In this document: positions 1 through 64,000 of the stretch, in pieces
Position numbering within the stretch: position 1 is the first letter of the stretch
Layout of the letters: the number at the start of each line of letters is the position of its first letter
Source: Rhodospirillaceae bacterium
GTDB lineage: Bacteria > Pseudomonadota > Alphaproteobacteria > SMXQ01
DNA length: 64,000 nucleotides
Assembly (NCBI GenBank): GCA_947474495.1
Contig: CANJIM010000004.1
Location: 517 to 64,516 of the forward strand
Direction: 5' to 3'
The notes under the pieces: generated by a model
The model's input: only the letters and a program-made list of their open reading frames with translations
The model's database searches: none
Told to the model about the DNA's origin: nothing
Program-made: the position numbers and the translations under genes

Positions 1-1691
<1,691 letters not shown>

Positions 1692-1719
1692 GGGGGACTC
1701 GCGAACGCGGAAAATCTTG

Positions 1720-1974
1720 TCAGCAAGTATAACCCCGACTGTCGAGTGCTTGCATGCACTTGAGATGATCGCGGCTGCCGCGCTGCCGGTCGCAGGCCAC
1801 GCTGCGGGGGATGTGGTCAAGCGTCGGGCAAGCGGCGGCGCGGAACGGCTCGCCCGTGAAGGAACGCTGCCGGTCGTTGTCGCGGCAGTATCCGGCGCAA
1901 CCGGCACGGCAGGCGCCGAGCGCGACAAGCGCTGCGACAAGGCCGGTAAACACCATCAAGCCATGAGCCCGCAT
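1720..1974 (-). CDS. Small hypothetical secreted Cys-rich protein (84 aa)
   Basis: Signal-peptide-like N-terminus MRAHGLMVFTGLVAALVALGA followed by multiple Cys residues. It sits in the mnmE upstream region and has no recognisable family. Confidence 0.3.
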   Translation of the reverse strand: MRAHGLMVFTGLVAALVALGACRAGCAGYCRDNDRQRSFTGEPFRAAACPTLDHIPRSVACDRQRGSRDHLKCMQALDSRGYTC

Positions 1975-2084
1975 GATGCGTCATCCGCGAGACGCCGCCC
2001 CTCCGTCACCGCTTCATCAGTGGCGACGTTTCGGCGCTCATGGCATGAATAGCCCATGATGATGGTGCTTTTGCGGCAAGTCAT

Positions 2085-3410
2085 ATGAGCGCAGACGCGA
2101 CGATTTACGCCTTGGCCAGCGCGCCCGGCGCGGCCGGCGTCGCGGTCCATCGCGTCTCGGGGCCGCGTGCCGGCGAGCTGTTCGCGCGCCTTTGCCATCG
2201 CGAGATTCCGCCGCCGCGTCAGGCCGTGCGCGTCACCCTGTACGATCCGGCGAGCGGCGAGGCGCTCGATGATGGGTTGGCCCTGTGGTTTGCCGCCCCC
2301 CATAGCTTCACCGGCGAGGATATCGTCGAGCTGCAGCTACATGGCGGCCGCGCCAGCATCGCTGCTGCGCTCGGCGCCCTGGGCCGCATGGACGGCTACC
2401 GGCTGGCCGAGCCCGGCGAGTTCACCAAGCGCGCCTTCATCGCCGGCAAGCTGGACCTGACCGCCGCCGAGGGCCTGGCCGATCTGGTCGCCGCCGAGAC
2501 CGAGGCGCAACGCCGCCAGGCCCGTCGCCAATTGGCCGGCGAGTTGGGCGCCCTCTACGAAGGCTGGCGCGCCCGGCTGCTCAGCCTGCTGGCCTATCAG
2601 GAGGCGGCGATCGATTTCGTCGATGAGGATCTGCCGCCCGACATGCTGGCTGACGCGGCGGCGCAAATTGCCGCGCTGATCGGCGACATCGACAGACATC
2701 TCGCGGACCAGCGGCGCGGCGAACGGCTGCGCGGCGGTATTTCCGTGGTCATCCTCGGGGCGCCCAACGCCGGCAAGTCCAGTTTGCTCAATGCCCTGGC
2801 GCAGCGCGACGCGGCGATCGTCTCGTCGCGCGCCGGGACGACCCGCGATGTGATCGATGTTCATCTCGATCTCGGCGGCTGGCCGGTCATCCTCACCGAC
2901 ACAGCCGGTTTACGTGATGCCGACGACGAGATCGAGAGTGAGGGCGTGCGCCGCGCCCGCGCCCGCGCGGCCGAGGCGGATGTGAAACTTATCTTGTTTG
3001 ACGGAACGGCCATACCGGATAGCCATACCATTGATTTAGTTGATGAAAATAGCATAGTCCTACTGAGTAAGACCGACCTCCATACCGCTGCTGGAGGGGT
3101 TGCGGGCCAGCCTGCTTTGGCGATTTCGGCAAAAACGGGTGCCGGCATGCCGGAGCTCTTGGCGCGCCTTCAGGCCGAAGTCGCGCAGCGCATGGATCTC
3201 TCCGGTAGTCCCGCCCTGACCCGCCAGAGGCACCGGAACTCTTTGGAAAATTGCCGGGATTCTCTCTCGGTAGCGCTAACGGCTTCAGCGCCGGAACTCA
3301 TGGCGGAAGAACTGCGCCAGGCAGCTCAATGGCTCGGCCAGATCACCGGCAAGGTCGGCGTCGAGGACGTACTGGATAAAATCTTTCGCGACTTTTGCAT
3401 TGGAAAATAA
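2085..3410 (+). CDS. mnmE: tRNA modification GTPase MnmE (TrmE)
   Basis: G-domain GAPNAGKSSLLNAL and DTAGLRD motifs are present, and the C-terminus ends in the conserved CIGK. It sits immediately upstream of mnmG. Confidence 0.95.
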   Translation: MSADATIYALASAPGAAGVAVHRVSGPRAGELFARLCHREIPPPRQAVRVTLYDPASGEALDDGLALWFAAPHSFTGEDIVELQLHGGRASIAAALGALGRMDGYRLAEPGEFTKRAFIAGKLDLTAAEGLADLVAAETEAQRRQARRQLAGELGALYEGWRARLLSLLAYQEAAIDFVDEDLPPDMLADAAAQIAALIGDIDRHLADQRRGERLRGGISVVILGAPNAGKSSLLNALAQRDAAIVSSRAGTTRDVIDVHLDLGGWPVILTDTAGLRDADDEIESEGVRRARARAAEADVKLILFDGTAIPDSHTIDLVDENSIVLLSKTDLHTAAGGVAGQPALAISAKTGAGMPELLARLQAEVAQRMDLSGSPALTRQRHRNSLENCRDSLSVALTASAPELMAEELRQAAQWLGQITGKVGVEDVLDKIFRDFCIGK

Positions 3411-3488
3411 GGACTTAGATGAATGTTTCACGTGAAACATAGCGCCGCGATTGACGTGTTTTCCACAGGTCCCTAGATTGCGCCGCCC

Positions 3489-5381
3489 ATGACAAGTATT
3501 GCGCCCAATATTGCGGATAAATTTGACGTCATCGTCATCGGCGGCGGCCATGCGGGGTGCGAAGCCGCGGCGGCGGCTGCTCGTATGGGCGCGCGCACGG
3601 CGCTTGTCACTCACAAGCCTGAGACGATTGGTGAGATGTCCTGCAACCCTGCCATCGGCGGTTTGGGCAAGGGCCACCTGGTGCGCGAGATCGATGCGCT
3701 CGACGGTGTCATGGGCCGCGCCATCGATGCCGGCGGCATCCAATTCCGCGTGCTCAACAAGAGCAAGGGCCCAGCGGTGCAGGGGCCGCGTGCCCAAGCC
3801 GATCGCAAGCTCTATCGTCTCGCCATGCAGGGGCTGCTGCGGGAGCAAGAGAACCTGACCATCATCGCCGGCGAAGCCGACGATCTGCGGCTGGGCGCGG
3901 ACGGCGCCGTCGCTGCCGTCATTCTCGCGGACGGGCGCGAACTGCAATGCGCCGCCGCTGTGCTGACGACCGGCACTTTCCTGCGCGGCCTGATCCATAT
4001 GGGCGAAACACAAATTCCCGCCGGCCGTGTCGGCGAAGCACCCAGTCTCGGCCTATCGAACACCTTGGAGCGCGCGGGCTTCGTGCTCGGCCGTTTGAAG
4101 ACCGGCACGCCGCCGCGTCTCGACGGCCACACCATCGATTACACTGGCCTTGACGCCCAGCCGGGCGACGATCCCGCCGTGCCGTTCTCGACCATGACCA
4201 AGGCGATCACGACGCCGCAGGTCTCCTGCCATGTGACCGGCACGACGGAGGCGAGCCACGCGCTGATCCGCGCCAACCTGCACCGCGCGCCCATGTATAG
4301 CGGGCAGATCAGCAGCAGCGGCCCGCGTTACTGCCCGTCGATCGAGGACAAGGTGGTGCGCTTTGCCGGTCGCGAGCGGCATCAGATCTTCCTCGAGCCG
4401 GAAGGCCTCGACGATCCGACGGTCTATCCCAACGGCATCTCCACCTCGCTGCCGCTGGACGTGCAGCAAGCCTTGCTGAAAACCATTCCAGGCCTGGAAA
4501 ACACAGTGATTCTGAGGCCCGGCTACGCCATCGAATATGACTATGTCGATCCACGCGAACTGAACCGTAGCTTGGAAACGCGTCGTCTGCCGGGGCTTTT
4601 CTTGGCTGGCCAGATCAATGGCACCACCGGCTATGAAGAAGCGGCCGGGCAGGGCCTGATCGCCGGTATCAATGCCGCGTTGCGGGCGGGTGGTTGGCGC
4701 GAGCCCTTCGTCTTGGACCGCGCCGATGGCTATCTCGGCGTGATGATCGATGACCTCGTCACTCAGGGCGTCACCGAGCCCTATCGCATGTTCACCTCGC
4801 GCGCCGAATATCGCCTGACCTTGCGCGCCGATAATGCCGACCAGCGCCTGACGGCCAAGGGCCAGGCCATCGGCTGCGTCGGCTCGCTGCGTGCTAAAGC
4901 CTATGCCGGCAAGGCGCAGGCCCTGGCCGAGGTGCGGGCACTCGCCGAATCGCTGAGCGCCACGCCACCCGAATTGGCGCGGGCCGGCCTCAACATCAAT
5001 CAAGATGGCCAGCGCCGCACGGCTATGACCCTGCTGGCCTACCCAGATATCGACCTGGCACGGTTGGCGGCCTTGTGGCCAGCCCTGGGCCAGCTCGATT
5101 CGGCGATCGGCGCCCAGTTGGAAATCGACGGCCGCTACGCGGGTTATCTGGACCGCCAGGCCGCCGACATTCGCGCCTTGCGCAAGGACGAAGCTTTGGC
5201 GCTGCCGGTCGATGTGAATTACGACGCCATCGGCGGGCTTTCCACGGAGTTGCGCGATAAGCTCACGCGCATCCGTCCGGAGAGTCTGGCGGCGGCGGGC
5301 CGCATCCCCGGCATGACCCCAGCGGCCCTCACGGCGCTGCTCGGCCATGTGAAGCGCCGCAAATTGGCAAAATCGGCTTAA
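3489..5381 (+). CDS. mnmG: tRNA uridine-5-carboxymethylaminomethyl synthesis enzyme MnmG (GidA)
   Basis: N-terminal FAD-binding [14 protein letters not shown] motif, 630 aa, conserved gidA-gidB-parAB context. Confidence 0.95.
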
Positions 5382-5386
5382 GCGGC

Positions 5387-6049
5387 GTGGCCGATTCTCC
5401 CTTGAGCCCTGAAATATTTGAGCAATCTGGCATTGTTTCACGTGAAACAATGACCCGGCTGCAAACCTATGCGGCGTTGCTGGCCAAATGGCAGCCGGCG
5501 ATCAATCTCGTCGGCAAAGACACGCTACCGGACCTATGGCGGCGTCACATGCTCGATTCCGCACAGCTCGCCCCCCATATCCCGGCAGCACGTCCCGATG
5601 GCTCACCTTTGACCCTTGTCGATTTGGGATCGGGAGCCGGATTTCCCGGTCTGGTGCTGGCGATCATGGCGAGCGATACGAACCGCCAATGGCAAGTGAA
5701 TCTCGTCGAATCCGATATGCGCAAATGCGCGTTTCTCTCGACCGTGGCGCGCGAGACCAGGACCGACGTGAAAATCCATCCGGCGCGCATCGAAAAACTC
5801 GCGGCTTTTTCGGCCGATGTCGTCACCGCGCGTGCCCTGACGCCGCTCGAGTCGCTGCTCGCTTATGCCGAACCCTTTCTGATGCCGAGCAGCCACTGCC
5901 TTTTTCTAAAAGGGGCGACGGCGGCGGATGAATTGACCGCTGCGGCCAAATCCTGGAAAATGACCGTTGAACAGTTGCCCAGCCGATCCGGCCCAGCTGG
6001 CAACCTCTTGCACATCAGGGATATTTCCCGTGTCAAATCAAGACCTTAG
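5387..6049 (+). CDS. rsmG: 16S rRNA (guanine527-N7)-methyltransferase RsmG (GidB)
   Basis: SAM-MTase motif LVDLGSGAGFPGLVLAI, ~220 aa, positioned between mnmG and parA. Confidence 0.9.
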   Translation: MADSPLSPEIFEQSGIVSRETMTRLQTYAALLAKWQPAINLVGKDTLPDLWRRHMLDSAQLAPHIPAARPDGSPLTLVDLGSGAGFPGLVLAIMASDTNRQWQVNLVESDMRKCAFLSTVARETRTDVKIHPARIEKLAAFSADVVTARALTPLESLLAYAEPFLMPSSHCLFLKGATAADELTAAAKSWKMTVEQLPSRSGPAGNLLHIRDISRVKSRP

Positions 6050-6923
6050 CGACATTGCCGGCGAGTCTGCGACGATCACGACCTTAGATCCTCAGCCCAA
6101 GGCCGAGTCCAAACCGGCTGTCCTGCCGCTCAATATCGTGCCGAGCCGGACGCGGGTCATCGCCATCGCCAACCAGAAGGGCGGTGTCGGCAAGACCACC
6201 ACGACGATCAATCTCGCCACGGCGCTCGCCGCCTGCGAAGCGCGGGTGCTGGTCATCGATCTCGATCCGCAAGGCAATGCCTCGACCGGTCTCGGCATCG
6301 GTCATGACAAACGCGGCCGCGGTATTTACGACGTGCTGTTCGACGGCGGCAGCCTGATCGCCGCCGCGGTGCAGAGCCAGGTGCCCGGCCTGTCGGTGGT
6401 GCCGAGCACCGTCGACCTCGCCGGCGCCGAGCTTGAACTGATCGATGTCGAGAAGCGCGAGTACCGCCTGCAGTCCGCCATCGGCGAATCGCGCGGCGCC
6501 TACGACTACGTGCTGATCGACTGCCCGCCGGCGCTCGGCCTGCTGACCCTCAACGCCCTGGTCGCCGCCGATTCGGTGCTGGTGCCGCTGCAATGCGAGT
6601 TCTTCGCCCTCGAAGGCCTGAGCCATCTGCTCAAGACGATCGAGCGGGTCAAACGCGCGCTCAACCCAAGTCTCGAGCTGCAGGGCGTCGTGCTCACCAT
6701 GTACGACACGCGCAACAATCTGACCGAGATGGTCGCCACCGACGTGCGCGGCTTCCTCGGCGACAAGGTCTACACCACCGTGATCCCGCGCAATGTCCGC
6801 GTCTCGGAAGCGCCGAGCCATGGCAAGCCCGTGCTGCTCTACGACCTGCGCTGCGTCGGATCCCAGGCCTATATTCAGTTGGCCAAAGAAGTTCTCAAGC
6901 GCGAGCAGGGGAAGGCGGCATGA
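5967..6923 (+). CDS. parA: Chromosome partitioning ATPase ParA. The start is uncertain; an alternative in-frame GTG at 6030 would shorten the overlap with rsmG.
   Basis: Deviant Walker A motif IANQKGGVGKTTT. A 4-nt ATGA overlap links it to the downstream parB. Confidence 0.9.
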   Translation: MNSCPADPAQLATSCTSGIFPVSNQDLSDIAGESATITTLDPQPKAESKPAVLPLNIVPSRTRVIAIANQKGGVGKTTTTINLATALAACEARVLVIDLDPQGNASTGLGIGHDKRGRGIYDVLFDGGSLIAAAVQSQVPGLSVVPSTVDLAGAELELIDVEKREYRLQSAIGESRGAYDYVLIDCPPALGLLTLNALVAADSVLVPLQCEFFALEGLSHLLKTIERVKRALNPSLELQGVVLTMYDTRNNLTEMVATDVRGFLGDKVYTTVIPRNVRVSEAPSHGKPVLLYDLRCVGSQAYIQLAKEVLKREQGKAA

Positions 6924-7837
6924 GCGCAGACAGCGAGAAGACCGGCGCGACAGCGCCGCGCCCGAAAAATCTCGGCCGCGGCCTCGCCGCTTTGTTCGGC
7001 GAAGAGAGTGCCGATTATGCCGAGCTCGACAAGGCGCGCCCGGCCAAGGCCGTGCCGATCGAATTCCTGCGTCCCGGCAAATATCAGCCGCGCCACAATT
7101 TCGATCCGTCGCAGATCCAGTCGCTGGTCGATTCGGTCAAGGAGAAGGGCATCCTGCAGCCGATCCTGGTGCGCCGCCTCGCCAGCGAACCCAACGCTTA
7201 CGAGATCGTCGCCGGCGAACGGCGCTGGCGCGCCGCGCAATTGGCGCAGCTGCATGAAGTGCCGGTCACCATCCGCGAACTGTCCGACCGCGACGCACTC
7301 GAAATCGCGCTCGTCGAAAACATCCAGCGCGAGAATCTCAACGCGATGGAAGAGGCCGACGGCTACCGCCGGTTGATGGACGAGTTCAAACATACCCAGG
7401 AAGATCTGGCCAAGGTGATCGGCAAGAGCCGCAGCCATGTCGCCAATCTGCTGCGCCTGTTGAGCCTGCCTGACGGCGTCCGTAAGCTTGTCGAATCGGG
7501 CAAGCTGTCGGCCGGCCATGCCCGCGCGCTGATCGGTGTCGAGCCAGAAGAGGCCGAGCATCTCGCCTTGGAAGCGATCAAGGGCGATATGAGCGTTCGT
7601 CAAGTCGAGTGGCTCGTCAAAGCCCATCGCGAGCAAACCATCGGCCGCCGCACGCCGGCGACGATGAAGAAAAAGATGCAGTCGAAAGACGCCAACATCG
7701 TCGCGCTCGAACGCGACCTGTCGAATCTGCTCGGACTGAAAGTCGGCATCACCTTCGACGGCAAGGGCGGCGTGCTGTCGGTGCACTACAGCACGCTCGA
7801 ACAACTCGACGACGTGCTGCGGCGGATGGGGAAGTAG
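6920..7837 (+). CDS. parB: Chromosome partitioning protein ParB
   Basis: ParB-box motifs GERRWRAA and [14 protein letters not shown], and an HTH region. The ATG at 6920 overlaps the parA stop; the track ORF 6593..7837 is an upstream in-frame extension. Confidence 0.9.
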
Positions 7838-7897
7838 GCATCGGCGAGGCGGTTCTAAATTAGGTTCTGACTGACGACCCGCTAAACTTTCCAATTC

Positions 7898-7926
7898 GTC
7901 ATGCCGGGACCAAGTCCGGGCATGAC
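7898..7926. terminator. Palindromic hairpin (GTCATGCC..GGCATGAC plus inner GGAC/GTCC) between the convergent parB and holA genes. It may be a bidirectional terminator or a REP-like element.
   Basis: An inverted repeat of 8+4 bp seen directly, with TCTTTTCTCTC following on the + strand. Confidence 0.35.
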
Positions 7927-7948
7927 GTAAAATGAGAGCTCTTTTCTC

Positions 7949-8995
7949 TCAACGCGCCGCGCGTCTCGCGGCTGTCGCCAGCTGCATCAGCACGCGCGCC
8001 GTGATCGCCTCGGACGGCATGCCGGTCGTCTTGCAATCCATCTCGGCTTTCAGCAGCAATTCGAGGGCGCGGCCGATATTGCTGGCCGGCCATTGCCGCA
8101 GCGCCATCTTGAACGGCGTCACCGCCTTGAAGAACAGCGGCGGGCGCAACGCTTTGATCGCCCCATCGGCATTGGCGCCTTCGGCCATTTTGCCGGCGAC
8201 GAAATGCAACCGCTCGAAGTGGCGCGACACCGCGCGCAGAATGGCGATGGCATGGGTGCCCTCGCGCGTCACGCGTTCGTAGGTGCGGTCGAGCTCGGCG
8301 ATATCGCCACGCGCCACCGCCATGGCGATGTCGTCGACGCCTTGCTCTGACGAATCGCCGACGCAGGCCTCGGCGTCGGCCAGCGTCACCTTGCCGGACG
8401 CGTCTCCATTCAAGGGGGCACAATATATGGCGAGCTTTTCGAGCTCGCGGCGCGTCAGCATGCGGTCGCCGCCGAGACGGCCGACGAGAAACTCGAGGGC
8501 GTCGGGCGCGACCTCCAGCTTGTTCTGGCGCAGGCTATCGCGGATGACATCGGCGAGAGTCGATTCGTCGTCGAGATAGCAAGCGATGGCCGCGCCCTTG
8601 GGATGATCTTCGAACAGGCTGCGCAGCTTGGATGAGGGCGACAGCAACCCGGCCTCGATAACGACGAGCGAATCGGCCTTCACCTCTTCGTCGAGCAGCT
8701 CCTCAAACAGCTTGGCATGGCTATCGAGCGCCCCCCGCAAACGAACCGCCCGCCGGCCGCCCATCAGCGACATGGCATTGGCCTCGTCGCTCAGCAGCGC
8801 GGGATCGTCTTTCAGTTCGGCGGCGGAAATCTCACGTGTGCGGAAGGGGTCGTCGATCGCGCCGGCGACCGCCTTGATCAAGGCTTCGGCGCGCTCGCGC
8901 ACCAGGCCGCTGTCGGGACCGTAGAGCAGCACAGCGCGCACGGCGGCATCGGGCTTGCGCGCGAAACCGTCGGCTCTGGCCGCCTGAATCTTCAC
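7949..8995 (-). CDS. holA: DNA polymerase III delta subunit
   Basis: N-terminus AVLLYGPDSGLVRERAEAL is typical of HolA. It has the conserved leuS-lptE-holA order. Confidence 0.85.
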   Translation of the reverse strand: MKIQAARADGFARKPDAAVRAVLLYGPDSGLVRERAEALIKAVAGAIDDPFRTREISAAELKDDPALLSDEANAMSLMGGRRAVRLRGALDSHAKLFEELLDEEVKADSLVVIEAGLLSPSSKLRSLFEDHPKGAAIACYLDDESTLADVIRDSLRQNKLEVAPDALEFLVGRLGGDRMLTRRELEKLAIYCAPLNGDASGKVTLADAEACVGDSSEQGVDDIAMAVARGDIAELDRTYERVTREGTHAIAILRAVSRHFERLHFVAGKMAEGANADGAIKALRPPLFFKAVTPFKMALRQWPASNIGRALELLLKAEMDCKTTGMPSEAITARVLMQLATAARRAAR

Positions 8996-9013
8996 AGGGC
9001 GATCTTCAAGAGA

Positions 9014-9518
9014 TCAGCTCGCTTTGCGCGAGGAGAGGTAAATCGCCACGCGGGTTTTGATCTCTTCGCTGAGATCGACAGCAGTGCGGCGAATCGCATC
9101 GTTCTCGCTGATCACATTGGCGAAATCGGAATCGAGGACGTTGTAGCTGCTGACCGCCCGGCTGTTGCCGGACATCACCTGCTTGCCGCCGGCAAGCTCG
9201 ATCAGCGTGTAGCTGGCCGTCATCGTCAGGCTGCCGCGTGTTGCCGTCTCATCGGTGCGGACACCGAGGCTTTCGCGGGCGATGCCGACGCCAACCGTCA
9301 GCCGATAGAGCGGCTTGGCGGCGGCGCCGCGCGGCTGCATCTTATCGAGCAGACTGTTGCGAACCAGCTGGCCTTCCCTGTTGGTTATGGTGTCGATTTG
9401 AATCGCCGCCAATTCCGGCGCGGTGACCGACGCGGCGCTGCGCTCGCCGTAAAGCGGGCGGAAGCCGCAGCCGCTCGTGGCAATCAGCGCGAGGGCAAGG
9501 CAGGTTGCGGCGGCGGCT

Positions 9519-9532
<14 letters not shown>
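9014..9532 (-). CDS. lptE: LPS assembly lipoprotein LptE
   Basis: Lipoprotein signal with a lipobox (LIATSGC), ~170 aa, immediately downstream of leuS as in most proteobacteria. It overlaps the leuS end by 14 nt. Confidence 0.75.
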
Positions 9533-12128
<2,596 letters not shown>

Positions 12129-12344
12129 GCGGAGCGAATTCCTGAAGGGGCAGGGAACGGCGTGGCCCGAGTGACGGCGGGCGCGCGGCGATCGCCTGAA
12201 CGCGGATGAAAGACGGGCCGAGTGCGGGCCTAAAAAGCAAGGCGGTGGCCCGGCGCGATTTTCTACGTCAGGGCGCGGATTCGCAAGCCCTGGCGCAAGC
12301 CCCGCCGCGAGCGACGCGGAGTTTTTGGCCTTATTTTTCGCGGC

Positions 12345-12908
12345 TTAGCGGGCGGTAGTCTGGTCGACGCGGAGCTGGCGCGCGCGCGTCAGGATAGTGT
12401 TTTCCAGATCGGTCGAGGTCTTGGCTTCGACCGGCAGGTCGGCCCAATTGTTGCCGTCGCGGCGCTGCTGGAACAGGGTGACGCGAACGCCGTCGGCGCG
12501 CAGGTCGCGATCGAGAATATAGGCGGTCGCCTTGAAGCGGCGGTCCGGCGTCTCGGGCGGGCTGTACCAGTCGGTGATGATGACGCCGCCGAACGGATCA
12601 GCCGAGGCGAGCGGCATGAAGGACAGCGTGTCGAGCGAGGCGCGCCACAGGAAGCTGTTCACCGCGACGCCGTTGGGGGCGATCTCTTCCTTCTTCTTGC
12701 CGAATAGGATCAGGCCGTCCTTGCCGAAGATGCTGCCCGATTGGCCGCGCTTTTCGCCGTCGAGCTTTTCCTTTTCGCGGCGGTCCATCGGATAGGTGGC
12801 GCTATCGACCGTTGGCGGCGTGCTGCCGCACGCGGCGAGCGCGACCGGGAGCAGCAAGACGCCGAGGAGAAGACGGTGACGAAGCGGACGGGACTGAAAG
12901 CGGGTCAT
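12345..12908 (-). CDS. DUF3576-type lipoprotein. The start is placed at the internal Met (MTRFQSRP...); the track ORF extends to 13064.
   Basis: Signal peptide plus lipobox LAACGS. Conserved alphaproteobacterial neighbour of leuS. Confidence 0.6.
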   Translation of the reverse strand: MTRFQSRPLRHRLLLGVLLLPVALAACGSTPPTVDSATYPMDRREKEKLDGEKRGQSGSIFGKDGLILFGKKKEEIAPNGVAVNSFLWRASLDTLSFMPLASADPFGGVIITDWYSPPETPDRRFKATAYILDRDLRADGVRVTLFQQRRDGNNWADLPVEAKTSTDLENTILTRARQLRVDQTTAR

Positions 12909-13100
12909 GGCGATCGGACGATCCTTGTGGGCCCCGGGGCGGGCTGGCCAGGCGCGGGGGCGCCGATGGCGCAATCCGTTCAACTTATAGGAAAAACGGC
13001 AGGGAATCGCCAGCCTCGTGCGGCGAAGCGCCCGTCGCGGGCGCGGATCTTTAAAAATACCCATTATTTCAATTGGTTGTTCGATTCGCGCGGCGCGACG

Positions 13101-13138
13101 CGAACAAACGAAAAGGGCGGCAGGTTGCCCTGCCGCCC
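13101..13138 (-). terminator. Rho-independent terminator of the porin gene
   Basis: Perfect 10-bp stem GGGCGGCAGG-TTGC-CCTGCCGCCC, followed on the minus-strand transcript by UUUUCGUUUGUU. Confidence 0.6.
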
Positions 13139-13182
13139 TCTCGTAACAATCCGCGAGTTTGCGGACGGATCGAAGATCCGTC

Positions 13183-14379
13183 TTAGAACGTGGCGCGGGT
13201 ACCGATCAAGAGACCGATAGCGGTGTTTTCCGACGTTGTGGCAACACCATCGCTATCGTTTGTGTAATACCAAGTGTCGGCATAGACCACGAGACCGGCA
13301 CCCATGGTGTACTGCGCGCCCAGGGTGAAGGCATCGGAAGTATATTTAGCAGTATTGCTGACCGAGCTAGCATTTGTGTTTCCAGCGTTCGCACCCGCAC
13401 TGTTGTGCATGTATGACACGCCCACCACGTATGGCCCAGTGGTGTACTTCAGGGCACCAGCATAGCCGGAGACATCGCTATTTCCGAGAGCCTTATTTTG
13501 ACCAGATTTTCCGTCATCCCCGTATCCGGCGCTGGCGGTAAAGCCACCAAATTCGGCCTTCGCACTGACCACCCAGGCCTTGATGTCTCTGTTCCAACGC
13601 TGATCATCCGCGTCGGCAAGCGTGGCAGCGGCTGCGAAGCCCAAGGCGAAGTCATCGCTGACCTTTACATCATAGCTAGCGCCAAGTTCCCAGTAATTCT
13701 CGAAACTACCTGGGGCAGAAGCATAAGTTGTCTGTTGGCCCGAACCATCAGTGGCACGCGAAGAACCGTTGTCCTTGTTGCTAGCGCTGTAGGACACGCC
13801 GGCCTGGAATCCCGCAATCGTCGGCGTGTAATACATGATCTTCGTCGCGTCAGAGGAGTTCGACGGATCAGCGCCCGCAGCCCACAGACCGTTAGTGAAG
13901 GTCTTCGTGTTGGTCCAGCGGCGGTAGCCGCGGGCTCCGGACACGCCGATGCCGGTGATCTGGCCATCTCCGACGTAGTTCTTGGCGTCGACCGGGCCGT
14001 CTTCGTTGCCGAGGGTCAGCTGACCCCAGCTGCCGGAGAACACGATCGAGACTTCGTCGGCGTTGTCGTTGCTGCCCGGGTTGACGGTATCAGCGTCAGC
14101 TTCGAGTTCGATCTTGACCGACCAAGCGAGGCCGTTGTCCAGCTTGTCGCTGGCGCGGATCAGCAGCTCGGTGTCCGTCGCCCAGCCGAAGCCGCGGTCC
14201 GTGGTGACCGCCGGAACGCCCGGCGCGGGGCCGAAGCCGGCCGCACTGAGGTCCTGGCTGGAGAAGCCAGCCTGGAAATCAAGGTAGCCGCCGATGCGAA
14301 CTTCGGGGGCCGCCATGGCAGCGGTCGCCGCGAAAGACGCGCCGACCAGGGCAGTCGTGCCCAAAAGCAGTTTCTTCAT
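13183..14379 (-). CDS. Outer-membrane porin (alphaproteobacterial Porin_2/RopA-Omp2-like)
   Basis: Signal peptide MKKLLLGTTALVGASFAATAAMA, beta-strand-rich Gly/Ser/Tyr/Asp composition, C-terminal Phe (..RATF). Confidence 0.8.
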   Translation of the reverse strand: MKKLLLGTTALVGASFAATAAMAAPEVRIGGYLDFQAGFSSQDLSAAGFGPAPGVPAVTTDRGFGWATDTELLIRASDKLDNGLAWSVKIELEADADTVNPGSNDNADEVSIVFSGSWGQLTLGNEDGPVDAKNYVGDGQITGIGVSGARGYRRWTNTKTFTNGLWAAGADPSNSSDATKIMYYTPTIAGFQAGVSYSASNKDNGSSRATDGSGQQTTYASAPGSFENYWELGASYDVKVSDDFALGFAAAATLADADDQRWNRDIKAWVVSAKAEFGGFTASAGYGDDGKSGQNKALGNSDVSGYAGALKYTTGPYVVGVSYMHNSAGANAGNTNASSVSNTAKYTSDAFTLGAQYTMGAGLVVYADTWYYTNDSDGVATTSENTAIGLLIGTRATF

Positions 14380-14923
14380 ACCGATAAACCTCCGGTTTAA
14401 TCCCCCTGCAAACCTGCCGACGAGGGATCATGGAACAGTGAATTTGGGTCGCGCTACTTGCTTCGCCCCGACACCCGACCCAGGAACCCCCTCGGCCGGA
14501 CCCGTGCCTAAAAGCACGTAGCATGGATAGCCTGCCCCGGATGTGCTTGCAATCTGGGCAAAAAACTTGCCCCAGCACTGTCGCATTTTCGCCACATTTC
14601 GGAAAATTGCCATTTTATCAATGGGTTGACTTGAGGCGGGTGACGCAGGGACCGCCCGGCATCTCGCCGAAAAGCTACATCTCCTTGAAATACATACAAA
14701 AAGTCCGATCACGCGCAAAATAGACGTCGGGCCGGCCTAGCGCGATGCCCAATCTCTAGGTGCGGCGCTCCATCAGACGCTAGATGCTTGGCTCTGACGC
14801 CGCGGGGGCTTTGATCTGGGCGATGTTTTGCCAGGCATCGCGCTTTGTCTGGCGCCGCCAGACGGCTGTGATAAATGCTGACCTCGCATTTTGCCTTTTC
14901 AGATCCGGATTGCCGCACCCACC

Positions 14924-16588
14924 ATGACGCCTCAGCCCGCGATCTCCGACGCGCTTCGCCGCGCCATTGCCGCCGCCGAGGCCGGACGCTTCGGCGAGGC
15001 CGGCGCGCGATGCCTGCAGATTCTTGCCGCCAATCCGCAGGACGCCGGAGCACTCGGACTGCAGGGGGCGATGGCGGCGCAACGCGGCGACCTCATGGTG
15101 GCGATCGCGCGCTATCGCGCCGCGCTGACGGTCGCGCCGCGCTTCGTCAAAGCTTTGAGCAATCTCGGCGCCGTTCTGTCGGCGCTCGGCGAGACGGCGG
15201 AAGCCGAGCGCCTCCTGACAGCGGCGTTGGAAGAAGAGCCACATCACGGCGCGAGCTTGATCAATCTCGGCCAGCTGCTGCTGACGCAGCAGCGCAACGC
15301 GGAGGCCATCGTCGCGCTGCGCCGCGCCACCGCGGCGACCCCAAACGATGCCATGGCTTGGAACAATCTCGGCGGCGCCTATCTCGCAGCCGAGCAGCCC
15401 GACGCGGCGGTCGAAGCGCTGCAGCGCGCCCTGGCGCTCGATTCTGCCGTCGTGGCCGCCTGGAGCAATCTCGGCGCGGCGCATTACCGCAGCGGCCGCT
15501 ATGCCGCCGCCGTCGAAGCCTTTCGCGCGGCGCTGGCGCGCGCCGCGACGCCGGAACTGTGGACGCATCTCGGGGCCGCCTTGCGCGGTATCGGCGACGA
15601 GGCCGGCGCGCTTGCCGCCCATGAGCGGGCGCTCGCCGGCAATCCCGACCTCGCCGAGGCGCGCTTCAACCGGGCGCTGCTGCTGCTCGGCCTCGGGCGC
15701 TTCGCTGAAGGCTGGGCCGATTACCGCGCCCGGGTCTCCGGCCGCGCCTTCCGTCGCTGCCAGGCGACCACCGACACGCCGCGCTTGCCGCTCGACATGA
15801 GCGGCCGGCGCCTGCGCCTGGAGAGCAATCAGGGATTCGGCGACGAGCTTTTCTTCCTACGCTTCGCGCCGGCGCTGAAACGCCGCGGCGCGGCCATCGT
15901 CTATCGCGCGGCGGCCAAGGTCGCCGCGCTGGTCCATCCGCTGGCCATCCTCGACGAGGTCGTCGTCGGCGAGGACGGCGCGCCGGCCGACGTCACGCTG
16001 CTGGTCGATGACTTGCCTTATGCCTTGGCCGCCACCGATACGCCGCCTGCCCTGCCGCTCACGCCGGATCCGCAGGTGCAGGCGGCGCTGCGCGCGCGGC
16101 TGGCGCAACTCGGCCCGCCGCCCTATCTCGGCGTCACCTGGCGCGGCGGCGTCGACAAGTCGGGGTCGCTGTTCAAGCGCGCGCCACGCGAAGCCCTCGC
16201 CCGCCTCGCCGGCGAGTGGCCCGGCACAGTTCTCATGCTGCAACGCCAACCCTTGGCCGGCGAGCTCGAGGCCTTAATCGCCGAGGCCGGCCGCATCGCC
16301 CATGATTTCGCGGCGCTGCATGACGATCTCGGCGACATGCTGGCGCTGCTATCGCTGCTCGACGACTATGTCGCCGTCAGCAACACCAACGTCCATCTGC
16401 GGCAAAGTCTCGGCCTGCCGTCGCGCGTGCTGGTGCCGATGCCGCCCGACTGGCGCTGGATGGCGGCGGGCGACGCATCGCCCTGGTTCCCCGGCTGCGC
16501 CATCTATCGCCAGGCGGCCGACGGCAGCTGGAACGAGGCCTTCGCTCGATTGACGCGCGATGTCGCCGCCGCGCGCATGGCGGGTTGA
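14924..16588 (+). CDS. Modular TPR-repeat glycosyltransferase, paralog 1 (N-terminal TPR array plus C-terminal GT9-like GT-B domain; FlmG-like architecture)
   Basis: Multiple A..Y..AL..P....A..NLG TPR units are present. The C-terminal domain carries GFGDELFFLRF, YLGVTWRGG and the DDYVAVSNTNVHLRQSLGLPSRVLVP signature that resembles the heptosyltransferase (GT9) DTGPMHLAAALGTP region. The start is set at the ATG at 14924 (the track begins at the TTG at 14891). Confidence 0.7.
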   Translation: MTPQPAISDALRRAIAAAEAGRFGEAGARCLQILAANPQDAGALGLQGAMAAQRGDLMVAIARYRAALTVAPRFVKALSNLGAVLSALGETAEAERLLTAALEEEPHHGASLINLGQLLLTQQRNAEAIVALRRATAATPNDAMAWNNLGGAYLAAEQPDAAVEALQRALALDSAVVAAWSNLGAAHYRSGRYAAAVEAFRAALARAATPELWTHLGAALRGIGDEAGALAAHERALAGNPDLAEARFNRALLLLGLGRFAEGWADYRARVSGRAFRRCQATTDTPRLPLDMSGRRLRLESNQGFGDELFFLRFAPALKRRGAAIVYRAAAKVAALVHPLAILDEVVVGEDGAPADVTLLVDDLPYALAATDTPPALPLTPDPQVQAALRARLAQLGPPPYLGVTWRGGVDKSGSLFKRAPREALARLAGEWPGTVLMLQRQPLAGELEALIAEAGRIAHDFAALHDDLGDMLALLSLLDDYVAVSNTNVHLRQSLGLPSRVLVPMPPDWRWMAAGDASPWFPGCAIYRQAADGSWNEAFARLTRDVAAARMAG

Positions 16589-16591
16589 GCG

Positions 16592-18259
16592 ATGGCCACC
16601 GCGCTTCACGCCCTCGCGCTGCGCGCCTATCAAGGCGGCCGTCATGCCGAAGCGGCCGACCACTGCCGCGCGCTGCTGCGCAAATCGCCGGACGATCTGC
16701 CGGCGCTGCAAATGCTCGGCGCCATCGCCGCTGCCGGCGGACAATTGGGCGAGGCGCTCGATCTGGCGCGCCGCGCCGCGGCGCTGGCGCCGGACAATCC
16801 CGATACCCAAGGCGCGCTCGGTGCCTTGCTGGCGCAAAGCGGCGACGCCGCCGGCGCGCTGGCGCCGCTCGAGCACGCGCTGGCGCGGCAGCCGCGCAAC
16901 GCCGGCCTGCACAACAGTCGCGCCGACACCCTGCAGCGGCTCGGCCGCTTCGCCGAGGCGCTCGCCGCCTATGATCGGGCGTTGGTCGCCGGACCGCCGC
17001 ATCCCGAGGCCCTGCTGCAGCGCGGCCATGTTTTATTGGCACTGCACAAGCCGGCCGAGGCGCTAGCGAGCTTCGGGAAATCCCTGGCGCAGCGCGGCGA
17101 CGCGCGCCGCATCCATTGTGGCCAGGGGCTGGCCCTGTTGGCGCTCGGCCGCGCCGACGACGCAGCGGCGAGTTTCGAGCGCGTTCTGGCGCTGGCGCCC
17201 AAGGATGCCAATGCCCTCAACAATCTTGCCGTCGCCCGGCATCAGCAGGGTCGCTACGACGAGGCCATGGCGCTCTATGAGCGACTCCTGGCAGGCGCCC
17301 CCGACGATTCTCCGGCGCGGTTCGGCCGGGCACAATTGCACCTCGCCCATGGCCGCTTCCCCGCGGGATGGGACGATCACCGCTGGCGCCAATCGGCGGC
17401 GGAACATCGCGCAGCGCTGTATCAAGAACGCCTGCCGGGGGATCTCACCGGGCAAACTTTTTGGCTCCGCAAGGATCAGGGCCTAGGCGACGAGATTTTC
17501 TTCCTCCGCTTCGCGCCGGCTCTCAAGCGGCGCGGCGCCCATGTGATCTATCAAGCCGGGACCAAGATCGCCGGGCTGCTGCGCCGCCCGCCCGTGCTTG
17601 GCACGGCGCTCGACGGGGTGCTCGACGAGGCGGCGCCGCTGCCCGAGACGGCGCGCGTGCTGTCGGTCGGCGACCTGCCCTACGCCCTCGGCCCCGACAG
17701 CGAGACGCCGCCGCCGCTGGCGCTACAGCCGGACGCAGACCAGTCGGCCGCCATCGCCGCGCGTCTCGCGGCGCTCGGGCCGCCGCCCTACATCGCCGTG
17801 ACCTGGCGCGCGGGAACCTTGGAAAGCAACGCGCTCTACAAGGCAGTGCCGCTGGCGGCGCTGGCCGCCGCGGTGGCGCCGCTGCCCGGCACGCTGATCT
17901 CGGTGCAACGCCTGCCGGCCGCGGGCGAAGGCGCCGCCTTCGCCGCCGCCGCCGGCCGGGCTTTGCACGACCTCTCGGACCTCAACGACGATCTCGAGGC
18001 CATGCTCGCGCTGATGGCGCGACTCGACGACTATGTCGCCGTCAGCAACACCAACGTGCATCTGCGCGCCAGCGCCGGCCGGCCGTCGCGCTTGCTGGTG
18101 CCGATGCCCGCCGACTGGCGTTGGATGGCGGCGGGCGACGAGTCGCCGTGGTTTCCAGGCTCGCCGATTTACCGCCAGGCGTTTGGCGGCTCATGGGATG
18201 CGGCGCTCGCCCGCCTGTCGGCCGATCTCATCGCGGTATTCAGCCTCGCCACTCTGTGA
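16592..18259 (+). CDS. Modular TPR-repeat glycosyltransferase, paralog 2 (TPR plus GT9-like)
   Basis: Same architecture as paralog 1. The C-terminus has DDYVAVSNTNVHLRASAGRPSRLLVPMPADWRWMAAGDESPWFPGSPIYRQA. It starts 3 nt after the paralog 1 stop. Confidence 0.7.
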   Translation: MATALHALALRAYQGGRHAEAADHCRALLRKSPDDLPALQMLGAIAAAGGQLGEALDLARRAAALAPDNPDTQGALGALLAQSGDAAGALAPLEHALARQPRNAGLHNSRADTLQRLGRFAEALAAYDRALVAGPPHPEALLQRGHVLLALHKPAEALASFGKSLAQRGDARRIHCGQGLALLALGRADDAAASFERVLALAPKDANALNNLAVARHQQGRYDEAMALYERLLAGAPDDSPARFGRAQLHLAHGRFPAGWDDHRWRQSAAEHRAALYQERLPGDLTGQTFWLRKDQGLGDEIFFLRFAPALKRRGAHVIYQAGTKIAGLLRRPPVLGTALDGVLDEAAPLPETARVLSVGDLPYALGPDSETPPPLALQPDADQSAAIAARLAALGPPPYIAVTWRAGTLESNALYKAVPLAALAAAVAPLPGTLISVQRLPAAGEGAAFAAAAGRALHDLSDLNDDLEAMLALMARLDDYVAVSNTNVHLRASAGRPSRLLVPMPADWRWMAAGDESPWFPGSPIYRQAFGGSWDAALARLSADLIAVFSLATL

Positions 18260-18299
18260 GATAATTGCCGTCCGGCTCGCTCAATTTAGGATCGCTATT

Positions 18300-19025
18300 T
18301 TGTCAGGTTCTCCGTTCCGTGTGTATGTCGGCTGGGACAGCCGTGAAGAGATCGCCTATGATGTTTGCCGCGAGTCGCTGCAGCACCACGCGTCGATTCC
18401 CGTCGAGGTGATCCCGCTCCAGCAAGGCGAGTTGCGCGCGCGCGGCCTTTACACGCGCGACGCCGATCCGCTGGCCTCGACTGAGTTCACCTACACGCGC
18501 TTTCTCGTGCCCCATCTCGCGGGATACGACGGCTGGGCGCTTTATTGCGACTGCGATTTCCTGTGGACCGGCGACATCGCCGGTCTCGCCGCATACGCCG
18601 ATCCGGACCACGCCGCGCGCTACGGCGCGCTCTGCGTGCAGCACGACTATCGTCCGACCGAAACCACCAAGATGGACGGCAAGGTGCAGACGAGCTATCC
18701 GCGGAAGAACTGGTCGAGCCTGATCCTGTTCAATTGCGCCTATCCGCAGACGCGGCGCCTGACGCCCGAGGTGGTCAACCGCGAGAGCGGCGCCCATCTC
18801 CACCGCTTCCAGTGGCTCGATGACGCCGCGATCGGCGCCGTGCCGGAGACCTGGAACTGGCTCGAAGGCTGGAGCAAGAAGCCGGCCGGCGCGCCGCCCA
18901 ACGTCGTGCATTACACGCGCGGCGGCCCGTGGTTCGCCGATTGGCAGAATGTCGACTACGGCGATCTCTGGCTCGCCGAAGCGGCGCGGATTACGACGGC
19001 GAAGTCCGCCGCGCCAGGCCCTTGA
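18300..19025 (+). CDS. Putative small GT-A/DxD-type glycosyltransferase-like protein. The start is uncertain (TTG 18300 or GTG 18321); the track ORF from 18033 is an upstream extension.
   Basis: VYVGWDSREEIAYDVC, a DxD-like CDCDFLW motif and WNWLEGWS. It has no confidently recognised family and is embedded between TPR-GT paralogs 2 and 3. Confidence 0.45.
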   Translation: MSGSPFRVYVGWDSREEIAYDVCRESLQHHASIPVEVIPLQQGELRARGLYTRDADPLASTEFTYTRFLVPHLAGYDGWALYCDCDFLWTGDIAGLAAYADPDHAARYGALCVQHDYRPTETTKMDGKVQTSYPRKNWSSLILFNCAYPQTRRLTPEVVNRESGAHLHRFQWLDDAAIGAVPETWNWLEGWSKKPAGAPPNVVHYTRGGPWFADWQNVDYGDLWLAEAARITTAKSAAPGP

Positions 19026-20893
19026 GCGCGACGATTTCTCAGGCGCTGCAGACGGCGCTGGCGGCGCATAAGGCGGGGCGCCTGGCCGAAGCCCAAGCCG
19101 CCTATGAAAGCATTCTCGGAATCGATCCGGACAATCCCGATGCTTTGCATCTCTCCGGTTTGGTCCGTCTGCAGCGCGGCAATGCCGCCGTCGCGCGCGA
19201 TCGTCTCGCCCGCGCCGTGGCGCTGCGTCCCCGAATGGCGCCTTATCATATGAATCTCGGTCGGGCGCAGCAGGCTCTGGGACTGTCTGGGGAGGCGGTT
19301 GCCAGCTTTCGTCAAGCTGCCGCGCTAGCACCAGGCGAGGGCGCTGTTTGGCAGCATCTCGCCCTCGCGCTGCGCGGCCAAGGTGATGTCGTCGGCGCTA
19401 TCGATGCCCTGCGCCGCGCCGCGCAAGCGGCGCCGCACGACGCTGCGCCGGCCAACAACCTGTCCGCCATTTTGCTGGAACAAGGCCGTCTCGAGGAAGC
19501 CTGGCCGGCGATTTCGCGCGCCCGGTCGCTCGCGCCGGACAATGCCTTGACGCTATGCAACGAAGGCCAGGCGCTGCTGCTTGAGGGGCGGGCCGCCGAG
19601 GCGCTCGTTCCGCTGCGCCGCGCTGTCGTCGCGCTGCCAGACAATGCCATGATTCTCAATAGTCTCGGCGTCGCACTGCAAGATTCGCAACAGGTCGCCG
19701 AAGCGGTTGACGTGCTGGCACGCGCCGTCGCTCTCGCGCCCACGAGTCCCATCCTCCGCGTCTCCTATGGCAACGCGCTGAAAAAGCACGGTTGCTATGA
19801 CGCGGCGCTGGCGGAATTCGAACAGGCCCTGGCAATGCGGCCGGATGTTGCGGAAATTCATTCCCATATCGGCACCTGCCATGACGCGCTTCTACGCCAC
19901 GACGCAGCCATCGCCTCTTATGATCGCGCGCTGACGTTGAAACCCGACTACGCGCGGGCGCAGCAAAACCGCGCGATGACGCTGCTGACGCTGGGCCACT
20001 TCAAGAACGGTTGGCAGGACTATGTCGCCCGCGACAACAAGCCGAACCTGCTGCTGAACTTGCTCGCGTCCCCCCATGGCGCCGACGACATTCGCGGCCA
20101 GCGTGTTTTATTGTGCGGCGAGCAGGGCCTCGGCGACGAGATTTTCTTTTTGCGCTTCCTGCCTGAACTTCGGCGCCGTGGCGTCGCGCGCGTGACCTAT
20201 ATCGCCGATGCGAAAATCGCAGCGCTGCTGGCGCGTTGCGACGGCCTCGATGCGGTGCAGACGGCGGCAGATGCCTTGCCGCCGGCCGAGACGACCATCG
20301 CCATCGGTGATCTGCCGCTGGTGCTGCGGATGACGACGGCTGGGCAGATTCCGCCTTCGATCTCATTGCCGCCTCTGCCGACGCGCATGGCCGAGATCGC
20401 CGCCCGTCTCGCGGCTTGCGGGCCGCCGCCCTATATCGGTGTGACATGGCGAGCGGGGATCGCCGCCCGTCTCGGCGCCTTGTTCAAGCTCGCGCCGCTG
20501 GCCGACCTCGGAACCTGTCTTCGCGTATTGTCCGGCACGCTGATCGCGCTGCAGCGTCTGCCGCAGGAGGGTGAAATCGCCGCCTTAGCCGCCGCCGCCG
20601 GCAAAGTCGTGCACGACCTCACTGCCCTGAATGACGATCTCGAGGCTATGCTGGCCCTGCTGGCGCAGCTCGACGATTACATCGCCGTCAGCAATACCAA
20701 TATGCATCTGCGCGCTGCCGCCGGCCGGACCAGCCGCGTGCTGGTGCCCTGTCCGCCGGAATTTCGCTGGATGGCGAGCGGCGATGAATCGCCCTGGTTC
20801 CCCGGATCGCCGCTGTATCGCCAAGCCGTCGACCGCACCTGGACGGTGGCGTTGGCGCGTTTGTCTGCTGATCTCCGTGCTGCCGTCGGTTAG
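19022..20893 (+). CDS. Modular TPR-repeat glycosyltransferase, paralog 3 (TPR plus GT9-like)
   Basis: The TTG at 19022 overlaps the upstream stop (TTGA coupling). The C-terminal region is ~75% identical to paralog 2 (DDYIAVSNTNMHLRAAAGRTSRVLVPCPPEFRWMASGDESPWFPGSPLYRQA). Confidence 0.7.
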   Translation: MSATISQALQTALAAHKAGRLAEAQAAYESILGIDPDNPDALHLSGLVRLQRGNAAVARDRLARAVALRPRMAPYHMNLGRAQQALGLSGEAVASFRQAAALAPGEGAVWQHLALALRGQGDVVGAIDALRRAAQAAPHDAAPANNLSAILLEQGRLEEAWPAISRARSLAPDNALTLCNEGQALLLEGRAAEALVPLRRAVVALPDNAMILNSLGVALQDSQQVAEAVDVLARAVALAPTSPILRVSYGNALKKHGCYDAALAEFEQALAMRPDVAEIHSHIGTCHDALLRHDAAIASYDRALTLKPDYARAQQNRAMTLLTLGHFKNGWQDYVARDNKPNLLLNLLASPHGADDIRGQRVLLCGEQGLGDEIFFLRFLPELRRRGVARVTYIADAKIAALLARCDGLDAVQTAADALPPAETTIAIGDLPLVLRMTTAGQIPPSISLPPLPTRMAEIAARLAACGPPPYIGVTWRAGIAARLGALFKLAPLADLGTCLRVLSGTLIALQRLPQEGEIAALAAAAGKVVHDLTALNDDLEAMLALLAQLDDYIAVSNTNMHLRAAAGRTSRVLVPCPPEFRWMASGDESPWFPGSPLYRQAVDRTWTVALARLSADLRAAVG

Positions 20894-22044
20894 ACCGGCG
20901 CGATCACCTTCATCGCCAGCAGCGAGCGCAGCAGCTCGCCGCGCGCCGCGTCGGCGATCTGCGGGAAGGCGGCGGCGAGCGCGGCATCGGCGAACACCTG
21001 TTGTCTGATGATCCAGGCGACGGCGCTATTGAACCCCGGCGGGATCGGCGTGCTTTTGCCGGCGCGCGCGAGCGCCCAACCGCCGCCTTGCGCCACCACC
21101 TTGAAGTCAGCGGCCGTGACGCGATAGCGGGGCGCCGCCGCGCGATAGCGATATGCGTCCTGGAATTGGCATAGCGCGGCCAGATTGACTGGGTCGCTCG
21201 CCATCTCGGCGAGCCGTTGGCCGAGCGCCTGCAGCCGCGCGGCGAAGGCGGCCTCGCCGGCGCCCGCCTCGCGGCCGTGGCGGCGCGGCAGATCGGCGCG
21301 GAACAGCGGCTCCTCGACGGCGCGGGCGAACAACGCGCTGACGACATCGAGGCCGATGACGGCGACGGCGCCGAAGGCGATATGGATGGTGCGCTCGGAG
21401 AGCGCGACGGCGTCGTGATACTGGCCGCGCGGCAAATAGAGAAGATCGCCGGGCTTCATCAGCACCTCGAGGGCGATCCTGCCCTTGGCCTGCTCGTGAA
21501 AGGCGCGCGTCTGGCTCTTGAAGGTCGGATGCTCGATCGGATTGTTGATGCGTCCTTCGTAGATGCGCCACAGCTTCTCGCCATGGACATGCACGGCAAA
21601 GACGTCATGGGTGTCGTAATGGCTGGCGAAAGCTTGGCGCTCGCGCGGGGAGCTGTAGAGATTTGCCTGCACCTTCGATTCGAGGGCGTCTTCCAGCGTC
21701 TGTGCCAGCCCAGCGACCGCGGCCAGGCCGGGTGCCGCCATGTCGATGTCGTTGAGCACGAGGCTGGCGCCACGGTTCAGCAGCGCGCGGACCTTCGGCG
21801 CATCGGGCGCGCCGTTGGCGGCAAGATATTCGGTGCCTGGCACCATGGCGCTGTCGCGCGCCATTTGCAGCGATTGTGCGCCCCACAGGCCGGGTGCGGC
21901 GATGAGTTCGTCGAGCTTGGCGCGTGACATGATGTCGGAAAATTTGTCCGCCTCGCCGGGCACATGCAGCGGCGCGTGGCCGTGATGGCGCTCGAAGAAT
22001 TGTGCCGGCGTGATCGGCGCGAGAATGTCGGTGAAGGAGACCAT
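20890..22044 (-). CDS. JmjC/cupin-4 family (ribosomal-oxygenase-like) Fe(II)/2OG oxygenase domain protein
   Basis: HYDTHDVFAVHVHGEKLW ... YLPRGQYHDAV fits the HxD...H jelly-roll pattern of Cupin_4/JmjC proteins. Confidence 0.6.
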   Translation of the reverse strand: MVSFTDILAPITPAQFFERHHGHAPLHVPGEADKFSDIMSRAKLDELIAAPGLWGAQSLQMARDSAMVPGTEYLAANGAPDAPKVRALLNRGASLVLNDIDMAAPGLAAVAGLAQTLEDALESKVQANLYSSPRERQAFASHYDTHDVFAVHVHGEKLWRIYEGRINNPIEHPTFKSQTRAFHEQAKGRIALEVLMKPGDLLYLPRGQYHDAVALSERTIHIAFGAVAVIGLDVVSALFARAVEEPLFRADLPRRHGREAGAGEAAFAARLQALGQRLAEMASDPVNLAALCQFQDAYRYRAAAPRYRVTAADFKVVAQGGGWALARAGKSTPIPPGFNSAVAWIIRQQVFADAALAAAFPQIADAARGELLRSLLAMKVIAPV

Positions 22045-22069
22045 GGGTTTAATCTAGCGCTGTTGGCGC

Positions 22070-22723
22070 TCAAGCCAAACTCTGAAAATCGACGTCGCCG
22101 CGGTCAACGTCGTCGGCCTTTCGCCTGCGGCTGGTCAATCCATCGATGGCGGCGATCCCGGTCGCGCCGCTGCCGCGCAAGCGGCGGGCGTTGTGTTCGG
22201 CGATGCCGCCGAGCCCGTAGACCGGGATCGAGCTGCTGCGGACCCAGGCGGCGAAGCGCAGCGAGCCGAGCGGCGCGGCGCCGGGGTGGCTCAGGGTGGC
22301 GAACACCGGCGACAGCAAGGCCGCCGTCACGCCGGCCTGCGTGGCGCGGCGCAAGGCCGGGATCGAATGGGCGGCGGCGGTGACCAGCCAGTGGGGCAAT
22401 TTGCGCAGCCGCGTGCCGGCGCGCTGCAGCGCGCGTTCGGAGAAATGCACGCCATCTGCGCCAACGTCGAGGGCCATGCGCATGTCGTCGGCGATCAGCA
22501 GCTTGACGCGGCGCGCAGTCGTCGCGGCGCGCAGGATACGGGCGAGCGCCAAGCGCGATTGCAGTACCAACTCGTGGTGGCGGAAGATGACTGCCGATCC
22601 CGGCGGCAACCTTAGAATGGTGGCTACGGGATCAGGGGTTCTTTGGCTGTCCGTCACGAAGATCAGGCGCGGCAAGGACTCGCCGCCGAGATGCGCGCAG
22701 GTCTGCCGAACGGCGGCCCGCAT
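22070..22723 (-). CDS. thiE: Thiamine-phosphate synthase (ThiE) family protein
   Basis: LIFVTD, GADGVH and IPVYGLGGI motifs of the TMP-TENI fold. The start is set at an internal Met. Confidence 0.6.
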   Translation of the reverse strand: MRAAVRQTCAHLGGESLPRLIFVTDSQRTPDPVATILRLPPGSAVIFRHHELVLQSRLALARILRAATTARRVKLLIADDMRMALDVGADGVHFSERALQRAGTRLRKLPHWLVTAAAHSIPALRRATQAGVTAALLSPVFATLSHPGAAPLGSLRFAAWVRSSSIPVYGLGGIAEHNARRLRGSGATGIAAIDGLTSRRRKADDVDRGDVDFQSLA

Positions 22724-22809
22724 GCGCCTTAATTTGAGGTGATGCGCGGCAGATGCTAGATTGAAAATCATTCTAGTCACGAAGTTTCGCACTCAACCTA
22801 GAGGCCAAA

Positions 22810-23694
22810 TTGTCAGAAGCGCACGCGCCGGGCGGCACAGCAATCGTTTATTATCCCGAAATCAAGCCCTGGATCATTAAGGATTTGGCCGAACGATTCT
22901 GCGCGGAATTCACCAAGCGCGGTCATCGCAGCGCGCTGATCAATAGCCCGCTCGCAGGCTATGACACTTACTATCACTTCAATTATCTACAGTGTCGCGG
23001 CGTCTTGCCCAATACGAAAAATTTCACATACGTCACCCATGTGAATACGCCGGCCAAACTCTCGCTGCTGCGCGGCCAGGCGGAGGCCGGTATCGTCGGC
23101 ATTTGCATGTCGGAAGATACCGCGCGTCGCCTGCGCGAGCTCACCGGATTCAACCGGTTCGTGGGGTTGACGCCGCCGGCGCTGCGCTACGGGGAGTTTC
23201 CCGATCTCAGCATCTTGATCGCGAGCCGGCTCTATGACGACGGCAGAAAAAACCTGACGACGATGAAAGAGGCTTTGGACCGCTTGAGGGGACCAAACAG
23301 CGTTTTGAACATTATGGGCTCGGGCTGGGAAGAGTTCATTGCGGCCTATAAAGATCAATTCAAAGAGATCAATTACCACCCGGTCTTCTCGGAGCGGACT
23401 TACCTGGAGCTGATCGAGGCGACGAACCTGCTAATATACTCAGGATTCGACGAGGGCGCGATCTCTGTGCTGGATTATCTCGCGAGCGGCAAACGCGTTT
23501 TGACGACCGCTCAAGGCTATCACTTGGATTATGCGGATTGCGCAAATCTATATTTGTTTTCCGACGCGCCGACACTCGATGCGCAAATCTCGAAAATACA
23601 AATGGAAATCAACCTCGCTCGGGCCCAGCATAAAAGAGTGACAGACTGGGACGGCTATTGCGCGCGGCATATCGAGCTGTTCGGCAAAAGCTAG
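22810..23694 (+). CDS. Putative glycosyltransferase (GT-B C-terminal-domain-like); first gene of the low-GC island
   Basis: RLYDDGRKNLTTMKEALDRL ... VLNIMGSGWEEF ... YLASGKRVLTT resembles the GT4 C-terminal domain. GC is clearly lower than the genome background. Confidence 0.5.
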   Translation: MSEAHAPGGTAIVYYPEIKPWIIKDLAERFCAEFTKRGHRSALINSPLAGYDTYYHFNYLQCRGVLPNTKNFTYVTHVNTPAKLSLLRGQAEAGIVGICMSEDTARRLRELTGFNRFVGLTPPALRYGEFPDLSILIASRLYDDGRKNLTTMKEALDRLRGPNSVLNIMGSGWEEFIAAYKDQFKEINYHPVFSERTYLELIEATNLLIYSGFDEGAISVLDYLASGKRVLTTAQGYHLDYADCANLYLFSDAPTLDAQISKIQMEINLARAQHKRVTDWDGYCARHIELFGKS

Positions 23695-23695
23695 C

Positions 23696-24631
23696 TCATA
23701 CGGTCGCCGGCGGTTTTCGGTCGAGATAGCCGAGCAGGACATCGACCATGATCTTGCGGTTTCCCTTTAGATGAAAAATGAATTTGCTATCGAGTTGGGC
23801 CTTGTTGTAGCGGACGGTTTCCTCGAAGGAAAAATTAAACCTATCTACGGGAAAGACACAGATCCGGGGCTTTAGAGCTAATTTCGCGGCTTTCTTCTTA
23901 TCTAAGAAAACGCTGGTGATCGTATTGAGACTTAGCTGGCCGCCGCGCCAGCGCCGGATGTCTCCGTAATAGTCGGCAAAAAACTTTTCTTGGACCAACT
24001 TTTCGTATGTCGCGACATACGAATTGAAGAACGCTTTTACCAAACCTGTTCGGGGGGGGGCGGCAAAAATAACCCCTTCGTTGAACGGCATAAGATTAGA
24101 CGCGATTCTTAGCGTTACACCTATATCGAAATTCTTTGTAAACAGGTTGCTCAGGTTCAATCCGACGAAGGTGTCGCTATCGAGAAACGCGGTTTGATGA
24201 TCGAACATGCTCGATCTGACGTAGGCCGCCATCGCATAGGCCCTTTCGTATAGTGGCTGTGCGGCGTTGACGTCGAGGACCACCCTGACAATGTTTTCGC
24301 TTTCGGGAATGTTGAAGTGCGGATCGTTCGATACGAAGATGATTCGCAGATTTTTAAAAAGACGGAGCGTGTTCGATAAAGATTTCCAAATAATATAATT
24401 GTAGTCGTATTTACCGAGATCGAGATTCAAGTCGGGATATTTTAGTAGCTGATTTTCAGGCGCCATCGCGACGTGGAACATAAATATATTACAATTTATT
24501 TCTTCTGCCGCCGCGCGATACGCAGAATTGAAACTTGACTTGAGGGCATCAATTTTCGCATTCGCGGCGGGTTCGGGCGTCAAACTAAAACAGGGTGAGG
24601 CCGCCCTCAATACTTGTTCAATGGGAATCAT
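23696..24631 (-). CDS. Hypothetical sugar-transferase-like protein (low GC) containing a C9 homopolymeric tract in the coding strand
   Basis: 311-aa intact ORF with a DSDTF DxD-like motif and AT-rich codon usage. The poly-G run at 24052-24060 encodes AAPPRTG. Confidence 0.5.
   Translation of the reverse strand: MIPIEQVLRAASPCFSLTPEPAANAKIDALKSSFNSAYRAAAEEINCNIFMFHVAMAPENQLLKYPDLNLDLGKYDYNYIIWKSLSNTLRLFKNLRIIFVSNDPHFNIPESENIVRVVLDVNAAQPLYERAYAMAAYVRSSMFDHQTAFLDSDTFVGLNLSNLFTKNFDIGVTLRIASNLMPFNEGVIFAAPPRTGLVKAFFNSYVATYEKLVQEKFFADYYGDIRRWRGGQLSLNTITSVFLDKKKAAKLALKPRICVFPVDRFNFSFEETVRYNKAQLDSKFIFHLKGNRKIMVDVLLGYLDRKPPATV
24052..24060. repeat. Homopolymeric G9 (C9 on the coding strand) tract inside the CDS 23696..24631
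   Basis: Directly visible as cggggggggg/cgg at 24051-24063. Confidence 0.9.
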
Positions 24632-24668
24632 TTGCTTCTCTGGTTCCGATAAATTTCTTTAAGTGACG

Positions 24669-25448
24669 TTAGTGGGCAACGAGGACGGCATAGCCGTACC
24701 AGGTCGTCTCGTCGAGGCCCTTGTCCGTCATCCACCCACCTGTTTCGCAGATTTTGAAGCCGCAGTGCGAAGCGTGACGTTCAATTTCCGGCGCGAACAA
24801 ATAGCGCATGATATGGGTTTCGTGGATGTGCGCCGCCTCGGATCTTAAACCGTTAGATATGGTCACGTCGTAATGAACCGCCACTATGTTGCGTTCGACG
24901 TCCATCTCTGGCGTCGCGGTGCGGATGACTTGCGTTCCGTCCTTGCTGAGGCTCTTGACGCGTCTCTCGGGCCTATCGTGGAGTACCGCCGGACCGTACC
25001 AAAAATCGAAAATAAAAACGCCTCCCGGCCTTAGAGCGGCCCGTGCCGTCTTGAAAAATCCAGCGAGCGATTCGTCGGTCGTTTGGTAATTGACGACATG
25101 GAACAAGGAGACTGCCACATCGAATATGCCCAAGCCGACAGCGTTCGACACGTCCGCTTGGACCAGCGTCACACGCGGACGCGTGTTTTCTGGAAGACGC
25201 GAGACGCTGGCGCGGGCCAAATCCAGCATGCCGGGGCTTATATCGACGCCCTTGACCACATAACCGGCCGCAGCGAACTGGGTCGTGTGGCGCGCGTTGC
25301 CGCAACCGAGATCGATGATCGATTTTGCCTGCGGGGCGTATGCAGAGATTTTGGCTTTAACGAACTCGGACTCTAAAGCGTAGTCCTTGTCCGTATAAAA
25401 CAGTTCGTAATACAGGGCATATCGATCAAAGATCGCCACGGAGGACAT
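24669..25448 (-). CDS. Class I SAM-dependent methyltransferase, TylM1/DesVI-like (predicted sugar N,N-dimethyltransferase)
   Basis: N-terminus FDRYALYYELFY..KDYALESEFVKA and IIDLGCGNARHT (motif I) match the N-terminal pattern of dTDP-aminosugar N-methyltransferases. Confidence 0.6.
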   Translation of the reverse strand: MSSVAIFDRYALYYELFYTDKDYALESEFVKAKISAYAPQAKSIIDLGCGNARHTTQFAAAGYVVKGVDISPGMLDLARASVSRLPENTRPRVTLVQADVSNAVGLGIFDVAVSLFHVVNYQTTDESLAGFFKTARAALRPGGVFIFDFWYGPAVLHDRPERRVKSLSKDGTQVIRTATPEMDVERNIVAVHYDVTISNGLRSEAAHIHETHIMRYLFAPEIERHASHCGFKICETGGWMTDKGLDETTWYGYAVLVAH

Positions 25449-26544
25449 CCTTCAGAGCCGTCGCGGACCGATCGATTTCGTCCTTGGTCGACCCGACGCC
25501 GCTGGGGAGATAAAAGCCGCGGTCCGCGAGCCGCTCCGACTGGGGGTAGCTCTCACCCGCGAAGAGGCCCAAATCGCGAAGCGCCGGCTGCTTGTGCATG
25601 GGCCAGAAGAAATGTCGAGCATCGACGCCTTTGCGCCGCAGGGCCGCGATCGCGGCGGCGGCATCGAGAGGCGCCTCATCGGCCAGGACGACGCCGAATA
25701 CCCAATAGATATTTTTGGCATAATCTGTTTTTGCCTCGGGCAATCGCAATAGAGGTTGGCTGTCGAGACGCTCCCGGTACCAGCGGCCGATCTGGCGCTT
25801 CTTTTCAATCGTGCGCGCAATGACCTCGAGCTGCGCCACGCCGACGGCGGCTTGGAGGTTGCTCATTCTGAAATTCCAGCCTAGCTCGGCGTGGATGTAG
25901 CGCCGCTCCTTGTCGAAAAATAGGTTTCGCGCCGCGCGGCAGCGCTCGGCCAGATCGGGATCGTCGGTCAAGACCATGCCGCCTTCGCCGGTTGTGACGT
26001 GCTTGTTGGGATAAAAGCTGACCGTGCTGATGTCGCCCAGCGATCCGACCTTGCGTTCCTTATATTGTTGGCCTTGCTGTTCGGCGGCATCTTCGATGAT
26101 CTGCAAGCCCCGCTCACGGGCGAGCGCGAAGATAGGATCCATGTCGACTGGTAGGCCGAAGATATGGACGACCATGATGGCTTTGGTTTTGGCCGTGATG
26201 CGCGCCGCGACTTGCCGGACATCCATGTTCCAGGTGACTGGATCGCAATCGACGAGAACGGGCGTCGCGCCGGCGCGTACGATGGCCGCCGCACAGGAGA
26301 TGATCGTGAAAGACGGCAAGATGACTTCATCGTCCGGCCCGATCTTCAGCGCGGCCACGGCGATGTCGAGGGCGCAGCTGCCGTTGCAGACGGCGATGCC
26401 ATGCTTTCGGCCGACGAATGCGGCGAACTCAGCCTCGAGCCGTTTGACGAACGGCCCCTCGGAAGAAATCCAACCGGAATCGATGCATTCGTTCAGGTAT
26501 TTTTTTTCGTTGCCCTCGAGGAGCGGCCGATTCACCGGGATCAT
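25426..26544 (-). CDS. DegT/DnrJ/EryC1/StrS family PLP-dependent sugar aminotransferase (FdtB/TylB-like)
   Basis: NRPLLEGNEKKYLNECIDSGWISSEGPFVKRLEAEFAAFVG, a typical DegT N-terminus. The start is set at an internal Met (the track ORF extends to 26613). Confidence 0.8.
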   Translation of the reverse strand: MIPVNRPLLEGNEKKYLNECIDSGWISSEGPFVKRLEAEFAAFVGRKHGIAVCNGSCALDIAVAALKIGPDDEVILPSFTIISCAAAIVRAGATPVLVDCDPVTWNMDVRQVAARITAKTKAIMVVHIFGLPVDMDPIFALARERGLQIIEDAAEQQGQQYKERKVGSLGDISTVSFYPNKHVTTGEGGMVLTDDPDLAERCRAARNLFFDKERRYIHAELGWNFRMSNLQAAVGVAQLEVIARTIEKKRQIGRWYRERLDSQPLLRLPEAKTDYAKNIYWVFGVVLADEAPLDAAAAIAALRRKGVDARHFFWPMHKQPALRDLGLFAGESYPQSERLADRGFYLPSGVGSTKDEIDRSATALKDVLRGDL

Positions 26545-26548
26545 GGGT

Positions 26549-26980
26549 TTAATCGAAATTGAATGTGTCGGGCGGAGGACAGTCGAATCGTGTCTTGTCG
26601 TCGTCCCCGACATAGGGGCCTTGTTTGATCTCGACCATGTTCAGCTCTTCGAGCACCTCGAAACCATGACCGCCCGAGATCAGCAGAATGACGTCGCCGG
26701 CGCATAGAATGCGGCTCGTCTTGTACGCGTTGATCTGATCGTAAAAATCTACGCGCAGCCGTCCTTTGCGGATGAAGAGCGTTTCTTGCGTATAAAGAAC
26801 TTCTCGGCGGATAGGATTGTGCGTATGGGCCGGAATCAATTTCCCCGATGGGTAAGACATGGCGCCCATCTGCTGGGAAAAATTATTCTGCGTAAAAAAA
26901 TGAATGCCCGGCTCGTTAAAATCGGCAGGCAGAATAATGGCGTAGAGGATTGAGTCGATATATATGTATTCTTGCTGCAT
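26549..26980 (-). CDS. dTDP-4-keto-6-deoxyhexose 3,4-ketoisomerase (FdtA/QdtA/Tyl1a family, WxcM-like cupin)
   Basis: ~140-aa cupin with HTHNPIRREVLYTQETLFIRKGRLRVDFYD and DVILLISGGHGFEVL. Its size and motifs are typical of FdtA. Confidence 0.65.
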   Translation of the reverse strand: MQQEYIYIDSILYAIILPADFNEPGIHFFTQNNFSQQMGAMSYPSGKLIPAHTHNPIRREVLYTQETLFIRKGRLRVDFYDQINAYKTSRILCAGDVILLISGGHGFEVLEELNMVEIKQGPYVGDDDKTRFDCPPPDTFNFD

Positions 26981-27091
26981 GAAGTATTATTCCAGACCCG
27001 CTGGACGCAATAAAGCTTCGCTAAGCAATATCAAATATTGAGACGCTGCACACTGTAAATTCGCAAATCGGAAAACTAAGGCCGATTCAAC

Positions 27092-27802
27092 ATGATTGCC
27101 CCCTTGGTAGAGACTTCCTCCGACGTCACGATCAGCCAAGCCTTGGCAACTGTGCGCAGCGACATCGCCGAGGCGGTGCGCGCCAGCGGGCGCGAGCCAT
27201 CGGCGGTGACCCTGGTTGCCGTCAGCAAAGGCCACGACGCCGATGAAGCGGCGCAAGCCATCGCCGCCGGCCAGCGCGTGTTCGGCGAAAACCGCGTCCA
27301 GGAAGCGCAAGGAAAATGGCCGCCGCTGCGCGCAGCGCACGCCGATCTCGAACTGCATCTGATCGGCCCGCTACAGACCAACAAGGTGCGCGAGGCGGTG
27401 GCGCTGTTCGATGTCATCCAGTCGCTCGACCGCGCCCGCCTCGCCGACGCCCTGGCCGCTGAAATGGACAAGCAGGCCAAGCGGCCGCGCCTGTTCGTGC
27501 AGGTCAACACCGGCGAAGAGGTGCAGAAGGCCGGCGTGTTGCCGGCGGAAGCCGCCGCCTTCGTGCGTTGGTGTCGCGACGAGAAAAAATTACCGGTCGT
27601 CGGTTTGATGTGCATCCCGCCGGTCGATGAAGAGGCGGCGCTGCACTTCGCGCTGCTGCGCGAACTGGCGGAAGATGCCGGCGTGACGCAGCTCAGCATG
27701 GGCATGAGCGCCGACTTCGCGCTCGGCGTCCGCCTCGGCGCGACGCATGTGCGCGTCGGCACAGCTATCTTCGGCGAACGGCATTATCCGCCGAAGGCCT
27801 AA
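27092..27802 (+). CDS. yggS: YggS-family pyridoxal-phosphate homeostasis protein (PLPHP)
   Basis: LVAVSKGH..., FGENRVQE and alanine-racemase-N-like fold motifs. Confidence 0.85.
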   Translation: MIAPLVETSSDVTISQALATVRSDIAEAVRASGREPSAVTLVAVSKGHDADEAAQAIAAGQRVFGENRVQEAQGKWPPLRAAHADLELHLIGPLQTNKVREAVALFDVIQSLDRARLADALAAEMDKQAKRPRLFVQVNTGEEVQKAGVLPAEAAAFVRWCRDEKKLPVVGLMCIPPVDEEAALHFALLRELAEDAGVTQLSMGMSADFALGVRLGATHVRVGTAIFGERHYPPKA

Positions 27803-27818
27803 GTCTTAACGGAAACGA

Positions 27819-28340
27819 TCAACCGGCGACGATTAGCTCGTCGCCCGGCTTCGTCGCCACCAGCAGTTCGATCAGGTCGTCGAGTGTAACGGCGACGCAG
27901 CCTTCGGTGGCGGCGTAATCGGGCGCCGCGACATGCAGGAAGATCGCGCTGCCGTAGCCGCGCCGCACCGGCGCATCGTTGTGGCCGAGCACGACGATCA
28001 CATCGTACAGATGATCGAGCCGCCAGAGATGCTCGTGACTGCCCTTGTGCGGCAGCAGCACCTGACTGTTGTAGGCCGCATCGTTGGGATCGTCGCACCA
28101 GCCGCTCGATGGTTCGATGACGGAGACGGGCAGAGCGATCTCGGGCAGGGTCAGACGATCGGCGCGGTAAAGCACGCGGCGCAGGGGAAAGCGTCCCACC
28201 GGCGTCGCGCCGTCGCCTTCGCGTTTCTCGGGATTGAGTCCGGCGCGGCCCAGCGCGCAGGGCACGCGGTGGCGCTGCCACATCAGCTCGCCGCGATGGC
28301 GCGGCAATGTCTCGGTGTCGGACCAGACGGCGATATCCAT
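27819..28340 (-). CDS. L,D-transpeptidase family (YkuD-like) protein
   Basis: Catalytic H...TEGC signature (IFLHVAAPDYAATEGCVAV). Confidence 0.55.
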   Translation of the reverse strand: MDIAVWSDTETLPRHRGELMWQRHRVPCALGRAGLNPEKREGDGATPVGRFPLRRVLYRADRLTLPEIALPVSVIEPSSGWCDDPNDAAYNSQVLLPHKGSHEHLWRLDHLYDVIVVLGHNDAPVRRGYGSAIFLHVAAPDYAATEGCVAVTLDDLIELLVATKPGDELIVAG

Positions 28341-28385
28341 GGGCCGGTTATAACCGCCGCGCCGCCGCGCGTCACGGGTCGGTAT

Positions 28386-29540
28386 TTACTGCGTGACGTT
28401 GACGGCCGGACGATCGGTGACGCGTTGCATGCTCTGGTATTTTTCCAGCGCCATATTCATGCGCGAGATCAAGTCGGCCGGCACTTGCGGGAAGCCCCCG
28501 GCATCGATCTTTTGCGCTTGCGGCGCCGGGGTGGCCGCGGCGGCGGGCGCGCTATCGACAGGCGGCGCCATCGGATTTTGCGCGGCTGAGTCGGCGCTGC
28601 GCAGCGCGGCGTTCTTCGGCGTGTAGTCGAGGAAGGTGGGGCTAACCCCCGGCGTCGTCGCGGCGCGAATCGTTGTGTCGAGCGAGCCGGCGTTGCGCGG
28701 CTGCGCTTGAGGCGCGCCACCCTGCGCCCGTGTCGTTTGCAACTGGCGGAGCAGCGCCGGATCGCCGGCGAGCGTTTGCGGCGTCGGCAGCGCGCTGCCG
28801 ATGCGGCCGCGCGTGACCGCCGTGGCGAGCGGCACGGCGCTGCCGCCGGCGCCATTGGCCGCTTCATGAACCGGCGCATTGACCGGCAGGGCGCGTGTGT
28901 TGGCGGCGGGCGCCGCGCGCGTTTGAACTGGGGCCGCCGCCGCTTGCGGCGCGGCGGCTTGCGCCACGATGATCGGGGCGGCCGGCGCCTCGGCCGGCGC
29001 GGCCTCGGCGAGCATGGTCGCCGGCGCCACGGTTGTGGGATCGGGGCGCGGCGAGAAATCGCCGGCGTAGAGCACCGGCTCGCGTTCGGGCCGGCCGGTC
29101 GGGGTCGTCGGATCAGTCGGCAGATCGCCATCGCCCTTCATGGCGAGGAGATGCTGGCCGAAGTCGCGACCGGTTTCCTCTTCGACCAGCGAATCGATGC
29201 TGGACGCGATCAGCCCGATGACGCCGCCGAACAAAGTGCCGCCGGCGATGCGCGAGGCCGGGCCGATGCTGTCGCCGGTGATGGAGCGATAAACGGTGCC
29301 GACGATGGGGATATGTTGCAGCGGATTGATGACGTCGAGCAGCGCGCCGAAGCTGAAGCCCTCCTTGCCCCAGATGCGGTCGAAGAAGCCGCGCTCGTCC
29401 TTGCCCGCAACCTTATCGGCGGCCTTGTCGGGCGCGGCCAAGCTGTCGGCCGGCTTCACGCTGTCGCCCTTGGCGGGCGGCGTGCCGAACGATGGCGTGG
29501 CGCCCACGGGGGGCAGGCTGGCGATATCGAGGTTGGACAT
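28386..29540 (-). CDS. Hypothetical protein with a conserved N-terminal region and a Pro/Ala-rich low-complexity C-terminal half
   Basis: Long ORF with coding-like composition and no recognisable motifs. Confidence 0.45.
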   Translation of the reverse strand: MSNLDIASLPPVGATPSFGTPPAKGDSVKPADSLAAPDKAADKVAGKDERGFFDRIWGKEGFSFGALLDVINPLQHIPIVGTVYRSITGDSIGPASRIAGGTLFGGVIGLIASSIDSLVEEETGRDFGQHLLAMKGDGDLPTDPTTPTGRPEREPVLYAGDFSPRPDPTTVAPATMLAEAAPAEAPAAPIIVAQAAAPQAAAAPVQTRAAPAANTRALPVNAPVHEAANGAGGSAVPLATAVTRGRIGSALPTPQTLAGDPALLRQLQTTRAQGGAPQAQPRNAGSLDTTIRAATTPGVSPTFLDYTPKNAALRSADSAAQNPMAPPVDSAPAAAATPAPQAQKIDAGGFPQVPADLISRMNMALEKYQSMQRVTDRPAVNVTQ

Positions 29541-29692
29541 GGTTCTCCTATGCCCTGAGCTCGTAGCAAGCCTGGGGCCAGGAAAAAATCATGATATATC
29601 AGGGGGGTAGATATTCAGGAGCCGGGGCGAAAGCGTCACCCGGCAGGCCTGGCCCGGCAGTTTTTGCCGAATTTGCCGGATCCGGCAGGCCG

Positions 29693-30847
29693 CTAGAACA
29701 AGTGGCCGCTGCGTTTGGCCTTGGTCTCGAGATAGGCCTTGTTGTGCGCGGTGGCCGGGAAGGCGTGCGGCACGCGCTCGACGACCTCGATGCCGCAGGC
29801 CTGCAGGGCCGCGACCTTGTCGGGATTGTTGGTCAGGAGGCGGACGCGGCCATAGCCCATGTCGCGCAGCATCTGCGCCGCCGGCATGTAAAGCCGCTCG
29901 TCGGCGTCGAAGCCGAGCTGCTCGTTGGCGTCGATGGTATCGGCGCCGCCGTCCTGCAGTTGATAGGCGCGCAGTTTGTTGACCAGGCCGATGCCGCGGC
30001 CTTCCTGCGCGAGATAAAGGAGCACGCCGCTGCCGGCATCGGAGATCGCGGCGATGGCGCCGCGCAATTGATCGCCGCAATCGCAGCGCAGGGATCCCAG
30101 CAGATCGCCGGTGAAACATTCCGAATGCAGGCGGATCAGCACCGGCTCGTCGGCTTTCGGCTCGCCGATGACGATGGCGAGATGCTCGATGCCGCCGTCG
30201 CTCGGGCGATAGGCGACGATGCGCGCGTTCTCCGCGTCGAACAGTGGCACGCGCGCCTGGCTCACCGGCTTCAAGCTGCGCGCGGCGCGCATGTCGTAGT
30301 CGGCGACGTCATTGGCGGAGACGACGAGCAGATCGTTGGCGTCGGCGAAGGCGGCGATGTCGCCAATAATGTCCGGCGCGGCGAGCGGCGCGATCAGCGC
30401 GGTCGGCAGCAGGCGCGCCAGCTTGGTCAGATGCACGGCGGCTTCGGCGCTCGCGATGAGACCATCGGCGAGCGCATAGAGCGGCGGCAGACGAAAGCCG
30501 ATGTCGGACGACGGATCGGCGATGTCGCGCACCGATTGCGCCGGCGTGCCCTCGGCGATCTCCAGCGTGACGATCGTCTTGCCGGCCAGATCCGTGAGGC
30601 CGATGGCGTTGGCGCGTCGTTCGGTCAGCACCAACAGGGCAGGGGCGCGACCGAGTTCGGTCAGGCGGGCGAGGCTCTGCGGCGTCACCGCTTCCGCCGC
30701 CTGCACCAGTAAGGCTTGCGCGCCGTCACGCACGACGACGAGACCGCCGCGGCGCAGATCGGCCAGCGCGCGATCCACCGCGATCAGCGGCTCGTGGCCG
30801 GGGGCGGGCGCGCCGCTGCGCGTGGAAGAAGGGGTCCGAAGGGACAT
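29693..30847 (-). CDS. ribA: GTP cyclohydrolase II (RibA), long form with an N-terminal extension lacking obvious DHBP-synthase motifs
   Basis: The C-terminal half has RLHSECFTGDLLGSLRCDCGDQL and LTNNPDK, which are the zinc and GTP motifs of RibA. Confidence 0.8.
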   Translation of the reverse strand: MSLRTPSSTRSGAPAPGHEPLIAVDRALADLRRGGLVVVRDGAQALLVQAAEAVTPQSLARLTELGRAPALLVLTERRANAIGLTDLAGKTIVTLEIAEGTPAQSVRDIADPSSDIGFRLPPLYALADGLIASAEAAVHLTKLARLLPTALIAPLAAPDIIGDIAAFADANDLLVVSANDVADYDMRAARSLKPVSQARVPLFDAENARIVAYRPSDGGIEHLAIVIGEPKADEPVLIRLHSECFTGDLLGSLRCDCGDQLRGAIAAISDAGSGVLLYLAQEGRGIGLVNKLRAYQLQDGGADTIDANEQLGFDADERLYMPAAQMLRDMGYGRVRLLTNNPDKVAALQACGIEVVERVPHAFPATAHNKAYLETKAKRSGHLF

Positions 30848-31124
30848 GAGATCGTGAATATGGGGTCAGGGAACGGGGGCGGGTAGGGCCGAGAGGCAAA
30901 TCGGCCAAGAACGTTCGGTTTGCTTATCATGCGTCTGCCCGCCTGACCACCCCCGCGGGCCTGCTGGGGGCCATCTAAAGCCCTGATCCGGAAGGCCGAA
31001 CCGCGCGTATGCCGTCACAGGGATGTGATGGCTGGCGGGGAATCTGGAGCCCCCTTTTCTTGCGTGGTCCGGGCGTTGGGCTATGCTGCGCCGCCTCAAT
31101 TCAGCCTTGTTTCAATTATAATTT

Positions 31125-31838
31125 TTGGCCATGAACGACACGAACGGCGGCAAGACCGGCAAGCGCATCTTTCTGGTGGACGACGATGGCGACCTGCGGT
31201 CGGCGCTCACCGAGCAGCTGCAGCTCCATGAGGAATTCCAGACGGTTGAGGCCGACACGGCGGCCAAGGCGCTCGAGGTGGTCAAGACCGACTATTTCGA
31301 CGCCATCATCCTCGACGTCGGCCTGCCCGACATGGACGGCCGCGAGGTCTGCCGCCTGATGCGCCGCTCGGGCGTCAAATGCCCCATCGTGATGCTGACC
31401 GGCGCCGATTCGGAAGCCGACACGATTTTGGGGCTCGATTCGGGCGCCAACGACTACATCACCAAGCCCTTCCGCCTCGGCGTGCTGCTCGCGCGGCTGC
31501 GCGCCCAGCTGCGCACGCATGAACAAAGAGAAGACGCCGTCTTCACTATCGGCCCCTACAGCTTCCGCCCCTCGGCGAAGCTGCTGCAGGAAGCCGACGG
31601 CAAAAAGAAAGTGCGCCTGACCGAGAAGGAAACGGCGATCCTCAAATATCTCTATCGCGCCAAGGACCATGTGGTCGGCCGCGATACGCTGCTGGGCGAA
31701 GTGTGGGGCTACAATGCCGGCGTCACCACGCACACGCTGGAGACGCACATTTACCGCCTGCGCCAGAAGATCGAGCGCGATCCGGCGGCGGCGGAAATTC
31801 TTTTGACCGAGCGCGGCGGCTATCGGTTGGCGCCGTAA
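31125..31838 (+). CDS. OmpR-family two-component response regulator (receiver plus winged-helix domain)
   Basis: Receiver motifs IFLVDDDGDL and LDVGLPDMDG, and the C-terminal trans_reg_C motif LTEKETAILKYL...TLETHIYRLRQKI. Confidence 0.85.
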   Translation: MAMNDTNGGKTGKRIFLVDDDGDLRSALTEQLQLHEEFQTVEADTAAKALEVVKTDYFDAIILDVGLPDMDGREVCRLMRRSGVKCPIVMLTGADSEADTILGLDSGANDYITKPFRLGVLLARLRAQLRTHEQREDAVFTIGPYSFRPSAKLLQEADGKKKVRLTEKETAILKYLYRAKDHVVGRDTLLGEVWGYNAGVTTHTLETHIYRLRQKIERDPAAAEILLTERGGYRLAP

Positions 31839-31874
31839 GAGCGCGCCTGCCGGGCCGGCTGGCGACCTTCGCCG

Positions 31875-33362
31875 TTGCCATGGGCGTCAAGTTCTTCCAT
31901 ATCTAGCGCCGCGCCGACGGGGCGTTTGGGGGAACTCTTGTCCAAGCATAAAGACGACATTCGCCAGCATTTCGATGCCATCGCGCCATCGCGCGCCGCA
32001 TGGATCGAGAAGAACGCCTTTTTCTACGAATCCGACTGGCGCTACATGCGCTTCCTGATTCCCGAGGGCAAACGCGTTCTCGAACTCGGCTGCGGCAACG
32101 GCGCTCTGCTCGCGCGGCTGCGCCCGTCGCGCGGCGTCGGCATCGACATCAGCCCGCGTATGATCGAGCGGGCGAAGCTCGACTTTCCCAACCTTGAATT
32201 CGTCGTCGGCGACATCGAGGACGCCGCCACCCTGGCGGCGCTGCCCGGCCCGTTCGATTACGTCGTGCTGTCGGACACGCTCGGCAACCTCGAAGACTGC
32301 CAGGCCATGCTCGACCGCCTGCACCAGGTCTGCCACAGCGAAACGCGCATCGTCTGCGCCTATTATTCGCCGCTGTGGGAGCCGGTGATGACGCTGGCGG
32401 AAAAGGCCGGCGGCAAGATGCCGCAGCCGCAGCAGAACTGGTTCTCCGCCGAGGATATCGCCGCCCTGCTCGATCTCGGCGACTTCGACGTGGTGCGGCG
32501 CGAATGGCGCCAGCTGCTGCCCAAGCGGGCCTTCGGCCTCGGCTGGCTGGTGAACTCGACGCTGGCGGCGCTGCCGCTGCTGCGCCGGCTCTGCCTGCGC
32601 CATTATGTCGTCGCCCGTTCGATGCGCCATGTCAGCCCGGACGCGCCCTCGGTCACCGTCGTCGTGCCCTGCCGCAACGAGCGCGGCAATATCGAAGCGG
32701 CGGTGACGCGCACGCCGAAGCTCGGTCCCAAGCAAGAAATCATCTTCGTCGAAGGCAACAGCAACGACGGCACCTATGAGGAATGCCTGCGCGTGCAGGC
32801 GGCCTACCCCGATCACAGCATTCGCGTGATGAAGCAGGAAGGCCGCGGCAAGGGCGACGCCGTGCGCAAAGGCTTTGCCGCCGCCGAAGGCGATATCCTG
32901 ATGATTCTCGATGCGGACCTCACCGTGCCGCCGGAATCGCTGCCCAAATTCGTCGCCGCCATCGCCTCGGGCAAGGGCGAGTTCGTCAACGGCACGCGGC
33001 TGGTCTATCCGTTCGAGAAGGGCGCCATGCGCTTCTTGAACTTCCTCGCCAATCGTAGCTTCGCGGCGATCTTCTCCTGGCTGCTCGATCAGCGCTTCAC
33101 CGACACCCTGTGCGGCACCAAGGTGCTGCGCAAGCGCGACTACGACCAGATCGTCGCCAACCGCGCCTATTTCGGCGATTTCGATCCGTTCGGCGATTTC
33201 GATCTGATCTTCGGCGCCGCCAAGCTGAGCCTCAAGGTCGTCGAAGTGCCGATCCGCTACGCCGACCGCACCTATGGCGAAACCAACATCTCGCGCTTCC
33301 GCCACGGCTGGCTGCTGCTGCGCATGGTGGCCTTTGCCTTCCGCAAGATGAAGGTCGCGTGA
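31875..33362 (+). CDS. Bifunctional class I SAM-methyltransferase::GT2 (DPM1/ArnC/GtrB-like polyprenyl-phosphate glycosyltransferase) fusion protein. The likely true start is the TTG at 31938, which is preceded by GGGGGAA.
   Basis: N-terminal domain has VLELGCGNGALL (MTase motif I). C-terminal domain has VVVPCRNERGNI, ILDADLT and DTLCGTK, typical of GT2 Dpm1-like enzymes. Confidence 0.75.
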   Translation: MPWASSSSISSAAPTGRLGELLSKHKDDIRQHFDAIAPSRAAWIEKNAFFYESDWRYMRFLIPEGKRVLELGCGNGALLARLRPSRGVGIDISPRMIERAKLDFPNLEFVVGDIEDAATLAALPGPFDYVVLSDTLGNLEDCQAMLDRLHQVCHSETRIVCAYYSPLWEPVMTLAEKAGGKMPQPQQNWFSAEDIAALLDLGDFDVVRREWRQLLPKRAFGLGWLVNSTLAALPLLRRLCLRHYVVARSMRHVSPDAPSVTVVVPCRNERGNIEAAVTRTPKLGPKQEIIFVEGNSNDGTYEECLRVQAAYPDHSIRVMKQEGRGKGDAVRKGFAAAEGDILMILDADLTVPPESLPKFVAAIASGKGEFVNGTRLVYPFEKGAMRFLNFLANRSFAAIFSWLLDQRFTDTLCGTKVLRKRDYDQIVANRAYFGDFDPFGDFDLIFGAAKLSLKVVEVPIRYADRTYGETNISRFRHGWLLLRMVAFAFRKMKVA

Positions 33363-34096
33363 CGGGCGACATGCAGAGCGTCGGCGACATCTTCGCTGGC
33401 CATCGCCGCGCCTGGGACAAGAAGCGCGCGCTGCGGCTCTATTACCAGCGTGAGATCTTCGAGCGCATCGTCGCGCAATTGCGTCCCGGTCCGACGCTGG
33501 AGATCGGCACCGGGCCCGGCTTCTTCGCCGATTATCATCCCGGCATGACCGGGCTCGATATCGCCGCCTTTCATCCCGGCGTCATTCCCGGCGACGTGCA
33601 TGACATGCCGTTTCCTGATGCCAGCTTCGCCAATGTCGTCGGCGTCGATGTGCTGCATCATCTGGCCAAGCCCGGCCGCGCCTTGAGCGAAATCGCCCGC
33701 GTGCTGCAGCTGAACGGCCGGCTGGTGCTGGTCGAGCCGTGGACGGGCCCGGTCGGACGCTTGTTCTACCGTTACCTGCATCATGAAGATTGCAGCCCGG
33801 TCACGGAGCCTTGGACGCAGGCCTTCGCCGGCGGCAAGGATGCCATGGACGGCAACGCGATGATTCCCTGGACGCTGTTCGCTGCACGGCTCGGTGAATT
33901 GTCGGCGCATGCGCCGCTGCGCCTCGCTTATTGCCAGCCGTTCGGTATCGCCGCCTATGCGGCGACCGGCGGCTTCAAGGACATCGGCCTGCCCTGGCCG
34001 GTGATCGATGCCTTGTGCCGCATCGAAGCCCTGTTGCCGGACGAGATCCACCGCGTCGCGGCGCTGCGCGCCCTGTTCGTCTTGGAGCGGCTTTAA
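33359..34096 (+). CDS. Class I SAM-dependent methyltransferase (Methyltransf_11-like)
   Basis: TLEIGTGPGFFA motif I. The GTG start overlaps the upstream stop (GTGA). Confidence 0.65.
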   Translation: MTGDMQSVGDIFAGHRRAWDKKRALRLYYQREIFERIVAQLRPGPTLEIGTGPGFFADYHPGMTGLDIAAFHPGVIPGDVHDMPFPDASFANVVGVDVLHHLAKPGRALSEIARVLQLNGRLVLVEPWTGPVGRLFYRYLHHEDCSPVTEPWTQAFAGGKDAMDGNAMIPWTLFAARLGELSAHAPLRLAYCQPFGIAAYAATGGFKDIGLPWPVIDALCRIEALLPDEIHRVAALRALFVLERL

Positions 34097-35907
34097 GGCG
34101 CGAGGGTTGCCAGCTCCGGCAGCGCCGGATCGCGCCGCAGGCAGAGCGCGGCGGGGCCGGGCGGCAGCCCCGTCGTTGGCGAGGCCGTCAGCCAGACCGG
34201 GTTTGCGAGCGGCGAAACCGCGAGGCCGATCTGGGTCGGCGCATCGTCGGCGATTCGGTTCATCAACGGATTCTTCCAGATGTTCGTCGCGCGCACCGAC
34301 GCCGCGCGGAGGCCCCGGCAATCCGCCGCGCCGATCGGACAGATGGTCACCGCCGCCGCGACCCCGCCGGAAAACATCTCGCTGCCATCCGGGCAGCGAC
34401 GCTCCGACGTCAGGATGCCGCGCGGTTCGTGAAGAAGCGCGACGACGATGGGCAGCAGCAAAAGACAGGCGAGCCCCGCCGCCAGCGGTGGCGCGGCGGC
34501 CACCGCCGCCGTTGCCGTGAAGCTCGTCTTGGCCAGCCAGCGTTGCGCGACATAGGTGCCGACGGCGACGAAGGCGGCGCTGAAGCCGTGGGTCGCGGCG
34601 AAGACGCGGCTGCCGCCGTCGCCGAGGAACGGCACCGACAGCAGAATGCCGGCGAGGCCGGCCAGCAGCAGCGCCGAGAGATTGGCGCTGCGGGTGCGCC
34701 AGCAGGCGCCGACGCCGACCAGCGCCAGCAGCAGCACCAACCCGCGCAGCAGCATGTTCGGCACATATTTGTGCCAGCCGGTGTTGATCAGGAAATCGTT
34801 GTAGCGTGCGCCGATGCCCTTGATGAGATCGAATGGCGCCGCCTGCATATGGGCCACGGCGGCGCGATAGGCGCCGGCCGCCTGTTCGGCTTCGCTCATG
34901 CCGAGATAGTGCGGGAAATCGACGAAGAACCGCGTCCAGGGCTCGCCGCCGATGGCCAAGCCGTACAGCGTATAAGCAAAATTGCTGAAGGCGAGCTGGT
35001 CGGGCGCGCCGACCAGAATCGTCAAAGCCTTGTTGGCGGCGAAGCCGACGGCACAGGCCGCGAGGCCGAGTCCGGTCAGCGGCCAGGAGAGCCGGCTACC
35101 CGCGGCGCGAAAGCGCCAGCCGCACCATAGCGCGAGCGCCGGCAAGGCGAACAAGGCCCCGGCGCGCGTCACCAGAGCGCAGCTGAGAAGCGCGAGGCCA
35201 ATGAGGACAAGAACGCGCCGGCCCGACGTGGCCCCGTCGGCGAGCAGCACGAAGGCGGCGCCGCCGAGCGCGAAGCCGAGATTTTCCGACATCGTCGTGC
35301 CGAGCGTCAGATGTATGAAGGCGAACAGCGCGGCAAAGGCGGCGGCGGCGCTGGCGAAGCCGAAGCGGCGGAACAGGCTCGCCGTCACCAGCAGGGCAGC
35401 TGCCATGCTGCCGGCGCTGAGGATCACCACGCTGCGGCGCAAGCCATCCGCCGTGAGCGCGAACAGACCGGCGAGCTGCGTCGTCGCAAAGGGCCGCCGC
35501 GTCGTCCATTCACTCAGGCGTCCGCTATCGAGATAGCGCATGGCGCCGTCGTAATAGTTCTGCGCGTCGGAGGCGGGCAGCAGGCCGAAGAACAGCACGT
35601 CGCTGCTGACGCCGCTGTCCATCTTCAAGGCGAGGGCGATGCCGAAGGCGGCAGCGCCAAGCGCGAGAGCGATAAAGGGGGCCGTGGCGGCGAAGCTGTT
35701 GCCGATCTCATATCGCATGCGTTGAAGGACGATGGCGACGGCGGCGGCGCACAAGGCGGCGCCGACGACCACATTGGCGAATTGCAAAGCCAGCCAGGGC
35801 GCGTCGAACAGCGGACGGCCGATCACGCCGCCGCCATAGCGCGACGCCAGCAGCGGTGCTAGAAAGGCGCCGAGGGCGAGCGCGGCGGCGGCGAGGGCGC
35901 GCCTCAC
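34093..35907 (-). CDS. Large polytopic membrane protein, putative GT-C-fold (ArnT/PMT/GtrC-like) glycosyltransferase. The start is the GTG at 35907, which overlaps the stop of the upstream gene.
   Basis: ~604 aa with more than 12 predicted hydrophobic helices and large loops. The first ~295 codons of the track ORF 34093..36792 are a frame artefact over the flippase-like gene. Confidence 0.5.
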   Translation of the reverse strand: MRRALAAAALALGAFLAPLLASRYGGGVIGRPLFDAPWLALQFANVVVGAALCAAAVAIVLQRMRYEIGNSFAATAPFIALALGAAAFGIALALKMDSGVSSDVLFFGLLPASDAQNYYDGAMRYLDSGRLSEWTTRRPFATTQLAGLFALTADGLRRSVVILSAGSMAAALLVTASLFRRFGFASAAAAFAALFAFIHLTLGTTMSENLGFALGGAAFVLLADGATSGRRVLVLIGLALLSCALVTRAGALFALPALALWCGWRFRAAGSRLSWPLTGLGLAACAVGFAANKALTILVGAPDQLAFSNFAYTLYGLAIGGEPWTRFFVDFPHYLGMSEAEQAAGAYRAAVAHMQAAPFDLIKGIGARYNDFLINTGWHKYVPNMLLRGLVLLLALVGVGACWRTRSANLSALLLAGLAGILLSVPFLGDGGSRVFAATHGFSAAFVAVGTYVAQRWLAKTSFTATAAVAAAPPLAAGLACLLLLPIVVALLHEPRGILTSERRCPDGSEMFSGGVAAAVTICPIGAADCRGLRAASVRATNIWKNPLMNRIADDAPTQIGLAVSPLANPVWLTASPTTGLPPGPAALCLRRDPALPELATLAP

Positions 35908-36857
35908 GAGGGCTGCTCCCCAGGACGGACAGGCAGCTTCAACCACAGGATCGCGCCGGGCAGGCTCGCCGCCAGGATCATCAGGCCGAAAGCGATCGAC
36001 GCGGCGAGAATGTCGCTGTCGGGCCAATCCATGCCGGTCAAGGCGACGACCATCGCGCCTTCGCGCAAGCCCCAGCCGGCGACCGACACGGGGATCATGG
36101 TGATCAGCATGACCATGGGCACGACGGCGAGGCACAGCCAGGCCGAGATCGGCAGGCCCAAGGCGCGGAACAGCAGGAAGAAGATGGCAACGCTCAGCAG
36201 ATGAATGACGAGGCCGAGCGCCAGGGCCAGCCCGGCGGCGCGGCCATCGGCGAAGAGGTGGCGGCCGGTGGCGGCGAGGCTGGCGAGCCACGGCCAGCGG
36301 CCGAGCAGCTTGTCGCAAAAGGCGCTGGCGCGCCCGAGAGTCAGGAACAGCAGGGCCGCGCCCCACGCCGCCGCGAGCAGGAGGATCGCGCTGATGCGCA
36401 GCGTCTCGTTCGGCAACAGGGCGAGGAATTGCGCGAAGCCGACGAGAATCAGCAGGGTCAAGGCGATCACGCCGATGACGCGGTCGAGCAAGGCGGCCTC
36501 GACGGCGCGGCCTAGCGTCATGCCGCGGCGGGTCAGCAGCCAGGCGCGGATCGCGTCGCCGCTGATGAAGGTGACGAGCAGTTGGCTGAAGAAGCCGCCG
36601 ACCAGGGTGGCGCGCAAGGCAAAGCCTTGGCTGATGCGGGCGCCGCACAGGCCGACGACCAGCACGAAGCGCCAGCCGGCGATCGCCACCTGAAGGAAGG
36701 CCAGCAGCAAGGCGGCAGCAACGATGGCCGGATCGAAGCGGCCGAGCGCAGCGAAGGCGTCGCCGAGATCGACGCGCGTCGACAGCCACCACAGCAGCGC
36801 CGCCGTCAAACCGACCTTGCCGGCGATGGCCGCGCCGGCGACGACCCGCTTGTTCAT
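35904..36857 (-). CDS. Flippase-like / lysylphosphatidylglycerol-synthase-TM-domain (UPF0104, YbhN-like) membrane protein
   Basis: Eight hydrophobic segments; WLLTRRGMTLGRAVEAALLDRVIGVIAL is typical of LPG_synth_TM-family proteins that accompany GT2 enzymes. Confidence 0.6.
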   Translation of the reverse strand: MNKRVVAGAAIAGKVGLTAALLWWLSTRVDLGDAFAALGRFDPAIVAAALLLAFLQVAIAGWRFVLVVGLCGARISQGFALRATLVGGFFSQLLVTFISGDAIRAWLLTRRGMTLGRAVEAALLDRVIGVIALTLLILVGFAQFLALLPNETLRISAILLLAAAWGAALLFLTLGRASAFCDKLLGRWPWLASLAATGRHLFADGRAAGLALALGLVIHLLSVAIFFLLFRALGLPISAWLCLAVVPMVMLITMIPVSVAGWGLREGAMVVALTGMDWPDSDILAASIAFGLMILAASLPGAILWLKLPVRPGEQPS

Positions 36858-36879
36858 TGGCGCGCCGCTTCGAACAGGC

Positions 36880-37674
36880 TCATTTGAGCGTCACGACGAC
36901 GGGCACATGATCGGACGGCTGCGACCAACCGCGCGCGGCTCGCAGCACCTCCATGCCCTTCAGCCGGCTTTCGAGCGCGCCCGTCACCCAGACATGATCG
37001 AGCCGGCGGCCCTTGTCGGCCGCGTCCCAATCGGCGGCGCGATAGCTCCACCAGGTGTAGAGCTTCTCGTGGGGTGGCACGAACTTGCGCATGGCGTCGA
37101 TAAATTTGTGCGAGCGCTGCACCTCGCCGAACTTCTCGACCTCGATCGGCGTGTGACTGACGACCTTGAGCAACGCCTTGTGGGACCAGACGTCGTCTTC
37201 GAGTGGCGCGATGTTGAGATCGCCGACGACGATCATCTTGTTGTTCGGATTGGACCGCGCCGCAAACCAATTGCGCATCTCGTCGAGGAATTGCAGCTTG
37301 TGCTTGAACTTCACGTTGAGCGCCGGATCGGGAATGTCGCCGCCCGCCGGCACGTAGAAGTTATGAATCTCGGTGCCGTCGGCGAGCACGGCGATGGTGT
37401 GGCGGCAATCGTCCTTGTCGCACCAGCGGGTCTGATCGCCGGGCGTGAAGGGAATGCGCGAGAGGATGGCGGTGCCGTTGTAGCTCTTCTGGCCATGGGC
37501 ATGGATATGCTCGAAGCCGAGGGCTTTCAGGCTATCGAACGGAAAATCCGTCTGCTGCGCCTTGGTTTCCTGCAGGCAGAGAATGTCGATTTTCGCTTCG
37601 CCGATCAGCTTCTGCACCAGTGGCAGACGCAAGCGAACTGAATTGACATTCCAGGTGGCGACGCGAAGCGGCAT
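36880..37674 (-). CDS. xthA: Exodeoxyribonuclease III
   Basis: MPLRVATWNVNSVRLR...DILCLQETK and the C-terminal SDHVPVVVTLK are canonical for Xth. Confidence 0.9.
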   Translation of the reverse strand: MPLRVATWNVNSVRLRLPLVQKLIGEAKIDILCLQETKAQQTDFPFDSLKALGFEHIHAHGQKSYNGTAILSRIPFTPGDQTRWCDKDDCRHTIAVLADGTEIHNFYVPAGGDIPDPALNVKFKHKLQFLDEMRNWFAARSNPNNKMIVVGDLNIAPLEDDVWSHKALLKVVSHTPIEVEKFGEVQRSHKFIDAMRKFVPPHEKLYTWWSYRAADWDAADKGRRLDHVWVTGALESRLKGMEVLRAARGWSQPSDHVPVVVTLK

Positions 37675-37684
37675 GGAAAACTTT

Positions 37685-38362
37685 CTAGGAAACGGGCGCG
37701 CCGATGGCGACGCGCAAATCGGTGAGGCCCTCGATCTGGCCGAGCAGGCTGTCGCCGGGCTGCAACTGCACCTCGCCGCTCGGCGTGCCGGTGAAGATCA
37801 GATCGCCCGGCAGCAACGCGACATATTTGGACAGCAGCGCAACGAGGTTCAGCGGCGACCAGGACATCTCCTCCAAGTCGCCTGCCTGCGCGCGCGCGCC
37901 GTTGACGTCGAGAGTGATAATGCCGCGCTCGGGATGGCCGATGTCGCTGGCGCGGTGCAGCGCGCCGATCGGCGAGGCGCCCGCGAAGGTCTTGGCCATG
38001 TCCCACGGCTGTCCAGCATTGCGTGCGGCGCGCTGCAGATCGCGCCGCGTCAGATCGAGGCCGACGGCATAGCCGTACACCGCGTCACGCGCTTCCTTGG
38101 CGGTGGTGAGGCCCCGCGCCGGCGTGCCGATGGCGACGACCAGTTCGATCTCCGGCTCGAACAATGCCGTTTGCGGCGGCATCGGCACGGTGGCGCCGTT
38201 GGCGGCCAGGCTCTGGGTCGACTTGGTGAAGACGGACGGCTCCGGCCGGTTCGGCCCGTAGGTGCCGGTGAAGGCGTAGATCGTGCGGACCGGGTAGCGG
38301 TGGGCGCTGCCGACCACGGGCAGGCCGGGGGTCGGCGGCGGATCGAAGAGGAAATCGGTCAC
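37685..38362 (-). CDS. Fumarylacetoacetate hydrolase (FAH) family protein
   Basis: KIIAVGRNY-like YAFTGTYGPN start, and DYEGELVVAIG-like EPEIELVVAIG and FTGTPSGE motifs. Confidence 0.75.
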   Translation of the reverse strand: MTDFLFDPPPTPGLPVVGSAHRYPVRTIYAFTGTYGPNRPEPSVFTKSTQSLAANGATVPMPPQTALFEPEIELVVAIGTPARGLTTAKEARDAVYGYAVGLDLTRRDLQRAARNAGQPWDMAKTFAGASPIGALHRASDIGHPERGIITLDVNGARAQAGDLEEMSWSPLNLVALLSKYVALLPGDLIFTGTPSGEVQLQPGDSLLGQIEGLTDLRVAIGAPVS

Positions 38363-38524
38363 GGAGCAATCCTGCGGGAAAGGCGGGTCTGTGGGGGACG
38401 GCGGGGGCGGATGAGAGCGGCAGATTAGATCGCCGCTATGCCCCGCGCCAGGGGCGCTTTTTTCACGTTCAGCGACGTGCTACCACCGACCAAGAGCACA
38501 GGTATCAGGCTAGGGAGCGCCCGC

Positions 38525-39157
38525 ATGATCAAGATTTTCGGTTACGAAAACTCCTCCAATTGCCAGAAGGTCACGTGGGCTTGCGACGAATTGGACATCC
38601 CCTTCGAATTCGACCTGACAGGCGGCACCCAGCCGCGCAACAGCAAGGATCCGGCCTATCTTTTGCTCAATCCCAACGGTCAGATTCCGACATTGCAGGA
38701 CGGTGAATTTCTCCTCTGGGAATCCAATTCCATCCTGCGCTACATCGACGAAAAATATGGCGCCGGCCGATTGATGCCGAAAACGCCGGAAGGCCGCGCC
38801 GTCGCCAACAAATGGATGGATTGGCAACTCGCCGCGCTTGGCGGTCCGATGGGCAATTTGTTCAACGCCACCTTGCGCACGCGCCCCGAGGCGCGCGACG
38901 TCGCCGCCATTGCCGCCGCCGGCGATCGCGCCGCCGCCATGTGGAAGCGCCTGGAGGCGAGCTTCGGGACCGATCCTTACGTCGCCGGCGAATTTTCGCT
39001 CGGCGACATCCCGCTCGGCATCATGGCGAACCGCTGGTATGCGATCCCCATCGCCAAACCGTCCTTGCCGAAGGTCGAAGCCTGGTTTGAGCGCTTGAAG
39101 GCGCGTCCCGCCTTCATCGAGCGGGTGATGAAAATTCCGCAGCCGGGCCCTAAGTAA
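38525..39157 (+). CDS. Glutathione S-transferase
   Basis: MIKIFGYENSSNCQKV GST N-terminal domain, ~210 aa. The track ORF begins at an upstream in-frame Met. Confidence 0.75.
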   Translation: MIKIFGYENSSNCQKVTWACDELDIPFEFDLTGGTQPRNSKDPAYLLLNPNGQIPTLQDGEFLLWESNSILRYIDEKYGAGRLMPKTPEGRAVANKWMDWQLAALGGPMGNLFNATLRTRPEARDVAAIAAAGDRAAAMWKRLEASFGTDPYVAGEFSLGDIPLGIMANRWYAIPIAKPSLPKVEAWFERLKARPAFIERVMKIPQPGPK

Positions 39158-39258
39158 ATCGGCCCCCCTCTTACGAGTAGGGGCGGCGAGTCCCCAAGCT
39201 TTTGCCCGCATTCCTTGATATAGCGCTCCCCCACATCGCGATGAACATCGGGGGATCA

Positions 39259-40164
39259 ATGCGAGTTTTGGCGTCGCGGGCGGCGCTCTCGATGGCGCTG
39301 GCGCTGTTCGGCAGCAGTGCCGCCTGGGCCCAGTTGCTCAAGCCCAATTCCTATCCGCCACCGAAGGACGGATTGATTCTGTTCGACATGCTGCGCCCCG
39401 TGGAGGCGCCGACGCTGCTGCACAGCTGGCGCGCGAACCTCGGCTATCAATATGGCGGCCTCGAATCGAAACTCGCCGGCCAGCCGGAGCGCCGCGATAT
39501 CAATACCGAAACGGTCGGCCTGAATGTTCGTGCCGGCGAGCGCGGCTTCGGCGGCCTCGATCTCAGCCTGTCGGACCAGACGCTGCAGCTGCAAGCCCAG
39601 GGCATCGTGACCAGCGCCGACGTCAACGAAGTCGGCATTCGCGCCACCGGCGGCTACATGCTGCTGCCGTTTCTCGCCGTTGGCGGTTCGGTCGGGCGCA
39701 ACAAACTGGATGGGACGTATCGTTTCGGCAGCGGCGCGCCGCTTGATCAAGCGAGCGGCGCGATCATGAGCTACAGCGCCTTCACCGCGTTGCTGCTTCC
39801 CATCGATCAGTGGAAAATCTCGCTGACCGGCGCCTATGTCTATGACGAGGCGTATCAATCTTTTGCCGACGGCACGCCAACGCAACAGAAAGCCTGGGCG
39901 CGCAACGCCACGGTGGTTGCGTCGGCGTTGCATCCCATCGTCGGGCGGCTCGATGGTGTGGTGAGCCTGGCGTGGAACTCGATCATCGACCAGCGCACCT
40001 TCCTGGCCAACCGCAACGTGGACGAGGATTGGCTGCGGCCATCCCTCGGCCTGGTCTATCGTGTGAACGATCAGACCGCCGTTAGCCTGGTCGCCAGCAC
40101 CTACTTGATGAATGACGCCTACAACTACGAAAGCGTCTCGCTCGGCGTCAGCTACAAGTTCTAA
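39259..40164 (+). CDS. Putative outer-membrane beta-barrel protein
   Basis: Signal peptide MRVLASRAALSMALALFGSSAAWA, alternating-hydrophobic beta-strand pattern, C-terminal YKF. Confidence 0.5.
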   Translation: MRVLASRAALSMALALFGSSAAWAQLLKPNSYPPPKDGLILFDMLRPVEAPTLLHSWRANLGYQYGGLESKLAGQPERRDINTETVGLNVRAGERGFGGLDLSLSDQTLQLQAQGIVTSADVNEVGIRATGGYMLLPFLAVGGSVGRNKLDGTYRFGSGAPLDQASGAIMSYSAFTALLLPIDQWKISLTGAYVYDEAYQSFADGTPTQQKAWARNATVVASALHPIVGRLDGVVSLAWNSIIDQRTFLANRNVDEDWLRPSLGLVYRVNDQTAVSLVASTYLMNDAYNYESVSLGVSYKF

Positions 40165-40442
40165 GCCCAGCCTAAAAAGCGAACGCCCGGCGGGAGGGGG
40201 ATCCGCCGGGCGTTCAGGGCTCCTAGGAGCCGCGGAAATGTCAGGGGAAACATTTCCGGGCAAGGCCGATGGCCTCGCGTTAGGTCTTAGATAAGACGCC
40301 TTACGGAGCAATCAAGAGAGACGTGACAAACCCGACTTTCCCGCCAAGCCATTACGTTTAAATGACATTTGGTAAAACCCGCGCGCTGCGCCGGATTTCG
40401 TGATCGGCCGTCAGACGTGTCAATCTCTCCGACCCCGCGCGC

Positions 40443-41108
40443 TTAATTCTCGCGCCAGTCCTTGGGTCGGTCCCAGCCGAACAGCTTGGGATCGACCGGC
40501 GCACCGAATTGCGGGTCCATCAGGCTGATGCGGGTCGTGTGGCCTTGGCCGTCAACCACGCTCCATTGCCGCAACTGCAGCGGCGCGTCGCTGAACACCA
40601 AAGTGAGCTGGCCGGCCTCGCGCTCATTGGTCTGGGCCAGCGTCACGCGGATCGCGCCTTTTTCTTTCTCGAAGGCGGTGACGGTGACGTCGCCTGAGAG
40701 GCGGATCGTCTCACGCACGAGAAAGCCGGCAAGGCTGGCATCGAGCGGGATGTAGCTCGCCTGCTTCAGCGCCTTCTCGACATAGACCAGGAAGCTGCCG
40801 TTGGTGACAATGAGATGGGGCGAGGGCGGCGCATATTCGATGCGCATCTTGCCCGGCCGCTGGATGGCGACGAAGCCTTGCGCCGTCGCGCCGTTGCCGG
40901 CGGTCTGCAGGAAGTCCGAGCGCAGGGTGCGGATGCCATTCATATAGGCCTCAACGCGGGCGAGATCGGCCTTCTGCTCGGCGTTGAGTGGCGCCGGCAC
41001 CGCCTTGGCGGCGAAGGCGAGGGGCGCCGGCAGGGCGAGGGCGGCGGCGCTCGCCAGCAAGCCGATCAGCAGGGCGCGACGCGAGATATGCGAAGAGGTC
41101 GAGTTCAT
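40443..41108 (-). CDS. lolA: Outer-membrane lipoprotein carrier protein LolA family
   Basis: ~220 aa with a signal peptide and a conserved position immediately downstream of ftsK. Confidence 0.65.
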   Translation of the reverse strand: MNSTSSHISRRALLIGLLASAAALALPAPLAFAAKAVPAPLNAEQKADLARVEAYMNGIRTLRSDFLQTAGNGATAQGFVAIQRPGKMRIEYAPPSPHLIVTNGSFLVYVEKALKQASYIPLDASLAGFLVRETIRLSGDVTVTAFEKEKGAIRVTLAQTNEREAGQLTLVFSDAPLQLRQWSVVDGQGHTTRISLMDPQFGAPVDPKLFGWDRPKDWREN

Positions 41109-41233
41109 GGAGACGACTTAACCGGAGAAAATGGCGGAAATAAGCGCTTCGGGCTGGCGCTAGGAATAAACGCCGAAAGCTTAACTGCGTTCCTCGATAT
41201 CGCTCCGTGAGGAGCGTTCCTCAACATCCCCCC

Positions 41234-43702
41234 TTAGGAGCGTTCTTCAATATTGCGGGCCAGCACTTCGCGCTTGCCGACATGGTTGGCCTGGCTGACA
41301 ACGCCCTCGGCCTCCATGCGTTCGATGATGCGCGCGGCGCGGTTGTAGCCGATCTGCAGATGGCGCTGCACGAAGCTGGTCGAGGCCTTGCGCTCGCGGC
41401 AGACCAGCGCCACGGCCTGGTCGTAGAGATCGTCGCCCGAGCTTTCGCCGCCCATGCCCGGCATATTTGCCGTTTCGTCTTCCTCGGTGACGGCTTCGAG
41501 ATAATCCGGGGTGCCCTGATCCTTCAGCGCGCGGATGACCCTGTTCACCTCTTCGTCCGACACGAAGGGGCCATGGACGCGCGAGATGCGGCCGCCGCCC
41601 GCCATGTAGAGCATGTCGCCCTGGCCGAGCAGCTGTTCGGCGCCCGATTCGCCGAGAATGGTGCGGCTGTCGATCTTCGAGGTGACCTGGAAGCTGCAGC
41701 GCGTCGGGAAGTTGGCCTTGATGGTGCCGGTGATGACGTCGACCGACGGACGCTGCGTCGCCATCATCAGGTGAATGCCGGCGGCGCGCGCCATCTGGCT
41801 CAAGCGCTGCACCGAGGATTCGACGTCCTTGCCGGCGACCAGCATGAGGTCGGCCATTTCGTCGACGACGACGACGATATAGGGCAGCGGCTTGAGATCG
41901 AGCGGCTGCTCCTCGAAGATCGGCTTGCCGGTCTCGCGGTCGAAGCCGGTCTGCACCGTGCGCATCAAGTTCTCGCCGCGCTTGGAGGCTTCGCCGAGGC
42001 GTTGGTTGTAGCCGGCGATGTTGCGCACGCCGAGCTGCGACATGGCGCGATAGCGGTTCTCCATTTCCTTCACCGTCCAGCGCAGCGCCACGACGGCCTT
42101 GCCCGGCTCGGTGACAACGGGAGACAGCAGATGCGGAATGCCGTCATAGACCGACAGTTCGAGCATCTTCGGATCGATCATGATGAAGCGGCATTCGTCC
42201 GGCGTCAGACGATAGAGCAGCGACAGGATCATGGTGTTGATGGCAACTGACTTGCCCGAGCCGGTGGTGCCGGCGATCAGCAGGTGCGGCATGCGGTCGA
42301 GCGCCGCCATCACCGGCGCGCCGCCGATGTCCTTGCCGAGCACAAGGGTCAGCTTCGACGAGGTGCTTTCGTATTCCGCCGTCGACAGCAGCTCGCGCAA
42401 ATAAACCGTTTCGCGGATCGCGTTGGGCAGTTCGATGCCGATGACATTGCGGCCCGGCACCACGGCGATGCGGGCCGAGATCGCGCTCATGTTGCGGGCG
42501 ATATCGTCGGCGAGGCCGATGACGCGCGAGGCTTTAATACCCGGCGCCGGCTCCAATTCGTAGAGCGTGACGACAGGGCCCGGACGAACCTTGAGGATTT
42601 CGCCCTTCACGCCGAAATCCTCGAGCACGGATTTCAGCATCTTGGCGTTCTGCTCGAGCGATTCCTTGTTGATCGACGGATCGATTTTGGATTCCGGCGG
42701 CATTTTCAACAGATCGAGCGGCGGCAGCTGATATTCGCCCTCGGCGACGAGGTCGAGAATGGCCTGGCGATTGGTCGCGCGCTTGCTTGGCGCGGCTTTC
42801 TTCGGCGCGGCCTCGATCAACGGCTCTTCGCGCAGCTTCTTCGGCGCCGCTTTGGCTTTCGCGGGTTTTTCCTCGATCTCGAGGTCTTGATCGTCTTCGT
42901 CCTTGTCGGGCAGGGCGATCAACGGCTCTTCATTGGGATCGTCGTCCGGCAGCTCGCCGGCGAAGCGCGGCTCGACGCGCGGCCGCTTGGTAAAGCGGCG
43001 CTTGGCCTTGGCCACCAGATCGCTGGTGGTGCGCGCCGCAATGGTCGCGCCTTCGAGGCCGCCGCGCGCCCCGGTACCGAGCGCCCAGGCGGCGCCGCCG
43101 CCGGCCTTGCGCCATTCGGCGAAGGAGAAGCCGAGCGCGCCGATCAGGGCGATCAGCCCGATCACGCCGGCGCCGCCGGCCAGCAAGGCGCCGCCGATGT
43201 CGGCGATGCCGATCAGGTTGCCGAGGGCATAGAGCCGGGCGAAGACCGAGGCGCCGACCCAGCCGCCGAGCCGCCAGCCGGCGCCGCTGTCGGCGAGGCC
43301 GATCAGCTGCAAACCGTCGCAGGCGGCACCGATCAGCAGGATGGCGGCGATCAGCAGCAGAATGCGCAGCCAGATCGGCGCGATGCCGCGACGGGCCAAA
43401 ATGCGCCAGCCCCAGGCGACGAAGGCGAGCGCGATGACGCCGCCGGCGATGCCGAAGCTCTGCAGCAGGAAGTCGGCGCTCCAGGCGCCGGTGGGGCCGA
43501 GCCAATTCTGCACCGCCGCGCCAGTCGCCGCGACGTTGCCCGATGGATCTCGGGGATCGTAGCTGAACAGCGCCCCGAGCAGTGCCGCGCCAACCAGGAG
43601 CAGCAAGACGCCGAGGCCTTCGGTTAGCCGGCGGCGCAGGAAAGCGCTCGCCTCGGGCGGCAAGAAGGGGGATTTGCCCGTATCGACGGATGAACGTGCC
43701 AT
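41234..43702 (-). CDS. ftsK: DNA translocase FtsK
   Basis: N-terminal membrane segments, Pro-rich linker, Walker A GTTGSGKS, and the C-terminal gamma domain. Confidence 0.95.
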
Positions 43703-43771
43703 GGCGCACTTATTCTACGCCAAGATGAATCGCGCAACCATGTTCGCGTGATCTCCGCCGCAAGCGCGGCT

Positions 43772-45040
43772 TTAATCCGCAAGCGCCGCGGCGAATCTCG
43801 GGAGGGCCTCAGCGAGCAGCGGTTCGTCATGGACCAGGGCGACACGCAGGAAATCCGCCCCGGGAGCTGTTTTGTCCTCGGGGCAAAGATAGGCGCCGGG
43901 CAGGGTGCGAATCGCGGCGCGTTGCCAGAGGCGGCGCGCCGCCGCTTCGCCATCGCCGAGGCCGGCCTTTTTCACATCCAGCCACAAAAAGAATCCGCCG
44001 GCCGGGCGGACAGGCCCGAACTGCGGCGAGAGCGCCGCTTCGGCGAAGTCAAATTTGGCGCGGTAGCGGGCGCGGCTCGCCTCCACATGGACTTCGTCGC
44101 GCCATAGTTCGGTGGCGGCGGCGATGATCGGCAGCGGCGTGGCGCTAGAGGCGAAATCGCGCAGTTTGGCGAAGGCGGCGATTAGCCTCCGCCCGCCGGC
44201 GATGAACCCGGAGCGCAGGCCGGGGCTGCTCGAGCGTTTCGACAGCGAGTTGAAAACGACGAGATGGTCGAGGGCGTGGCTCGCGTCGGCGCCGCCCCTT
44301 TGCCCATCGAGACCGGCGCAGGCTTCGAGCGCGCCGACCGGCTTTTCCACGTCGTAAATCTCGGAATAGCACTCGTCGACGGCGAGGATGGCGTCGTGGG
44401 CCACGACCTTGGCGAGCAAGGCGGTGAGATAATCTTTTGAGGCCAATACGCCTTGCGGATTGGCCGGGGCGCAAAGATAGACCAATGCGGTGCGCGCCCA
44501 GATCTCGTCCGGCAGGGCGAGATAATCCGGCAGAAAGCCGGTTTCGCGGGCCGCCGGCACGAAGACTGGGTCGGCGCCGGCCATTTGCGCCGCGCCGGCA
44601 TAGACGTGATAGAGCGGGTTGGGCACCAGCACCAACGGGCGTGGACCGTCCTCTTTCCGCGATATGGCAATGGTGGCGAACATGTAAATCGCCTCGCGGG
44701 TGCCGGCGACCGGCAGGATGTTCTCATCCGCCGTGATGAAGCCCTGCGGCAACGAAAAGCGCCGCGTCAGCCAACCCTCGACGGCGCGGCGGAAATCCGG
44801 CGTGCCGCGCAGCAAGGGATATTTGCCCCAACCGTCGGCGCTTTTCGCCAATATTTCGGCGACGAAGGCCGGCGGCGCGTGCTGCGGCTCGCCGATCGAC
44901 ATCACGAGCGGGGCTATATTGGCGGCAGAGGCGACGCTGCCGAGCAAATCGCGCAGCCGCGCGAAGGGGTAGCCCGGCAAATCATCGAGACGGGGATTGA
45001 GCATGCGTGCGATCCTAAGCGCGCGTTCCCTCCGCCACAA
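43772..45040 (-). CDS. Class I/II-fold PLP-dependent aminotransferase. The start may be the internal Met at 45004.
   Basis: Aminotransferase fold-type I features; SLSKRSSSPGLRSGF contains the PLP-lysine region. Confidence 0.7.
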   Translation of the reverse strand: MWRRERALRIARMLNPRLDDLPGYPFARLRDLLGSVASAANIAPLVMSIGEPQHAPPAFVAEILAKSADGWGKYPLLRGTPDFRRAVEGWLTRRFSLPQGFITADENILPVAGTREAIYMFATIAISRKEDGPRPLVLVPNPLYHVYAGAAQMAGADPVFVPAARETGFLPDYLALPDEIWARTALVYLCAPANPQGVLASKDYLTALLAKVVAHDAILAVDECYSEIYDVEKPVGALEACAGLDGQRGGADASHALDHLVVFNSLSKRSSSPGLRSGFIAGGRRLIAAFAKLRDFASSATPLPIIAAATELWRDEVHVEASRARYRAKFDFAEAALSPQFGPVRPAGGFFLWLDVKKAGLGDGEAAARRLWQRAAIRTLPGAYLCPEDKTAPGADFLRVALVHDEPLLAEALPRFAAALAD

Positions 45041-45137
45041 GCCGGCGGCGGAACGGGCAGCCCTCGAGCTGCGTTCTCACTGGCCATTCTTCCGGCTATC
45101 GACCCAAAGCGTCCCGGAGACGTGAAAAGGACCTGCC

Positions 45138-45461
45138 ATGCTCGCCTCGAAACGACTGCTCTGCGTTCTCTCCATTGCCGCCTGCTGCGCCTCTGCTGCC
45201 GCATTCGCGCAAAGCGCCGGCGCGCCGTCAGCGCCAGGCAATAGCGCGCCGCCGGCGCCGCTGCCCAACACAGTGACGCCGAGCGCCTCGCCGACCACGT
45301 CATCGGGCGAGCCGCTGCGCGATCCGCGCGGCGATCGGGCCGGCGAGCAATCGCCGTTGTTGAATCCGGACACCCCGTGGAGTCCCAAGACGCCGCTGCT
45401 GCCGAACGCTTCGCCGGATGAGCCGCCGCTGCGCGCGCCGCTGCTGCAGCTTGATCAGTAA
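45138..45461 (+). CDS. Small secreted Pro/Ser-rich hypothetical protein
   Basis: Signal peptide MLASKRLLCVLSIAACCASAAAFA. It is followed by the terminator at 45513-45545. Confidence 0.4.
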   Translation: MLASKRLLCVLSIAACCASAAAFAQSAGAPSAPGNSAPPAPLPNTVTPSASPTTSSGEPLRDPRGDRAGEQSPLLNPDTPWSPKTPLLPNASPDEPPLRAPLLQLDQ

Positions 45462-45512
45462 GGCGGGCGATCGGAGAGCGCGAATCTCTCCGTTGAGTTC
45501 CGCATGAGGGAA

Positions 45513-45545
45513 GGCCCGGATCCTAGTTCCGGGCCTTTTTATTTT
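45513..45545 (+). terminator. Rho-independent terminator
   Basis: GGCCCGGA-loop-TCCGGGCC followed by TTTTTATTTT. Confidence 0.6.
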
Positions 45546-45700
45546 CACGGGCGGCGCTTCAAGCCATTGCCGGCGCAAGCACTTGGTTTGCGCAGCGAAG
45601 TTCCGAGGAGCGCGGAAAATATTCAGCGGAACGTGCGCGGTCGCGCCGGCGTTTCCCTCGCATAACAATGGCTAGGCTTCGCCCCCGCGAAGCGGAAAGG

Positions 45701-45994
45701 ATGTCCATGTCCACCTCCAAGCAGTTGCTCTGCGCTGTCACCCTCGCTGTGTGTGGCTTCTCCGGCGCGGCGCTCGCGCAGCAGCAGATCATCATGCAGC
45801 CGGCTCCGACCGTCGTCGCCCCGGCGCCGATGGTCGTCGCTCCGGCGCCGACCGTTTACGCGCCGGCCCAGGTCGTCGTCACGCCGCAGCCGGCCCCCGT
45901 CATCGTCTATCAGCCGGGCAGCGTCACCGTGAAAGAAGTGCCGGCGACGACGCGCCGTGACGGTTCCAGCCTTGCCGAAGACAAGGGCCCCTAA
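45701..45994 (+). CDS. Small secreted hypothetical protein with PAPxVVAP repeats
   Basis: RBS GGAAAGG lies upstream of the ATG at 45701. Signal peptide LLCAVTLAVCGFSGAALA, then repeated APAPTVV/APAPMVV units. Confidence 0.45.
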   Translation: MSMSTSKQLLCAVTLAVCGFSGAALAQQQIIMQPAPTVVAPAPMVVAPAPTVYAPAQVVVTPQPAPVIVYQPGSVTVKEVPATTRRDGSSLAEDKGP

Positions 45995-46025
45995 CGCCCG
46001 ATTGTCGGATTACGAATAAAAAAAT

Positions 46026-46059
46026 GCCCGGATGGCGCGAACCATCCGGGCAGTTTTTT
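46026..46059. terminator. Bidirectional Rho-independent terminator between the small secreted gene (+) and amtB (-)
   Basis: GCCCGGATGG-cgcgaa-CCATCCGGGC flanked by an A-tract upstream and a T-tract downstream. Confidence 0.6.
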
Positions 46060-46127
46060 GGCAGGAGACCGAAATCTCCAACCGCCCTCACTTCGCCAGT
46101 TGTGGCGAACCGAGGGCGGGGAGTTGC

Positions 46128-47591
46128 TTACATGTGATAAGCGCGTTCGCCGTGGGAGACCACGTCGAGGCCTTCGCGTTCCGCTTCCGGCGTGACGCGC
46201 AGACCGACCAGGATATCGACGACCTTGTAGAGGATCGCCGAACCGATGCCCGACCACAGGATGGTCACGACGACGGCCTTCACCTGGCTCATCACCTGAA
46301 CGGAGAGGTCGTAAGCGCCGACCTCGGCCGCCACATAGTCGTACACGCCGCCGCCGCCGAGATCCGGGTTGACCAGGATGCCGGTGCCGATGGCGCCGAG
46401 GATGCCGCCGATCGCATGGACGCCGAAGACGTCGAGCGAGTCGTCGTAGCCGAGCGCGTTCTTCACCGCCGAGCAGAAGATGAAGCAGACGATGCCGCCG
46501 ATGAAGCCGAGCACGATGGCGCCCATCGGACCGATGAAGCCGCAAGCCGGGGTCACGGCGACGAGACCGGCGATGGCGCCGGAGACGATGCCGAGCAGGC
46601 TGGGCTTACCCTTGGCGAGCCATTCGATGATCATCCAGCCCAGAGCCGCGGCGCAGGTCGCGACGAAGGTGTTGAGCATCGCCATGGCGGCAAGGCCCGT
46701 GGCTTCCAGGTTGGAGCCGGCGTTGAAGCCGAACCAGCCCACCCACAGCAGAGAGGCGCCGATCATGGTCATGGTCAGCGAGTGCGGCGACATCGGCTCT
46801 TTGCCGAAGCCGGTGCGCTTGCCGATGATCAACGCGCCCACCAGACCGGCGATGCCGGCATTGATGTGCACGACGGTGCCGCCGGCGAAGTCGATGGCGC
46901 CCATCTTGAAGAGGAAGCCGGCGTCGGCCAGAACCTCGTCGAGAGCGGCTTGCGCCGTGGCCTTCGTCGCGTCATCGGTCGCGGCAGCCAAAGCCTTGGC
47001 GGCAGCGTCGATAGCGTCTGGGCCGGCCCAGTACCACACCATGTGAGCGATCGGGAAGTAGATGAAGGTCACCCACAGCGGGATGAACAGCACGATGGCC
47101 GAGAACTTCACGCGCTCGGCGAAGGCGCCGAGGATGAGGGCCGGGGTGATCATCGCGAAGGTCATCTGGAAGCAGATGTAGACCAGCTCGGGAACCTGCA
47201 CGCCGACCGTGAAGGTCGCCGCGGCGGAGGTGGTGTCGATGCCCGAGAGGAAGGCCTTCGAGAAACCGCCGATGAAGTCGTTGCCGCCCGTGAAGGCCAA
47301 GCTGTAGCCGTAAACGACCCAGATCACGCCGACGATGCAGACGGTGTAGAACACCTGCATGAGGATCGAGAGCATGTTCTTCGAGCGGACCATGCCGCCG
47401 TAGAACAGCGCCAGACCCGGCACGCTCATCATGAGGACGAGCAGCGACGACACCAACATCCAGCTGGTATCGCCATTGTTGAAGACGGGCGCCGCAGCGG
47501 CTTCCGCCGCCTCTTGCGCGAAGGCGCCGACGGACGCGGTCATGCCAAGCGCCAAAGCGCCCAGACCCGCGAGATTTTTCAGACGAAACAT
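46128..47591 (-). CDS. amtB: Ammonium transporter (Amt family)
   Basis: Signal peptide plus 11 TM helices. The start is set at the Met with an AAGGAG RBS (MFRLKNL...). Confidence 0.9.
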   Translation of the reverse strand: MFRLKNLAGLGALALGMTASVGAFAQEAAEAAAAPVFNNGDTSWMLVSSLLVLMMSVPGLALFYGGMVRSKNMLSILMQVFYTVCIVGVIWVVYGYSLAFTGGNDFIGGFSKAFLSGIDTTSAAATFTVGVQVPELVYICFQMTFAMITPALILGAFAERVKFSAIVLFIPLWVTFIYFPIAHMVWYWAGPDAIDAAAKALAAATDDATKATAQAALDEVLADAGFLFKMGAIDFAGGTVVHINAGIAGLVGALIIGKRTGFGKEPMSPHSLTMTMIGASLLWVGWFGFNAGSNLEATGLAAMAMLNTFVATCAAALGWMIIEWLAKGKPSLLGIVSGAIAGLVAVTPACGFIGPMGAIVLGFIGGIVCFIFCSAVKNALGYDDSLDVFGVHAIGGILGAIGTGILVNPDLGGGGVYDYVAAEVGAYDLSVQVMSQVKAVVVTILWSGIGSAILYKVVDILVGLRVTPEAEREGLDVVSHGERAYHM

Positions 47592-47604
47592 TCTGGTCTT
47601 CTCC

Positions 47605-48103
<499 letters not shown>

Positions 48104-48393
48104 TTTTCGCGCTGTCGCTACCGGGCAAAGCCCTCAAGGAAAACAAGAGCTTGGGAGATAAGGGAAAAGCTCGCCGCCGCCTGGGAAATAGATTGATGCC
48201 CTTATAAAAGGCAGATTTTTAAAACTGCACTATTTTTCAACAAAGGCCAAAAAAGGGATTATTCTGAATAAGTTGCAGATAGGACAGGGATTGTTCCCAA
48301 ATCGGGCTGCCCGATGAGAACAAAGGCTACGCCTATGTCGGATGGGCGCCGCGCATCGGCGCTGGAGCCTGTTTCCATTCGTGCTAGGTACAG

Positions 48394-49695
48394 GTGATGA
48401 GCCCATCGCTTCACCCATCGCTCGACCTGCACACCGACGTTCTCATTGTCGGCGGCGGCATGGTCGGCTTGACCTGCGCCGTCGCCGTGGCGAGCGCTGG
48501 CTTCTCGGTGATCGCGCTCGACCGCGCGCCGATTGCCGTGCAACTCGACGCCGCGTTCGATGGCCGCGTCTCGGCGATCGCCGCCGGATCGCGCCGCGCC
48601 CTCGAGGGCATCGGCCTATGGAACCATGTGTTGGCGCAGGGCAACGTTGCGGAGCCGATCCGCGACATTCGCGTCAGCGACGGCGAAAGCCTCGCCTTCG
48701 TGCATTATGATTCCCGCGCTCTCGCACGAGACGACTCGCGCGCGCGCGCTGAAACGGGCCAGGAGCCCGAGCCGTTTGGCCATATCGTCGAGAACCGCAC
48801 GATCCGCACGGCGCTCGCCGCGCGCCTGCTGGAATTGCCGAATCTGACGGTGCTGGCGCCGGCCGAAGTGGCGAGTGTCGCCAATGAGCCGTCGCATGCC
48901 GTGGCGACGCTGGCTGACGGCCGGCGCGTTCACGCCCAACTGGTCGTCGCCGCCGAAGGCAAAGAGTCGGCGCTGCGCGCCGCGCGCGGCATCGCAGTCA
49001 CGCGTTGGTCCTATCCGCAGACCGCCATCGTTTGCACCATCGCCCATGAGCGGCCGCATGGCGGCGTCGCCCATGAACGCTTCTTGCCGGTCGGGCCCTT
49101 CGCGATTCTGCCAATGACCGATGATGCAGATGGCCGCCACCGCTCGTCGCTGGTGTGGACGGAGAAGACGGCGCTCGCCGCCGCCTATCTCAGCTTGAAC
49201 AAAGCGGACTTCGACGCCGAAGTGGCGCGCCGTGTCGGCGATTTCTTGGGGACGGTGACGAGCATCGGGCCGCGCTGGTCCTATCCGCTGTCGCTGCTGC
49301 ATGCCGAGCGCTACACGGATGATCGTCTGGTGCTGATCGGCGATGCGGCGCACGCCATTCATCCGATCGCCGGCCAGGGCTTGAATCTCGGCCTACGTGA
49401 CGTCGCGGCGCTGGCGGAAACGCTGGTCGACGCCAAGCGGCTCGGCCTCGACATCGGCTTCGGGGAAGTGCTGGCGCGTTACGAGCGTTGGCGCCGCTTC
49501 GACAATGTGCTGCTTGCCGGCATCACCGACGGCTTGAACCGCTTGTTCTCGAACAGCTTCACGCCGCTGGTGCTGGGGCGACGGCTTGGCTTTCGTGTCG
49601 TCAACCGCGCCGGGCCGCTCAAGGCCTTCTTCATGCGCCATGCCATGGGCCTGGTCGGCGACCTGCCGCGCCTGTCGCGCGGCGAGCCGCTCTAG
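48394..49695 (+). CDS. ubiH: FAD-dependent ubiquinone biosynthesis hydroxylase (UbiH/UbiF/Coq6 family)
   Basis: VLIVGGGMVGLTCA FAD-binding motif and C-terminal LIGDAAHAIHPIAGQGLNLG. Confidence 0.85.
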   Translation: MMSPSLHPSLDLHTDVLIVGGGMVGLTCAVAVASAGFSVIALDRAPIAVQLDAAFDGRVSAIAAGSRRALEGIGLWNHVLAQGNVAEPIRDIRVSDGESLAFVHYDSRALARDDSRARAETGQEPEPFGHIVENRTIRTALAARLLELPNLTVLAPAEVASVANEPSHAVATLADGRRVHAQLVVAAEGKESALRAARGIAVTRWSYPQTAIVCTIAHERPHGGVAHERFLPVGPFAILPMTDDADGRHRSSLVWTEKTALAAAYLSLNKADFDAEVARRVGDFLGTVTSIGPRWSYPLSLLHAERYTDDRLVLIGDAAHAIHPIAGQGLNLGLRDVAALAETLVDAKRLGLDIGFGEVLARYERWRRFDNVLLAGITDGLNRLFSNSFTPLVLGRRLGFRVVNRAGPLKAFFMRHAMGLVGDLPRLSRGEPL

Positions 49696-49698
49696 GCG

Positions 49699-50340
49699 TC
49701 ACGCCTCGCGCTTGAGGCCCTTGGCCTTGAGCGCGTCGAGATAAAGCTGCCAGAGATGTTCCTGGCGCTCGCCGAGTTCATGCAGATAGCCCCACGAATA
49801 GATGCCGGTGTCGTGGCCGTCGCCGAACAGGATGCGGATGGCGTAATTGCCGACCGGCTCGAGATGAGCGATCGACAGGTCCTTCTTGCCGGCAACTGTG
49901 ATCTGCTGGCCGGGGCCATGGCCCATCACTTCGGCCGACGGCGAATGGACGCGCAAATATTCCGCCGAATATTGGTAGGATTCGCCGTCATCGAAATCGA
50001 TCTCGATGAGATTGCTCTCGCGGCTCATGCGAATCTCTTCCGGCAGCGGGCCGTAATGATGCTGATGGTCGGCGCCCGGACCATGCTCGTGATGATGCTG
50101 GCCGCCATGAGCATGATCATGCCCGTGATCATGGCCATGATCGTCATGCGCGTGATCGTGCGGATGGGGATGCGGGTGATCGTGGCCGTGATCCTGTTTG
50201 GCGTCATGCTTGTGATCATGGGCGCCATGTTTGTGATCGCCGTGCGCATGGCCGTGATCATGATCATGACCGTGGTCATGCGTGTGACCGTGATCGTGCG
50301 AATGATCGCCGTGATCGTGTGTGGGGCCCTTGCCGTGCAT
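49699..50340 (-). CDS. Histidine-rich protein with a C-terminal DUF971 domain (gamma-butyrobetaine-hydroxylase-N-like fold)
   Basis: ~105-aa N-terminal HD/HG repeat tract (HDHGDHSHDHGHTHDHGHDHDHGH...) followed by a DUF971-like C-terminus (YQYSAEYLRVHSPSAE...GNYAIRILFGDGHDTGIYSWGYL). The start is set at the Met with a GGAGA RBS. Confidence 0.65.
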   Translation of the reverse strand: MHGKGPTHDHGDHSHDHGHTHDHGHDHDHGHAHGDHKHGAHDHKHDAKQDHGHDHPHPHPHDHAHDDHGHDHGHDHAHGGQHHHEHGPGADHQHHYGPLPEEIRMSRESNLIEIDFDDGESYQYSAEYLRVHSPSAEVMGHGPGQQITVAGKKDLSIAHLEPVGNYAIRILFGDGHDTGIYSWGYLHELGERQEHLWQLYLDALKAKGLKREA

Positions 50341-50368
50341 GGTCGTCTCCGTCGCGAATCGTTTGGTC

Positions 50369-50569
50369 TTAATCGTCGAGTCGGCGCGCTTCATCCGGCA
50401 GCATGATCGGAATGCCGTCGCGGATCGGGAACGCCAGGCCGGCACTGTCGCTGATCAATTCCTGCTGTGCCGCATCGTAGCGCAGCGGTCCCTTGGTCAG
50501 CGGGCAGACGAGAATTTCCAGCAGCTTGCGGTCGATCTCTTTGCTCGGGCTCGCGGCATTGTCGGTCAT
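50369..50569 (-). CDS. Trm112/YcaR (UPF0434) family protein
   Basis: [14 protein letters not shown]...[13 protein letters not shown] is the canonical Trm112 zinc-ribbon-like motif. Confidence 0.85.
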
Positions 50570-50577
50570 GGGGCTCT

Positions 50578-51279
50578 CTAATGGCGAGTAGGAGGCGGCG
50601 GCGTGTCGCCGAAGCCGGCTTCGGCGCTGCCGGCGCCCATTTCGAGCAACGCGGCAAGCGTATGGCCGCAGCTCGCGATGTCGATCGATTCGAGCAAGGC
50701 TTGTTTATCGGTCGGCTCGAAAGGACAGCTCATGGCGAGTGTGGTGACGAGCGCACGATCGTCCATCTGGCCGATCGCATCCCAATTGGCCTCGACATGC
50801 TTGGCGCCGAAATAGCGCTTGAGCCCGGCGAGGATGCGGTCGCGGTCGATGCGCCCGTGGCTCGGATCGCGCACGGTGCCGTAAATCTCAAGATCGTCCT
50901 TGTAGGGCAGGAAGTTCGGCATGACCCGGCGGTAGCCGTCTTTCAAGTCGACCTCGTCGCGCACGCGAAAGCGAATCAGACCGGCGAGCACGATGTGATA
51001 GCGCCCATCGTCGGTCTCGGCGAAATTGATGATGCGTCCGGCGGTGCCGACCGGAAACAGTTCGGGCCCGTTCGGGCCGTCGGCAAGGCCCGTCGGTTGA
51101 ATCATGCCGATCAGGCGCGTCGGCGCCAGCAGGGCGTCGCGCGTCATGGCGAGATAGCGCCGCTCGAAAATCTGCAGCGGCAGATGGCCTTGCGGCAGCA
51201 GCAGCACGCCGGCGAGCGGGAAGACCGGAATCAAGCCGGGCAGGTCTTCGAAGTTCGGATCAAAGATGCCACGGGCCAT
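50578..51279 (-). CDS. LON-N (peptidase S16 substrate-binding domain) protein
   Basis: [26 protein letters not shown] is the hallmark N-terminus of the Lon N-terminal domain. Confidence 0.8.
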
Positions 51280-51290
51280 GCGATCCTCGC

Positions 51291-52328
51291 TTAGGAGAAC
51301 AAAATCGACGACAGGCGGCGGCGGCCGCTCTGCGACAATTCGTGCATCGGGCCGAGCGCTTCGAAGACCTTGACGAGCTGGGCGCGCGCGGCGCCGTCGT
51401 TCCAGTCGCGGCTCTTCTTGATGATGGCGAGCAGCTCGTCGATGGCGGCGTCAGGCTTGCCGGCGCCGAATTGGGCGACGGCGAGATCGAAGCGGGCCTG
51501 ATGGTCGGCGGGATCGGCCGCGACCTTCGCCGCCAGCGCGTCGACTTCGCCGGAGACGCCGGCGCTTTGCTCGGCGAGCTCGATGGCGGCGCGCACCGTG
51601 GCGATGGCGGTCGGCTCGGCTTTGTTCGGTTCGGGCTTGAAGGTCGCCAAGGTTTCCTTGGCACCGGCAAGATCGCCGCTCGCCTGTTGATGTTTGGCGA
51701 GGCCGGCGATGGCCTCGACATTGGTCGGCGCCTGCGCCAGCACTTCGGCATAAATGGCGATGGCGGTTTCGAGATCGCCGCTCGCGGCCATCTCTTCGGC
51801 TTGCGCCATGGCGTCCTTGAGGCCTTCTTCTTCCGAGGTCGGGCCGGACAGCTTGGCGAGCCCTTCGACGAATTGGCGGACCTGGCTGTCGGGCAGCGCG
51901 CCGGCGAAGCCGTCGACCGGGCGGCCATCCTTGAAGGCGTAAACGGCGGGAATCGACTGGATGCGCATCTGCTGCGCCAACTCCTGATTCTCGTCGACGT
52001 TGATTTTTACCAGGCGCACACGGCCCTTTTGCTCGAGCACCGCCTTTTCCAGGCTGGGGCCGAGCTGCTTGCAGGGGCCGCACCAGGGCGCCCAGAAATC
52101 GACGATGACCGCCGGGCCGAAGGAGGCGTCGATCACATCGGCCATGAAGGTCGGCGTCGACACGTCCTTGATCAGCTCGGCGTCGCCGGCTGGCGGTGGA
52201 GCGTCGGGGAGGGTGCCGCTGAGGGCGCCGGCAAGACCGGCAGACGGGCCGGCGGGGGGCTGAACGGAAGTTTGGGATTGGGCGCTAGCGGGCGGTTTCA
52301 CGCCCGGCATGCCCGGAAAGCCTGCCAT
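51291..52328 (-). CDS. Thioredoxin-domain plus TPR-like co-chaperone (YbbN/CnoX family)
   Basis: FWAPWCGPCK thioredoxin motif followed by an alpha-helical TPR-like C-terminal domain. Confidence 0.8.
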   Translation of the reverse strand: MAGFPGMPGVKPPASAQSQTSVQPPAGPSAGLAGALSGTLPDAPPPAGDAELIKDVSTPTFMADVIDASFGPAVIVDFWAPWCGPCKQLGPSLEKAVLEQKGRVRLVKINVDENQELAQQMRIQSIPAVYAFKDGRPVDGFAGALPDSQVRQFVEGLAKLSGPTSEEEGLKDAMAQAEEMAASGDLETAIAIYAEVLAQAPTNVEAIAGLAKHQQASGDLAGAKETLATFKPEPNKAEPTAIATVRAAIELAEQSAGVSGEVDALAAKVAADPADHQARFDLAVAQFGAGKPDAAIDELLAIIKKSRDWNDGAARAQLVKVFEALGPMHELSQSGRRRLSSILFS

Positions 52329-52603
52329 GATCTCTCTCTACCGGTAGGGGATTGAAAGAATTAGCCTAATAAATGGCGCGTTCGGCCCCGTCCGGCAAGG
52401 GGCGAGCGCCGGGAGCGTCGCGAAATCGGCGCGGAACCGCCGCCAGCGGCGGCCGGACAAGCGGGGCGGGAAGGGTTGCAAAGCCGCCGGCTTTGAGTAT
52501 TATCCCGGCCTCTCGCCGACCCCTACCGTGCATTTTTCCAAATTTGCCGGCTTTCCTGCGGACTTACGGCCCGCAGTGACCCCCAAGGGACGGCGCACGC
52601 CGA

Positions 52604-52678
<75 letters not shown>

Positions 52679-52815
52679 ATTCTTCTCATTGCGATGGGAT
52701 CGCCGGCGTGCCGACAAACGGCCGCGGCGGTCCGATGCCCCATGACGCTGCGGCGGCGAGTCGCCATCGAGACACGGCCGTTCAGCGGACCTCACCGAAC
52801 AGTAGGAGCACGCGT

Positions 52816-53388
52816 ATGGACATCAGCAAAATTCCCGCCGGCCTCAATCCGCCTGGGGATATCTACGCCGTCATCGAAATTCCCCAGGGCGGCCTGCCGG
52901 TGAAATACGAGCTGGATAAGGCGTCCGGCGCACTGTTCGTCGATCGTTTCCTGCACACCTCGATGATCTACCCCGCCAATTACGGCTTCGTGCCGCACAC
53001 CCTGTCGCAAGACGGCGATCCGTGCGACGTGCTGGTCGTCAGCCAGACGCCGGTCGTGCCCGGTGCGGTGATTCGCTGCCGCCCGGTCGGCGCACTGAAG
53101 ATGACTGACGAAGCCGGTCCCGACGAAAAGATCATCGCCGTGCCGGTCGACAAGCTGCATCCGTTCTACCGCGACGTGCAGAGCTATACCGATCTGCCGG
53201 TTATCCTGCGCGAGCAGATCGCGCATTTCTTCCAGCACTACAAAGACCTGGAAAAAGACAAGTGGGTGACCATCGTCGAATGGGTCGGGCCTGAGGAGGC
53301 GATGGAACTGATCGCCGCCGGCATGCAGCTCGCCAAGGACAAGGAAAGTACGGACAAGGCGAAAACGGACAAGCCAGCCGGCAAATAG
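52816..53388 (+). CDS. ppa: Inorganic pyrophosphatase
   Basis: [23 protein letters not shown] and DGDPCDVLV motifs. The track ORF from 52528 runs across the tRNA and is an artefact. Confidence 0.9.
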
Positions 53389-53469
53389 CGCCGGCGCCGT
53401 CATGGCGCGGCGGGACTTATCGGCGATGATGCACTAGCATGGGCGCGACCCACTGCAGCCCGAGGTTTC

Positions 53470-54048
53470 ATGGCATCCAAATTCGCGCCCGGCGCCACCG
53501 TTCATAACAAGGACGGCCGCGTCTATATCGTCGACATGGTCGAAGACGGCGTCGTCTATTGCCGTACCGACGGCGGCGCGGAAACCGAATTCGCCGAAGC
53601 GGCGCTGTTCACGGAGGCCGAATGGGCCGCCAAATCCGGCGGCCGCCGCGAACAGTTCTACGCCCGGCTCAAGCAATCGAAGACATACGCCCAGGCCGCC
53701 GCCGCCCATGCGGACGATGCGGCGTCGGCGCCGATCCTGCTGAAGCTCGATAAATTGTCGCCCGGCATCCTCGATTACATCGCCTTCTCCAGCGCGGTCC
53801 GCGTGTTGCGCGATAACGGCGACGACGATCTCGGCAGCGATCTTTCGGTTGTGAAATGCCGCGCCGCGTTCGACGCCGCGCCGGCCGGCACGCGCCTCGC
53901 GCTCGCCGCCTCGGTGCTCGCTCTCACGCCCGTCGCCCTGCTCGACGCCGGGCGGCTCGGCGACAATCTGATCCGCGCGCTGATCGAGAAGGGTCTCGCG
54001 CCGCAGATGGATGCCTTCGACGAATTCCTCGACCGCCCGCGGCGCTAA
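53470..54048 (+). CDS. Hypothetical protein
   Basis: 192-aa ORF with coding-like codon usage and no recognisable motifs. Confidence 0.45.
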   Translation: MASKFAPGATVHNKDGRVYIVDMVEDGVVYCRTDGGAETEFAEAALFTEAEWAAKSGGRREQFYARLKQSKTYAQAAAAHADDAASAPILLKLDKLSPGILDYIAFSSAVRVLRDNGDDDLGSDLSVVKCRAAFDAAPAGTRLALAASVLALTPVALLDAGRLGDNLIRALIEKGLAPQMDAFDEFLDRPRR

Positions 54049-54066
54049 CGATCAGACGCGCGACAC

Positions 54067-54519
54067 ATGACCGAAATTTACATCGATGCCGATGCTTGCC
54101 CGGTGCGTGAAGAAGTCTACCGCGTCGCCGACCGGCTCCAGTTGCAGGTCTATGTCGTCTCCAACGGTTCGCGGCCGATTCCGCCGGCGCGGCGCGATCA
54201 CGTGAAGATGATCACCGTCGACGAGGGTGCCGACAAGGCGGACGATTGGATCGCCGAGCGCATCGGTCCGAAGGATGTCTGCGTCACCTCCGACATTCCG
54301 CTCGCTTCGCGCTGTCTGTCGCGCGGCGCGCGCGCCCTGGCGCCGACCGGAAAATTATGGACGCCGGACAATATCGGCAGCGCCCTGGCCGGGCGCGAGC
54401 TGTCGCGCCACTTGCGCGAGCTTGGCGGTGGTGGCGGGCCGCCGCCCTTCGCCAAGCAAGACCGTTCGCGCTTTCTGAGCGCGCTCGACACGCTCGTCCA
54501 GCAGGCCCTGCGGGCCTAG
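54067..54519 (+). CDS. YaiI/YqgE-like UPF0178 (DUF188) protein
   Basis: N-terminus MTEIYIDADACPV is the signature of the UPF0178 family. Confidence 0.75.
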   Translation: MTEIYIDADACPVREEVYRVADRLQLQVYVVSNGSRPIPPARRDHVKMITVDEGADKADDWIAERIGPKDVCVTSDIPLASRCLSRGARALAPTGKLWTPDNIGSALAGRELSRHLRELGGGGGPPPFAKQDRSRFLSALDTLVQQALRA

Positions 54520-54615
54520 GGGTTCAGCAAGCGCTTCGCGCTTAGCGTGCAGCCGGCGACGACTTTTTTCAAAAACTGCGGGAGCCATTTTCCCTGCCCA
54601 GCGTTGGCAGAGGTC

Positions 54616-55500
54616 ATGACCCCACCCATTCGTTTCAATATCGGCTGCGATTTGCGGTTTTTTCCGCAGGGCGAAGCCGTTGTCCTGCTGCATCTGCAAG
54701 CCATGCAATTTTCCGGGCAGCGTCTGCACCAGGAAAGCCTGCGCGTTTCCGCCGGCAATGCCGGACCCGAGATCCCGTTCGACAGCTATATCGCGCCGGG
54801 CAGTTGCAACCGCTTGCTGCGTGTCGTCGTCCCAGCACAGCCCGGCGTGCCGGAGATATTCGTCGCCTATCGTGCCGAGGTGGCGCCGACGCCGCTGTTG
54901 CACGATCCGATCAGCGTGATGGAAGTGCCCGTCGCCGAGCTGCCCTTCGCCGTGCAGACCTATTTGCTGGCGAGCCGCTATTGCCAATCGGATTTGTTGC
55001 GGCCCTTTGCCGAGCAACAGTTCGGTCATCTGCTGCCGGGCCACAGCCGCGTTACTGCGATCTGCAACTGGATCCGCGACAATGTGAAATATGCCGAAGG
55101 CAGCAGCGATACCTCGACCACGGCGCATGACACGCTGGGTTTGCGTAGCGGCGTCTGCCGCGATTTCGCCCATCTCGGCATCGCGCTGTGCCGCGCCCTC
55201 GATATTCCGGCGCGCTTCGTCAGCGCCTACGCGCCTGGATTATTTCCGGAAGATTTTCACGCGCTATTTGAAGTCTATCTCGCCGGTCGCTGGTATCTGT
55301 TCGATCCGACGCGGCTGGCATCGACCGATCGCGCCGTGCGGATCGGCGTCGGCCGCGACGCGATGGATGTGTCCTTTGCGACAATCTACGGCGATGTGCA
55401 GACGACGAAACCCATCGTCTATGCCGAGATCCCGGGCGAACCTTTGATCGCCGATGCGGCCCCGCTCACTCTGCAGGCCGTGAGTTTTTCCGACGTCTGA
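54616..55500 (+). CDS. Transglutaminase-like cysteine-protease superfamily protein
   Basis: GVCRDFAHLGIALCRALDIPARFVSAY contains the Cys core of the transglutaminase-like catalytic triad. The start is set at an internal Met. Confidence 0.7.
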   Translation: MTPPIRFNIGCDLRFFPQGEAVVLLHLQAMQFSGQRLHQESLRVSAGNAGPEIPFDSYIAPGSCNRLLRVVVPAQPGVPEIFVAYRAEVAPTPLLHDPISVMEVPVAELPFAVQTYLLASRYCQSDLLRPFAEQQFGHLLPGHSRVTAICNWIRDNVKYAEGSSDTSTTAHDTLGLRSGVCRDFAHLGIALCRALDIPARFVSAYAPGLFPEDFHALFEVYLAGRWYLFDPTRLASTDRAVRIGVGRDAMDVSFATIYGDVQTTKPIVYAEIPGEPLIADAAPLTLQAVSFSDV

Positions 55501-55503
55501 GGC

Positions 55504-56487
55504 CTAGGGCTTGTAAAGCCCGGCCGCCGCTGCACGCAACTTCAGCAGAGTCACCAAGAGATCGAGCGTCGGCGTCTCGACGCCAGCAAGGCGCGCCATC
55601 TCCAAGGGGATGGTGTAGATGGCGTCCACCTCCATGGCGCGGCCCAACTCCAGGTCCTGCAGAATGCTCGGCTTGTGCGCGCTCGGCGACAGGCGGCGCA
55701 GCACGTCTTCGGCGTCGGCGGTCACCTTGCAGCCCATAGCGTTGGCGATCGCGGCGCCTTCCGCCACGGTGCGCCGCGTGGCATTGCGGCAGGCCTCCTC
55801 GGCATAGATCGTGAGAAAATTCGACTGCGCCAGCACGGCGAGCGAGCCGCTGGAAAAGTTCGACATCAGCTTGGCCCAGATGGCGTCGCGGATGTTCGCC
55901 ACCACCGGCACGTCCATGCCGCCGGCGATCAAGGCCTTGGCGATGGCCTCGGCGCGCGGCGTGATCCGGCCGTTGGGCTCGCCCATGATGAGGCGGTTAA
56001 TCGGGCTGGTGACGTTGACGAGGCCAGGGGCGTCGACGCTACAGGAGGAATAGATCGTGCCGCCGAGCACGCGCGCCGGATCGACGGCGCGGCGCATCGC
56101 ATCGCCGGGATCGAGCCGCGCCAGGCGGCGGTCGTCGTGCGGGCCGCCATGGTTCTGGAAATACCACCAGGGAATGCCGTTAATGACGAACAGCACGGCT
56201 GTGTCGGGCCCGAGCAACGGGCCGATGCCGGCGGCGACCGAGGGCAGGGCGGGGGCCTTGGCGGTGACGATGACGACATCCTGCGGGCCGAGATCGCGCG
56301 CATCGTCGCTCGCCGGCGGCTTGAAGGCCTGCACGTCGCCGCCCGTATATTTCACGGTCAGGCCGTTGGCTTGGATCGCCGCGAGATGGGGACCACGCGC
56401 GATCAGCGACGGCGTGATGCCGCCCTTGTGAAGCCGTCCGGCCAGATTGCCGCCGATGGCGCCGGCGCCGAAAATGCAGATGCGCAT
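55504..56487 (-). CDS. panE: 2-dehydropantoate 2-reductase (ketopantoate reductase, ApbA/PanE family)
   Basis: MRICIFGAGAIGG Rossmann N-terminus, ~327 aa, with the ApbA C-terminal domain. Confidence 0.75.
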   Translation of the reverse strand: MRICIFGAGAIGGNLAGRLHKGGITPSLIARGPHLAAIQANGLTVKYTGGDVQAFKPPASDDARDLGPQDVVIVTAKAPALPSVAAGIGPLLGPDTAVLFVINGIPWWYFQNHGGPHDDRRLARLDPGDAMRRAVDPARVLGGTIYSSCSVDAPGLVNVTSPINRLIMGEPNGRITPRAEAIAKALIAGGMDVPVVANIRDAIWAKLMSNFSSGSLAVLAQSNFLTIYAEEACRNATRRTVAEGAAIANAMGCKVTADAEDVLRRLSPSAHKPSILQDLELGRAMEVDAIYTIPLEMARLAGVETPTLDLLVTLLKLRAAAAGLYKP

Positions 56488-56552
56488 GACAGACCCTCGA
56501 AACGACGAGCGCCGCGAAAGCGGCGCCCATCAGGTTCGCGATCTTGGGCGGT

Positions 56553-57197
56553 TCACATCGGCGGCGTCAAGCCGTTGGTGCCGACGCTGATCGAGGTCGC
56601 GGTCAGGCTGCCGTCGGGGGCCATGTAGCCGGCGATGTTCGCCTTGGCGCCGTCGACGATCAAATCGCGCGTGCCGGGCTCGAGCCGCACGATCGGCGCG
56701 TCGTCGGGCACGATCACCGTCTGCGTGCCGCCTTTGTAGCTCAAGGTGAGAATGCGCCGCGCGTCGGCGTCGGTCGCGTTCTGCGCCACCTGCGCGTTGG
56801 TCGCCATGTCAGCCTCGACCGTCGCGTTGGTCATGGTGCTGCCCTCCGCGAGATCGAAGGGACGGTGGCCTTCGCCGACGCCGCGCTGGGCCTCGGTGAA
56901 AATATGGACCTCGATGGCGCGCAGCATGCCGTTCTTATCGGGCAGGGCGGCGGTGCCGATGTAGCTGCCGGTCTTGATGTCCGACAGGGTGGTGCCGCTG
57001 ACGGCGGTGATGCGCGTCTCCGGCGTCATCAGCACGGTGATGCTTTTCTCCTGGTCGCGGATCGCGAAGGTCAGCTTGTCGCCTTTGACCTCGTCGATGC
57101 TGCCGCGCAGGCGGGTTTGCGGCTGCGTTTGCGCCGAGACAGCATGGACGGCGAGCAGCAGCGGCAGGGCGATCAAGGCGGCGATGACGGATTTCAT
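56553..57197 (-). CDS. Hypothetical periplasmic protein
   Basis: Signal peptide MKSVIAALIALPLLLAVHAVSA; no recognised domain. Confidence 0.45.
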   Translation of the reverse strand: MKSVIAALIALPLLLAVHAVSAQTQPQTRLRGSIDEVKGDKLTFAIRDQEKSITVLMTPETRITAVSGTTLSDIKTGSYIGTAALPDKNGMLRAIEVHIFTEAQRGVGEGHRPFDLAEGSTMTNATVEADMATNAQVAQNATDADARRILTLSYKGGTQTVIVPDDAPIVRLEPGTRDLIVDGAKANIAGYMAPDGSLTATSISVGTNGLTPPM

Positions 57198-57457
57198 AAC
57201 GACTCCCATGGACGTGCGACATTTAACCATTCAAGCAGCTTCTTCCCAACCTCAAGGTCAAGCTGCCGTGATCCACCGCGGGTTCCGATCTGGTGGCCAT
57301 CCACCGATCCGGATAGCGCCACTCCGGCAAAAAGCCCAATCATTCCATAATCTGTGCCGCCTCGTGACAGGGCCGGAACGAGCGGCTAGCATTCCCTCCA
57401 TAACGGGTCCAACGCCCGGAGAAGAACAGGCGGAACGCCTGAGGGGGAGGCGCGGCG

Positions 57458-57961
57458 ATGATGACCAGTCTGCTCATACTGCATGGCCTCCTGGCATTCG
57501 CGCTGCTGGGGGCGCTCACCCATCAGGCCGTGGCCGTCGCCTGGCCGTTCCGTGGGCCGGCGCGCGATGCGGATAGTTTCGCCAAGCGCTTTCGCGCCGT
57601 CTCGGCGCCAGCTTATACCCATACGATCATCGTCCTGTTTCTCGTCACCTTCGCCATCGGCATGGTGATCTATCCGGCCTATCGGCTGAACGTGCGACCC
57701 TATCTGCAGGATTACCGCATGTTCGCCGCCGAGGGCGCCTTCGAGATCAAGGAGCATCTCGCCGCCATCGCGCTCGGCCTCTTGCCGCTCTACTGGGTCT
57801 TGTGGCGGCGGCCATCGCTTGAAAGCGGGGCGCCGAACGACGTGGCGCAGGACGCGCGCTGGGCGCGCCTCGCGGTGACACTGATGATCGCCATCGCCGC
57901 CTGGGCGAGCTTCTTCGTCGGCCATATCCTCAACAATATTCGCGGGCTGTTCGGCACATGA
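57458..57961 (+). CDS. Hypothetical integral membrane protein (4 TM)
   Basis: Four hydrophobic segments. Its stop overlaps the next start (ATGA). Confidence 0.5.
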   Translation: MMTSLLILHGLLAFALLGALTHQAVAVAWPFRGPARDADSFAKRFRAVSAPAYTHTIIVLFLVTFAIGMVIYPAYRLNVRPYLQDYRMFAAEGAFEIKEHLAAIALGLLPLYWVLWRRPSLESGAPNDVAQDARWARLAVTLMIAIAAWASFFVGHILNNIRGLFGT

Positions 57962-58281
57962 GGGCATTGCGATTCACCGCGGTCTTCGGCGCGACCTTCG
58001 CCATCCTCTATGTCATGGCGATGGAAATGAACATCGCCGCCTTCACCTATCACCCGCGCCTGATGGCATTCGGCCTCGGCAGCGAAGCGCCGCGCAGCGG
58101 CCCGGCGATGTATTGGTACGGCTGGCTGGCCACCGCGGCACTCGGCGGCCTAGCCCTCGGCCTGCTCGCCGCCGTTCTGCCCGTGCGTGGCGCCAAGCTG
58201 TGGTACGCGCTCGGCTGGCTGGCACCGCTCGGTGCCATGCTCGCGGCGCTCTATTTCATGCTCCCCTTCTTCACCAGGTGA
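57958..58281 (+). CDS. Hypothetical small membrane protein (3-4 TM)
   Basis: Hydrophobic segments. It is translationally coupled to both flanking genes. Confidence 0.45.
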   Translation: MRALRFTAVFGATFAILYVMAMEMNIAAFTYHPRLMAFGLGSEAPRSGPAMYWYGWLATAALGGLALGLLAAVLPVRGAKLWYALGWLAPLGAMLAALYFMLPFFTR

Positions 58282-58661
58282 GGGATTTGCGCGCCGCTGT
58301 CGCCTTTACGCTTGTTGCGATGTGCGCCTCTTCGGCTTTGGCCGGCGGCGACGATCTGTACGGCGACACGGAAGGCCATCTGCCGCAATTCGTCGGTATC
58401 GCGCGCGACATCAAAACGTTCAAGCCGATCGCCGGCATGCGGGTCATCGCCACTCTCAAGACGACGCGCGCCGGCATGATCACCTATTCCGACGACGAAG
58501 GGCGCTTTCGCATCGAAGGTTTCATCGACGGCTTCGATGCCGACGCCGTTGAGATCAGCTGCGCCAAGCCAGGCTACAAGCCGGTCAACGTCATCCGCCG
58601 CAAGATCTCTGGCGATCCCGCCGCGCCGGTCGAGGTGGAATGCCTGAACGAGCGCGGCTGA
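58278..58661 (+). CDS. Hypothetical secreted protein
   Basis: The GTG start overlaps the upstream stop (GTGA). It has a signal peptide VAFTLVAMCASSALA. Confidence 0.4.
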   Translation: MRDLRAAVAFTLVAMCASSALAGGDDLYGDTEGHLPQFVGIARDIKTFKPIAGMRVIATLKTTRAGMITYSDDEGRFRIEGFIDGFDADAVEISCAKPGYKPVNVIRRKISGDPAAPVEVECLNERG

Positions 58662-60364
58662 TCCGTCCCGCGCTCGCCCTTGCCGCCTTCCTGTTAGGGG
58701 GATGCGCCGGGCCACTCCCCCTCGCCGATCCCGCCGACATGATCCTGACCGGGGGCCGCGTCGTCACGCTCGATGCCGATTCGTCCGTCGTTCAGGCGCT
58801 GGCGATCAAGGGCGAGCGCATCATCGCCGTCGGCAGTGACCGCGACATTGCCGCGCGGGCCGGGGCGCGGACTCAGCGCATCGATCTGGCGGGTCGCACC
58901 GTCATTCCCGGCCTGATCGATTCGCACATTCACGCCATTCGCGCCGGCCTGACCTATGAAGCGGCCGCCGATTGGACCGGGGCGGCGAGCATTGCCGACG
59001 CGATGGCGCGCATTGGCGCGCGCGCGGCGGTCACGCCGCCCGGCCAGTGGATCGTCGTCTCGGGCGGCTGGACCGAACAGCAATTCGCCGAGCGGCGGCG
59101 GCCGAGCCAGGCCGAGCTGATCGCTGCGGCGCCCGATCACCCGGTCTATGTGCAACTGTCCTATCGCGCCGCGCTACTGACGCCGGCCGGCTCTCGCGCG
59201 CTCAACATCGCCAGCGATGCCGATCTGCCGTCCGGCGCGCGTCGGGAACAGGATGCGGCTGGCGCCTTCACCGGCTGGATCGAAGGGCCGAGCCCGAGCA
59301 TCGTCGCGCTGTTCGCGCGGTTGCCGAAGCCCGATCTCTCGGCGCGGATGGCCAGCACGCGCGCCTTCTTTCGCGAGCTCAATCGCCTCGGTCTGACCGG
59401 CGCGCTCGATCCCGGCGGTCATAACCTCGCGCCCGAGGATTATGACGTACCGTTCGCCTTGGCGCGGGCGGGCGATCTCAGTCTGCGGCTCGATTACAGC
59501 ATCTTCGCGCCGCGCCCCGGTCGCGAGTTGCAAGACCTGCAATCGTTGGCGCGCGACATGCCGTTGCAGCATAGCCGGGACGGCCTGTTGCGCTTCAATG
59601 GCGTCGGGGAAGCGGTCACTTGGGGCATGTATAACAACGAGACGCCGAGCGAGGCGCAGAAGGACGATTACTATCGCGTGGCCCGTTGGGCGGCAGAGCA
59701 GGGACTGACCCTGACGCAGCATTGGAACAGCGATAAATCCGTCCATCACCTGCTTGAGGTTTTCGAACGCGTGAACCGCGACCTGCCCCTGGCGCCGCTG
59801 CGCTGGTCGATCGCCCATCTGCACGATGCGTCGGTGGAAACGCTTGCGCGCATGAAAGCGCTCGGCATCGGCTGGCTGATGCAGGACGGCACCTATTTCG
59901 CCGCGCCTTTGTTTCTCGCGAACCGCGCGCCGCAATTGCGCCGCCAAAGCCCGCCCATCGTCAGCGCCATAGCGATGGGCTTGCCGGTCGGCGCCGGCAC
60001 CGATGCCGACCGCGTGATGGATTACAATCCGTTCGTGGCGTTGCGTTGGATGCTCGACGGCTTGACGGTGGGCGGCGAGCCGACGCGGGACGCGGCGCAG
60101 ATCCCGACGCGCGAACAGGCGCTGCGGCTTTATACCCAGGGCAGCGCTTGGTTTGCCTTCGATGAGGCACGCCGGGGCAGCTTGGAGATGGGCAAGCTGG
60201 CGGATCTCGCCGTTCTCGACGCCGATTATTTCACCGTGCCGACCCCCGATATCGCACGCATCCGGTCGCTTCTCACGGTGGTCGGCGGACAGGTCGTCTA
60301 TGCCGCTGAACCCTACGGAAAAAGCCGCGAGAGCGCGGAACTTTTTCCTGAGCGGCGGCGTTGA
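58640..60364 (+). CDS. Amidohydrolase-3 family metal-dependent hydrolase (predicted lipoprotein)
   Basis: Lipobox LLGGCAG; metal-binding GLIDSHIHA motif; 574 aa. Confidence 0.75.
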   Translation: MPERARLIRPALALAAFLLGGCAGPLPLADPADMILTGGRVVTLDADSSVVQALAIKGERIIAVGSDRDIAARAGARTQRIDLAGRTVIPGLIDSHIHAIRAGLTYEAAADWTGAASIADAMARIGARAAVTPPGQWIVVSGGWTEQQFAERRRPSQAELIAAAPDHPVYVQLSYRAALLTPAGSRALNIASDADLPSGARREQDAAGAFTGWIEGPSPSIVALFARLPKPDLSARMASTRAFFRELNRLGLTGALDPGGHNLAPEDYDVPFALARAGDLSLRLDYSIFAPRPGRELQDLQSLARDMPLQHSRDGLLRFNGVGEAVTWGMYNNETPSEAQKDDYYRVARWAAEQGLTLTQHWNSDKSVHHLLEVFERVNRDLPLAPLRWSIAHLHDASVETLARMKALGIGWLMQDGTYFAAPLFLANRAPQLRRQSPPIVSAIAMGLPVGAGTDADRVMDYNPFVALRWMLDGLTVGGEPTRDAAQIPTREQALRLYTQGSAWFAFDEARRGSLEMGKLADLAVLDADYFTVPTPDIARIRSLLTVVGGQVVYAAEPYGKSRESAELFPERRR

Positions 60365-60400
60365 AAAAAGCCGGGGACAACATCCGGTGAATCCTGCCGG

Positions 60401-62179
60401 ATGGACCCTGTGACCTTCGATCAAATCGCTATTTTCGCCATCCTCGCTGCGGCCCTCGGGCTTTTCGTGTGGGATCGCATCCGCTATGACCTGGTCGCCA
60501 TGCTGGCCCTGATGGCGGCCGTCGCCTGTGGGGTGGTCTCCCCCGCCGCCGCCTTCCACGGCTTCAGCGACGATATCGTCATCATCATCGCCTCGGCTCT
60601 TGTGATCAGCGCGGCGGTCGCCAAATCCGGCCTCGCCGAGGCGGCGCTCCGGCCGGTCGCCGGCTGGATGAAAAGCAGCGAGATGCAGGTCGGCGTGCTC
60701 GCGTCGATCGTCGCCGTGCTGTCGGCCTTCATGAAAAATATCGGCGCTTTGGCGATCATGATGCCGATCGCCTTTCAGCTGTCGCGGCGCAACGAAACGC
60801 CGGTGTCGCGCGTCCTGATGCCGCTGTCCTTCGCCGCGCTGCTCGGCGGCATGATGACGTTGATCGGCACCTCGCCCAACATCATCGTTTCGAAGATGCG
60901 CCAGGAAATCCTTGGCGAGCCCTATGGCATGTTCGATTTTTTCCCGGTCGCGGCGGTTCTGACCGTCATCGGCGTCGTGTTTCTGATCTTCGGCTGGCGG
61001 CTCTTGCCGCGCCGGGATGAAGCCGACGCCAAGGACGCGTTTTCCGATGACAATTACCAGACTGAGGTGCGGCTGCCGGAAGAGAACCCGCTGGTCGGCA
61101 AAACGGTCGCCGATTTCGAGGCGCTGGGCGAAGGCGATATGACGGTCGCCGCGATCCTGCGCGAGAACAATCGCCGTTACGTGCCGAACGCCCACTGGAC
61201 CTTGTTCGCGGGCGACATCCTTGTCGTACAGGGTGATGCCGGCGCGCTGGAGAAAATCGTCGCCGAAGCCAAGCTCGAGTTGGTCCATGACCGCGAGATG
61301 CCGGATGAAGACGAAAAGAAAACCGATCAAGCGGTGATGGAGGCGGTCATTCCGCCCGATTCGCTGCTGGTCGGTTCGACGGTCGAGCAATTGCGCCTGC
61401 GCGACCGCTACGGCCTCAACCTTCTGTCGCTCAGCCGCCGCGGTGGCAACATCCGCAATCGCCTGCAGCGCGTGCGCCTGCAGGCCGGCGACGTCATCGT
61501 GCTGCGCGGCGCGGTCAAGAGCGTCAATGACGCGCCGGCCGTGCTCGGTTGCCTGCCGCTGGCCGAGCGCAATCTGCGGCTCGGCGAGCGGCGCCATCGC
61601 TATCGCGCCGCGATCATCCTCGCCATTGCCATGGGGGCGGCGGCGAGCGGCACGGTATCGGTCGCCATCGCTTTCTTCGGCGCGGCGGTCGCCATTCTGG
61701 CCACCGGCGCCTTGACGTTGAAAGAGGCCTATCAGGTCATCGAGTGGCCGATCCTCGTTCTGCTCGGCGCCTTGATTCCGGTCAGCGACGCGCTGCGCAC
61801 CACGGGCGGGGCTGAGTTGATCGCCGCCGGACTTGCGGTCGTCGCCGACATGGTGCCGCCGACCGGCGCAGTCGGACTGATCCTTGTCGCCGCCATGGCG
61901 GTCACGCCCTTTCTCAACAACGCGGCGACCGTGCTGGTGATGGCGCCGATCGGCGCCAGCTTGGCGCAACGCCTCGGGCTCAACCCCGACCCGTTCCTGA
62001 TGGCGGTCGCGGTCGGCGCAGCGAGCGATTTTCTCACGCCGATCGGCCATCAATGCAACACGCTGGTGATGGGACCGGGCTGCTACCGCTTCAACGATTA
62101 CTGGCGCCTCGGCCTGCCCTTGTCGGTGCTGGTCGCCACGCTCGGCACCTTCCTCATCGTCATGGTCTGGCCGCTGTAA
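60401..62179 (+). CDS. SLC13/DASS-family anion permease with two central TrkA-C (RCK_C) domains
   Basis: N- and C-terminal transporter repeats (GTSPNII, NNAATVLVMAPIG) flank two TrkA-C-like segments (GKTVADFEAL..., GSTVEQLRLRDRYGLNLLSL). Confidence 0.8.
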   Translation: MDPVTFDQIAIFAILAAALGLFVWDRIRYDLVAMLALMAAVACGVVSPAAAFHGFSDDIVIIIASALVISAAVAKSGLAEAALRPVAGWMKSSEMQVGVLASIVAVLSAFMKNIGALAIMMPIAFQLSRRNETPVSRVLMPLSFAALLGGMMTLIGTSPNIIVSKMRQEILGEPYGMFDFFPVAAVLTVIGVVFLIFGWRLLPRRDEADAKDAFSDDNYQTEVRLPEENPLVGKTVADFEALGEGDMTVAAILRENNRRYVPNAHWTLFAGDILVVQGDAGALEKIVAEAKLELVHDREMPDEDEKKTDQAVMEAVIPPDSLLVGSTVEQLRLRDRYGLNLLSLSRRGGNIRNRLQRVRLQAGDVIVLRGAVKSVNDAPAVLGCLPLAERNLRLGERRHRYRAAIILAIAMGAAASGTVSVAIAFFGAAVAILATGALTLKEAYQVIEWPILVLLGALIPVSDALRTTGGAELIAAGLAVVADMVPPTGAVGLILVAAMAVTPFLNNAATVLVMAPIGASLAQRLGLNPDPFLMAVAVGAASDFLTPIGHQCNTLVMGPGCYRFNDYWRLGLPLSVLVATLGTFLIVMVWPL

Positions 62180-62224
62180 CCCAGAAGCGGTTATGATCGC
62201 GCTTCACGATCCGGGAGCCCATCG

Positions 62225-63157
62225 ATGAGCGACGACGCCCTGCCGCCCTCTTTCGATATCGTCATCGAAGCGCGCAAAGCCGATCTCGGCGGCGGCTTCG
62301 TCGTCGGGCGCGTGCTGCCCTTCCGGCTGCATCGCACGGTCGGGCCCTTCGTGTTCTTCGATCATGCCGGGCCCATGACTCTACCGCCCAATATCCCGCG
62401 CGCGGTCGACGTGCGGCCGCATCCGCATATCAGTTTGGCGACGGTGAGCTATCTCTTCGCCGGCCAGATCACGCACCGTGACAGCCTCGGCGTCCAACAG
62501 GTGATCGAGCCCGGCGCCGTCAATTGGATGACGGCAGGGCGCGGCATCAGCCATTCCGAACGCTTCGAAGGGCGCTTCAAACAAGAGGGCGGCGCGCTCG
62601 ATCTCATCCAGAGCTGGGTCGCCTTGCCGGAGGCGGACGAGGAGATGGCGCCGGCCTTCGATCATTATCCCGCCGCCGGGCTGCCGGTGCAGCAGGACAA
62701 GGGCCTGTGGATGCGGCTGGTCGCCGGCGATGCCTTCGGTCTGACGAGCGGCGTGAAGACGCGCTCGCCACTGTTCTACGTCCATGTCGAATTGCAGCCG
62801 GGCGCCAAAATCGCGGCGCCGGATGGCCACGCCGAACGCGCTGTCTATGTCGCCCATGGCCGCGTGCGCATCGAAGGGCGGGATTACGGGCATGGCCAGA
62901 TGGTCGTTTTCAAGCCGGGTGCGGCGCCGGCGATCACAGCGCTGGAGTCCGCCACCGTCATGCTGCTCGGCGGCGAAGCGCTCGGGCCGCGTCACATCTG
63001 GTGGAATTTTGTTTCATCACGCAAAGAGCGTATCGAACAGGCGAAAGCCGATTGGAAGGCGGGGCGCATAGAATTGCCGCCGACCGACAAAGACGAGTTC
63101 ATTCCGCTGCCGGACGATGCGCCCGTGAAAGCACCGACAAAAGATGCCGCGCATTAA
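62225..63157 (+). CDS. Pirin family protein
   Basis: RPHPHISLATVSYLFAG...HRDSLG contains the pirin cupin His motifs. ~310 aa. Confidence 0.85.
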   Translation: MSDDALPPSFDIVIEARKADLGGGFVVGRVLPFRLHRTVGPFVFFDHAGPMTLPPNIPRAVDVRPHPHISLATVSYLFAGQITHRDSLGVQQVIEPGAVNWMTAGRGISHSERFEGRFKQEGGALDLIQSWVALPEADEEMAPAFDHYPAAGLPVQQDKGLWMRLVAGDAFGLTSGVKTRSPLFYVHVELQPGAKIAAPDGHAERAVYVAHGRVRIEGRDYGHGQMVVFKPGAAPAITALESATVMLLGGEALGPRHIWWNFVSSRKERIEQAKADWKAGRIELPPTDKDEFIPLPDDAPVKAPTKDAAH

Positions 63158-63445
63158 CCCTGTGCGCCATTTTTTAAGACACTGACCCTTCAATGCGATT
63201 CCGTCGCTCTTGCCGTTCCGCGCCAAATTTCATATACATGCCGGACCAGGCCGGGCCCCTCTGACAGCCCTTCTACGGCTGTGATGTCGGACTGGACAAC
63301 AGGAGTGGCCCGCCGACCTTCTCACTTTACATGGCGGTTCCGCGTCTTTGTGTCAGTTCGCAAACTGATGTGAAGGCTGGCGCGTCTGTGTTCGTGGCGA
63401 CTCGCCGCGCAGGCCCCTCCTTATAAAAATAGTAGCGGGTACGCT

Positions 63446-64000
63446 ATGAGTGAGTATTTTACCGCAGAGGCGCTGACCGCCTTGCTGCAGGTCATCATGA
63501 TCGATCTGGTGCTGGCGGGCGATAACGCCATCGTCATCGGTCTCGCCGCCGCCGGCTTGCCTGCGGCGCAGCGCACCAAAGCCATCATCATCGGCATCGC
63601 TGCCGCGACGTTGTTGCGTATCGGTTTTGCCGGCGTGACGACGCAACTGCTGCAGATCGTCGGTCTGTTGCTGGCCGGCGGCATCCTGCTGCTATGGGTG
63701 AGCTGGAAGATGTGGCGCGAGCTGCGTGCGCAACATCACGAGGAGAAGGCGGCGCTTGAAGCCTTGGCCAACAAGGACTTCGACGCCAGCGGCGGGATCG
63801 CCGAAGGCGCGCCGCGCAAGACGCTCCGCCAAGCGGCGTGGCAGATCATCGTCGCGGACGTCTCGATGTCGCTCGACAACGTCCTCGCCGTCGCCGGCGC
63901 GGCGCGCGATTACCCCTATGTCCTGATCTTCGGCCTCGTGCTGTCGATCGCGCTCATGGGTCTCGCCGCGAACTTCATCGCCCGGCTGCTGCAGAACCAT
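63446..64000 (+). CDS. TerC-family integral membrane protein (Alx/YkoY-like), 3'-truncated at the window edge
   Basis: LVLAGDNAIVIGLAA and MSLDNVLAVAGAA are the duplicated TerC DN(A/V) motifs. There is no stop within the window. Confidence 0.8.
   Translation, partial: MSEYFTAEALTALLQVIMIDLVLAGDNAIVIGLAAAGLPAAQRTKAIIIGIAAATLLRIGFAGVTTQLLQIVGLLLAGGILLLWVSWKMWRELRAQHHEEKAALEALANKDFDASGGIAEGAPRKTLRQAAWQIIVADVSMSLDNVLAVAGAARDYPYVLIFGLVLSIALMGLAANFIARLLQNH

Follow-up and report, generated by a model that had tools for sequence, protein, structure and literature searches.

We tentatively propose that an array of four co-directional genes in a 64-kb stretch of Rhodospirillaceae DNA (the window) forms a cytoplasmic module of the FlmG type for protein O-glycosylation, in which a GT8-like protein is the second enzyme and the neighboring porin is the acceptor. 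Three of the genes, here called P1, P2, and P3, probably encode protein glycosyltransferases. That the porin is their acceptor, judged from gene context, is a plausible assignment to which we give somewhat less than an even chance. The gene context suggests a previously undescribed system that glycosylates porins.

The three consecutive large genes of 554 to 623 aa and the small ORF between the second and third of them, all part of the original prediction, were recovered by an ORF check (Table 1), and calling genes independently on the contig of origin gave identical lengths. The genes are packed as tightly as had been described, with 3 nt between P1 and P2 and with the stop codon of the small glycosyltransferase gene overlapping the start of P3 in the sequence TTGA. 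GC3 of the array genes is 0.73 to 0.84, like that of the surrounding genes. The N-terminal halves of P1 to P3 matched many Pfam TPR models (E values of 1e-20 to 1e-32), which bears out the predicted TPR arrays, and each array is fused to a C-terminal domain of approximately 305 aa. No signal peptide was evident in the N-terminal sequences.

Table 1. Coordinates of the array and of neighboring features in the window
Feature	Position	Strand	Description
Major porin gene, proposed acceptor	13183-14379	-	398 aa; signal peptide; Porin_4 (Pfam E 2.9e-35); divergent from array
Divergent intergenic region	14380-14923		544 nt; presumed promoters of porin gene and array
Conserved porin leader	14380-14600		Porin-proximal ~220 nt of intergenic region
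P1	14924-16588	+	554 aa; TPR array (~250 aa) and FlmG-like, predicted GT9-fold C-terminal domain (305 aa); porin-adjacent paralog; TPR Pfam matches
P2	16592-18259	+	555 aa; second TPR::FlmG-like putative glycosyltransferase; extra copy relative to closest related contig, L013
Small GT8-like GT-A putative glycosyltransferase	18300-19025	+	241 aa; TTG start; invariant D84-C-D86; H204..GGPW motif
P3	19022-20893	+	623 aa; TTG start; third TPR::FlmG-like putative glycosyltransferase; longer TPR array (~316 aa); TPR Pfam matches
JmjC_2/cupin oxygenase gene	20890-22044	-	Pfam JmjC_2 E 4.3e-25; convergent with P3, 4-nt overlap
Low-GC (54-60%) inserted island	22594-27152		Two orphan ORFs, SAM methyltransferase, DegT-type aminotransferase, 143-aa ORF (Pfam, NCBIfam)

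Structure modeling, one of the checks originally suggested for the C-terminal domain, predicted a GT-B fold with GT9 enzymes and TibC as nearest solved neighbors. A full-length AF2 model (pTM of 0.91) placed 15 TPR-like helices ahead of a Rossmann-type domain pair, with the TPR and glycosyltransferase halves in a confident, fixed arrangement. Sequence models gave a different result. The isolated C-terminal domains had no Pfam match even at an E value of ≤10; PF01075 (GT9) gave none at ≤10 for the three domains and none at ≤1 for 30 family members, which matched only TPR models in Pfam, and NCBIfam gave no match outside the TPR region. PF13844 (Glyco_transf_41) did not match P1 to P3, and phmmer and profile searches of PDB sequences found nothing significant for the large proteins, the best being the GT9 enzyme 3tov (E 0.17). 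The HMM searches proposed at the outset thus matched the TPR halves and left the GT9 model unmatched, an outcome that at the HMM level formally counts as one of the refuting outcomes named there and that is overridden only because of the structural and profile-profile evidence. Likewise, the motifs quoted as heptosyltransferase-like, GDE[IL]FFLRF, VTWR[AG]G, DDY[VI]AVSNTN[VM]HLR, and SPWFPG..YRQ, are present in all three paralogs and near-invariant across 60 homologues, but their likeness to heptosyltransferases could not be demonstrated by sequence models. The GLGD motif and the W-R, VSNTN, and W-F positions, invariant in 60 family members, are kept in P1 to P3, and thus, judged by sequence, no paralog looks like a dead enzyme.

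Homology to FlmG was found over both domains. The Caulobacter vibrioides FlmG sequence was located by an exact DNA match of the published primer NK-74 (eLife supplement). P2 aligned with FlmG at 28% identity over 504 residues (BLASTP, E 3e-29), and the C-terminal domain profile aligned with FlmG over 297 columns (hhalign, 99.4%, E 5e-21, 27% identity), such that the FlmG-type architecture noticed originally is now joined by sequence homology. According to published work, the TPR half of FlmG binds the acceptor, the C-terminal half is the glycosyltransferase domain, and flagellin is modified (PMC7591256). Caulobacter flmG adjoins three flagellin genes. We conclude that P1 to P3 are FlmG-like enzymes with a predicted GT9 fold.

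The array is not the product of recent duplication, a claim that had been drawn from an identity of approximately 75% between the C-terminal domains of P2 and P3 and that was rejected after the paralogs had been compared in pairs and with the related contig L013 and placed in a distance tree. Identity between these domains is 54% over approximately 300 residues, and the value of 75% is limited to the last 90 residues (68 of 90 identical); P1 and P2 share 55%, P1 and P3 share 49%, and the TPR halves are 31 to 39% identical to each other. Each paralog has closer relatives on other contigs than its array siblings: P1 clustered with the genes next to the porin in L010 and L013, and P1 and P3 each grouped with genes of other contigs rather than with each other. 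The neighbor-joining trees were star-like and poorly resolved, and are therefore used for nearest-neighbor statements only; split domain hits excluded many porin-adjacent genes from the tree behind these groupings. The P3 orthologue follows the small glycosyltransferase gene in L013 as well, and tandem arrays of two to four copies with an embedded small glycosyltransferase gene were also found in distant contigs.

The small ORF had been described as resembling a DxD-type glycosyltransferase. Its predicted fold is a GT-A fold closest to GT8, with a DxD motif, but the Glyco_transf_8 model (PF01501) gave only an E value of 0.11 (12.5 bits, below the cutoff of 24.3), and no PDB sequence matched even when a profile was used. 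Among the structures nearest to it are GlyE, glycogenin, and Skp1 Gat1, all enzymes whose substrates are glycans attached to proteins, and collagen LH3 is also among the fold neighbors. The protein is unusually conserved, with 64 to 83% identity for the 120 homologues listed.

The divergent porin gene beside the array, noted originally as a single instance, is part of a recurrent pattern. When gene neighborhoods were surveyed, as had been suggested, a Porin_4 gene was the commonest neighbor of family members, lying divergent and immediately upstream in 18 of the 44 related metagenome loci for which 1.5 kb or more of upstream DNA was available, counts that are not independent events because many of the porin-linked loci may come from related uncultured lineages. 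Three further loci had a porin fragment at the contig end, and 26 of the 44 informative loci had no adjacent porin. A flagellin gene lay directly downstream of a family member in three loci (L026, L041, and L088), and porin adjacency was approximately sixfold commoner than flagellin adjacency. The linked porins are diverse (median identity of 39%), and genes beyond them are not conserved. In L050 and L052, a porin gene and two TPR-glycosyltransferase genes lie on one strand, separated in L050 by 18 and 0 nt. In L092, a unit of porin, TPR-glycosyltransferase, and Cys-rich genes occurs more than once, and a decayed copy lies between porins. The pairing also occurs in L007, and GT41-TPR glycosyltransferase genes flank the same porin there and in L090, L091, L093, and L094. 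When look-ups began from the porin, a gene for a 631- to 662-aa TPR protein was divergent to it in all five contexts, in three of which the FlmG-like C-terminal domain was confirmed (E values of 1e-106 to 1e-113); the five share MgtE and/or ECF-sigma neighbors. Recurrent-neighbor clusters 5, 9, and 10, which look like antisense artifacts of high-GC DNA arising from crude ORF picking, were set aside.

The porin leader, approximately the first 220 nt, is almost invariant in the alignment with L010 and L013, even though identity between the porins themselves is only 78%. It has no Rfam match, and its folding is not unusual (z of -0.8). No Ser/Thr motif common to window-type porins and other porins linked to TPR-glycosyltransferases was found. 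A Q-[TSA]-S-T-V start is frequent in one porin group but uninformative here because it is absent from the window porin. Literature searches on porin glycosylation and on TPR, GT9, and protein glycosylation returned nothing relevant except the O-glycosylated Campylobacter MOMP.

On the far side of the array, the JmjC_2 gene also adjoins the array in L013, and in L014 and L028 it directly precedes TPR-glycosyltransferase genes on their own strand. It possibly encodes an associated protein hydroxylase, although the association is weak. L013 lacks the low-GC island, although its DNA can be aligned with the window to the left and right of it. DegT genes recur beside TPR-glycosyltransferase genes in five other loci, and the island may supply a donor sugar, but the module does not include it as a conserved element, and its DegT gene scores below the LegC and PseC model cutoffs. 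The conserved core had no identified gene for nucleotide-sugar activation, the only sugar genes near the window array being those of the strain-specific island. Genes of the heptose pathway were likewise not noticed close to the array, which is not decisive. A Pfam scan of approximately 45 ORFs of the 64-kb window found no flagellar genes, in agreement with the original prediction, and the window holds no synthase for pseudaminic or legionaminic acid.

One way in which the array could work is that the N-terminal TPR superhelix of each large protein would hold the acceptor protein while the C-terminal GT-B domain would, by homology to FlmG, move a sugar from a nucleotide-activated donor onto it. 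The three paralogs may serve different sites, acceptors, or sugars, because their TPR halves have strongly diverged and their catalytic halves are better conserved. The embedded GT8-like enzyme might extend that first sugar with another, a role suggested because glycans attached to proteins are the substrates of several of its fold neighbors. That the acceptor is a protein and not a lipid or a glycan is inferred, as are its identity, the donor sugar, and enzymatic activity itself. If the acceptor is the major porin, it would be modified as a precursor, ahead of Sec export. The cytoplasmic route has precedents in the heptosylation of autotransporters by TibC/AAH and the glycosylation of HMW1 by HMW1C. 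A porin crosses the Sec translocon unfolded and then folds into a barrel, and bulky glycans could be a problem for that reason. The flagellin genes beside three family members are consistent with a rule by which each enzyme gene adjoins the gene for its acceptor.

Three other explanations were weighed. One is ordinary FlmG-type glycosylation of flagellins encoded elsewhere in the genome, with the porin an incidental neighbor. The window comes from a single 66-kb metagenome contig, so flagellar genes could lie elsewhere, three related loci do carry a flagellin gene directly downstream, and FlmG, the only characterized homologue, modifies flagellin (PMC7591256). We consider this explanation unlikely: the 64 kb hold neither flagellar genes nor a synthase for pseudaminic or legionaminic acid, the array enzymes share no more than 27 to 28% identity with FlmG and several motifs differ, and the more frequent porin linkage includes operon-like arrangements. 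Equally improbable in our estimate is that P1 to P3 are GT9-like enzymes of lipopolysaccharide (LPS) core or other envelope glycan synthesis, which use the TPR for complex assembly and neighbor a porin through a shared role in the outer membrane. The classical substrate of GT9-fold enzymes is LPS and not protein, which counts against the porin as acceptor, and the nearest solved folds are LPS heptosyltransferases. Moreover, members in L006 and L008 belong to large polysaccharide clusters that also encode GT4s, a Wzy_C protein, and ABC transporters, and genes for DegT proteins, formyltransferases, and sugar O-methyltransferases are often among the neighbors. Homology to FlmG (E 5e-21) is, however, far stronger than that to any LPS enzyme (E 0.17), rigid packing of a long TPR array against the catalytic domain is the hallmark of protein-directed enzymes such as OGT and FlmG, and neither porin-specific pairing nor duplication of porin and TPR-glycosyltransferase as a unit is expected of a general LPS function.

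Least probable of the three is that the array glycosylates another protein or proteins, such as a substrate that the neighboring JmjC-type oxygenase has hydroxylated beforehand. The divergent TPR halves do suggest several acceptors, the JmjC_2 gene abuts the array in both the window and L013 and lies upstream on the same strand in two other loci, and pathways that combine a hydroxylase with a glycosyltransferase exist elsewhere, with Skp1 and collagen LH3 enzymes among the fold neighbors of the small glycosyltransferase. Yet the JmjC link is found in 4 loci, all of the window's own lineage, compared to more than 25 for the porin, and in the window the gene is on the opposite strand.

The porin link, if it reflects function, would mean that the major porins of many uncultured Proteobacteria are glycoproteins made by a cytoplasmic route, and porins are central to permeability, to recognition by phages and antibodies, and to vaccine design. 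More tentatively still, a widespread and undescribed cytoplasmic system dedicated to general porins may exist, in which FlmG-like TPR glycosyltransferases would recognize and modify the porin precursor ahead of export, often together with a GT8-like enzyme and, in other lineages, with both a Cys-rich partner and a GT41-TPR enzyme. FlmG would then be a specialized, flagellin-directed branch of a very large superfamily with the acceptor encoded beside the enzyme. The pattern of an acceptor gene next door, flagellin or porin by locus, offers a rule, simple and open to testing, by which the targets of protein glycosyltransferases in bacteria can be predicted. In the literature, FlmG enzymes are presented as a narrow class restricted to Caulobacterales (bioRxiv 10.1101/2023.12.03.569772), whereas the same architecture with a homologous catalytic domain spans 16,934 cluster representatives here (E≤1e-10). 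If the porin link is not functional, the annotation is still corrected from "TPR proteins" or "PilF/TadD" to FlmG-like, predicted GT9-fold enzymes with a GT8-like partner.

Among known enzymes, the retaining GT8 enzymes LgtC, GlyE, glycogenin, and Skp1 Gat1 are the reference for the small ORF, which stays below the Pfam GT8 threshold. For the large proteins, GT9 is the nearest family by fold but not by sequence model: relative to WaaC/WaaF (PDB 1psw and 3tov), the best E value is 0.17 with 12 to 16% identity and no PF01075 match, and, unlike WaaC/WaaF, the array enzymes are fused to a long TPR array and are homologous to a protein glycosyltransferase. TibC/AAH enzymes of the BAHT family (PDB 4rap, 14% identity) lack the TPR domain that the array enzymes carry. 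TibC, which its PDB title calls iron-containing, has an iron-binding cysteine cluster, whereas the P2 C-terminal domain has zero cysteines and cannot form one; BAHT membership was rejected on both grounds. A TPR superhelix packed on a GT-B domain is shared with GT41 enzymes (OGT, SPINDLY, Xanthomonas XCC0866, and HMW1C), whose acceptors are proteins, although the absence of a PF13844 match ruled out GT41 membership.

FlmG of Caulobacter crescentus and Brevundimonas subvibrioides, a flagellin O-glycosyltransferase for pseudaminic or legionaminic acid, is to our knowledge the sole biochemically characterized member of the class. FlmG is encoded by a single gene and the array by three tandem copies plus a GT8-like partner; the array neighbors a porin, with no flagellin and no pseudaminic or legionaminic acid pathway nearby; and several family-invariant positions hold other residues in FlmG, such that VSNTNVHLRA and TWRAG of the array correspond to FSNATINLAG and LWKSL. 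Both nevertheless join an N-terminal TPR array to a C-terminal GT-B domain of approximately 290 to 310 aa, share the (E/D)QGLGDE motif, lack a signal peptide, and fall short of the Pfam GT9 threshold, and some members of the array's family are, like FlmG, linked to flagellin.

Three consecutive co-directional genes, each encoding a TPR array fused to an FlmG-like domain (TPR-GT genes; products P1, P2, and P3), and a small gene were predicted at 14924-20893; the coordinates were correct, and a separate gene call on the source contig returned the same lengths. Tight packing was likewise confirmed, with 3 nt between P1 and P2 and a TTGA stop/start overlap between the small gene and P3. GC3 across the array was 0.73 to 0.84, like that of neighbouring genes, in a window of about 65% GC. 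The window belongs to a 65.9-kb metagenome contig (ENA ERZ27277814, k141_4372515) of probable alphaproteobacterial origin, judging solely by the names attached to the nearest homologues of the small GT (Alphaproteobacteria bacterium, Pseudolabrys, and Nisaea). A 544-nt intergenic region separates P1 from the porin gene, and a scan of about 45 ORFs of the window found no flagellar gene, in agreement with the prediction that no flagellin gene lies nearby.

Features of the window and of related loci (L-numbers, other contigs)
Feature	Location	Strand	Remarks
Porin gene	13183-14379	-	Porin_4, E 2.9e-35; upstream of P1, divergent
Porin 5′ leader	14380-14600	-	about 220 nt next to the start codon
P1	14924-16588	+	554 aa
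P2	16592-18259	+	555 aa
Small gene (GT8-like)	18300-19025	+	241 aa; TTG start
P3	19022-20893	+	623 aa; TTG start
JmjC_2 oxygenase gene	20890-22044	-	downstream, convergent with P3, 4-nt overlap
Low-GC block	22594-27152		54-60% GC
Second glycosylation-looking cluster	31875-36857		
Methyltransferase::GT2 fusion	31875-33362		
Large multi-pass membrane protein	C-terminal part of ORF 34093-36792	-	no Pfam match; strong AT skew
LPG_synthase_TM protein	35904-36857		
JmjC_2 genes with array, other contigs	L014:2670-3917, L028:278-1405, L013:13548-14735		
TPR::GT41 genes (OGT/HMW1C-type)	L007:1371-3980, L090:8294-10741, L091:4651-7113, L093:7243-9705, L094:8015-10477		beside porin
Fragmented TPR-GT and Cys-rich ORFs	L092:8148-10387		between two porin copies, adjoining intact unit
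Cysteine-rich protein	e.g., L031:5123-5683		163-187 aa; L021, L031, L037, L040, L054, L060, L080, L086, L090-L094
Nisaea acidiphila locus (L006)	CP102480.1, 2855318-2876037		cultured organism

The N-terminal halves of P1 to P3 matched TPR models many times. The C-terminal domains of about 305 aa matched no Pfam family even at an E value of ≤10, those of 30 family members likewise gave no match, and neither NCBIfam models outside the TPR region nor a phmmer search of PDB sequences gave a match. The best PDB sequence for a profile of 30 C-terminal domains was 3tov at only E 0.17, in an alignment that placed the family QGLGDE motif over the 3tov LGD motif, and GT9-likeness was therefore not demonstrable by sequence models. 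The AlphaFold2 model of P2, made with 60 homologues, was very confident (pLDDT 95.6, pTM 0.91) and predicted a TPR superhelix leading into a pair of Rossmann-like lobes. The "GT9-like" description of the original prediction thus fits the predicted fold but not the sequence models.

The sequence of FlmG, the Caulobacter flagellin O-glycosyltransferase, was obtained by scanning genome contigs with the gene-specific part of primer NK-74 (PMC7591256 supplement), which led to a Caulobacter vibrioides locus encoding a 596-aa FlmG adjoining flmH-like and flagellin genes (L009). FlmG aligned with P2 at 28% identity across 504 residues (E 3e-29) and, in hhalign, with the profile of C-terminal domains over 297 columns (99.4%, E 5e-21, 27% identity); FlmG itself matched Pfam GT9 only at E 0.16. 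On the strength of these two alignments, we conclude that the window proteins are, as judged from sequence, true but distant homologues of FlmG and that they have its TPR-plus-glycosyltransferase architecture, as predicted.

A recent duplication had been proposed from C-terminal domains of P2 and P3 said to be about 75% identical. That value applied only to the last 90 residues; across the whole domain, identity was 54% for P2 and P3, 55% for P1 and P2, and 49% for P1 and P3, and the TPR halves were 31 to 39% identical. In a distance tree, P1 grouped with the L010 and L013 genes that adjoin the porin, P3 grouped with the second gene of L013, and P2 fell outside the P1 group. L013, whose DNA is about 74 to 77% identical to the window, has one gene in place of P1 and P2, and a P2-type protein was found elsewhere (P0001, C-terminal domain 77% identical). 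Judging from the low domain identities and the grouping of P1 and P3 with genes of other contigs, we conclude that the duplication is not recent.

Arrays of two to four TPR-GT copies, often with an embedded small GT gene, were present in 35 of 89 loci, among them one from a distant genome assembly (GCA_040960315.1). The domain family is very large, with 28,757 cluster representatives at E ≤1e-3, a number that falls to 16,934 at E ≤1e-10 and to 1,292 at E ≤1e-30. Some proteins of 1000 to 3100 aa (P0362-P0381 and similar) have two to six FlmG-like domains per chain and represent either tandem arrays as gene fusions or unsplit gene calls.

Metagenome contigs were scanned with the profile, and the ORFs of the 80 resulting loci were clustered. 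The commonest TPR-GT neighbour was a Porin_4 gene (cluster representative, E 8e-34), always directly upstream and divergent, as in the window. Among the 44 loci offering 1.5 kb or more of upstream sequence, 18 had the divergent arrangement, and in three others the contig ended in a porin fragment. Because only a few of the thousands of genes in a genome encode porins, the probability of adjacency by chance should be well below 1%, a figure that is a rough estimate rather than a computed value. The linked porins were diverse (median identity 39%, minimum 22%), and genes beyond the porin were not conserved. In L050 and L052, a porin gene and then two TPR-GT genes lie on one strand, with gaps of 18 and 0 nt in L050.

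The reverse test started from homologues (47 to 50% identity) of one linked porin. All five contexts had a TPR gene of 631 to 662 aa divergent to the porin, with an FlmG-like domain in the three checked (E 1e-106 to 1e-113). Usually next after it was a Cys-rich gene (163-164 aa), and the GT8-like small gene was confirmed in L090 and L092. In four of the five contexts, a TPR-GT41 gene occupies the far side of the porin, which thus lies between TPR protein glycosyltransferases of two unrelated classes, an arrangement seen in L007, L090, L091, L093, and L094. MgtE and an ECF sigma factor were neighbours common to the five contexts, which probably come from a single lineage rather than being independent cases. 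The porin/TPR-GT/Cys-rich unit occurs repeatedly in L092, where a decayed copy stands between porins, and the cassette seems to have been duplicated as a unit.

The Cys-rich protein adjoins TPR-GT genes, directly downstream in most loci where it occurs; it had no Pfam match, and tblastn of the window found none. It may be a dedicated TPR-GT partner. Other recurrent neighbours were an aldo-keto reductase (14 loci), a methyltransferase (5 loci), and a DegT aminotransferase (6 loci, in 3 of which formyltransferase and CmcI-like methyltransferase genes accompany it). L006, unlike the porin-linked loci, has a small GT8-like gene amid GT4 genes and weakly TPR-like proteins with an FlmG-like domain, together with a KdsA-like gene and an ABC/MFP pair for type I secretion.

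Within the window, the porin leader was almost invariant among the window, L010, and L013 despite only 78% identity among the porin proteins; it had no Rfam match and an ordinary folding energy. The conservation suggests a long mRNA leader or a regulatory target. The low-GC block, between thiamine-phosphate-synthase-like and YggS-like genes, encodes a SAM methyltransferase and a DegT-type aminotransferase, along with three ORFs that lack family matches, one of 143 aa and two orphans of 294 and 311 aa. The block resembles a sugar-modification islet gained by horizontal transfer and could act as a sugar supplier, but it is missing from L013 and, as an insertion relative to that contig, is not core to the glycosylation module.

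We tentatively propose that the locus encodes an FlmG-type module for protein O-glycosylation in the cytoplasm, with the GT8-like protein as its second enzyme, and that the adjacent porin is the most likely acceptor; the donor, the acceptor, and the activity itself are inferred. The TPR-GTs, with the GT8-like enzyme, would glycosylate the porin before Sec export. An acceptor flagellin encoded elsewhere in the genome is unlikely, though in L026, L041, and L088 a flagellin gene instead lies directly downstream of TPR-GT, two of the three also having the small GT gene. Considered jointly, the members linked to flagellin and those linked to porins suggest that enzymes of the FlmG-like superfamily are often encoded beside their acceptors. 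FlmG binds its acceptor, flagellin, through the TPR half, and its C-terminal half is the glycosyltransferase domain (PMC7591256); exchange of that domain alters which sugar is transferred. FlmG differs at several family-invariant positions (FSNATINLAG versus VSNTNVHLRA; LWKSL versus TWRAG), and thus donor and acceptor need not be those of FlmG.

A nonprotein acceptor such as LPS is just as improbable as a distant flagellin. Another protein, perhaps one that the JmjC enzyme has hydroxylated, is less probable still as the acceptor. The JmjC gene was a neighbour only within the window's own lineage; its position in L014 and L028, directly ahead of the TPR-GT genes and in the same orientation, hints at a hydroxylase-plus-glycosyltransferase pathway.

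Modification of the porin before export would have an analogue in TibC and AAH, which modify autotransporters. A literature search with porin-glycosylation phrases found no paper containing them, and the sole O-glycosylated porin to turn up was Campylobacter MOMP (PMC3909276). FlmG-class enzymes have been reported as narrow and limited to Caulobacterales (bioRxiv 10.1101/2023.12.03.569772). Relative to that class, the new aspect is the occurrence of FlmG-like enzymes as a multi-enzyme array with a likely nonflagellar acceptor.

Follow-up and report, generated by a model that had tools for sequence, protein, structure and literature searches.

The window analysed here (the whole 64-kb stretch of DNA) is origin-proximal chromosome carrying mnmE, mnmG, parB with parS palindromes, leuS, DUF3576, ftsK and amtB, and within it a stretch at 22.8-27.0 kb, depressed to 50-59% GC, forms a small island flanked by a thiE-like gene on one side and by yggS on the other. 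The host had been taken for a high-GC alphaproteobacterium, and LeuS bears this out and places it in an uncultured lineage: the best named matches, at 92% and 74%, belong to MAGs labelled 'Alphaproteobacteria bacterium', and cultured relatives (Pelagibius, Kiloniellaceae, Zavarzinia) stand at about 67-69%. When the window was compared by blastn with all named loci, no close relative came up. The island consists of five genes:

22810..23694, plus strand: compact GT-B (GT4-like) glycosyltransferase, 294 aa, with homologues that carry PF13692 (AF2 pLDDT 89.1)
23696..24631, minus strand: putative GT-A-fold glycosyltransferase of an uncharacterised family, 311 aa (AF2 and Foldseek), last gene of the co-directional cupin-DegT-MTase-GT-A set
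24669..25448, minus strand: SAM-dependent methyltransferase (MTase), 259 aa (Pfam Methyltransf_25/11/12), cassette partner of the GT-A gene
25426..26613, minus strand: DegT/DnrJ/EryC1-type sugar aminotransferase (PF01041, E 6e-108; NCBIfam LegC-family and related models below cut-off)
26549..26980, minus strand: cupin, 143 aa, weakly WbuC-like (NCBIfam TIGR04366, E 2.3e-5, below cut-off)

The four minus-strand genes are tightly packed, and the GT-B gene converges on the GT-A gene with their stop codons 1 nt apart. In Foldseek the GT-B model matched SenB, GlgM, PimA and BshA at probability 1.0. A promoter and terminator scan combined with a repeat search over 22.0-27.8 kb found no signal beyond that of shuffled sequence and no repeats that would bound the island. 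Gene callers start the DegT gene at 26544 (372 aa), and some of them start the GT-A gene at M51 on identical DNA. Three of the four homopolymers of at least 7 in the window fall in this 4.2-kb island, where two A/T runs are partly explained by the low GC.

The GT-A gene itself is 47% GC (GC3 57%), compared with about 65% in the window, and we take M1 as its start because homologues align from residue 1. No usable sequence match for the 311-aa ORF was found in Pfam, NCBIfam or the PDB (phmmer), nor did a 59-sequence family profile against the PDB, or Pfam run on all 59 members, return anything usable; a faint GT8 Pfam match (E 0.029) appeared in 1 of the 59, and the family is otherwise without detectable GT8 sequence homology. 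An AlphaFold (AF2) model built from the family alignment (pLDDT 95.7, pTM 0.94) was more informative, in that the top 50 Foldseek matches in the PDB were all GT-A enzymes, mostly retaining, at probability 1.0, E about 1e-7 and TM 0.40-0.49. These include PBCV-1 A64R, the GT6 enzymes alpha-1,3-GalT, GTA, GTB and BoGT6a, GT8 enzymes, glycogenin, XXYLT1 and WbbM (PDB entries 2p73, 5nre, 3tzt, 4ayl and 6eqj among those matched). With retaining GT-A enzymes such as PBCV-1 A64R, GT6, GT8 and glycogenin the window protein thus has in common the fold and a DxD motif following a beta-strand: D151-S-D153 is invariant in the 59 sequences and comes directly after strand 146-150. However, the protein is only 8-16% identical to the solved retaining GT-A enzymes, and its family has invariant WRGGQ, NEGV and HLKG motifs of its own; the further invariant blocks in the 59 sequences are N184-E-G-V, W228-R-G-G-Q232, N266, H287, G290 and K293. 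We therefore accept the 311-aa product as glycosyltransferase-like by its predicted fold and motif, outside every described sequence family, so that the 'sugar-transferase-like' label of the first-pass annotation holds by fold rather than by sequence family. The protein family is undescribed, the fold familiar. A word-indexed search returned 81 homologue clusters, and at 50% identity the unnamed family numbers 1410 representatives with E up to 0.001, or 566 with E up to 1e-10, no characterised member having turned up among its relatives; in the searched genome contigs the best matches to the window protein are 39% identical and come from Dongia/Rhodospirillaceae MAGs.

A role in surface structures may be read from the company that the gene keeps, here and in its relatives. 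In the window it adjoins the GT-B, DegT and methyltransferase genes. At most other loci (98 of 126) the family gene comes after one for an AsnB-like amidotransferase, and methyltransferases are often close to it or joined to it in a fusion. In Dongiaceae the family gene is part of a flagellar cluster, in Dongia soli with FlgK, FlgE and FlgH, and a five-gene set like that of the window, rearranged, is present in a Beijerinckiaceae MAG. From these neighbourhoods we infer that the GT-A gene belongs to a small surface-glycan modification island and that its phenotype would be a glycan one.

Inside this gene lies the homopolymer that had drawn attention to the locus, and near it a palindrome:

24052..24060, minus strand: homopolymer, G9 on the plus strand and C9 on the coding strand, codons GCC GCC CCC CCC CGA for A189-R193; candidate slipped-strand site
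24002..24023, no strand assigned: perfect 22-nt palindrome TTCGTATGTCGCGACATACGAA within the GT-A gene; in the coding direction it follows the tract at a distance of 28 nt

On the plus strand the nine G stand within ...ctgttcGGGGGGGGGcggc..., and 24040-24075, which contains the G9, reads CCAAACCTGTTCGGGGGGGGGCGGCAAAAATAACCC. The minus strand at the tract reads GCC GCC CCC CCC CGA ACA GGT (A A P P R T G, codons 189-195), and the C run occupies nt 572-580 of the 936-nt ORF 23696..24631(-), that is, 61% of the gene length and not the 5' end. All of this is as the first-pass annotation had described it: a run of nine G in an intact 311-aa ORF of low GC, encoding AAPPRTG. In the structural model and the family alignment the tract prolines fall in non-conserved columns where strand 183-190 passes into helix 192-214. 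The RNA stability of the palindrome and tract region is unremarkable, the 91-nt region folding like its shuffles (z = 0.06).

The annotation had also remarked that the tract stands out, and whether it does depends on the background chosen. Besides the C9 tract, the longest G or C runs in the 64-kb window are 6-mers, whereas an i.i.d. model of the window composition expects 32 G/C runs of at least 7 and 3.4 of at least 9. One run of at least 7 against 32 expected under i.i.d. implies that long G/C runs are strongly avoided in this genome, with the C9 tract as an outlier. Within the GT-A gene the picture is different: CCC accounts for 10 of its 16 Pro codons, and when synonymous codons were shuffled within the gene from its own codon pool (200,000 trials) a G/C run of at least 9 arose in 8.8% of trials and one of at least 7 in 40%. 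The C9 run is thus exceptional for the genome, but not statistically so for an AAPPR peptide in this gene (P = 0.088).

Changes in tract length would have clear effects on the product. In silico, a C8 allele encodes 197 aa ending in ...FAAPPEQVW* and a C10 allele 244 aa; C7 and C11 give 243 and 198 aa, and C6 and C12 stay in frame, minus and plus one Pro, respectively. None of the frameshift products retains the invariant C-terminal third (Y205, Y209, WRGGQ, N266, H287, K293). Because the loss or gain of one nucleotide would leave a protein cut short at 197 or 244 aa, the present C9 allele corresponds to the ON state, in agreement with what had been proposed from the sequence. Moreover, the GT-A gene is the last of its co-directional set, and a frameshift in it should therefore have no polar effect.

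Comparison with other alleles shows how recent the tract is likely to be. The closest other allele (L008, 74% identical at the amino acid level) has GCC AAT CCT TCC CGG, or ANPSR, at the equivalent position, and the sister-lineage allele (L009, L136-L139; 68%) has GCC GGC GCG GCA CGC, or AGAAR; neither carries a G/C run of at least 7 anywhere in its GT-A gene. Among the alleles compared, the C9 tract is specific to that of the window. Orthologues that keep the peptide in interrupted codons had been named in advance as evidence against a switch, and both alleles do have interrupted, non-homopolymeric codons, in their case for other peptides. A sliding-window comparison with L009 and L136 delimits the surrounding divergence as follows:

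23700..25400, no strand assigned: divergent block with 63-73% nucleotide identity to the sister lineage, covering exactly the GT-A and MTase genes

The flanks of this 23.7-25.4 kb block are 90-97% identical to the sister lineage in nucleotides, and protein identities across the region follow the same outline:

yggS, 99%
cupin, 94-95%
DegT, 94-99%
MTase, 72-73%
GT-A, 68%
GT-B, 94-96%
thiE-like, 88-93%

The sharp drop, confined to GT-A and MTase, indicates that this pair is an allelic cassette exchanged by recombination inside a conserved island. The gene had been called imported, which needs narrowing: the island is syntenic in the sister lineage, and it is only the GT-A and methyltransferase pair that has been replaced. 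This cassette of 1.7 kb makes up 2.7% of the window and holds its single G/C run of at least 7. Strain-variable genes of this sort are also where selected contingency tracts are found.

We then consider length variation, the defining feature of phase-variable loci. Seven public contigs carry the window allele at 99.6-100% identity and come from seven sample or assembly accessions:

L001, ERZ27263779: C9
L002, SRR6787039: C9
L003, NCBI MAG GCA_947480435.1: C9
L004, ERZ27277814: C9
L005, ERZ28612958: C9
L006, SRR6754092: C9
L007, SRR6787038: C9

The tract is exactly C9 in 7/7, with 0 SNPs across the island, so no length polymorphism exists among these seven consensus contigs; each is a consensus assembly, and together they sample a nearly clonal population, in which minority length variants could be masked. 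The eight predicted products of C6-C12 variants (C6, C7, C8, C10, C11 and C12) are absent from a 15-billion-protein collection, and JGI metagenomes, scanned for the sequences on either side of the tract with N{5,14} allowed between them, contained 0 matches. The protein cluster at 90% identity has four members, namely the 311-aa protein, the M51 call and a pair of 92 and 195 aa. Previous work found a between-strain variability of only 0.15-0.21 at 9-bp polyC/polyG loci, and also found repeats to be enriched and more variable near protein termini (Lin & Kussell, PMC3315296). Given that variability, and given that the contigs are near-clonal consensus sequences, the monomorphism is weak evidence against high-frequency switching. 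The proposal that the tract is a phase-variation candidate therefore survives in part: the tract and its frameshift effect are real, but C9 is constant in 7/7 consensus contigs and no variant products were found.

The 92- and 195-aa pair points to a loss-of-function-type allele of a different origin, at the following site:

24351..24360, minus strand: T5A5 on the coding strand (CTT TTT AAA AAT), site of a +1 T frameshift in GCA_947480435.1

In this MAG (L003) the gene is split into 92 + 195 aa by T5 -> T6 (24356-24360) with C9 intact, and in the 58.5 kb of public sequence that could be aligned there is no indel other than this T6. Two sister-lineage contigs, L137 and L139, have G230D in the invariant WRGGQ motif. 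Segregating alleles of this predicted loss-of-function type (T6, G230D) would be compatible with fluctuating selection on the ON and OFF states.

A second long run was found in a distant family member (L047, 32% identity) from a 37%-GC betaproteobacterial single-cell genome, which has its own in-frame G9 (AGG GGG GGG GAT, residues 72-75) at a different position from the window tract and composed of rare GGG codons. This run exceeds what its synonymous shuffle produces (P = 0.007), and relatives at 65% identity encode the KGGD as AAA GGT GGT/GGA GAT; the predicted G8 and G10 products of L047 are absent from the 15-billion-protein collection. The 110 distinct family genes (129 kb) contain two G/C runs of at least 8, compared with one in 827 kb of flanks (Poisson 0.011), but when the ascertained window case is left out our own Poisson estimate from the same counts is P about 0.14, which is not significant.

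Several established systems offer a comparison. Poly-G/C tracts are found in glycosyltransferase and glycan-modification genes of Helicobacter and Neisseria, and in Neisseria, where switching has been shown experimentally, lgtA, lgtC and lgtG carry poly-G, LgtC being a GT8 retaining GT-A enzyme. Similar to the Neisseria lgt genes, the window has a GT-A-fold transferase with a DxD and a G/C run in its coding region, although at the window tract switching is only a candidate. In C. jejuni, poly-G contingency genes occur in the LOS, capsule and flagellin-glycosylation loci, e.g. Cj1295 (PMC3068675, PMC3025981). The window resembles these in having an intragenic G/C run of about 8-10 nt in a glycan-modifying gene that adjoins methyltransferase and aminotransferase genes, in a strain-variable locus where a change of one nucleotide truncates the product. 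However, C. jejuni tracts are many per genome and vary in length within and between cultures, whereas the window has one in 64 kb, constant in seven contigs; the window protein family is also unrelated by sequence to the C. jejuni genes, and its host is a free-living, high-GC, uncultured alphaproteobacterium. Homopolymer phase variation has moreover been described in the M. tuberculosis complex (glpK 7C and others; PMC10334774, PMC6667613), from which it follows that high GC content is no obstacle to it. There, too, short intragenic G/C runs undergo reversible frameshifts in an organism of about 65% GC, but the M. tuberculosis cases rest on recurrent indels in thousands of isolates, while the window tract shows no indel in seven contigs. 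Mycobacteria are not known to have canonical MutS/MutL. For Alphaproteobacteria, no relevant example of homopolymer phase variation came up in the literature searched, which is not proof of absence.

Taken together, we consider it somewhat probable that the C9 tract is a real, young and lineage-specific slippage hotspot, a latent or incipient contingency tract that is fixed ON and does not form an established selected system. Most likely it arose incidentally, by T-to-C and other substitutions at a non-conserved strand-to-helix junction in a gene that prefers CCC, and it probably persists since selection against slippery runs would be weak in a dispensable accessory gene. Its length and composition would nonetheless make it an intrinsic indel hotspot, and it has the form found in contingency loci, an in-frame mononucleotide repeat of hypermutable length (about 7-8 or more for G/C). 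Slipped-strand mispairing at replication would give C8 or C10, with the frame lost after Pro192/193; the resulting 197- or 244-aa products without the C-terminal motifs would leave the transferase OFF, and a second slip would regain the ON state. Such mispairing with a reversible frameshift is the only sensible way in which the tract could act, and as a candidate switch it is plausible; the slippage mechanism is textbook, and the window tract stays a candidate for it. We favour the incidental origin because no length variant was seen, the tract is absent from the orthologous alleles, it lies mid-gene, and codon usage offers an explanation for it. The idea of a switch is kept alive by the genomic rarity of such runs, by the cassette context, by the circulating OFF alleles and by the parallel in L047.

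The most serious alternative, which we regard as possible but doubtful, is that selection maintains C9 as a slipped-strand switch that turns a transferase for surface glycans, possibly those of the flagellum, ON and OFF, so that standing C8/C9/C10 heterogeneity would serve as bet-hedging against phages or grazers, in the manner of the poly-G genes of Campylobacter and Neisseria. An established contingency locus of this kind would account for the only long G/C run in 64 kb being in the glycosyltransferase of a recombining, strain-variable cassette, but the run is not significant in the synonymous shuffle of the gene (P = 0.088). Nine is in the highly variable range for polyC/polyG loci (PMC3315296), yet the seven contigs are without length polymorphism and the protein collection without variant products. 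The frameshift effects are clean, with no co-directional gene downstream to be disturbed, but the placement is mid-gene and the tract is missing in the alleles at 74% and 68% identity; selection for mutability would show as a tract kept in related alleles or in excess over codon usage, and no such signature was found for it. OFF-type alleles do circulate, although the only frameshift allele seen arose at T5 and not at C9, and the independent G9 of the distant L047 has to be weighed against a family enrichment of P about 0.14 without the ascertained case. Additional support for selected switching comes through the flagellar and AsnB-like glycan loci in which family genes lie, which recall the C. 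jejuni flagellin glycosylation locus (PMC3068675), and through the precedent of the M. tuberculosis complex, in which high GC is no barrier (PMC10334774).

Programmed recoding, in which C CCC CCC C is a ribosomal or transcriptional slippage site and one allele yields both the full-length and a truncated protein, seems to us very improbable. CCC-C is frameshift-prone in some bacteria, and the run has the layout of a slippery site of the X XXY YYZ type, but the alternative frames end soon in unconserved tails of 4 and 51 residues and the orthologues are without the site. A stimulatory structure was sought and not found, and programmed frameshifting is rejected on this ground: the fold of the region is no more stable than its shuffles, and the palindrome, 28 nt away, is too far for a typical spacer. 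Homopolymers are error-prone on some platforms, but that the run is a sequencing or assembly artefact, hiding another true length or a pseudogene, is effectively refuted: seven independent public contigs from different samples and assemblers all have C9, in an uninterrupted frame whose product aligns with homologues over its full length.

A broader proposal, which we think unlikely, is that in uncultured free-living planktonic bacteria poly-G/C slippage switches control members of an uncharacterised GT-A family acting on the glycans of flagella or the cell surface. The window C9 and the L047 G9 would then be two recent convergent acquisitions, in the window lineage the switch would ride on the recombining GT-A/methyltransferase cassette, and exchange of the cassette would act together with phase variation to make the glycan more diverse, probably as a defence against phages. 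If switching at the window tract were true, homopolymer phase variation of glycosyltransferases would extend beyond host-adapted pathogens to an uncultured high-GC environmental alphaproteobacterium that is known from metagenome assemblies and MAGs only. It would also open a first way into the function of a large GT-A family that has no name and counts about 1400 representatives at 50% identity. The exchange of the cassette is the more solid by-product of the analysis, and it identifies the GT-A/MTase pair as the strain-variable part of the island.

When aligned with the sister-lineage contigs (L009 and L136-L139), the window carries a divergent block at 23,700-25,400 whose limits are sharp and span exactly the GT-A (putative glycosyltransferase) and methyltransferase genes. 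Across this block nucleotide identity to the sister lineage is 63-73%, with amino acid identities of 68% and 72-73%, and the island genes flanking it are 90-99% identical. We interpret these alignments to mean that the block is an allelic cassette, swapped by recombination within a conserved, syntenic island.

Within this cassette we also observed GT-A alleles of a loss-of-function type. In the MAG that carries the window allele as L003 (GCA_947480435.1, contig CANKDZ010000112.1), the GT-A gene is broken into ORFs of 92 and 195 aa by the gain of one T in a T5 run, which changes CTT TTT AAA to CTT TTT TAA at L003 4466-4471 (window 24356-24360) and is the sole indel across 58.5 kb of aligned public sequence. 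As assembled, be it real or an assembly error, this is a putative OFF allele, and it arises from a homopolymer that is both different from and shorter than the C9 run. A second type is a missense change in two sister-lineage contigs, where G230D turns the family-invariant W-R-G-G-Q motif into RWRDGQ:

L137 3459-4394, minus strand, GT-A gene with G230D
L139 1674-2609, minus strand, GT-A gene with G230D

The motif is normal in L136 and L009, and G230D may be a loss-of-function allele.

A G9 run was also found in a distant family member from Betaproteobacteria bacterium SAG AH-736-P17 (L047, JAOINB010000016.1), in a gene of 37% GC and at a position that differs from that of the window run:

L047 8071-8079, G9, in frame as AGG GGG GGG GAT (RGGD), protein MDA9689866.1

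In relatives at 65% identity (L143-L148) KGGD is encoded as AAA GGT GGT/GGA GAT, and by synonymous shuffle, in which synonymous codons are permuted within the gene, the L047 run has P = 0.007. On these codon-usage statistics the L047 G9 outranks the window run as a candidate selected tract.

Three of the four homopolymers of at least 7 nt in the 64-kb window, G9 included, fall in the 4.2-kb island, which also holds a long palindrome:

24002-24023, perfect 22-nt palindrome TTCGTATGTCGCGACATACGAA in the GT-A gene, codons S-Y-V-A-T-Y-E
26500-26507, T8 on the plus strand (A8 on the coding strand, E-K-K), at about codons 13-15 of the 372-aa DegT call
26894-26900, A7 in the cupin gene

In the coding direction the palindrome follows the C9 run at a distance of 28 nt, and one as long appeared anywhere in the window in just 5% of block shuffles. 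The same site holds an inverted repeat (8+8, 4-nt loop) in the L008 allele (74% aa) and no inverted repeat in the L009 allele, and no unusual RNA stability was found at the palindrome. L009 also has the DegT-gene T8/A8 run, at 2985-2992.

The family to which the GT-A gene belongs is unnamed, has no Pfam match and comprises 1410 representatives at 50% identity. An AsnB-like glutamine amidotransferase precedes the family gene in 98 of 126 loci (L010-L135), methyltransferases are often fused or adjacent to it, and in Dongiaceae it sits within a flagellar gene cluster, with FlgK, FlgE and FlgH in Dongia soli (L011 1808-14670). This neighbourhood hints at a role in flagellar or surface-glycan modification.

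Across the window we also noted the following:

22039-22054 and 26539-26554, coding strand, GATTAAACCCATG start context
14891-20893, TPR-rich proteins of 554-623 aa, three in tandem, and a 241-aa unknown ORF, adjoining a Porin_4 gene
52604-52675, one tRNA (Rfam gathering-level match)
63243-63299, terC RNA motif (53 bits, Rfam gathering-level match), immediately downstream of a pirin-like gene
3423-3440 and 5431-5452, a pair of perfect palindromes with the parS-like core TGTTTCACGTGAAACA, adjoining mnmE, mnmG and parB

Both the JmjC-like gene and the 372-aa DegT call have their start codon within the 16-nt GATTAAACCCATG context, with a 15/16 match, which may be chance. The C-terminal regions of the three TPR-rich proteins are without a Pfam match, and two of the three genes are paralogues (~73% nucleotide identity). 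Pfam likewise gave no match, at E up to 1e-5, for two large ORFs of 899 aa (34093-36792) and 959 aa (59174-62053), and AT skew is strong in the region of the former (0.34-0.35 at 35-37 kb). The location of the TGTTTCACGTGAAACA palindromes is as expected for origin-proximal centromere sites.

Follow-up and report, generated by a model that had tools for sequence, protein, structure and literature searches.

A widespread cupin, aminotransferase and methyltransferase operon with a possible role in the synthesis of an N-methylated amino-6-deoxyhexose in Gram-negative bacteria

Organisation of the operon and its surroundings

The locus belongs to an uncultured soil alphaproteobacterium and lies in a stretch of 64 kb, referred to here as the window. 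Three neighbouring open reading frames on the minus strand, at positions 24669-26980, encode a methyltransferase, a DegT aminotransferase and a cupin, in agreement with the first-pass annotation of this DNA. With the glycosyltransferase gene that follows them and a convergent gene, the locus comprises:

26549-26980, minus strand: cupin, 143 aa, gene 1 of the operon; belongs to a large uncurated family distinct from FdtA
25426-26544, minus strand: PLP-dependent sugar aminotransferase, 372 aa, DegT family, perosamine-synthase-like (PF01041, 362 bits)
24669-25448, minus strand: class I SAM-dependent methyltransferase, 259 aa, TylM1/DesVI sugar N-methyltransferase type
23696-24631, minus strand: GT-A-fold glycosyltransferase (GT8-like, retaining type), 311 aa, final gene of the operon
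22810-23694, plus strand: convergent gene, 294 aa, possible GT-B (GT4-like) glycosyltransferase, a weak assignment

The open reading frame of the aminotransferase spans 25426-26613, with the start at 26544 in the public gene call (372 aa, MIPVNRP...). The cupin and aminotransferase genes are separated by 4 nt, the aminotransferase and methyltransferase genes overlap by 23 nt, and 37 nt lie between the methyltransferase and GT-A genes, so that the short gaps and the overlap point to one operon. The GC3 values of the methyltransferase, aminotransferase and cupin reading frames are of the coding type, and packing and coding signal together support a single transcription unit from the cupin to the GT-A gene. 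The operon is located on a low-GC island, in which a promoter and terminator scan gave no hit above chance. Of the window ORFs that were scanned with Pfam, none encodes an acyltransferase of the hexapeptide or GNAT type, consistent with the earlier statement that an FdtC-type N-acetyltransferase is absent.

Two glycosyltransferase genes and an upstream array of TPR-glycosyltransferase proteins had also been proposed. The product of 23696-24631 adopts a Rossmann-like fold of the GT-A type and carries a DxD motif, and it is likely to be the transferase for the modified sugar. The second assignment remained weak, as the 294-aa protein has no Pfam or NCBIfam match and its sole similarity is to the C-terminal domain of WaaG (E = 0.018). 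Among the three upstream proteins, the TPR halves are clear, and the remaining C-terminal parts, each of about 300 aa, gave no Pfam, NCBIfam or PDB match and are putative glycosyltransferases at most. In outline, the architecture agrees with the one described for FlmG, which has an N-terminal TPR part and a C-terminal GT-B part, the comparison being one of descriptions (PMC7591256).

Family assignment of the methyltransferase, aminotransferase and cupin

The methyltransferase starts with the N-terminus quoted in the first-pass annotation (...FDRYALYYELFYTDKDYALESE...IIDLGCGNARH) and is recognised by Methyltransf_25 and related Pfam models. In the PDB it matches DesVI best (E = 4e-16, residues 11-244 against 9-232). 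When the family profile was compared with the solved structures, DesVI (1.6e-33) and TylM1 (about 1e-27) were at or near the top, followed by the N-methyltransferase 5bsz and CalS10; these matches cover profile positions 6-231 and nearly the full length of the solved enzymes. Motif I (DLGCGNARH) is present, and the similarity extends from the Y-x-x-Y helix at the N-terminus to the substrate domain at the C-terminus. Judged by sequence, the enzyme thus belongs to the TylM1/DesVI sugar N-methyltransferases, as had been proposed from its N-terminus. The best NCBIfam match is a daptide amine N-methyltransferase with 65 bits, which is under the cut-off. The substrates of DesVI and TylM1 are 3-amino sugars. 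That the amine of an NDP-aminosugar may be methylated twice is suggested by context, namely the linkage to a sugar aminotransferase gene at all loci and a known fusion of a methyltransferase to a cupin.

The aminotransferase is a clear DegT protein, which upholds this part of the original assignment, but its placement with the C3 enzymes TylB, FdtB and QdtB was not supported. It aligns end to end with the GDP-perosamine synthase Per of Caulobacter crescentus (PDB 3BN1/3DR4) with 43% identity over 363 residues and 293-297 bits, as opposed to 194 bits for the C3 dTDP enzyme QdtB. In NCBIfam it scores highest with the LegC family, at 308 bits, below the cut-off of 420 for that family. GDP-perosamine synthase and the LegC family both act on GDP-sugars. 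The lysine forming the PLP Schiff base is retained (SFYPNK aligned with SFFGNK of Per), as expected for the DegT/DnrJ/EryC1 aminotransferases, which rules out a role as a ColD-type dehydratase. A legionaminic (nonulosonic acid) pathway, raised by the LegC match, was rejected because neither a NeuB-like synthase nor other Leg genes occur beside the three genes at any locus. All characterised relatives found in this analysis act at C4. However, in polyene clusters the mycosamine synthases share 69-73% identity with the perosamine synthases and have no diagnostic motif, so that C3 and C4 aminotransferases of GDP-ketosugars are indistinguishable by sequence (PMC8944477). The family of the enzyme is therefore clear, and the position that it would aminate is a prediction. 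The retained lysine, together with the DesVI, TylM1, 5bsz and CalS10 matches of the methyltransferase, supports the earlier notion of a module for an N-methylated amino-deoxyhexose.

The cupin had been assigned to the FdtA/Tyl1a 3,4-ketoisomerases, and its size agrees with the small cupin barrel of about 140 aa of this class. The assignment itself had to be abandoned. The window cupin does not match PF05523 (FdtA/Tyl1a/QdtA) at E≤0.01, and 20 relatives do not match it even at E≤10. The alignment of the cupin family with that of the FdtA family (PDB 2pa7 FdtA, 7n67, 5tpu) by hhalign gave a probability of 0.2%, and searches of all PDB sequences with the single cupin (phmmer) and with the family profile (hmmsearch) gave no match at E≤10. 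In these PDB, Pfam and hhalign comparisons, sequence similarity was detectable neither to FdtA nor to CapF or RmlC/WbcA. The family has an invariant H52-T-H54 motif, whose distance from the N-terminus is similar to that of His49/His51 in FdtA (RGxHAHK), but no alignment superposes the two motifs. From the conserved histidines, a metal site is predicted. Fold scores do not set epimerases apart from isomerases, with FdtA-type isomerases among the best fold matches.

The sole curated family that gives the cupin any sequence signal is WbuC (TIGR04366), with 24.2 bits for the window cupin and 23-32 bits for all relatives tested, below the curated cut-off of 42. WbuC is a family of cupin-fold metalloproteins with no assigned function, and the likeness therefore says nothing about the function of the cupin; titles and abstracts of the WbuC literature name it only as a gene for a cupin-fold metalloprotein in resistance-gene contexts. 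The cupin family forms 7403 clusters when grouped at 90% identity and 2605 when grouped at 50%, is not covered by Pfam or NCBIfam, and is labelled 'hypothetical protein' by PGAP. It is described by no database. At the genomic level, this size contradicts the suggestion that such sugars are rare on Gram-negative surfaces.

Two fusion proteins bear on the function of the cupin. In one, a cupin domain 54% identical to that of the window is joined to an SDR domain like GDP-L-fucose synthase (134 bits). In the other, a cupin is fused to a methyltransferase domain 32% identical to that of the window, which is evidence that cupin and methyltransferase probably work in one pathway. We propose that the cupin acts on an NDP-4-keto-6-deoxyhexose intermediate, either as an epimerase or as a 3,4-ketoisomerase.

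Conservation of the triad and nature of the nucleotide carrier

A scan of a genome collection with the cupin gave 8 MAG loci, the source genome not being included. Across all other loci whose contigs were long enough to judge (18 of 18), cupin, aminotransferase and methyltransferase genes adjoin or lie within 3 kb of each other, and with such recurrence the arrangement is not due to chance. This triad occurs in Verrucomicrobiota and in Alpha-, Beta- and Deltaproteobacteria, including cultured Azospirillum, Bradyrhizobium, Caballeronia and Neorhizobium. The cupin is very strongly conserved and always precedes the aminotransferase, and the methyltransferase is always linked, usually directly downstream. 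The usual setting is an O-polysaccharide locus of the ABC-transporter (Wzm/Wzt) type, generally with a glycosyltransferase as the next gene.

The GT-A gene of the window is absent from these 18 loci. A comparison with the sister genome L018 shows that the genes for the methyltransferase and the GT-A enzyme were swapped jointly, as one cassette, and the 294-aa gene was kept beside the GT-A gene (93.5%). At another locus, L016, homologues of the methyltransferase (37%), the GT-A enzyme (36%) and the 294-aa protein (53% over the available part) occur together, with only housekeeping genes and neither cupin nor aminotransferase upstream. The joint replacement and the co-occurrence are evidence for a probable tie between the GT-A enzyme and the methyltransferase. 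Since the L016 pair lacks the other two genes, the methyltransferase could use another substrate. It might act with the GT-A enzyme on a different target, for example in O-methylation of a glycan or methylation of the acceptor, while the product of cupin and aminotransferase is an amino sugar that stays free or is modified in some other way. The cassette exchange and the methyltransferase domains fused to some GT-A homologues fit this explanation as well. However, we consider it unlikely, as the methyltransferase is linked to cupin and aminotransferase at the 18 loci without the GT-A gene, a methyltransferase-cupin fusion is known, and the solved structures that it resembles most are those of N-methyltransferases acting on the amines of sugar nucleotides. 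Moreover, the L016 contig ends right after the trio, so that cupin and aminotransferase genes could lie beyond.

The window itself contains none of rmlA, rmlB, gmd and manC. Precursor genes that adjoin the triad are always gmd, fcl and manC, and in no locus examined rmlA or rmlB. In L001 and L002, a Gmd-like gene abuts the cupin gene, with 308-312 bits for TIGR01472 against 70 bits for the dTDP-glucose dehydratase model, and in Caballeronia NK8, genes annotated by PGAP as gmd, fcl and manC lie around those for the cupin and the aminotransferase. These adjoining genes and the likeness of the aminotransferase to perosamine synthase and LegC leave the dTDP carrier and the 3-position of the first-pass annotation unsupported, although C3 may still be the aminated position, and GDP is the most likely carrier nucleotide. 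It should be noted that, of about 19 independent loci, only 3 have GDP-pathway genes adjoining the triad.

This bears on the route originally proposed, in which an FdtA/Tyl1a isomerase, a TylB/FdtB C3 aminotransferase and a TylM1 methyltransferase would convert dTDP-4-keto-6-deoxyglucose to a dTDP-3-dimethylamino-3,6-dideoxyhexose. The triad shares with the dTDP-mycaminose and desosamine pathways (Tyl1a, TylB, TylM1/DesVI) the order of the chemistry, i.e., a cupin acting on a 4-keto-6-deoxy sugar nucleotide, amination by a DegT enzyme and methylation of the amine, and it has a methyltransferase of the same structural family, matched to DesVI and TylM1 near full length. In contrast, the cupin fails all sequence tests for FdtA, the aminotransferase is about 100 bits nearer to GDP-perosamine synthase than to QdtB, the context genes indicate GDP-mannose rather than dTDP-glucose, and one cupin relative carries a domain like GDP-fucose synthase. 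Furthermore, the known pathways belong to macrolide clusters, whereas the triad resides in surface-glycan loci of Gram-negative bacteria. A dTDP route consequently appears improbable.

Proposed pathway and biological significance

In the reading we favour, with a probability of about one half, the four-gene operon for the cupin, the aminotransferase, the N-methyltransferase and the GT-A enzyme, accompanied by the convergent fifth gene, serves to synthesise an N-methylated amino-6-deoxyhexose from GDP-mannose and to transfer it. A GDP-mannose 4,6-dehydratase, expected elsewhere in the genome, would provide GDP-4-keto-6-deoxy-D-mannose, which the cupin, probably metal-dependent, would rearrange. 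The step favoured for the cupin is an epimerisation beside the keto group, as by the Zn-cupin domain of CapF or by WbcA, with a 3,4-ketoisomerisation as a close alternative. The perosamine-synthase-like PLP enzyme would then aminate the keto carbon, presumably at C4 if the cupin is an epimerase, the TylM1/DesVI-like enzyme would add one or two methyl groups to the new amine with SAM, and the GT-A enzyme would move the sugar onto a glycan or protein.

One of the nearest described routes is that to GDP-perosamine (Gmd and Per/RfbE), with which the triad shares the related aminotransferase and, at some loci, the adjoining gmd and manC. This pathway needs neither a cupin nor an N-methyltransferase, however, and as both are constant in the triad, the product cannot be plain perosamine. 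For the cupin step, CapF of Staphylococcus aureus provides a precedent in which a metallo-cupin epimerase is linked to an SDR (PMC5393024), in this case a reductase fused to a Zn-dependent cupin epimerase that acts on a 4-keto-6-deoxy sugar nucleotide. The SDR of CapF is a UDP-sugar enzyme, whereas that fused to the cupin relative resembles GDP-fucose synthase, and the window cupin is a separate protein, with the gene of an aminotransferase rather than of a reductase next in line. Several observations speak against the favoured reading: the lack of gmd and manC in the window and their rarity beside the triad, the lack of detectable sequence similarity between the cupin and CapF, RmlC/WbcA or FdtA, and the L016 pair without cupin and aminotransferase. 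In addition, DesVI and TylM1 have 3-amino sugars as substrates.

The last point leads to a possible but less probable explanation, in which the cupin is a GDP-4-keto-6-deoxymannose 3,4-ketoisomerase unrelated to FdtA in sequence and amination takes place at C3, as by mycosamine synthase, yielding a GDP-3-(di)methylamino-3,6-dideoxyhexose of the N-methylated mycosamine type. Metal-dependent cupins catalyse sugar isomerisations of the enediol type. The gene order and logic resemble the triads Tyl1a-TylB-TylM1 and FdtA-FdtB-FdtC, the best solved relatives of the methyltransferase methylate 3-amino sugars, FdtA-type isomerases rank among the best fold matches of the cupin, and C3 and C4 enzymes cannot be told apart by sequence. 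Moreover, the 3,4-ketoisomerisation in mycosamine biosynthesis is a step with no known enzyme (PMC8944477). On the other hand, the cupin is unrelated in sequence to any known 3,4-ketoisomerase, its fusion to an Fcl-like SDR resembles the pairing of epimerase and 4-reductase in CapF rather than that of an isomerase, and the characterised relatives of the aminotransferase act at C4. Slightly less probable, and offered here as a speculation, is the view that the cupin is the first known isomerase converting GDP-4-keto-6-deoxy-D-mannose to the 3-keto sugar, unrelated to FdtA/Tyl1a, and that the operon product is a GDP-linked N-methyl or N,N-dimethyl mycosamine-type sugar displayed by many soil Gram-negatives on O-polysaccharides or glycoproteins. 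Literature searches for N-methyl or dimethyl perosamine or mycosamine, for a link between perosamine, cupins and N-methyltransferases, and for N-methylamino-dideoxyhexoses in rhizobial LPS returned nothing relevant.

The triad operon is widespread and unstudied. If the favoured reading is true, it represents a conserved pathway of three enzymes, leading to an N-methylated amino-deoxy sugar, that has never been described and is widespread in soil- and plant-associated Gram-negatives, being present in Verrucomicrobiota, Bradyrhizobium, Azospirillum, Neorhizobium and Caballeronia. Characterisation of the cupin would add a novel type of sugar-nucleotide epimerase or isomerase and could decide whether the missing GDP-sugar 3,4-ketoisomerase exists. 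That sister genomes differ by an exchange of the methyltransferase and transferase cassette suggests that variation of the surface is under selection. A basic methylated amine would alter the charge of the surface glycan and could thereby affect interactions with phages, hosts and antimicrobial peptides.

Operon, genomic island and distribution

The interval 24669-26980 contains three minus-strand ORFs with a coding-type codon bias, which together with the gene at 23696-24631 form a four-gene operon, and a fifth gene converges on it:

26549-26980, (-), cupin, 143 aa
25426-26613, (-), ORF of the DegT-family aminotransferase, with the start at 26544 in public gene calls, giving 372 aa
24669-25448, (-), methyltransferase, 259 aa
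23696-24631, (-), fourth operon gene, GT-A glycosyltransferase
22810-23694, (+), fifth gene, 294 aa, converging on the operon

The cupin and aminotransferase genes are separated by 4 nt, the aminotransferase and methyltransferase genes overlap (-23 nt), and a 37-nt gap precedes the fourth gene. The five genes constitute a low-GC island (22810-26980) with a GC content of 0.54-0.60 as opposed to about 0.65 in the flanks, and a GC3 of 0.57-0.74 as opposed to more than 0.8. It is bordered by a thiE-like gene and yggS, and the same island occupies this site in the related contig L018 from a sister genome. The window derives from a 65.9-kb contig of an uncultured alphaproteobacterium, near mnmE-gidA-parA-leuS. 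Between an array of TPR proteins and the island lies the gene of a 384-aa JmjC_2/cupin-4 protein (20890-22044; ribosomal-oxygenase-like), which also adjoins the island in L018. A Pro/Ala-rich protein, likewise of 384 aa (28386-29540), is encoded just past a YkuD gene and has no family match. A second envelope-related gene group at 31125-37674 includes an OmpR-type response regulator, a methyltransferase-GT2 fusion (31875-33362), another methyltransferase ORF, an LPG_synthase_TM membrane protein and an EEP-family phosphatase.

The three-gene arrangement described in the first-pass annotation is real and non-random: the ORFs are present, and of the 18 other loci of sufficient length for an assessment, all 18 combine the cupin with the aminotransferase and the methyltransferase. 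The metagenomic loci belong to Verrucomicrobiota and Alpha-, Beta- and Deltaproteobacteria, and the triad is also carried on plasmids or chromids by the cultured bacteria Azospirillum sp. TSA2s, Bradyrhizobium sp. ISRA443, Caballeronia sp. NK8, Neorhizobium galegae HAMBI 1141 and Neorhizobium sp. EC2-8. PGAP names the cupin "hypothetical protein". Downstream of the methyltransferase there is usually a glycosyltransferase, and the loci are mostly O-polysaccharide clusters of the Wzm/Wzt type (with a Wzt_C domain). On the plasmids of Azospirillum and Bradyrhizobium, the triad is flanked by genes with a sulfotransferase domain (L021 11387-12208; L022 7078-8768), a hint that these glycans are also sulfated. 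In two metagenomic loci (L003 11923-13620; L014 9541-10318) the aminotransferase or methyltransferase is split into two ORFs, which are either assembly frameshifts or pseudogenes.

Methyltransferase, glycosyltransferase and acceptor

In Pfam, the methyltransferase matches generic class I models only, and its best NCBIfam match, the daptide amine N-methyltransferase, is far below the cut-off. Among solved structures, DesVI is the best match (E 4e-16), followed by CalS10, the N-methyltransferase 5bsz and TylM1, and the DesVI alignment takes in both the YxxxY helix at the N-terminus and the C-terminal domain. A family profile built from 22 sequences retrieved DesVI (1.6e-33) and TylM1 (about 1e-27), followed by 5bsz and CalS10, in each case with nearly complete coverage, interspersed with a few structural-genomics methyltransferases without an assigned function. 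The earlier placement in the TylM1/DesVI family is upheld.

Compared with L018, the window shows 88-98% nucleotide identity over 21.8-29.0 kb except for one sharply bounded block at about 23750-25350, with 67-76% identity. The drop is limited to exactly the GT-A and methyltransferase genes, and these two appear to have been replaced together, which looks like a cassette replacement by recombination. In a further locus (L016 6163-8258), homologues of the methyltransferase (37% identical), the GT-A gene (36%) and the 294-aa gene (53%) form a trio; upstream there are only housekeeping genes, with no cupin or aminotransferase, and the contig stops immediately behind the trio. Both observations couple the methyltransferase and the transferase, as would be expected, for example, if the latter recognised the donor in its methylated form. 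They are also the chief argument for the rival view, in which the methyltransferase acts on another substrate.

Homologues of the GT-A protein are present in two independent flagellin loci (L019 8001-8954; L020 8001-9605), in both directly after an AsnB-like amidotransferase, which suggests that they take part in flagellin glycan synthesis. L019 additionally contains FlaG and a Maf-like gene, and L020 contains FlbT, FlaF and a TylF-type methyltransferase. LPS and a protein, for instance flagellin, are therefore equally plausible acceptors. A third homologue (L017) is located near a 401-aa protein resembling the C-terminal domains of the three tandem TPR proteins of the window (14891-16588, 16592-18259 and 18929-20893). 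These domains of about 300 aa have no match in Pfam or the PDB, and the architecture of an N-terminal TPR region followed by such a domain matches that of the flagellin glycosyltransferase FlmG (TPR 1-313, GT-B 309-596). A protein of about 241 aa (18300-19025) contains the motif DCD and resembles GT8 only very weakly (E 0.07); its homologue in an alphaproteobacterial flagellar locus (L020 4653-5379), near the GT-A homologue, is 35% identical. The 294-aa gene has a weak WaaG-like match (E 0.018).

Aminotransferase and origin of the sugar

The aminotransferase scores 362 bits against PF01041. Among solved enzymes, it is closest to the GDP-perosamine synthase of Caulobacter, with 293-297 bits, 43% identity across 363 aligned residues and conservation of the Schiff-base lysine, as opposed to 194 bits for QdtB, which acts at C3 of a dTDP-sugar. 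The best NCBIfam family, with a score below its cut-off, is LegC, also a C4 aminotransferase of a GDP-sugar. By sequence, the protein is therefore placed among the GDP-ketosugar enzymes and not with TylB or FdtB, as had been assumed.

The adjacent precursor genes, where present, belong to the GDP-mannose route. In L001 and L002, a Gmd-like gene adjoins the cupin (308-312 bits to gmd versus 70 to dTDP-glucose dehydratase), L012 has a partial gmd-like gene at the contig end, and in Caballeronia gmd, fcl and manC surround the cupin and aminotransferase. Such genes adjoin the triad in only 3 of about 19 independent loci; rmlA or rmlB stands beside it in none of those examined, and the 64-kb window contains no rmlA, rmlB, gmd or manC. 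GDP-mannose is the more likely origin of the sugar, and the dTDP carrier proposed earlier is not supported. The 3-amino position and the mycaminose type are likewise unsupported. Amination may occur at either position: according to a review on polyene sugars, the GDP-mycosamine (C3) and GDP-perosamine (C4) synthases are 69-73% identical and have no diagnostic motif (PMC8944477). The general idea of an N-methylated amino-deoxyhexose pathway is supported, as is the claim that N-acylation is missing, with no acyltransferase among the Pfam-scanned ORFs of the 64-kb window. An N-methylamino-3,6-dideoxyhexose has been reported from the LPS of Rhizobium trifolii; if this report is true, such sugars are not unknown in alphaproteobacteria.

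The cupin family and its predicted reaction

The assignment of the cupin to FdtA/Tyl1a could not be maintained. The window protein has no match in Pfam, and with a limit as lax as E ≤ 10, none of 20 relatives matches PF05523 (FdtA) or an RmlC-family model. No PDB sequence was retrieved with either the single sequence or the family profile. In an hhalign comparison with three aligned, solved members of the FdtA family (2pa7, 7n67, 5tpu), the probability was 0.2%. Among curated families, the sole signal comes from WbuC ("cupin fold metalloprotein"), with a score below the threshold, and WbuC itself has no assigned function. The cupin family is large and highly conserved, comprising 7403 clusters when grouped at 90% identity and 2605 representatives at 50% (E ≤ 1e-3), and members from different phyla are 56-70% identical. 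Invariant positions include H52-x-H54, GGH105GFE and many Arg/Lys residues. It is a new, uncurated family, for which epimerisation or 3,4-ketoisomerisation is predicted.

In some members, the cupin forms the C-terminus of a larger protein:

P0386, SDR domain resembling GDP-L-fucose synthase (134 bits), and a cupin 54% identical to that of the window
P0380 and P0376, SDR-cupin proteins similar to P0386
P0423, TylM1-like methyltransferase, 32% identical to that of the window, and a cupin
P0388, GT2 domain and a cupin

N-terminal regions of about 500 aa without a known domain are also joined to the cupin in this set, which further includes P0431 and P0474. Through these fusion partners, the cupin is linked to the methyltransferase and to enzymes of GDP-4-keto-6-deoxymannose. 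S. aureus CapF shares the SDR-cupin order: its Zn-dependent cupin domain acts as an epimerase on a 4-keto-6-deoxy sugar nucleotide, and the SDR domain then reduces the product (PMC5393024). Because of these fusions, we tilt towards a role of the cupin as an epimerase by analogy. According to a minority reading, it may be a 3,4-ketoisomerase acting on GDP-4-keto-6-deoxymannose, an enzyme that has never been identified (PMC8944477). If true, this would be the most interesting outcome.

Follow-up and report, generated by a model that had tools for sequence, protein, structure and literature searches.

Gene content and organisation of the locus

The locus at positions 31131–36857 of the window (the whole stretch of 64,000 nucleotides that was analysed) raises the question of whether its genes together load a sugar onto a lipid carrier, export it and transfer it outside the cytoplasm, and what two methyltransferases would do in such a pathway. 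Our answer is that the locus probably encodes a periplasmic glycosylation system of the three-component type, supplemented with two methyltransferases for the cytoplasmic methylation of a lipid-linked sugar. The design of this module is known, and its parts are unusual.

All five ORFs proposed by the sequence-only reading were found in place, and their assigned domains were borne out by Pfam and NCBIfam domain calls. The five frames are not due to chance, as homologue searches gave E-values between 1e-100 and 0 for every one of them. The plus strand carries the MTase::GT2 fusion, with TTG start codons at 31938 (31938–33362, 474 aa) and 31875 (31875–33362, 495 aa), the former being favoured by the gene caller of the source contig and by homologue N-termini, and a second class I SAM methyltransferase at 33359–34096 (GTG, 245 aa; Pfam Methyltransf_11 1e-11). 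The minus strand carries the 604-aa GT-C-like polytopic membrane protein (34093–35907), the start of which is backed by homologue N-termini, and a stand-alone 317-aa LPG_synthase_TM/UPF0104/'PplT' protein (35904–36857; PF03706, TIGR00374), the candidate flippase.

Both GTGA overlaps that had been read as coupled starts are in the sequence, at 33359–33362 between the fusion and the second methyltransferase and at 35904–35907 between the flippase-like and GT-C-like genes. The source contig's gene caller and homologue N-termini also allow the second methyltransferase to begin at ATG 33371 (241 aa), 8 bp past the fusion stop, instead of at the overlapping GTG. The stop codons of this gene and of the convergent 604-aa gene share TTAA at 34093–34096.

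The OmpR-family response regulator at 31131–31838 (plus strand; Pfam Response_reg 5e-28, Trans_reg_C 1e-21) has no adjacent kinase, and no NCBIfam equivalog reached its cut-off. CenR, the cell-envelope response regulator of Alphaproteobacteria (C. crescentus; R. sphaeroides RSP_0847; B. ovis BOV_1929), was considered as a possible orthologue; NCBIfam has no CenR model. The regulator gene lies upstream of the fusion in the five loci of the closest clade, with two genes intervening in L001, and none of the distant versions of the module has it. The proposal that it belongs to the module was therefore dropped; it is a clade-specific syntenic neighbour, and at most a clade-specific regulator.

The methyltransferase-glycosyltransferase fusion

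The N-terminal half of the fusion is a class I SAM methyltransferase (Pfam Methyltransf_23 6e-18, residues 59–207), and the C-terminal half is a Dpm1/ArnC-like GT2 (Pfam Glycos_transf_2 2e-23, residues 261–390). The best NCBIfam models were AglJ, dolichyl-P-hexose transferase and ArnC, all under their equivalog cut-offs, and the nearest solved sequences to the GT2 half were Pyrococcus furiosus DPMS 5mlz (5e-18), ArnC (1e-14) and GtrB. A Foldseek search with the AF2 model (pLDDT 78.7) placed ArnC, DPMS and GtrB on top, with rmsd of 2.7–3.9 Å over ~235 columns. The SAM motif (G72/G74/G76, D91) and the GT2 DAD motif (D346-A347-D348) were invariant among 18 fusion homologues. By sequence and predicted fold, the GT2 half is closest to the polyprenyl-phosphate glycosyltransferase branch (Dpm1/ArnC/GtrB-like).

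No TM helix or hydrophobic TM segment was predicted in the fusion, which ends ~20 residues past the catalytic domain in a single amphipathic helix (474–494). The C-terminal transmembrane anchor helices of the GtrB/ArnC type are missing, and in this respect the fusion resembles the anchor-less Dpm1-type enzymes. The missing anchor, unlike the situation in GtrB, ArnC and archaeal DPMS, is a point against the three-component reading of the locus.

The fusion had been regarded as an uncommon architecture, and the opposite was found. Its homologues comprise at least 8000 cluster matches at about 55–90% identity and at least 600 metagenome stretches, and NCBI carries a stock name for it.

The surroundings of some homologues suggest a different role, in which the fusion would be a cytoplasmic chain-modifying or chain-terminating enzyme acting on a growing Und-PP-linked polysaccharide. 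It would add and methylate a sugar, like the multifunctional methyl-glycosyltransferases of ABC-transporter-dependent glycans, and the membrane proteins would serve export or polymerisation. One homologue (67% identity, L006) is located beside rml genes and a Wzm/Wzt ABC transporter, others (L005, L011) lie among FkbM-type methyltransferase, GT4 and GT2 genes, and WsaE among MTase-GT fusions and WbdD among terminators provide precedents. However, the GT2 domain groups with DPMS, ArnC and GtrB and not with polymer-elongating GT2s, the fusion keeps 55–70% identity in widely differing environments and settings, a conservation unusual among serotype-specific enzymes, and no polysaccharide gene cluster adjoins the module within the window. 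We consider this role quite improbable.

The second methyltransferase

The second methyltransferase is remotely similar to the fused methyltransferase domain (27% over 134 aa, E 0.04). A homologue was located directly downstream of the fusion in 25 of the 63 metagenome loci with enough flank, and in the same position in every locus where a relative of the 604-aa protein adjoins the fusion. Neither methyltransferase has a signal peptide or a TM segment, and as SAM is found in the cytoplasm, both enzymes are placed there. That the two enzymes methylate a lipid-linked monosaccharide is an assumption of the three-component reading and a further point against it, as they could use another substrate.

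The 604-aa membrane protein

The 604-aa protein returned no Pfam or NCBIfam match. Its AF2 model (pLDDT 86.5, pTM 0.89) was searched with Foldseek against PDB, and the top eight matches were all GT-C enzymes, ArnT, STT3 and AglB included, at a probability of ~1.0; among the weaker matches AftA, EmbA/B and ALG9 were mixed with unrelated transporters. The family profile had no match in PDB sequences, nor did hhalign match it to Escherichia coli ArnT, and both results weigh against the three-component reading. The PMT_2-type GT-Cs neighbouring other fusion homologues, in turn, were matched by hhalign at 96.5% and E 1e-9 over ~150 columns, spanning the Asp of the first periplasmic loop (EL1), the RRP motif, TENLG and RAGA. 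The core of this match is the stretch D114–P139 (codons at 35491–35568, minus strand), which is assigned to EL1 from the predicted helices.

The family comprises 2185 representatives (50% identity, E≤1e-3), with D114, R138-P139, E208, R248, D430 and R434 as invariant polar residues; D114, R138 and P139 were invariant both in 19 and in 45 diverse members. The loop 99–155, following the conserved TM1, contains two short helices and D114, which lies in the LLPxSDA motif of EL1, while R138-P139 (RRP) stands just ahead of the next helix. The topology was read from the helices of the AF2 model and from the Cys-containing C-terminal domain, not from a topology predictor; on this basis the protein would have 13 TM helices and a cytoplasmic N-terminus, and all invariant polar residues would fall on the periplasmic side. 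The C-terminal domain (residues 493–604; 34096–34431, minus strand) is beta-rich in the model, with strands at 510–590, and at least 90% of the 45 family members retain C505 and C589. This domain is probably periplasmic, and may bind the acceptor, by analogy with the known C-terminal carbohydrate-binding modules of GT-C enzymes (PMC11127046).

The GT-C superfamily is defined by 7–13 TM helices and a conserved acidic residue in the small extracytoplasmic domain after TM1 (PMC11127046), and the predicted features of the 604-aa protein agree with this definition. Membership in PMT_2 (PF13231) was rejected, as the protein gave no Pfam match even at E 0.01. The PMT_2 model was matched weakly, at E about 1e-3, by two of the 45 relatives; the protein itself falls short of the Pfam gathering score and is therefore a distant PMT_2 relative and not a member. 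It shares with PMT_2 (ArnT/GT39/GT83-like) enzymes the ~150-column profile similarity, with the EL1 Asp, a basic-Pro motif and the following helices, and a PMT_2-type enzyme holds the equivalent position beside fusion homologues in other lineages. The 604-aa protein departs from PMT_2 enzymes at both ends, with two additional TM helices at the N-terminus and a C-terminal domain of another kind. On sequence and model the protein behaves as a GT-C-like glycosyltransferase of a family that lacks a Pfam or NCBIfam model. The expectation of a large GT-C-like membrane protein was thus confirmed by the fold and the PMT_2-type profile match, and that of a conserved acidic loop residue by the invariant Asp in the first predicted periplasmic loop.

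Co-conservation of the module

Further versions of the gene set were found at 57% and 46% identity; one at 36% is a colinear operon, and those at 37% and 29% are arranged differently. In distant lineages with differing gene orders, the fusion recurs alongside the second methyltransferase and a GT-C of either the 604-aa family or the PMT_2 type, and the flippase-like protein is often present as well. Among 80 metagenome loci of fusion homologues, 16 had a PMT_2-type GT-C within 4 kb of the fusion homologue, and four of these 16 displayed the full colinear set of flippase-like protein, fusion, methyltransferase and GT-C; the 604-aa family was found in none of the 80. For most fusion homologues, no GT-C was visible within the available flank, which, like the absence of the 604-aa family from the 80 loci, weighs against the three-component reading. 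Co-conservation of the genes as a module, as the sequence-only reading had supposed, accordingly holds across distant lineages and rearrangements (29–57% identity), and its core, i.e. a Dpm1/ArnC/GtrB-like enzyme, a flippase-like protein and a periplasmic GT-C, withstood the tests of fold and co-conservation.

The genes might instead be adjacent and not work together, the 604-aa protein being a transporter or structural membrane protein that merely resembles a GT-C. Its Foldseek TM-scores are low, with MFS-type transporters among the weaker matches, it is without a Pfam match, and some members of its family (L004, L013) have no fusion nearby. The transporter matches, however, had probabilities of 0.06–0.2 as against ~1.0 for GT-C enzymes, and the profile-profile match to the PMT_2-type GT-Cs includes the predicted catalytic loop. 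Adjacency to the fusion and the second methyltransferase also persists at 29–37% identity in altered gene order, and the genes are translationally coupled by overlapping starts and stops. A chance neighbourhood of this kind is very hard to credit.

The flippase-like protein and the proposed lipid carrier

The 317-aa protein matched PF03706 LPG_synthase_TM (3e-37) and the TIGR00374 'flippase-like domain' (54 bits, cut-off 43). Its gene adjoins the GT-C-like gene in all close relatives, and 12 of 58 metagenome loci have it upstream of the fusion homologue. Identity with MprF was rejected: the protein has PF03706 only and no aminoacyl-phosphatidylglycerol synthase domain, and it scored 14.7 bits with the MprF model NF033480, whose cut-off is 600. 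The stand-alone UPF0104 proteins that have been characterised are tied to glycosylated phospholipids and not to polyprenyl carriers, with flipping unproven even there (PMC12713373), and in the literature no UPF0104 protein has been demonstrated to flip a polyprenyl-linked sugar.

The end product of the module could be a membrane glycolipid, as in GpgSDF and HexSDF. The GT2 would then glycosylate a phospholipid or another membrane lipid, with the methyltransferases altering its head group and the UPF0104 protein moving the completed lipid to the outer leaflet; for the 604-aa protein, this would leave some other role or another use of the glycolipid. The only experimentally anchored neighbourhoods of bacterial stand-alone UPF0104 proteins do produce such lipids, namely GlcN-PG (gpgSDF) and a Clostridioides difficile glycolipid (hexSDF), and flipping is presumed to fall to the UPF0104 protein (PMC12713373). 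PplT-domain proteins have been proposed as phospholipid translocators, and many fusion homologues are without an adjacent GT-C. GpgS, however, is a GT4 (GT-B) and not a GT2, and the GT2 studied here is closest, by sequence and modelled fold, to glycosyltransferases of polyprenyl phosphate. To our knowledge, every characterised GT-C uses a polyprenyl-phosphate-linked donor, and the repeated pairing with two GT-C families is therefore hard to explain without such a donor. A glycolipid end product is considered unlikely.

Comparison with known systems

Three-component systems include GtrA/GtrB/GtrV, ArnC/ArnEF/ArnT and the Citrobacter youngae undP-pentofuranose system with its GT136 GT-C; in these systems flippase families are interchangeable, and the undP-sugar can be tailored in the cytoplasm before export (PMC11127046). 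As in three-component systems, the genes of the module are co-located and conserved together, and encode a putative polyprenyl-phosphate-branch GT2 and a GT-C fold with a predicted extracytoplasmic catalytic loop. The candidate for the flipping step is a flippase-family membrane protein whose gene is coupled to that of the GT-C. The likely scheme, i.e. cytoplasmic loading of a single sugar on polyprenyl phosphate, flipping, and GT-C transfer outside, is the same. Auxiliary cytoplasmic enzymes of three-component systems can remodel the lipid-linked sugar before export, as proposed here, and their GT-C may bear a C-terminal extracytoplasmic domain, as predicted for the 604-aa protein. In contrast to these systems, the flippase candidate is of the MprF/UPF0104 family and not GtrA, SMR or MATE, the GT2 lacks a TM anchor and forms one polypeptide with a methyltransferase, a second methyltransferase is present, and the GT-C is from a family without a Pfam model.

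In Archaea, a neighbourhood of UPF0104 (arCOG00899), PMT/STT3-like (arCOG00563) and AglD-like GT2 (arCOG00897) genes has a glycosylation role predicted from genomic context, and AglD itself carries a C-terminal UPF0104 domain (PMC5898192). The same three classes are combined in the present locus, a Dpm1-like GT2, a UPF0104 flippase-like protein and a GT-C-like enzyme. The archaeal neighbourhood differs in its dolichol carrier, its S-layer protein targets and the lack of a methyltransferase fusion, and whereas UPF0104 is fused to the GT2 in AglD, it is here a separate gene coupled to the GT-C.

GpgSDF (Pseudomonas aeruginosa GlcN-PG) and HexSDF (C. difficile) likewise combine a stand-alone UPF0104 protein with a glycosyltransferase and a tailoring enzyme, but with a GT4, a deacetylase as the tailoring enzyme and no GT-C, and their product is a membrane lipid and not a donor (PMC12713373).

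Proposed pathway and implications

In the three-component reading, the GT2 half of the fusion would load a single sugar, taken from a nucleotide sugar, onto a polyprenyl (probably undecaprenyl) phosphate at the cytoplasmic face. The fused methyltransferase domain and the separate 245-aa methyltransferase would methylate that sugar in the cytoplasm, most likely on the lipid-linked product before export; such a methylated sugar is plausible. The stand-alone MprF-flippase-family protein would carry the lipid-linked sugar to the periplasmic leaflet, where the 604-aa GT-C-like enzyme would hand it to an envelope acceptor, with Asp114 in EL1 as the predicted residue used by the enzyme and R138, R248 and R434 predicted to hold the lipid phosphate. 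Candidate acceptors are LPS or O-antigen, another glycan, or protein. Which sugar is used, what accepts it and how it is flipped are all matters of inference.

More tentatively, the fusion, its partner methyltransferase and the UPF0104 flippase could represent a widespread pathway, with O-methylation on polyprenyl phosphate, export by the MprF family and interchangeable GT-Cs; we regard this as possible, if rather doubtful. If true, it would give UPF0104 proteins their first bacterial role in flipping polyprenyl-linked sugars, open a new route to methylated sugars in envelope glycans, and establish a new GT-C (CAZy) family of >2000 sequence clusters. Environmental bacteria carry the fusion in large numbers and with strong conservation, so that a single characterised member would provide an annotation for thousands of genes now labelled only 'bifunctional methyltransferase/glycosyltransferase' or 'hypothetical protein'. 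Periplasmic glycosylation via lipid-linked monosaccharides shapes LPS, cell-wall polymers and surface proteins, and therefore affects antibiotic resistance and phage and immune recognition; to this the module would add a methyl-tailored lipid-linked donor, a new candidate flippase family and a large unclassified GT-C family.

Gene layout of the module

All five genes described for positions 31125-36857 in the sequence-only reading were present. On the forward strand, with domains assigned from Pfam and NCBIfam, were an OmpR-type response regulator (31131-31838), a fusion protein joining a class I SAM methyltransferase to a family 2 glycosyltransferase (MTase::GT2 fusion, 31875/31938-33362) and a second methyltransferase (33359/33371-34096). 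On the reverse strand were a 604-aa polytopic protein (34093-35907) without a match in either library, and a flippase-like LPG_synthase_TM (UPF0104) protein of 317 aa (35904-36857), identified by Pfam and scoring above the cut-off of TIGR00374, “flippase-like domain”. Both GTGA start/stop overlaps proposed earlier could be read in the sequence. The more likely start of the fusion is TTG 31938, giving 474 aa, and the second methyltransferase may start at ATG 33371, 8 bp past the fusion stop. The two units converge on TTAA at 34093-34096, where the stop codons of the second methyltransferase and the 604-aa protein gene overlap, so that terminators have no intergenic room between the opposing units. 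Promoter and terminator scans and Rfam searches at the module locus returned nothing informative.

The 604-aa protein

A word-indexed search returned 19 relatives of the 604-aa protein, none of which carried a Pfam domain, and no further proteins were recovered when this search was repeated with a 45-member alignment of the family. An exhaustive profile search yielded 2185 cluster representatives (1328 with E-values below 1e-30), indicating a sizeable family that is absent from the model libraries. In part of the family the N-terminus is extended by 200-400 aa, or TPR repeats are present.

The AlphaFold model, built on the alignment, was confident (pLDDT 86.5, pTM 0.89). In Foldseek queries against the PDB, the first eight places were occupied exclusively by GT-C glycosyltransferases at a probability of about 1.0, including ArnT (5f15), STT3 from several OST complexes and archaeal AglB, with AftA, EmbA/EmbB and ALG9 lower in the list; transporters appeared among the weaker matches at probabilities of 0.06-0.2. 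Weak E-values (from 4e-3 upwards) and TM-scores (0.29-0.37) indicate poor global superposition. Independent support for the GT-C assignment comes at the profile level from hhalign, in which the 45-member family alignment was compared with one built from PMT_2-type membrane proteins adjoining fusion homologues in other lineages: the match (96.5% probability, E 1e-9, 152 columns) covers the LLPxSDA loop, the RRP motif, TENLG and RAGA. Profile searches of PDB sequences with the family gave no match, and hhalign against the lone E. coli ArnT sequence was negative, as expected with a single sequence.

Residues invariant in 45 diverse family members include D114, R138, P139, R248, Y315, S424, P426 and R434, and E208, D330 and D430 are kept in at least 90% of them. 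On the basis of the model helices, the charge distribution and a Cys-containing C-terminal beta domain, the protein is predicted to have 13 TM helices and a cytoplasmic N-terminus. The conserved TM1 would correspond to residues 70-98, preceded by two probably clade-specific helices, and the putative first periplasmic loop (99-155) would contain two short helices and bear D114 and R138-P139. Every conserved polar residue is predicted to lie on the periplasmic face, and this topology would agree with how PMC11127046 defines the GT-C pattern. The protein is a distant relative of PF13231, outside that family as defined. The GT-C character suggested earlier stands on the top Foldseek matches, the hhalign match to PMT_2-type proteins and the conserved residues of the predicted periplasmic loop.

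Two paralogues per locus are frequent in the family, as in the relative loci L011 (7995-9935 and 14102-15775) and L013 (5815-10169) and in a JGI 3300043313 contig, either in tandem (716 and 723 aa, or 891 and 890 aa) or on either side of the fusion operon.

The fusion and the second methyltransferase

The sequences nearest to the GT2 half of the fusion were Pyrococcus DPMS (5e-18), ArnC (1e-14) and GtrB, and the fusion model superposed best on ArnC (rmsd 2.7-3.9 Å, about 235 columns), DPMS and GtrB, all of which are polyprenyl-phosphate glycosyltransferases. GtrB and ArnC have a TM anchor, whereas the fusion has none and ends in one amphipathic C-terminal helix. Both halves appear to be catalytically competent: the DAD motif of the GT2 half and, in the methyltransferase half, the glycines and the acidic residue of the SAM-binding motif showed no variation among 18 homologues.

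The MTase::GT2 architecture, considered uncommon at first, proved to be common: at least 8000 homologues were matched, many about 65% identical over the full length, NCBI holds a stock name for the protein, and a metagenome scan returned at least 600 rows. Fusion sequences from soil, marine and sediment samples are notably conserved, at 55-70% identity. No papers on the fusion or on the 604-aa GT-C family were found within the searchable literature.

Recent duplication of the two methyltransferases was rejected, as they share merely 27% identity over 134 aa; this remote similarity suggests two distinct methylation steps.

Co-conservation of the module

The closest genome matches to the window were alphaproteobacterial MAGs, and the genome contig scan gave two close loci only, each from such a MAG. 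Relatives are designated here by their identity to the 604-aa protein. The 57% and 46% relatives share the convergent layout with flippase-like gene, GT-C, second methyltransferase and fusion; the 36% relative has a colinear operon of fusion, methyltransferase and two tandem GT-C paralogues; and in the 37% and 29% relatives the fusion and the second methyltransferase remain adjacent. Accordingly, the co-conservation assumed for the module is borne out for fusion, second methyltransferase and GT-C, which recur down to 29% identity in altered gene orders. In two other lineages carrying the 604-aa family, the fusion was absent nearby.

Among the metagenome loci of fusion homologues, the second methyltransferase lay directly downstream in 25 of the 63 having enough flank, and the flippase-like gene upstream in 12 of 58. 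The 604-aa family was found in none of 80 loci, and a PMT_2-type GT-C was situated within 4 kb of the fusion homologue in 16 of 80, four of these 16 having the complete colinear set of flippase-like protein, fusion, methyltransferase and GT-C; these neighbour fractions are lower bounds, because many metagenome contigs are short. The pattern is one of a conserved core that would make the donor, paired with GT-C enzymes that can be swapped, as expected if the GT-C sets acceptor specificity.

Further polytopic proteins of 540-600 aa, related to each other, abut fusion homologues in four loci: L060 (11565-13364), L065 (94-3243, a reading frame of 1050 aa from stop to stop), L086 (260-1885) and L094 (11457-13106). 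They match neither the PMT_2-type nor the 604-aa family profile, the L060 protein, the sole member scanned, had no Pfam match, and they could be a third partner family of the fusion.

Neighbouring genes

The response regulator, counted as part of the module in the sequence-only reading, was rejected as a member: it lies upstream of the fusion in the close clade only and is absent from distant versions. In the 57% relative (L001, GCA_044226095.1), two genes without Pfam match (123 and 508 aa, 12125-14061) part it from the fusion. This orphan regulator is divergent from a GTP cyclohydrolase II-like gene of 384 aa (29693-30847, reverse strand), a pairing kept in L001, in the relative locus L003 and in the source contig; the interval between the two genes gave no Rfam match, neither to an FMN riboswitch nor to any other family. 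The xth gene was likewise rejected, as it lies apart from the module in L003 and is not a conserved neighbour.

A low-GC islet at 22810-26980 (GC 0.54-0.60, about 0.65 elsewhere) encodes a DegT-family sugar aminotransferase (25426-26544) and a class I methyltransferase (24669-25439), both on the reverse strand, and three ORFs without Pfam match (143, 311 and 294 aa). It sits between a YggS-like gene (27092-27802) and thiE (22070-22723), which are directly adjacent in L003, so that the islet looks like an inserted sugar-modification cassette. As a sugar supplier it was rejected, because L003 lacks it and it shows no conservation alongside the module.

At about 15400-20893, the forward strand carries a tandem array of genes for three large TPR-repeat proteins (about 554, 555 and 623 aa) together with a 241-aa ORF; GC content in the window is highest here (0.72 at 16-18 kb). 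The sole Rfam matches in the window were a terC RNA motif (63243-63299; 53 bits, gathering score 39.9) and one tRNA (52604-52675).

Proposed function

The analysis established the family and fold of every component of the module and showed that catalytic motifs are intact, that the genes are tightly coupled and that they are repeatedly found together, and the core of the earlier interpretation, a Gtr/Arn-like periplasmic glycosylation, holds as far as sequence and predicted structure reach. The GT2 half would load one sugar onto undecaprenyl phosphate. Both methyltransferases presumably act in the cytoplasm, since neither carries a signal peptide or TM segment and SAM is found in the cytoplasm. 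Their substrate is most likely the lipid-linked sugar, because one of the two is joined to the enzyme that would make it. The UPF0104 protein would then flip the lipid-linked product, and the GT-C would pass the sugar to an envelope acceptor. No polysaccharide cluster lies beside the module in the window; rml and Wzm/Wzt genes adjoin one fusion homologue.

The same logic is found in the Gtr, Arn and undP-pentofuranose/GT136 three-component systems, among which the flippase family differs, and in which the undP-sugar is modified by enzymes in the cytoplasm before it is exported (PMC11127046). In archaea, UPF0104, a PMT/STT3-like enzyme and an AglD-like GT2 are predicted to work jointly, AglD itself bearing a UPF0104 domain (PMC5898192); this neighbourhood comprises the same three protein classes as the module. 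The main rival is a membrane-glycolipid logic, as in gpgSDF and hexSDF, characterised bacterial UPF0104 neighbourhoods whose products are glycosylated membrane lipids, made with a GT4 enzyme and in the absence of any GT-C (PMC12713373). Three-component glycosylation is, on balance, the probable reading. That a methylated lipid-linked donor is flipped by an MprF-family protein is a tentative and rather doubtful proposal. A phmmer search of the PDB with the flippase-like protein gave no match, and no literature coupling PF03706 or LPG_synthase_TM with “glycosyltransferase” was found.

The architecture of the module follows an established template; it is a widespread and strongly conserved module with an unclassified GT-C family.
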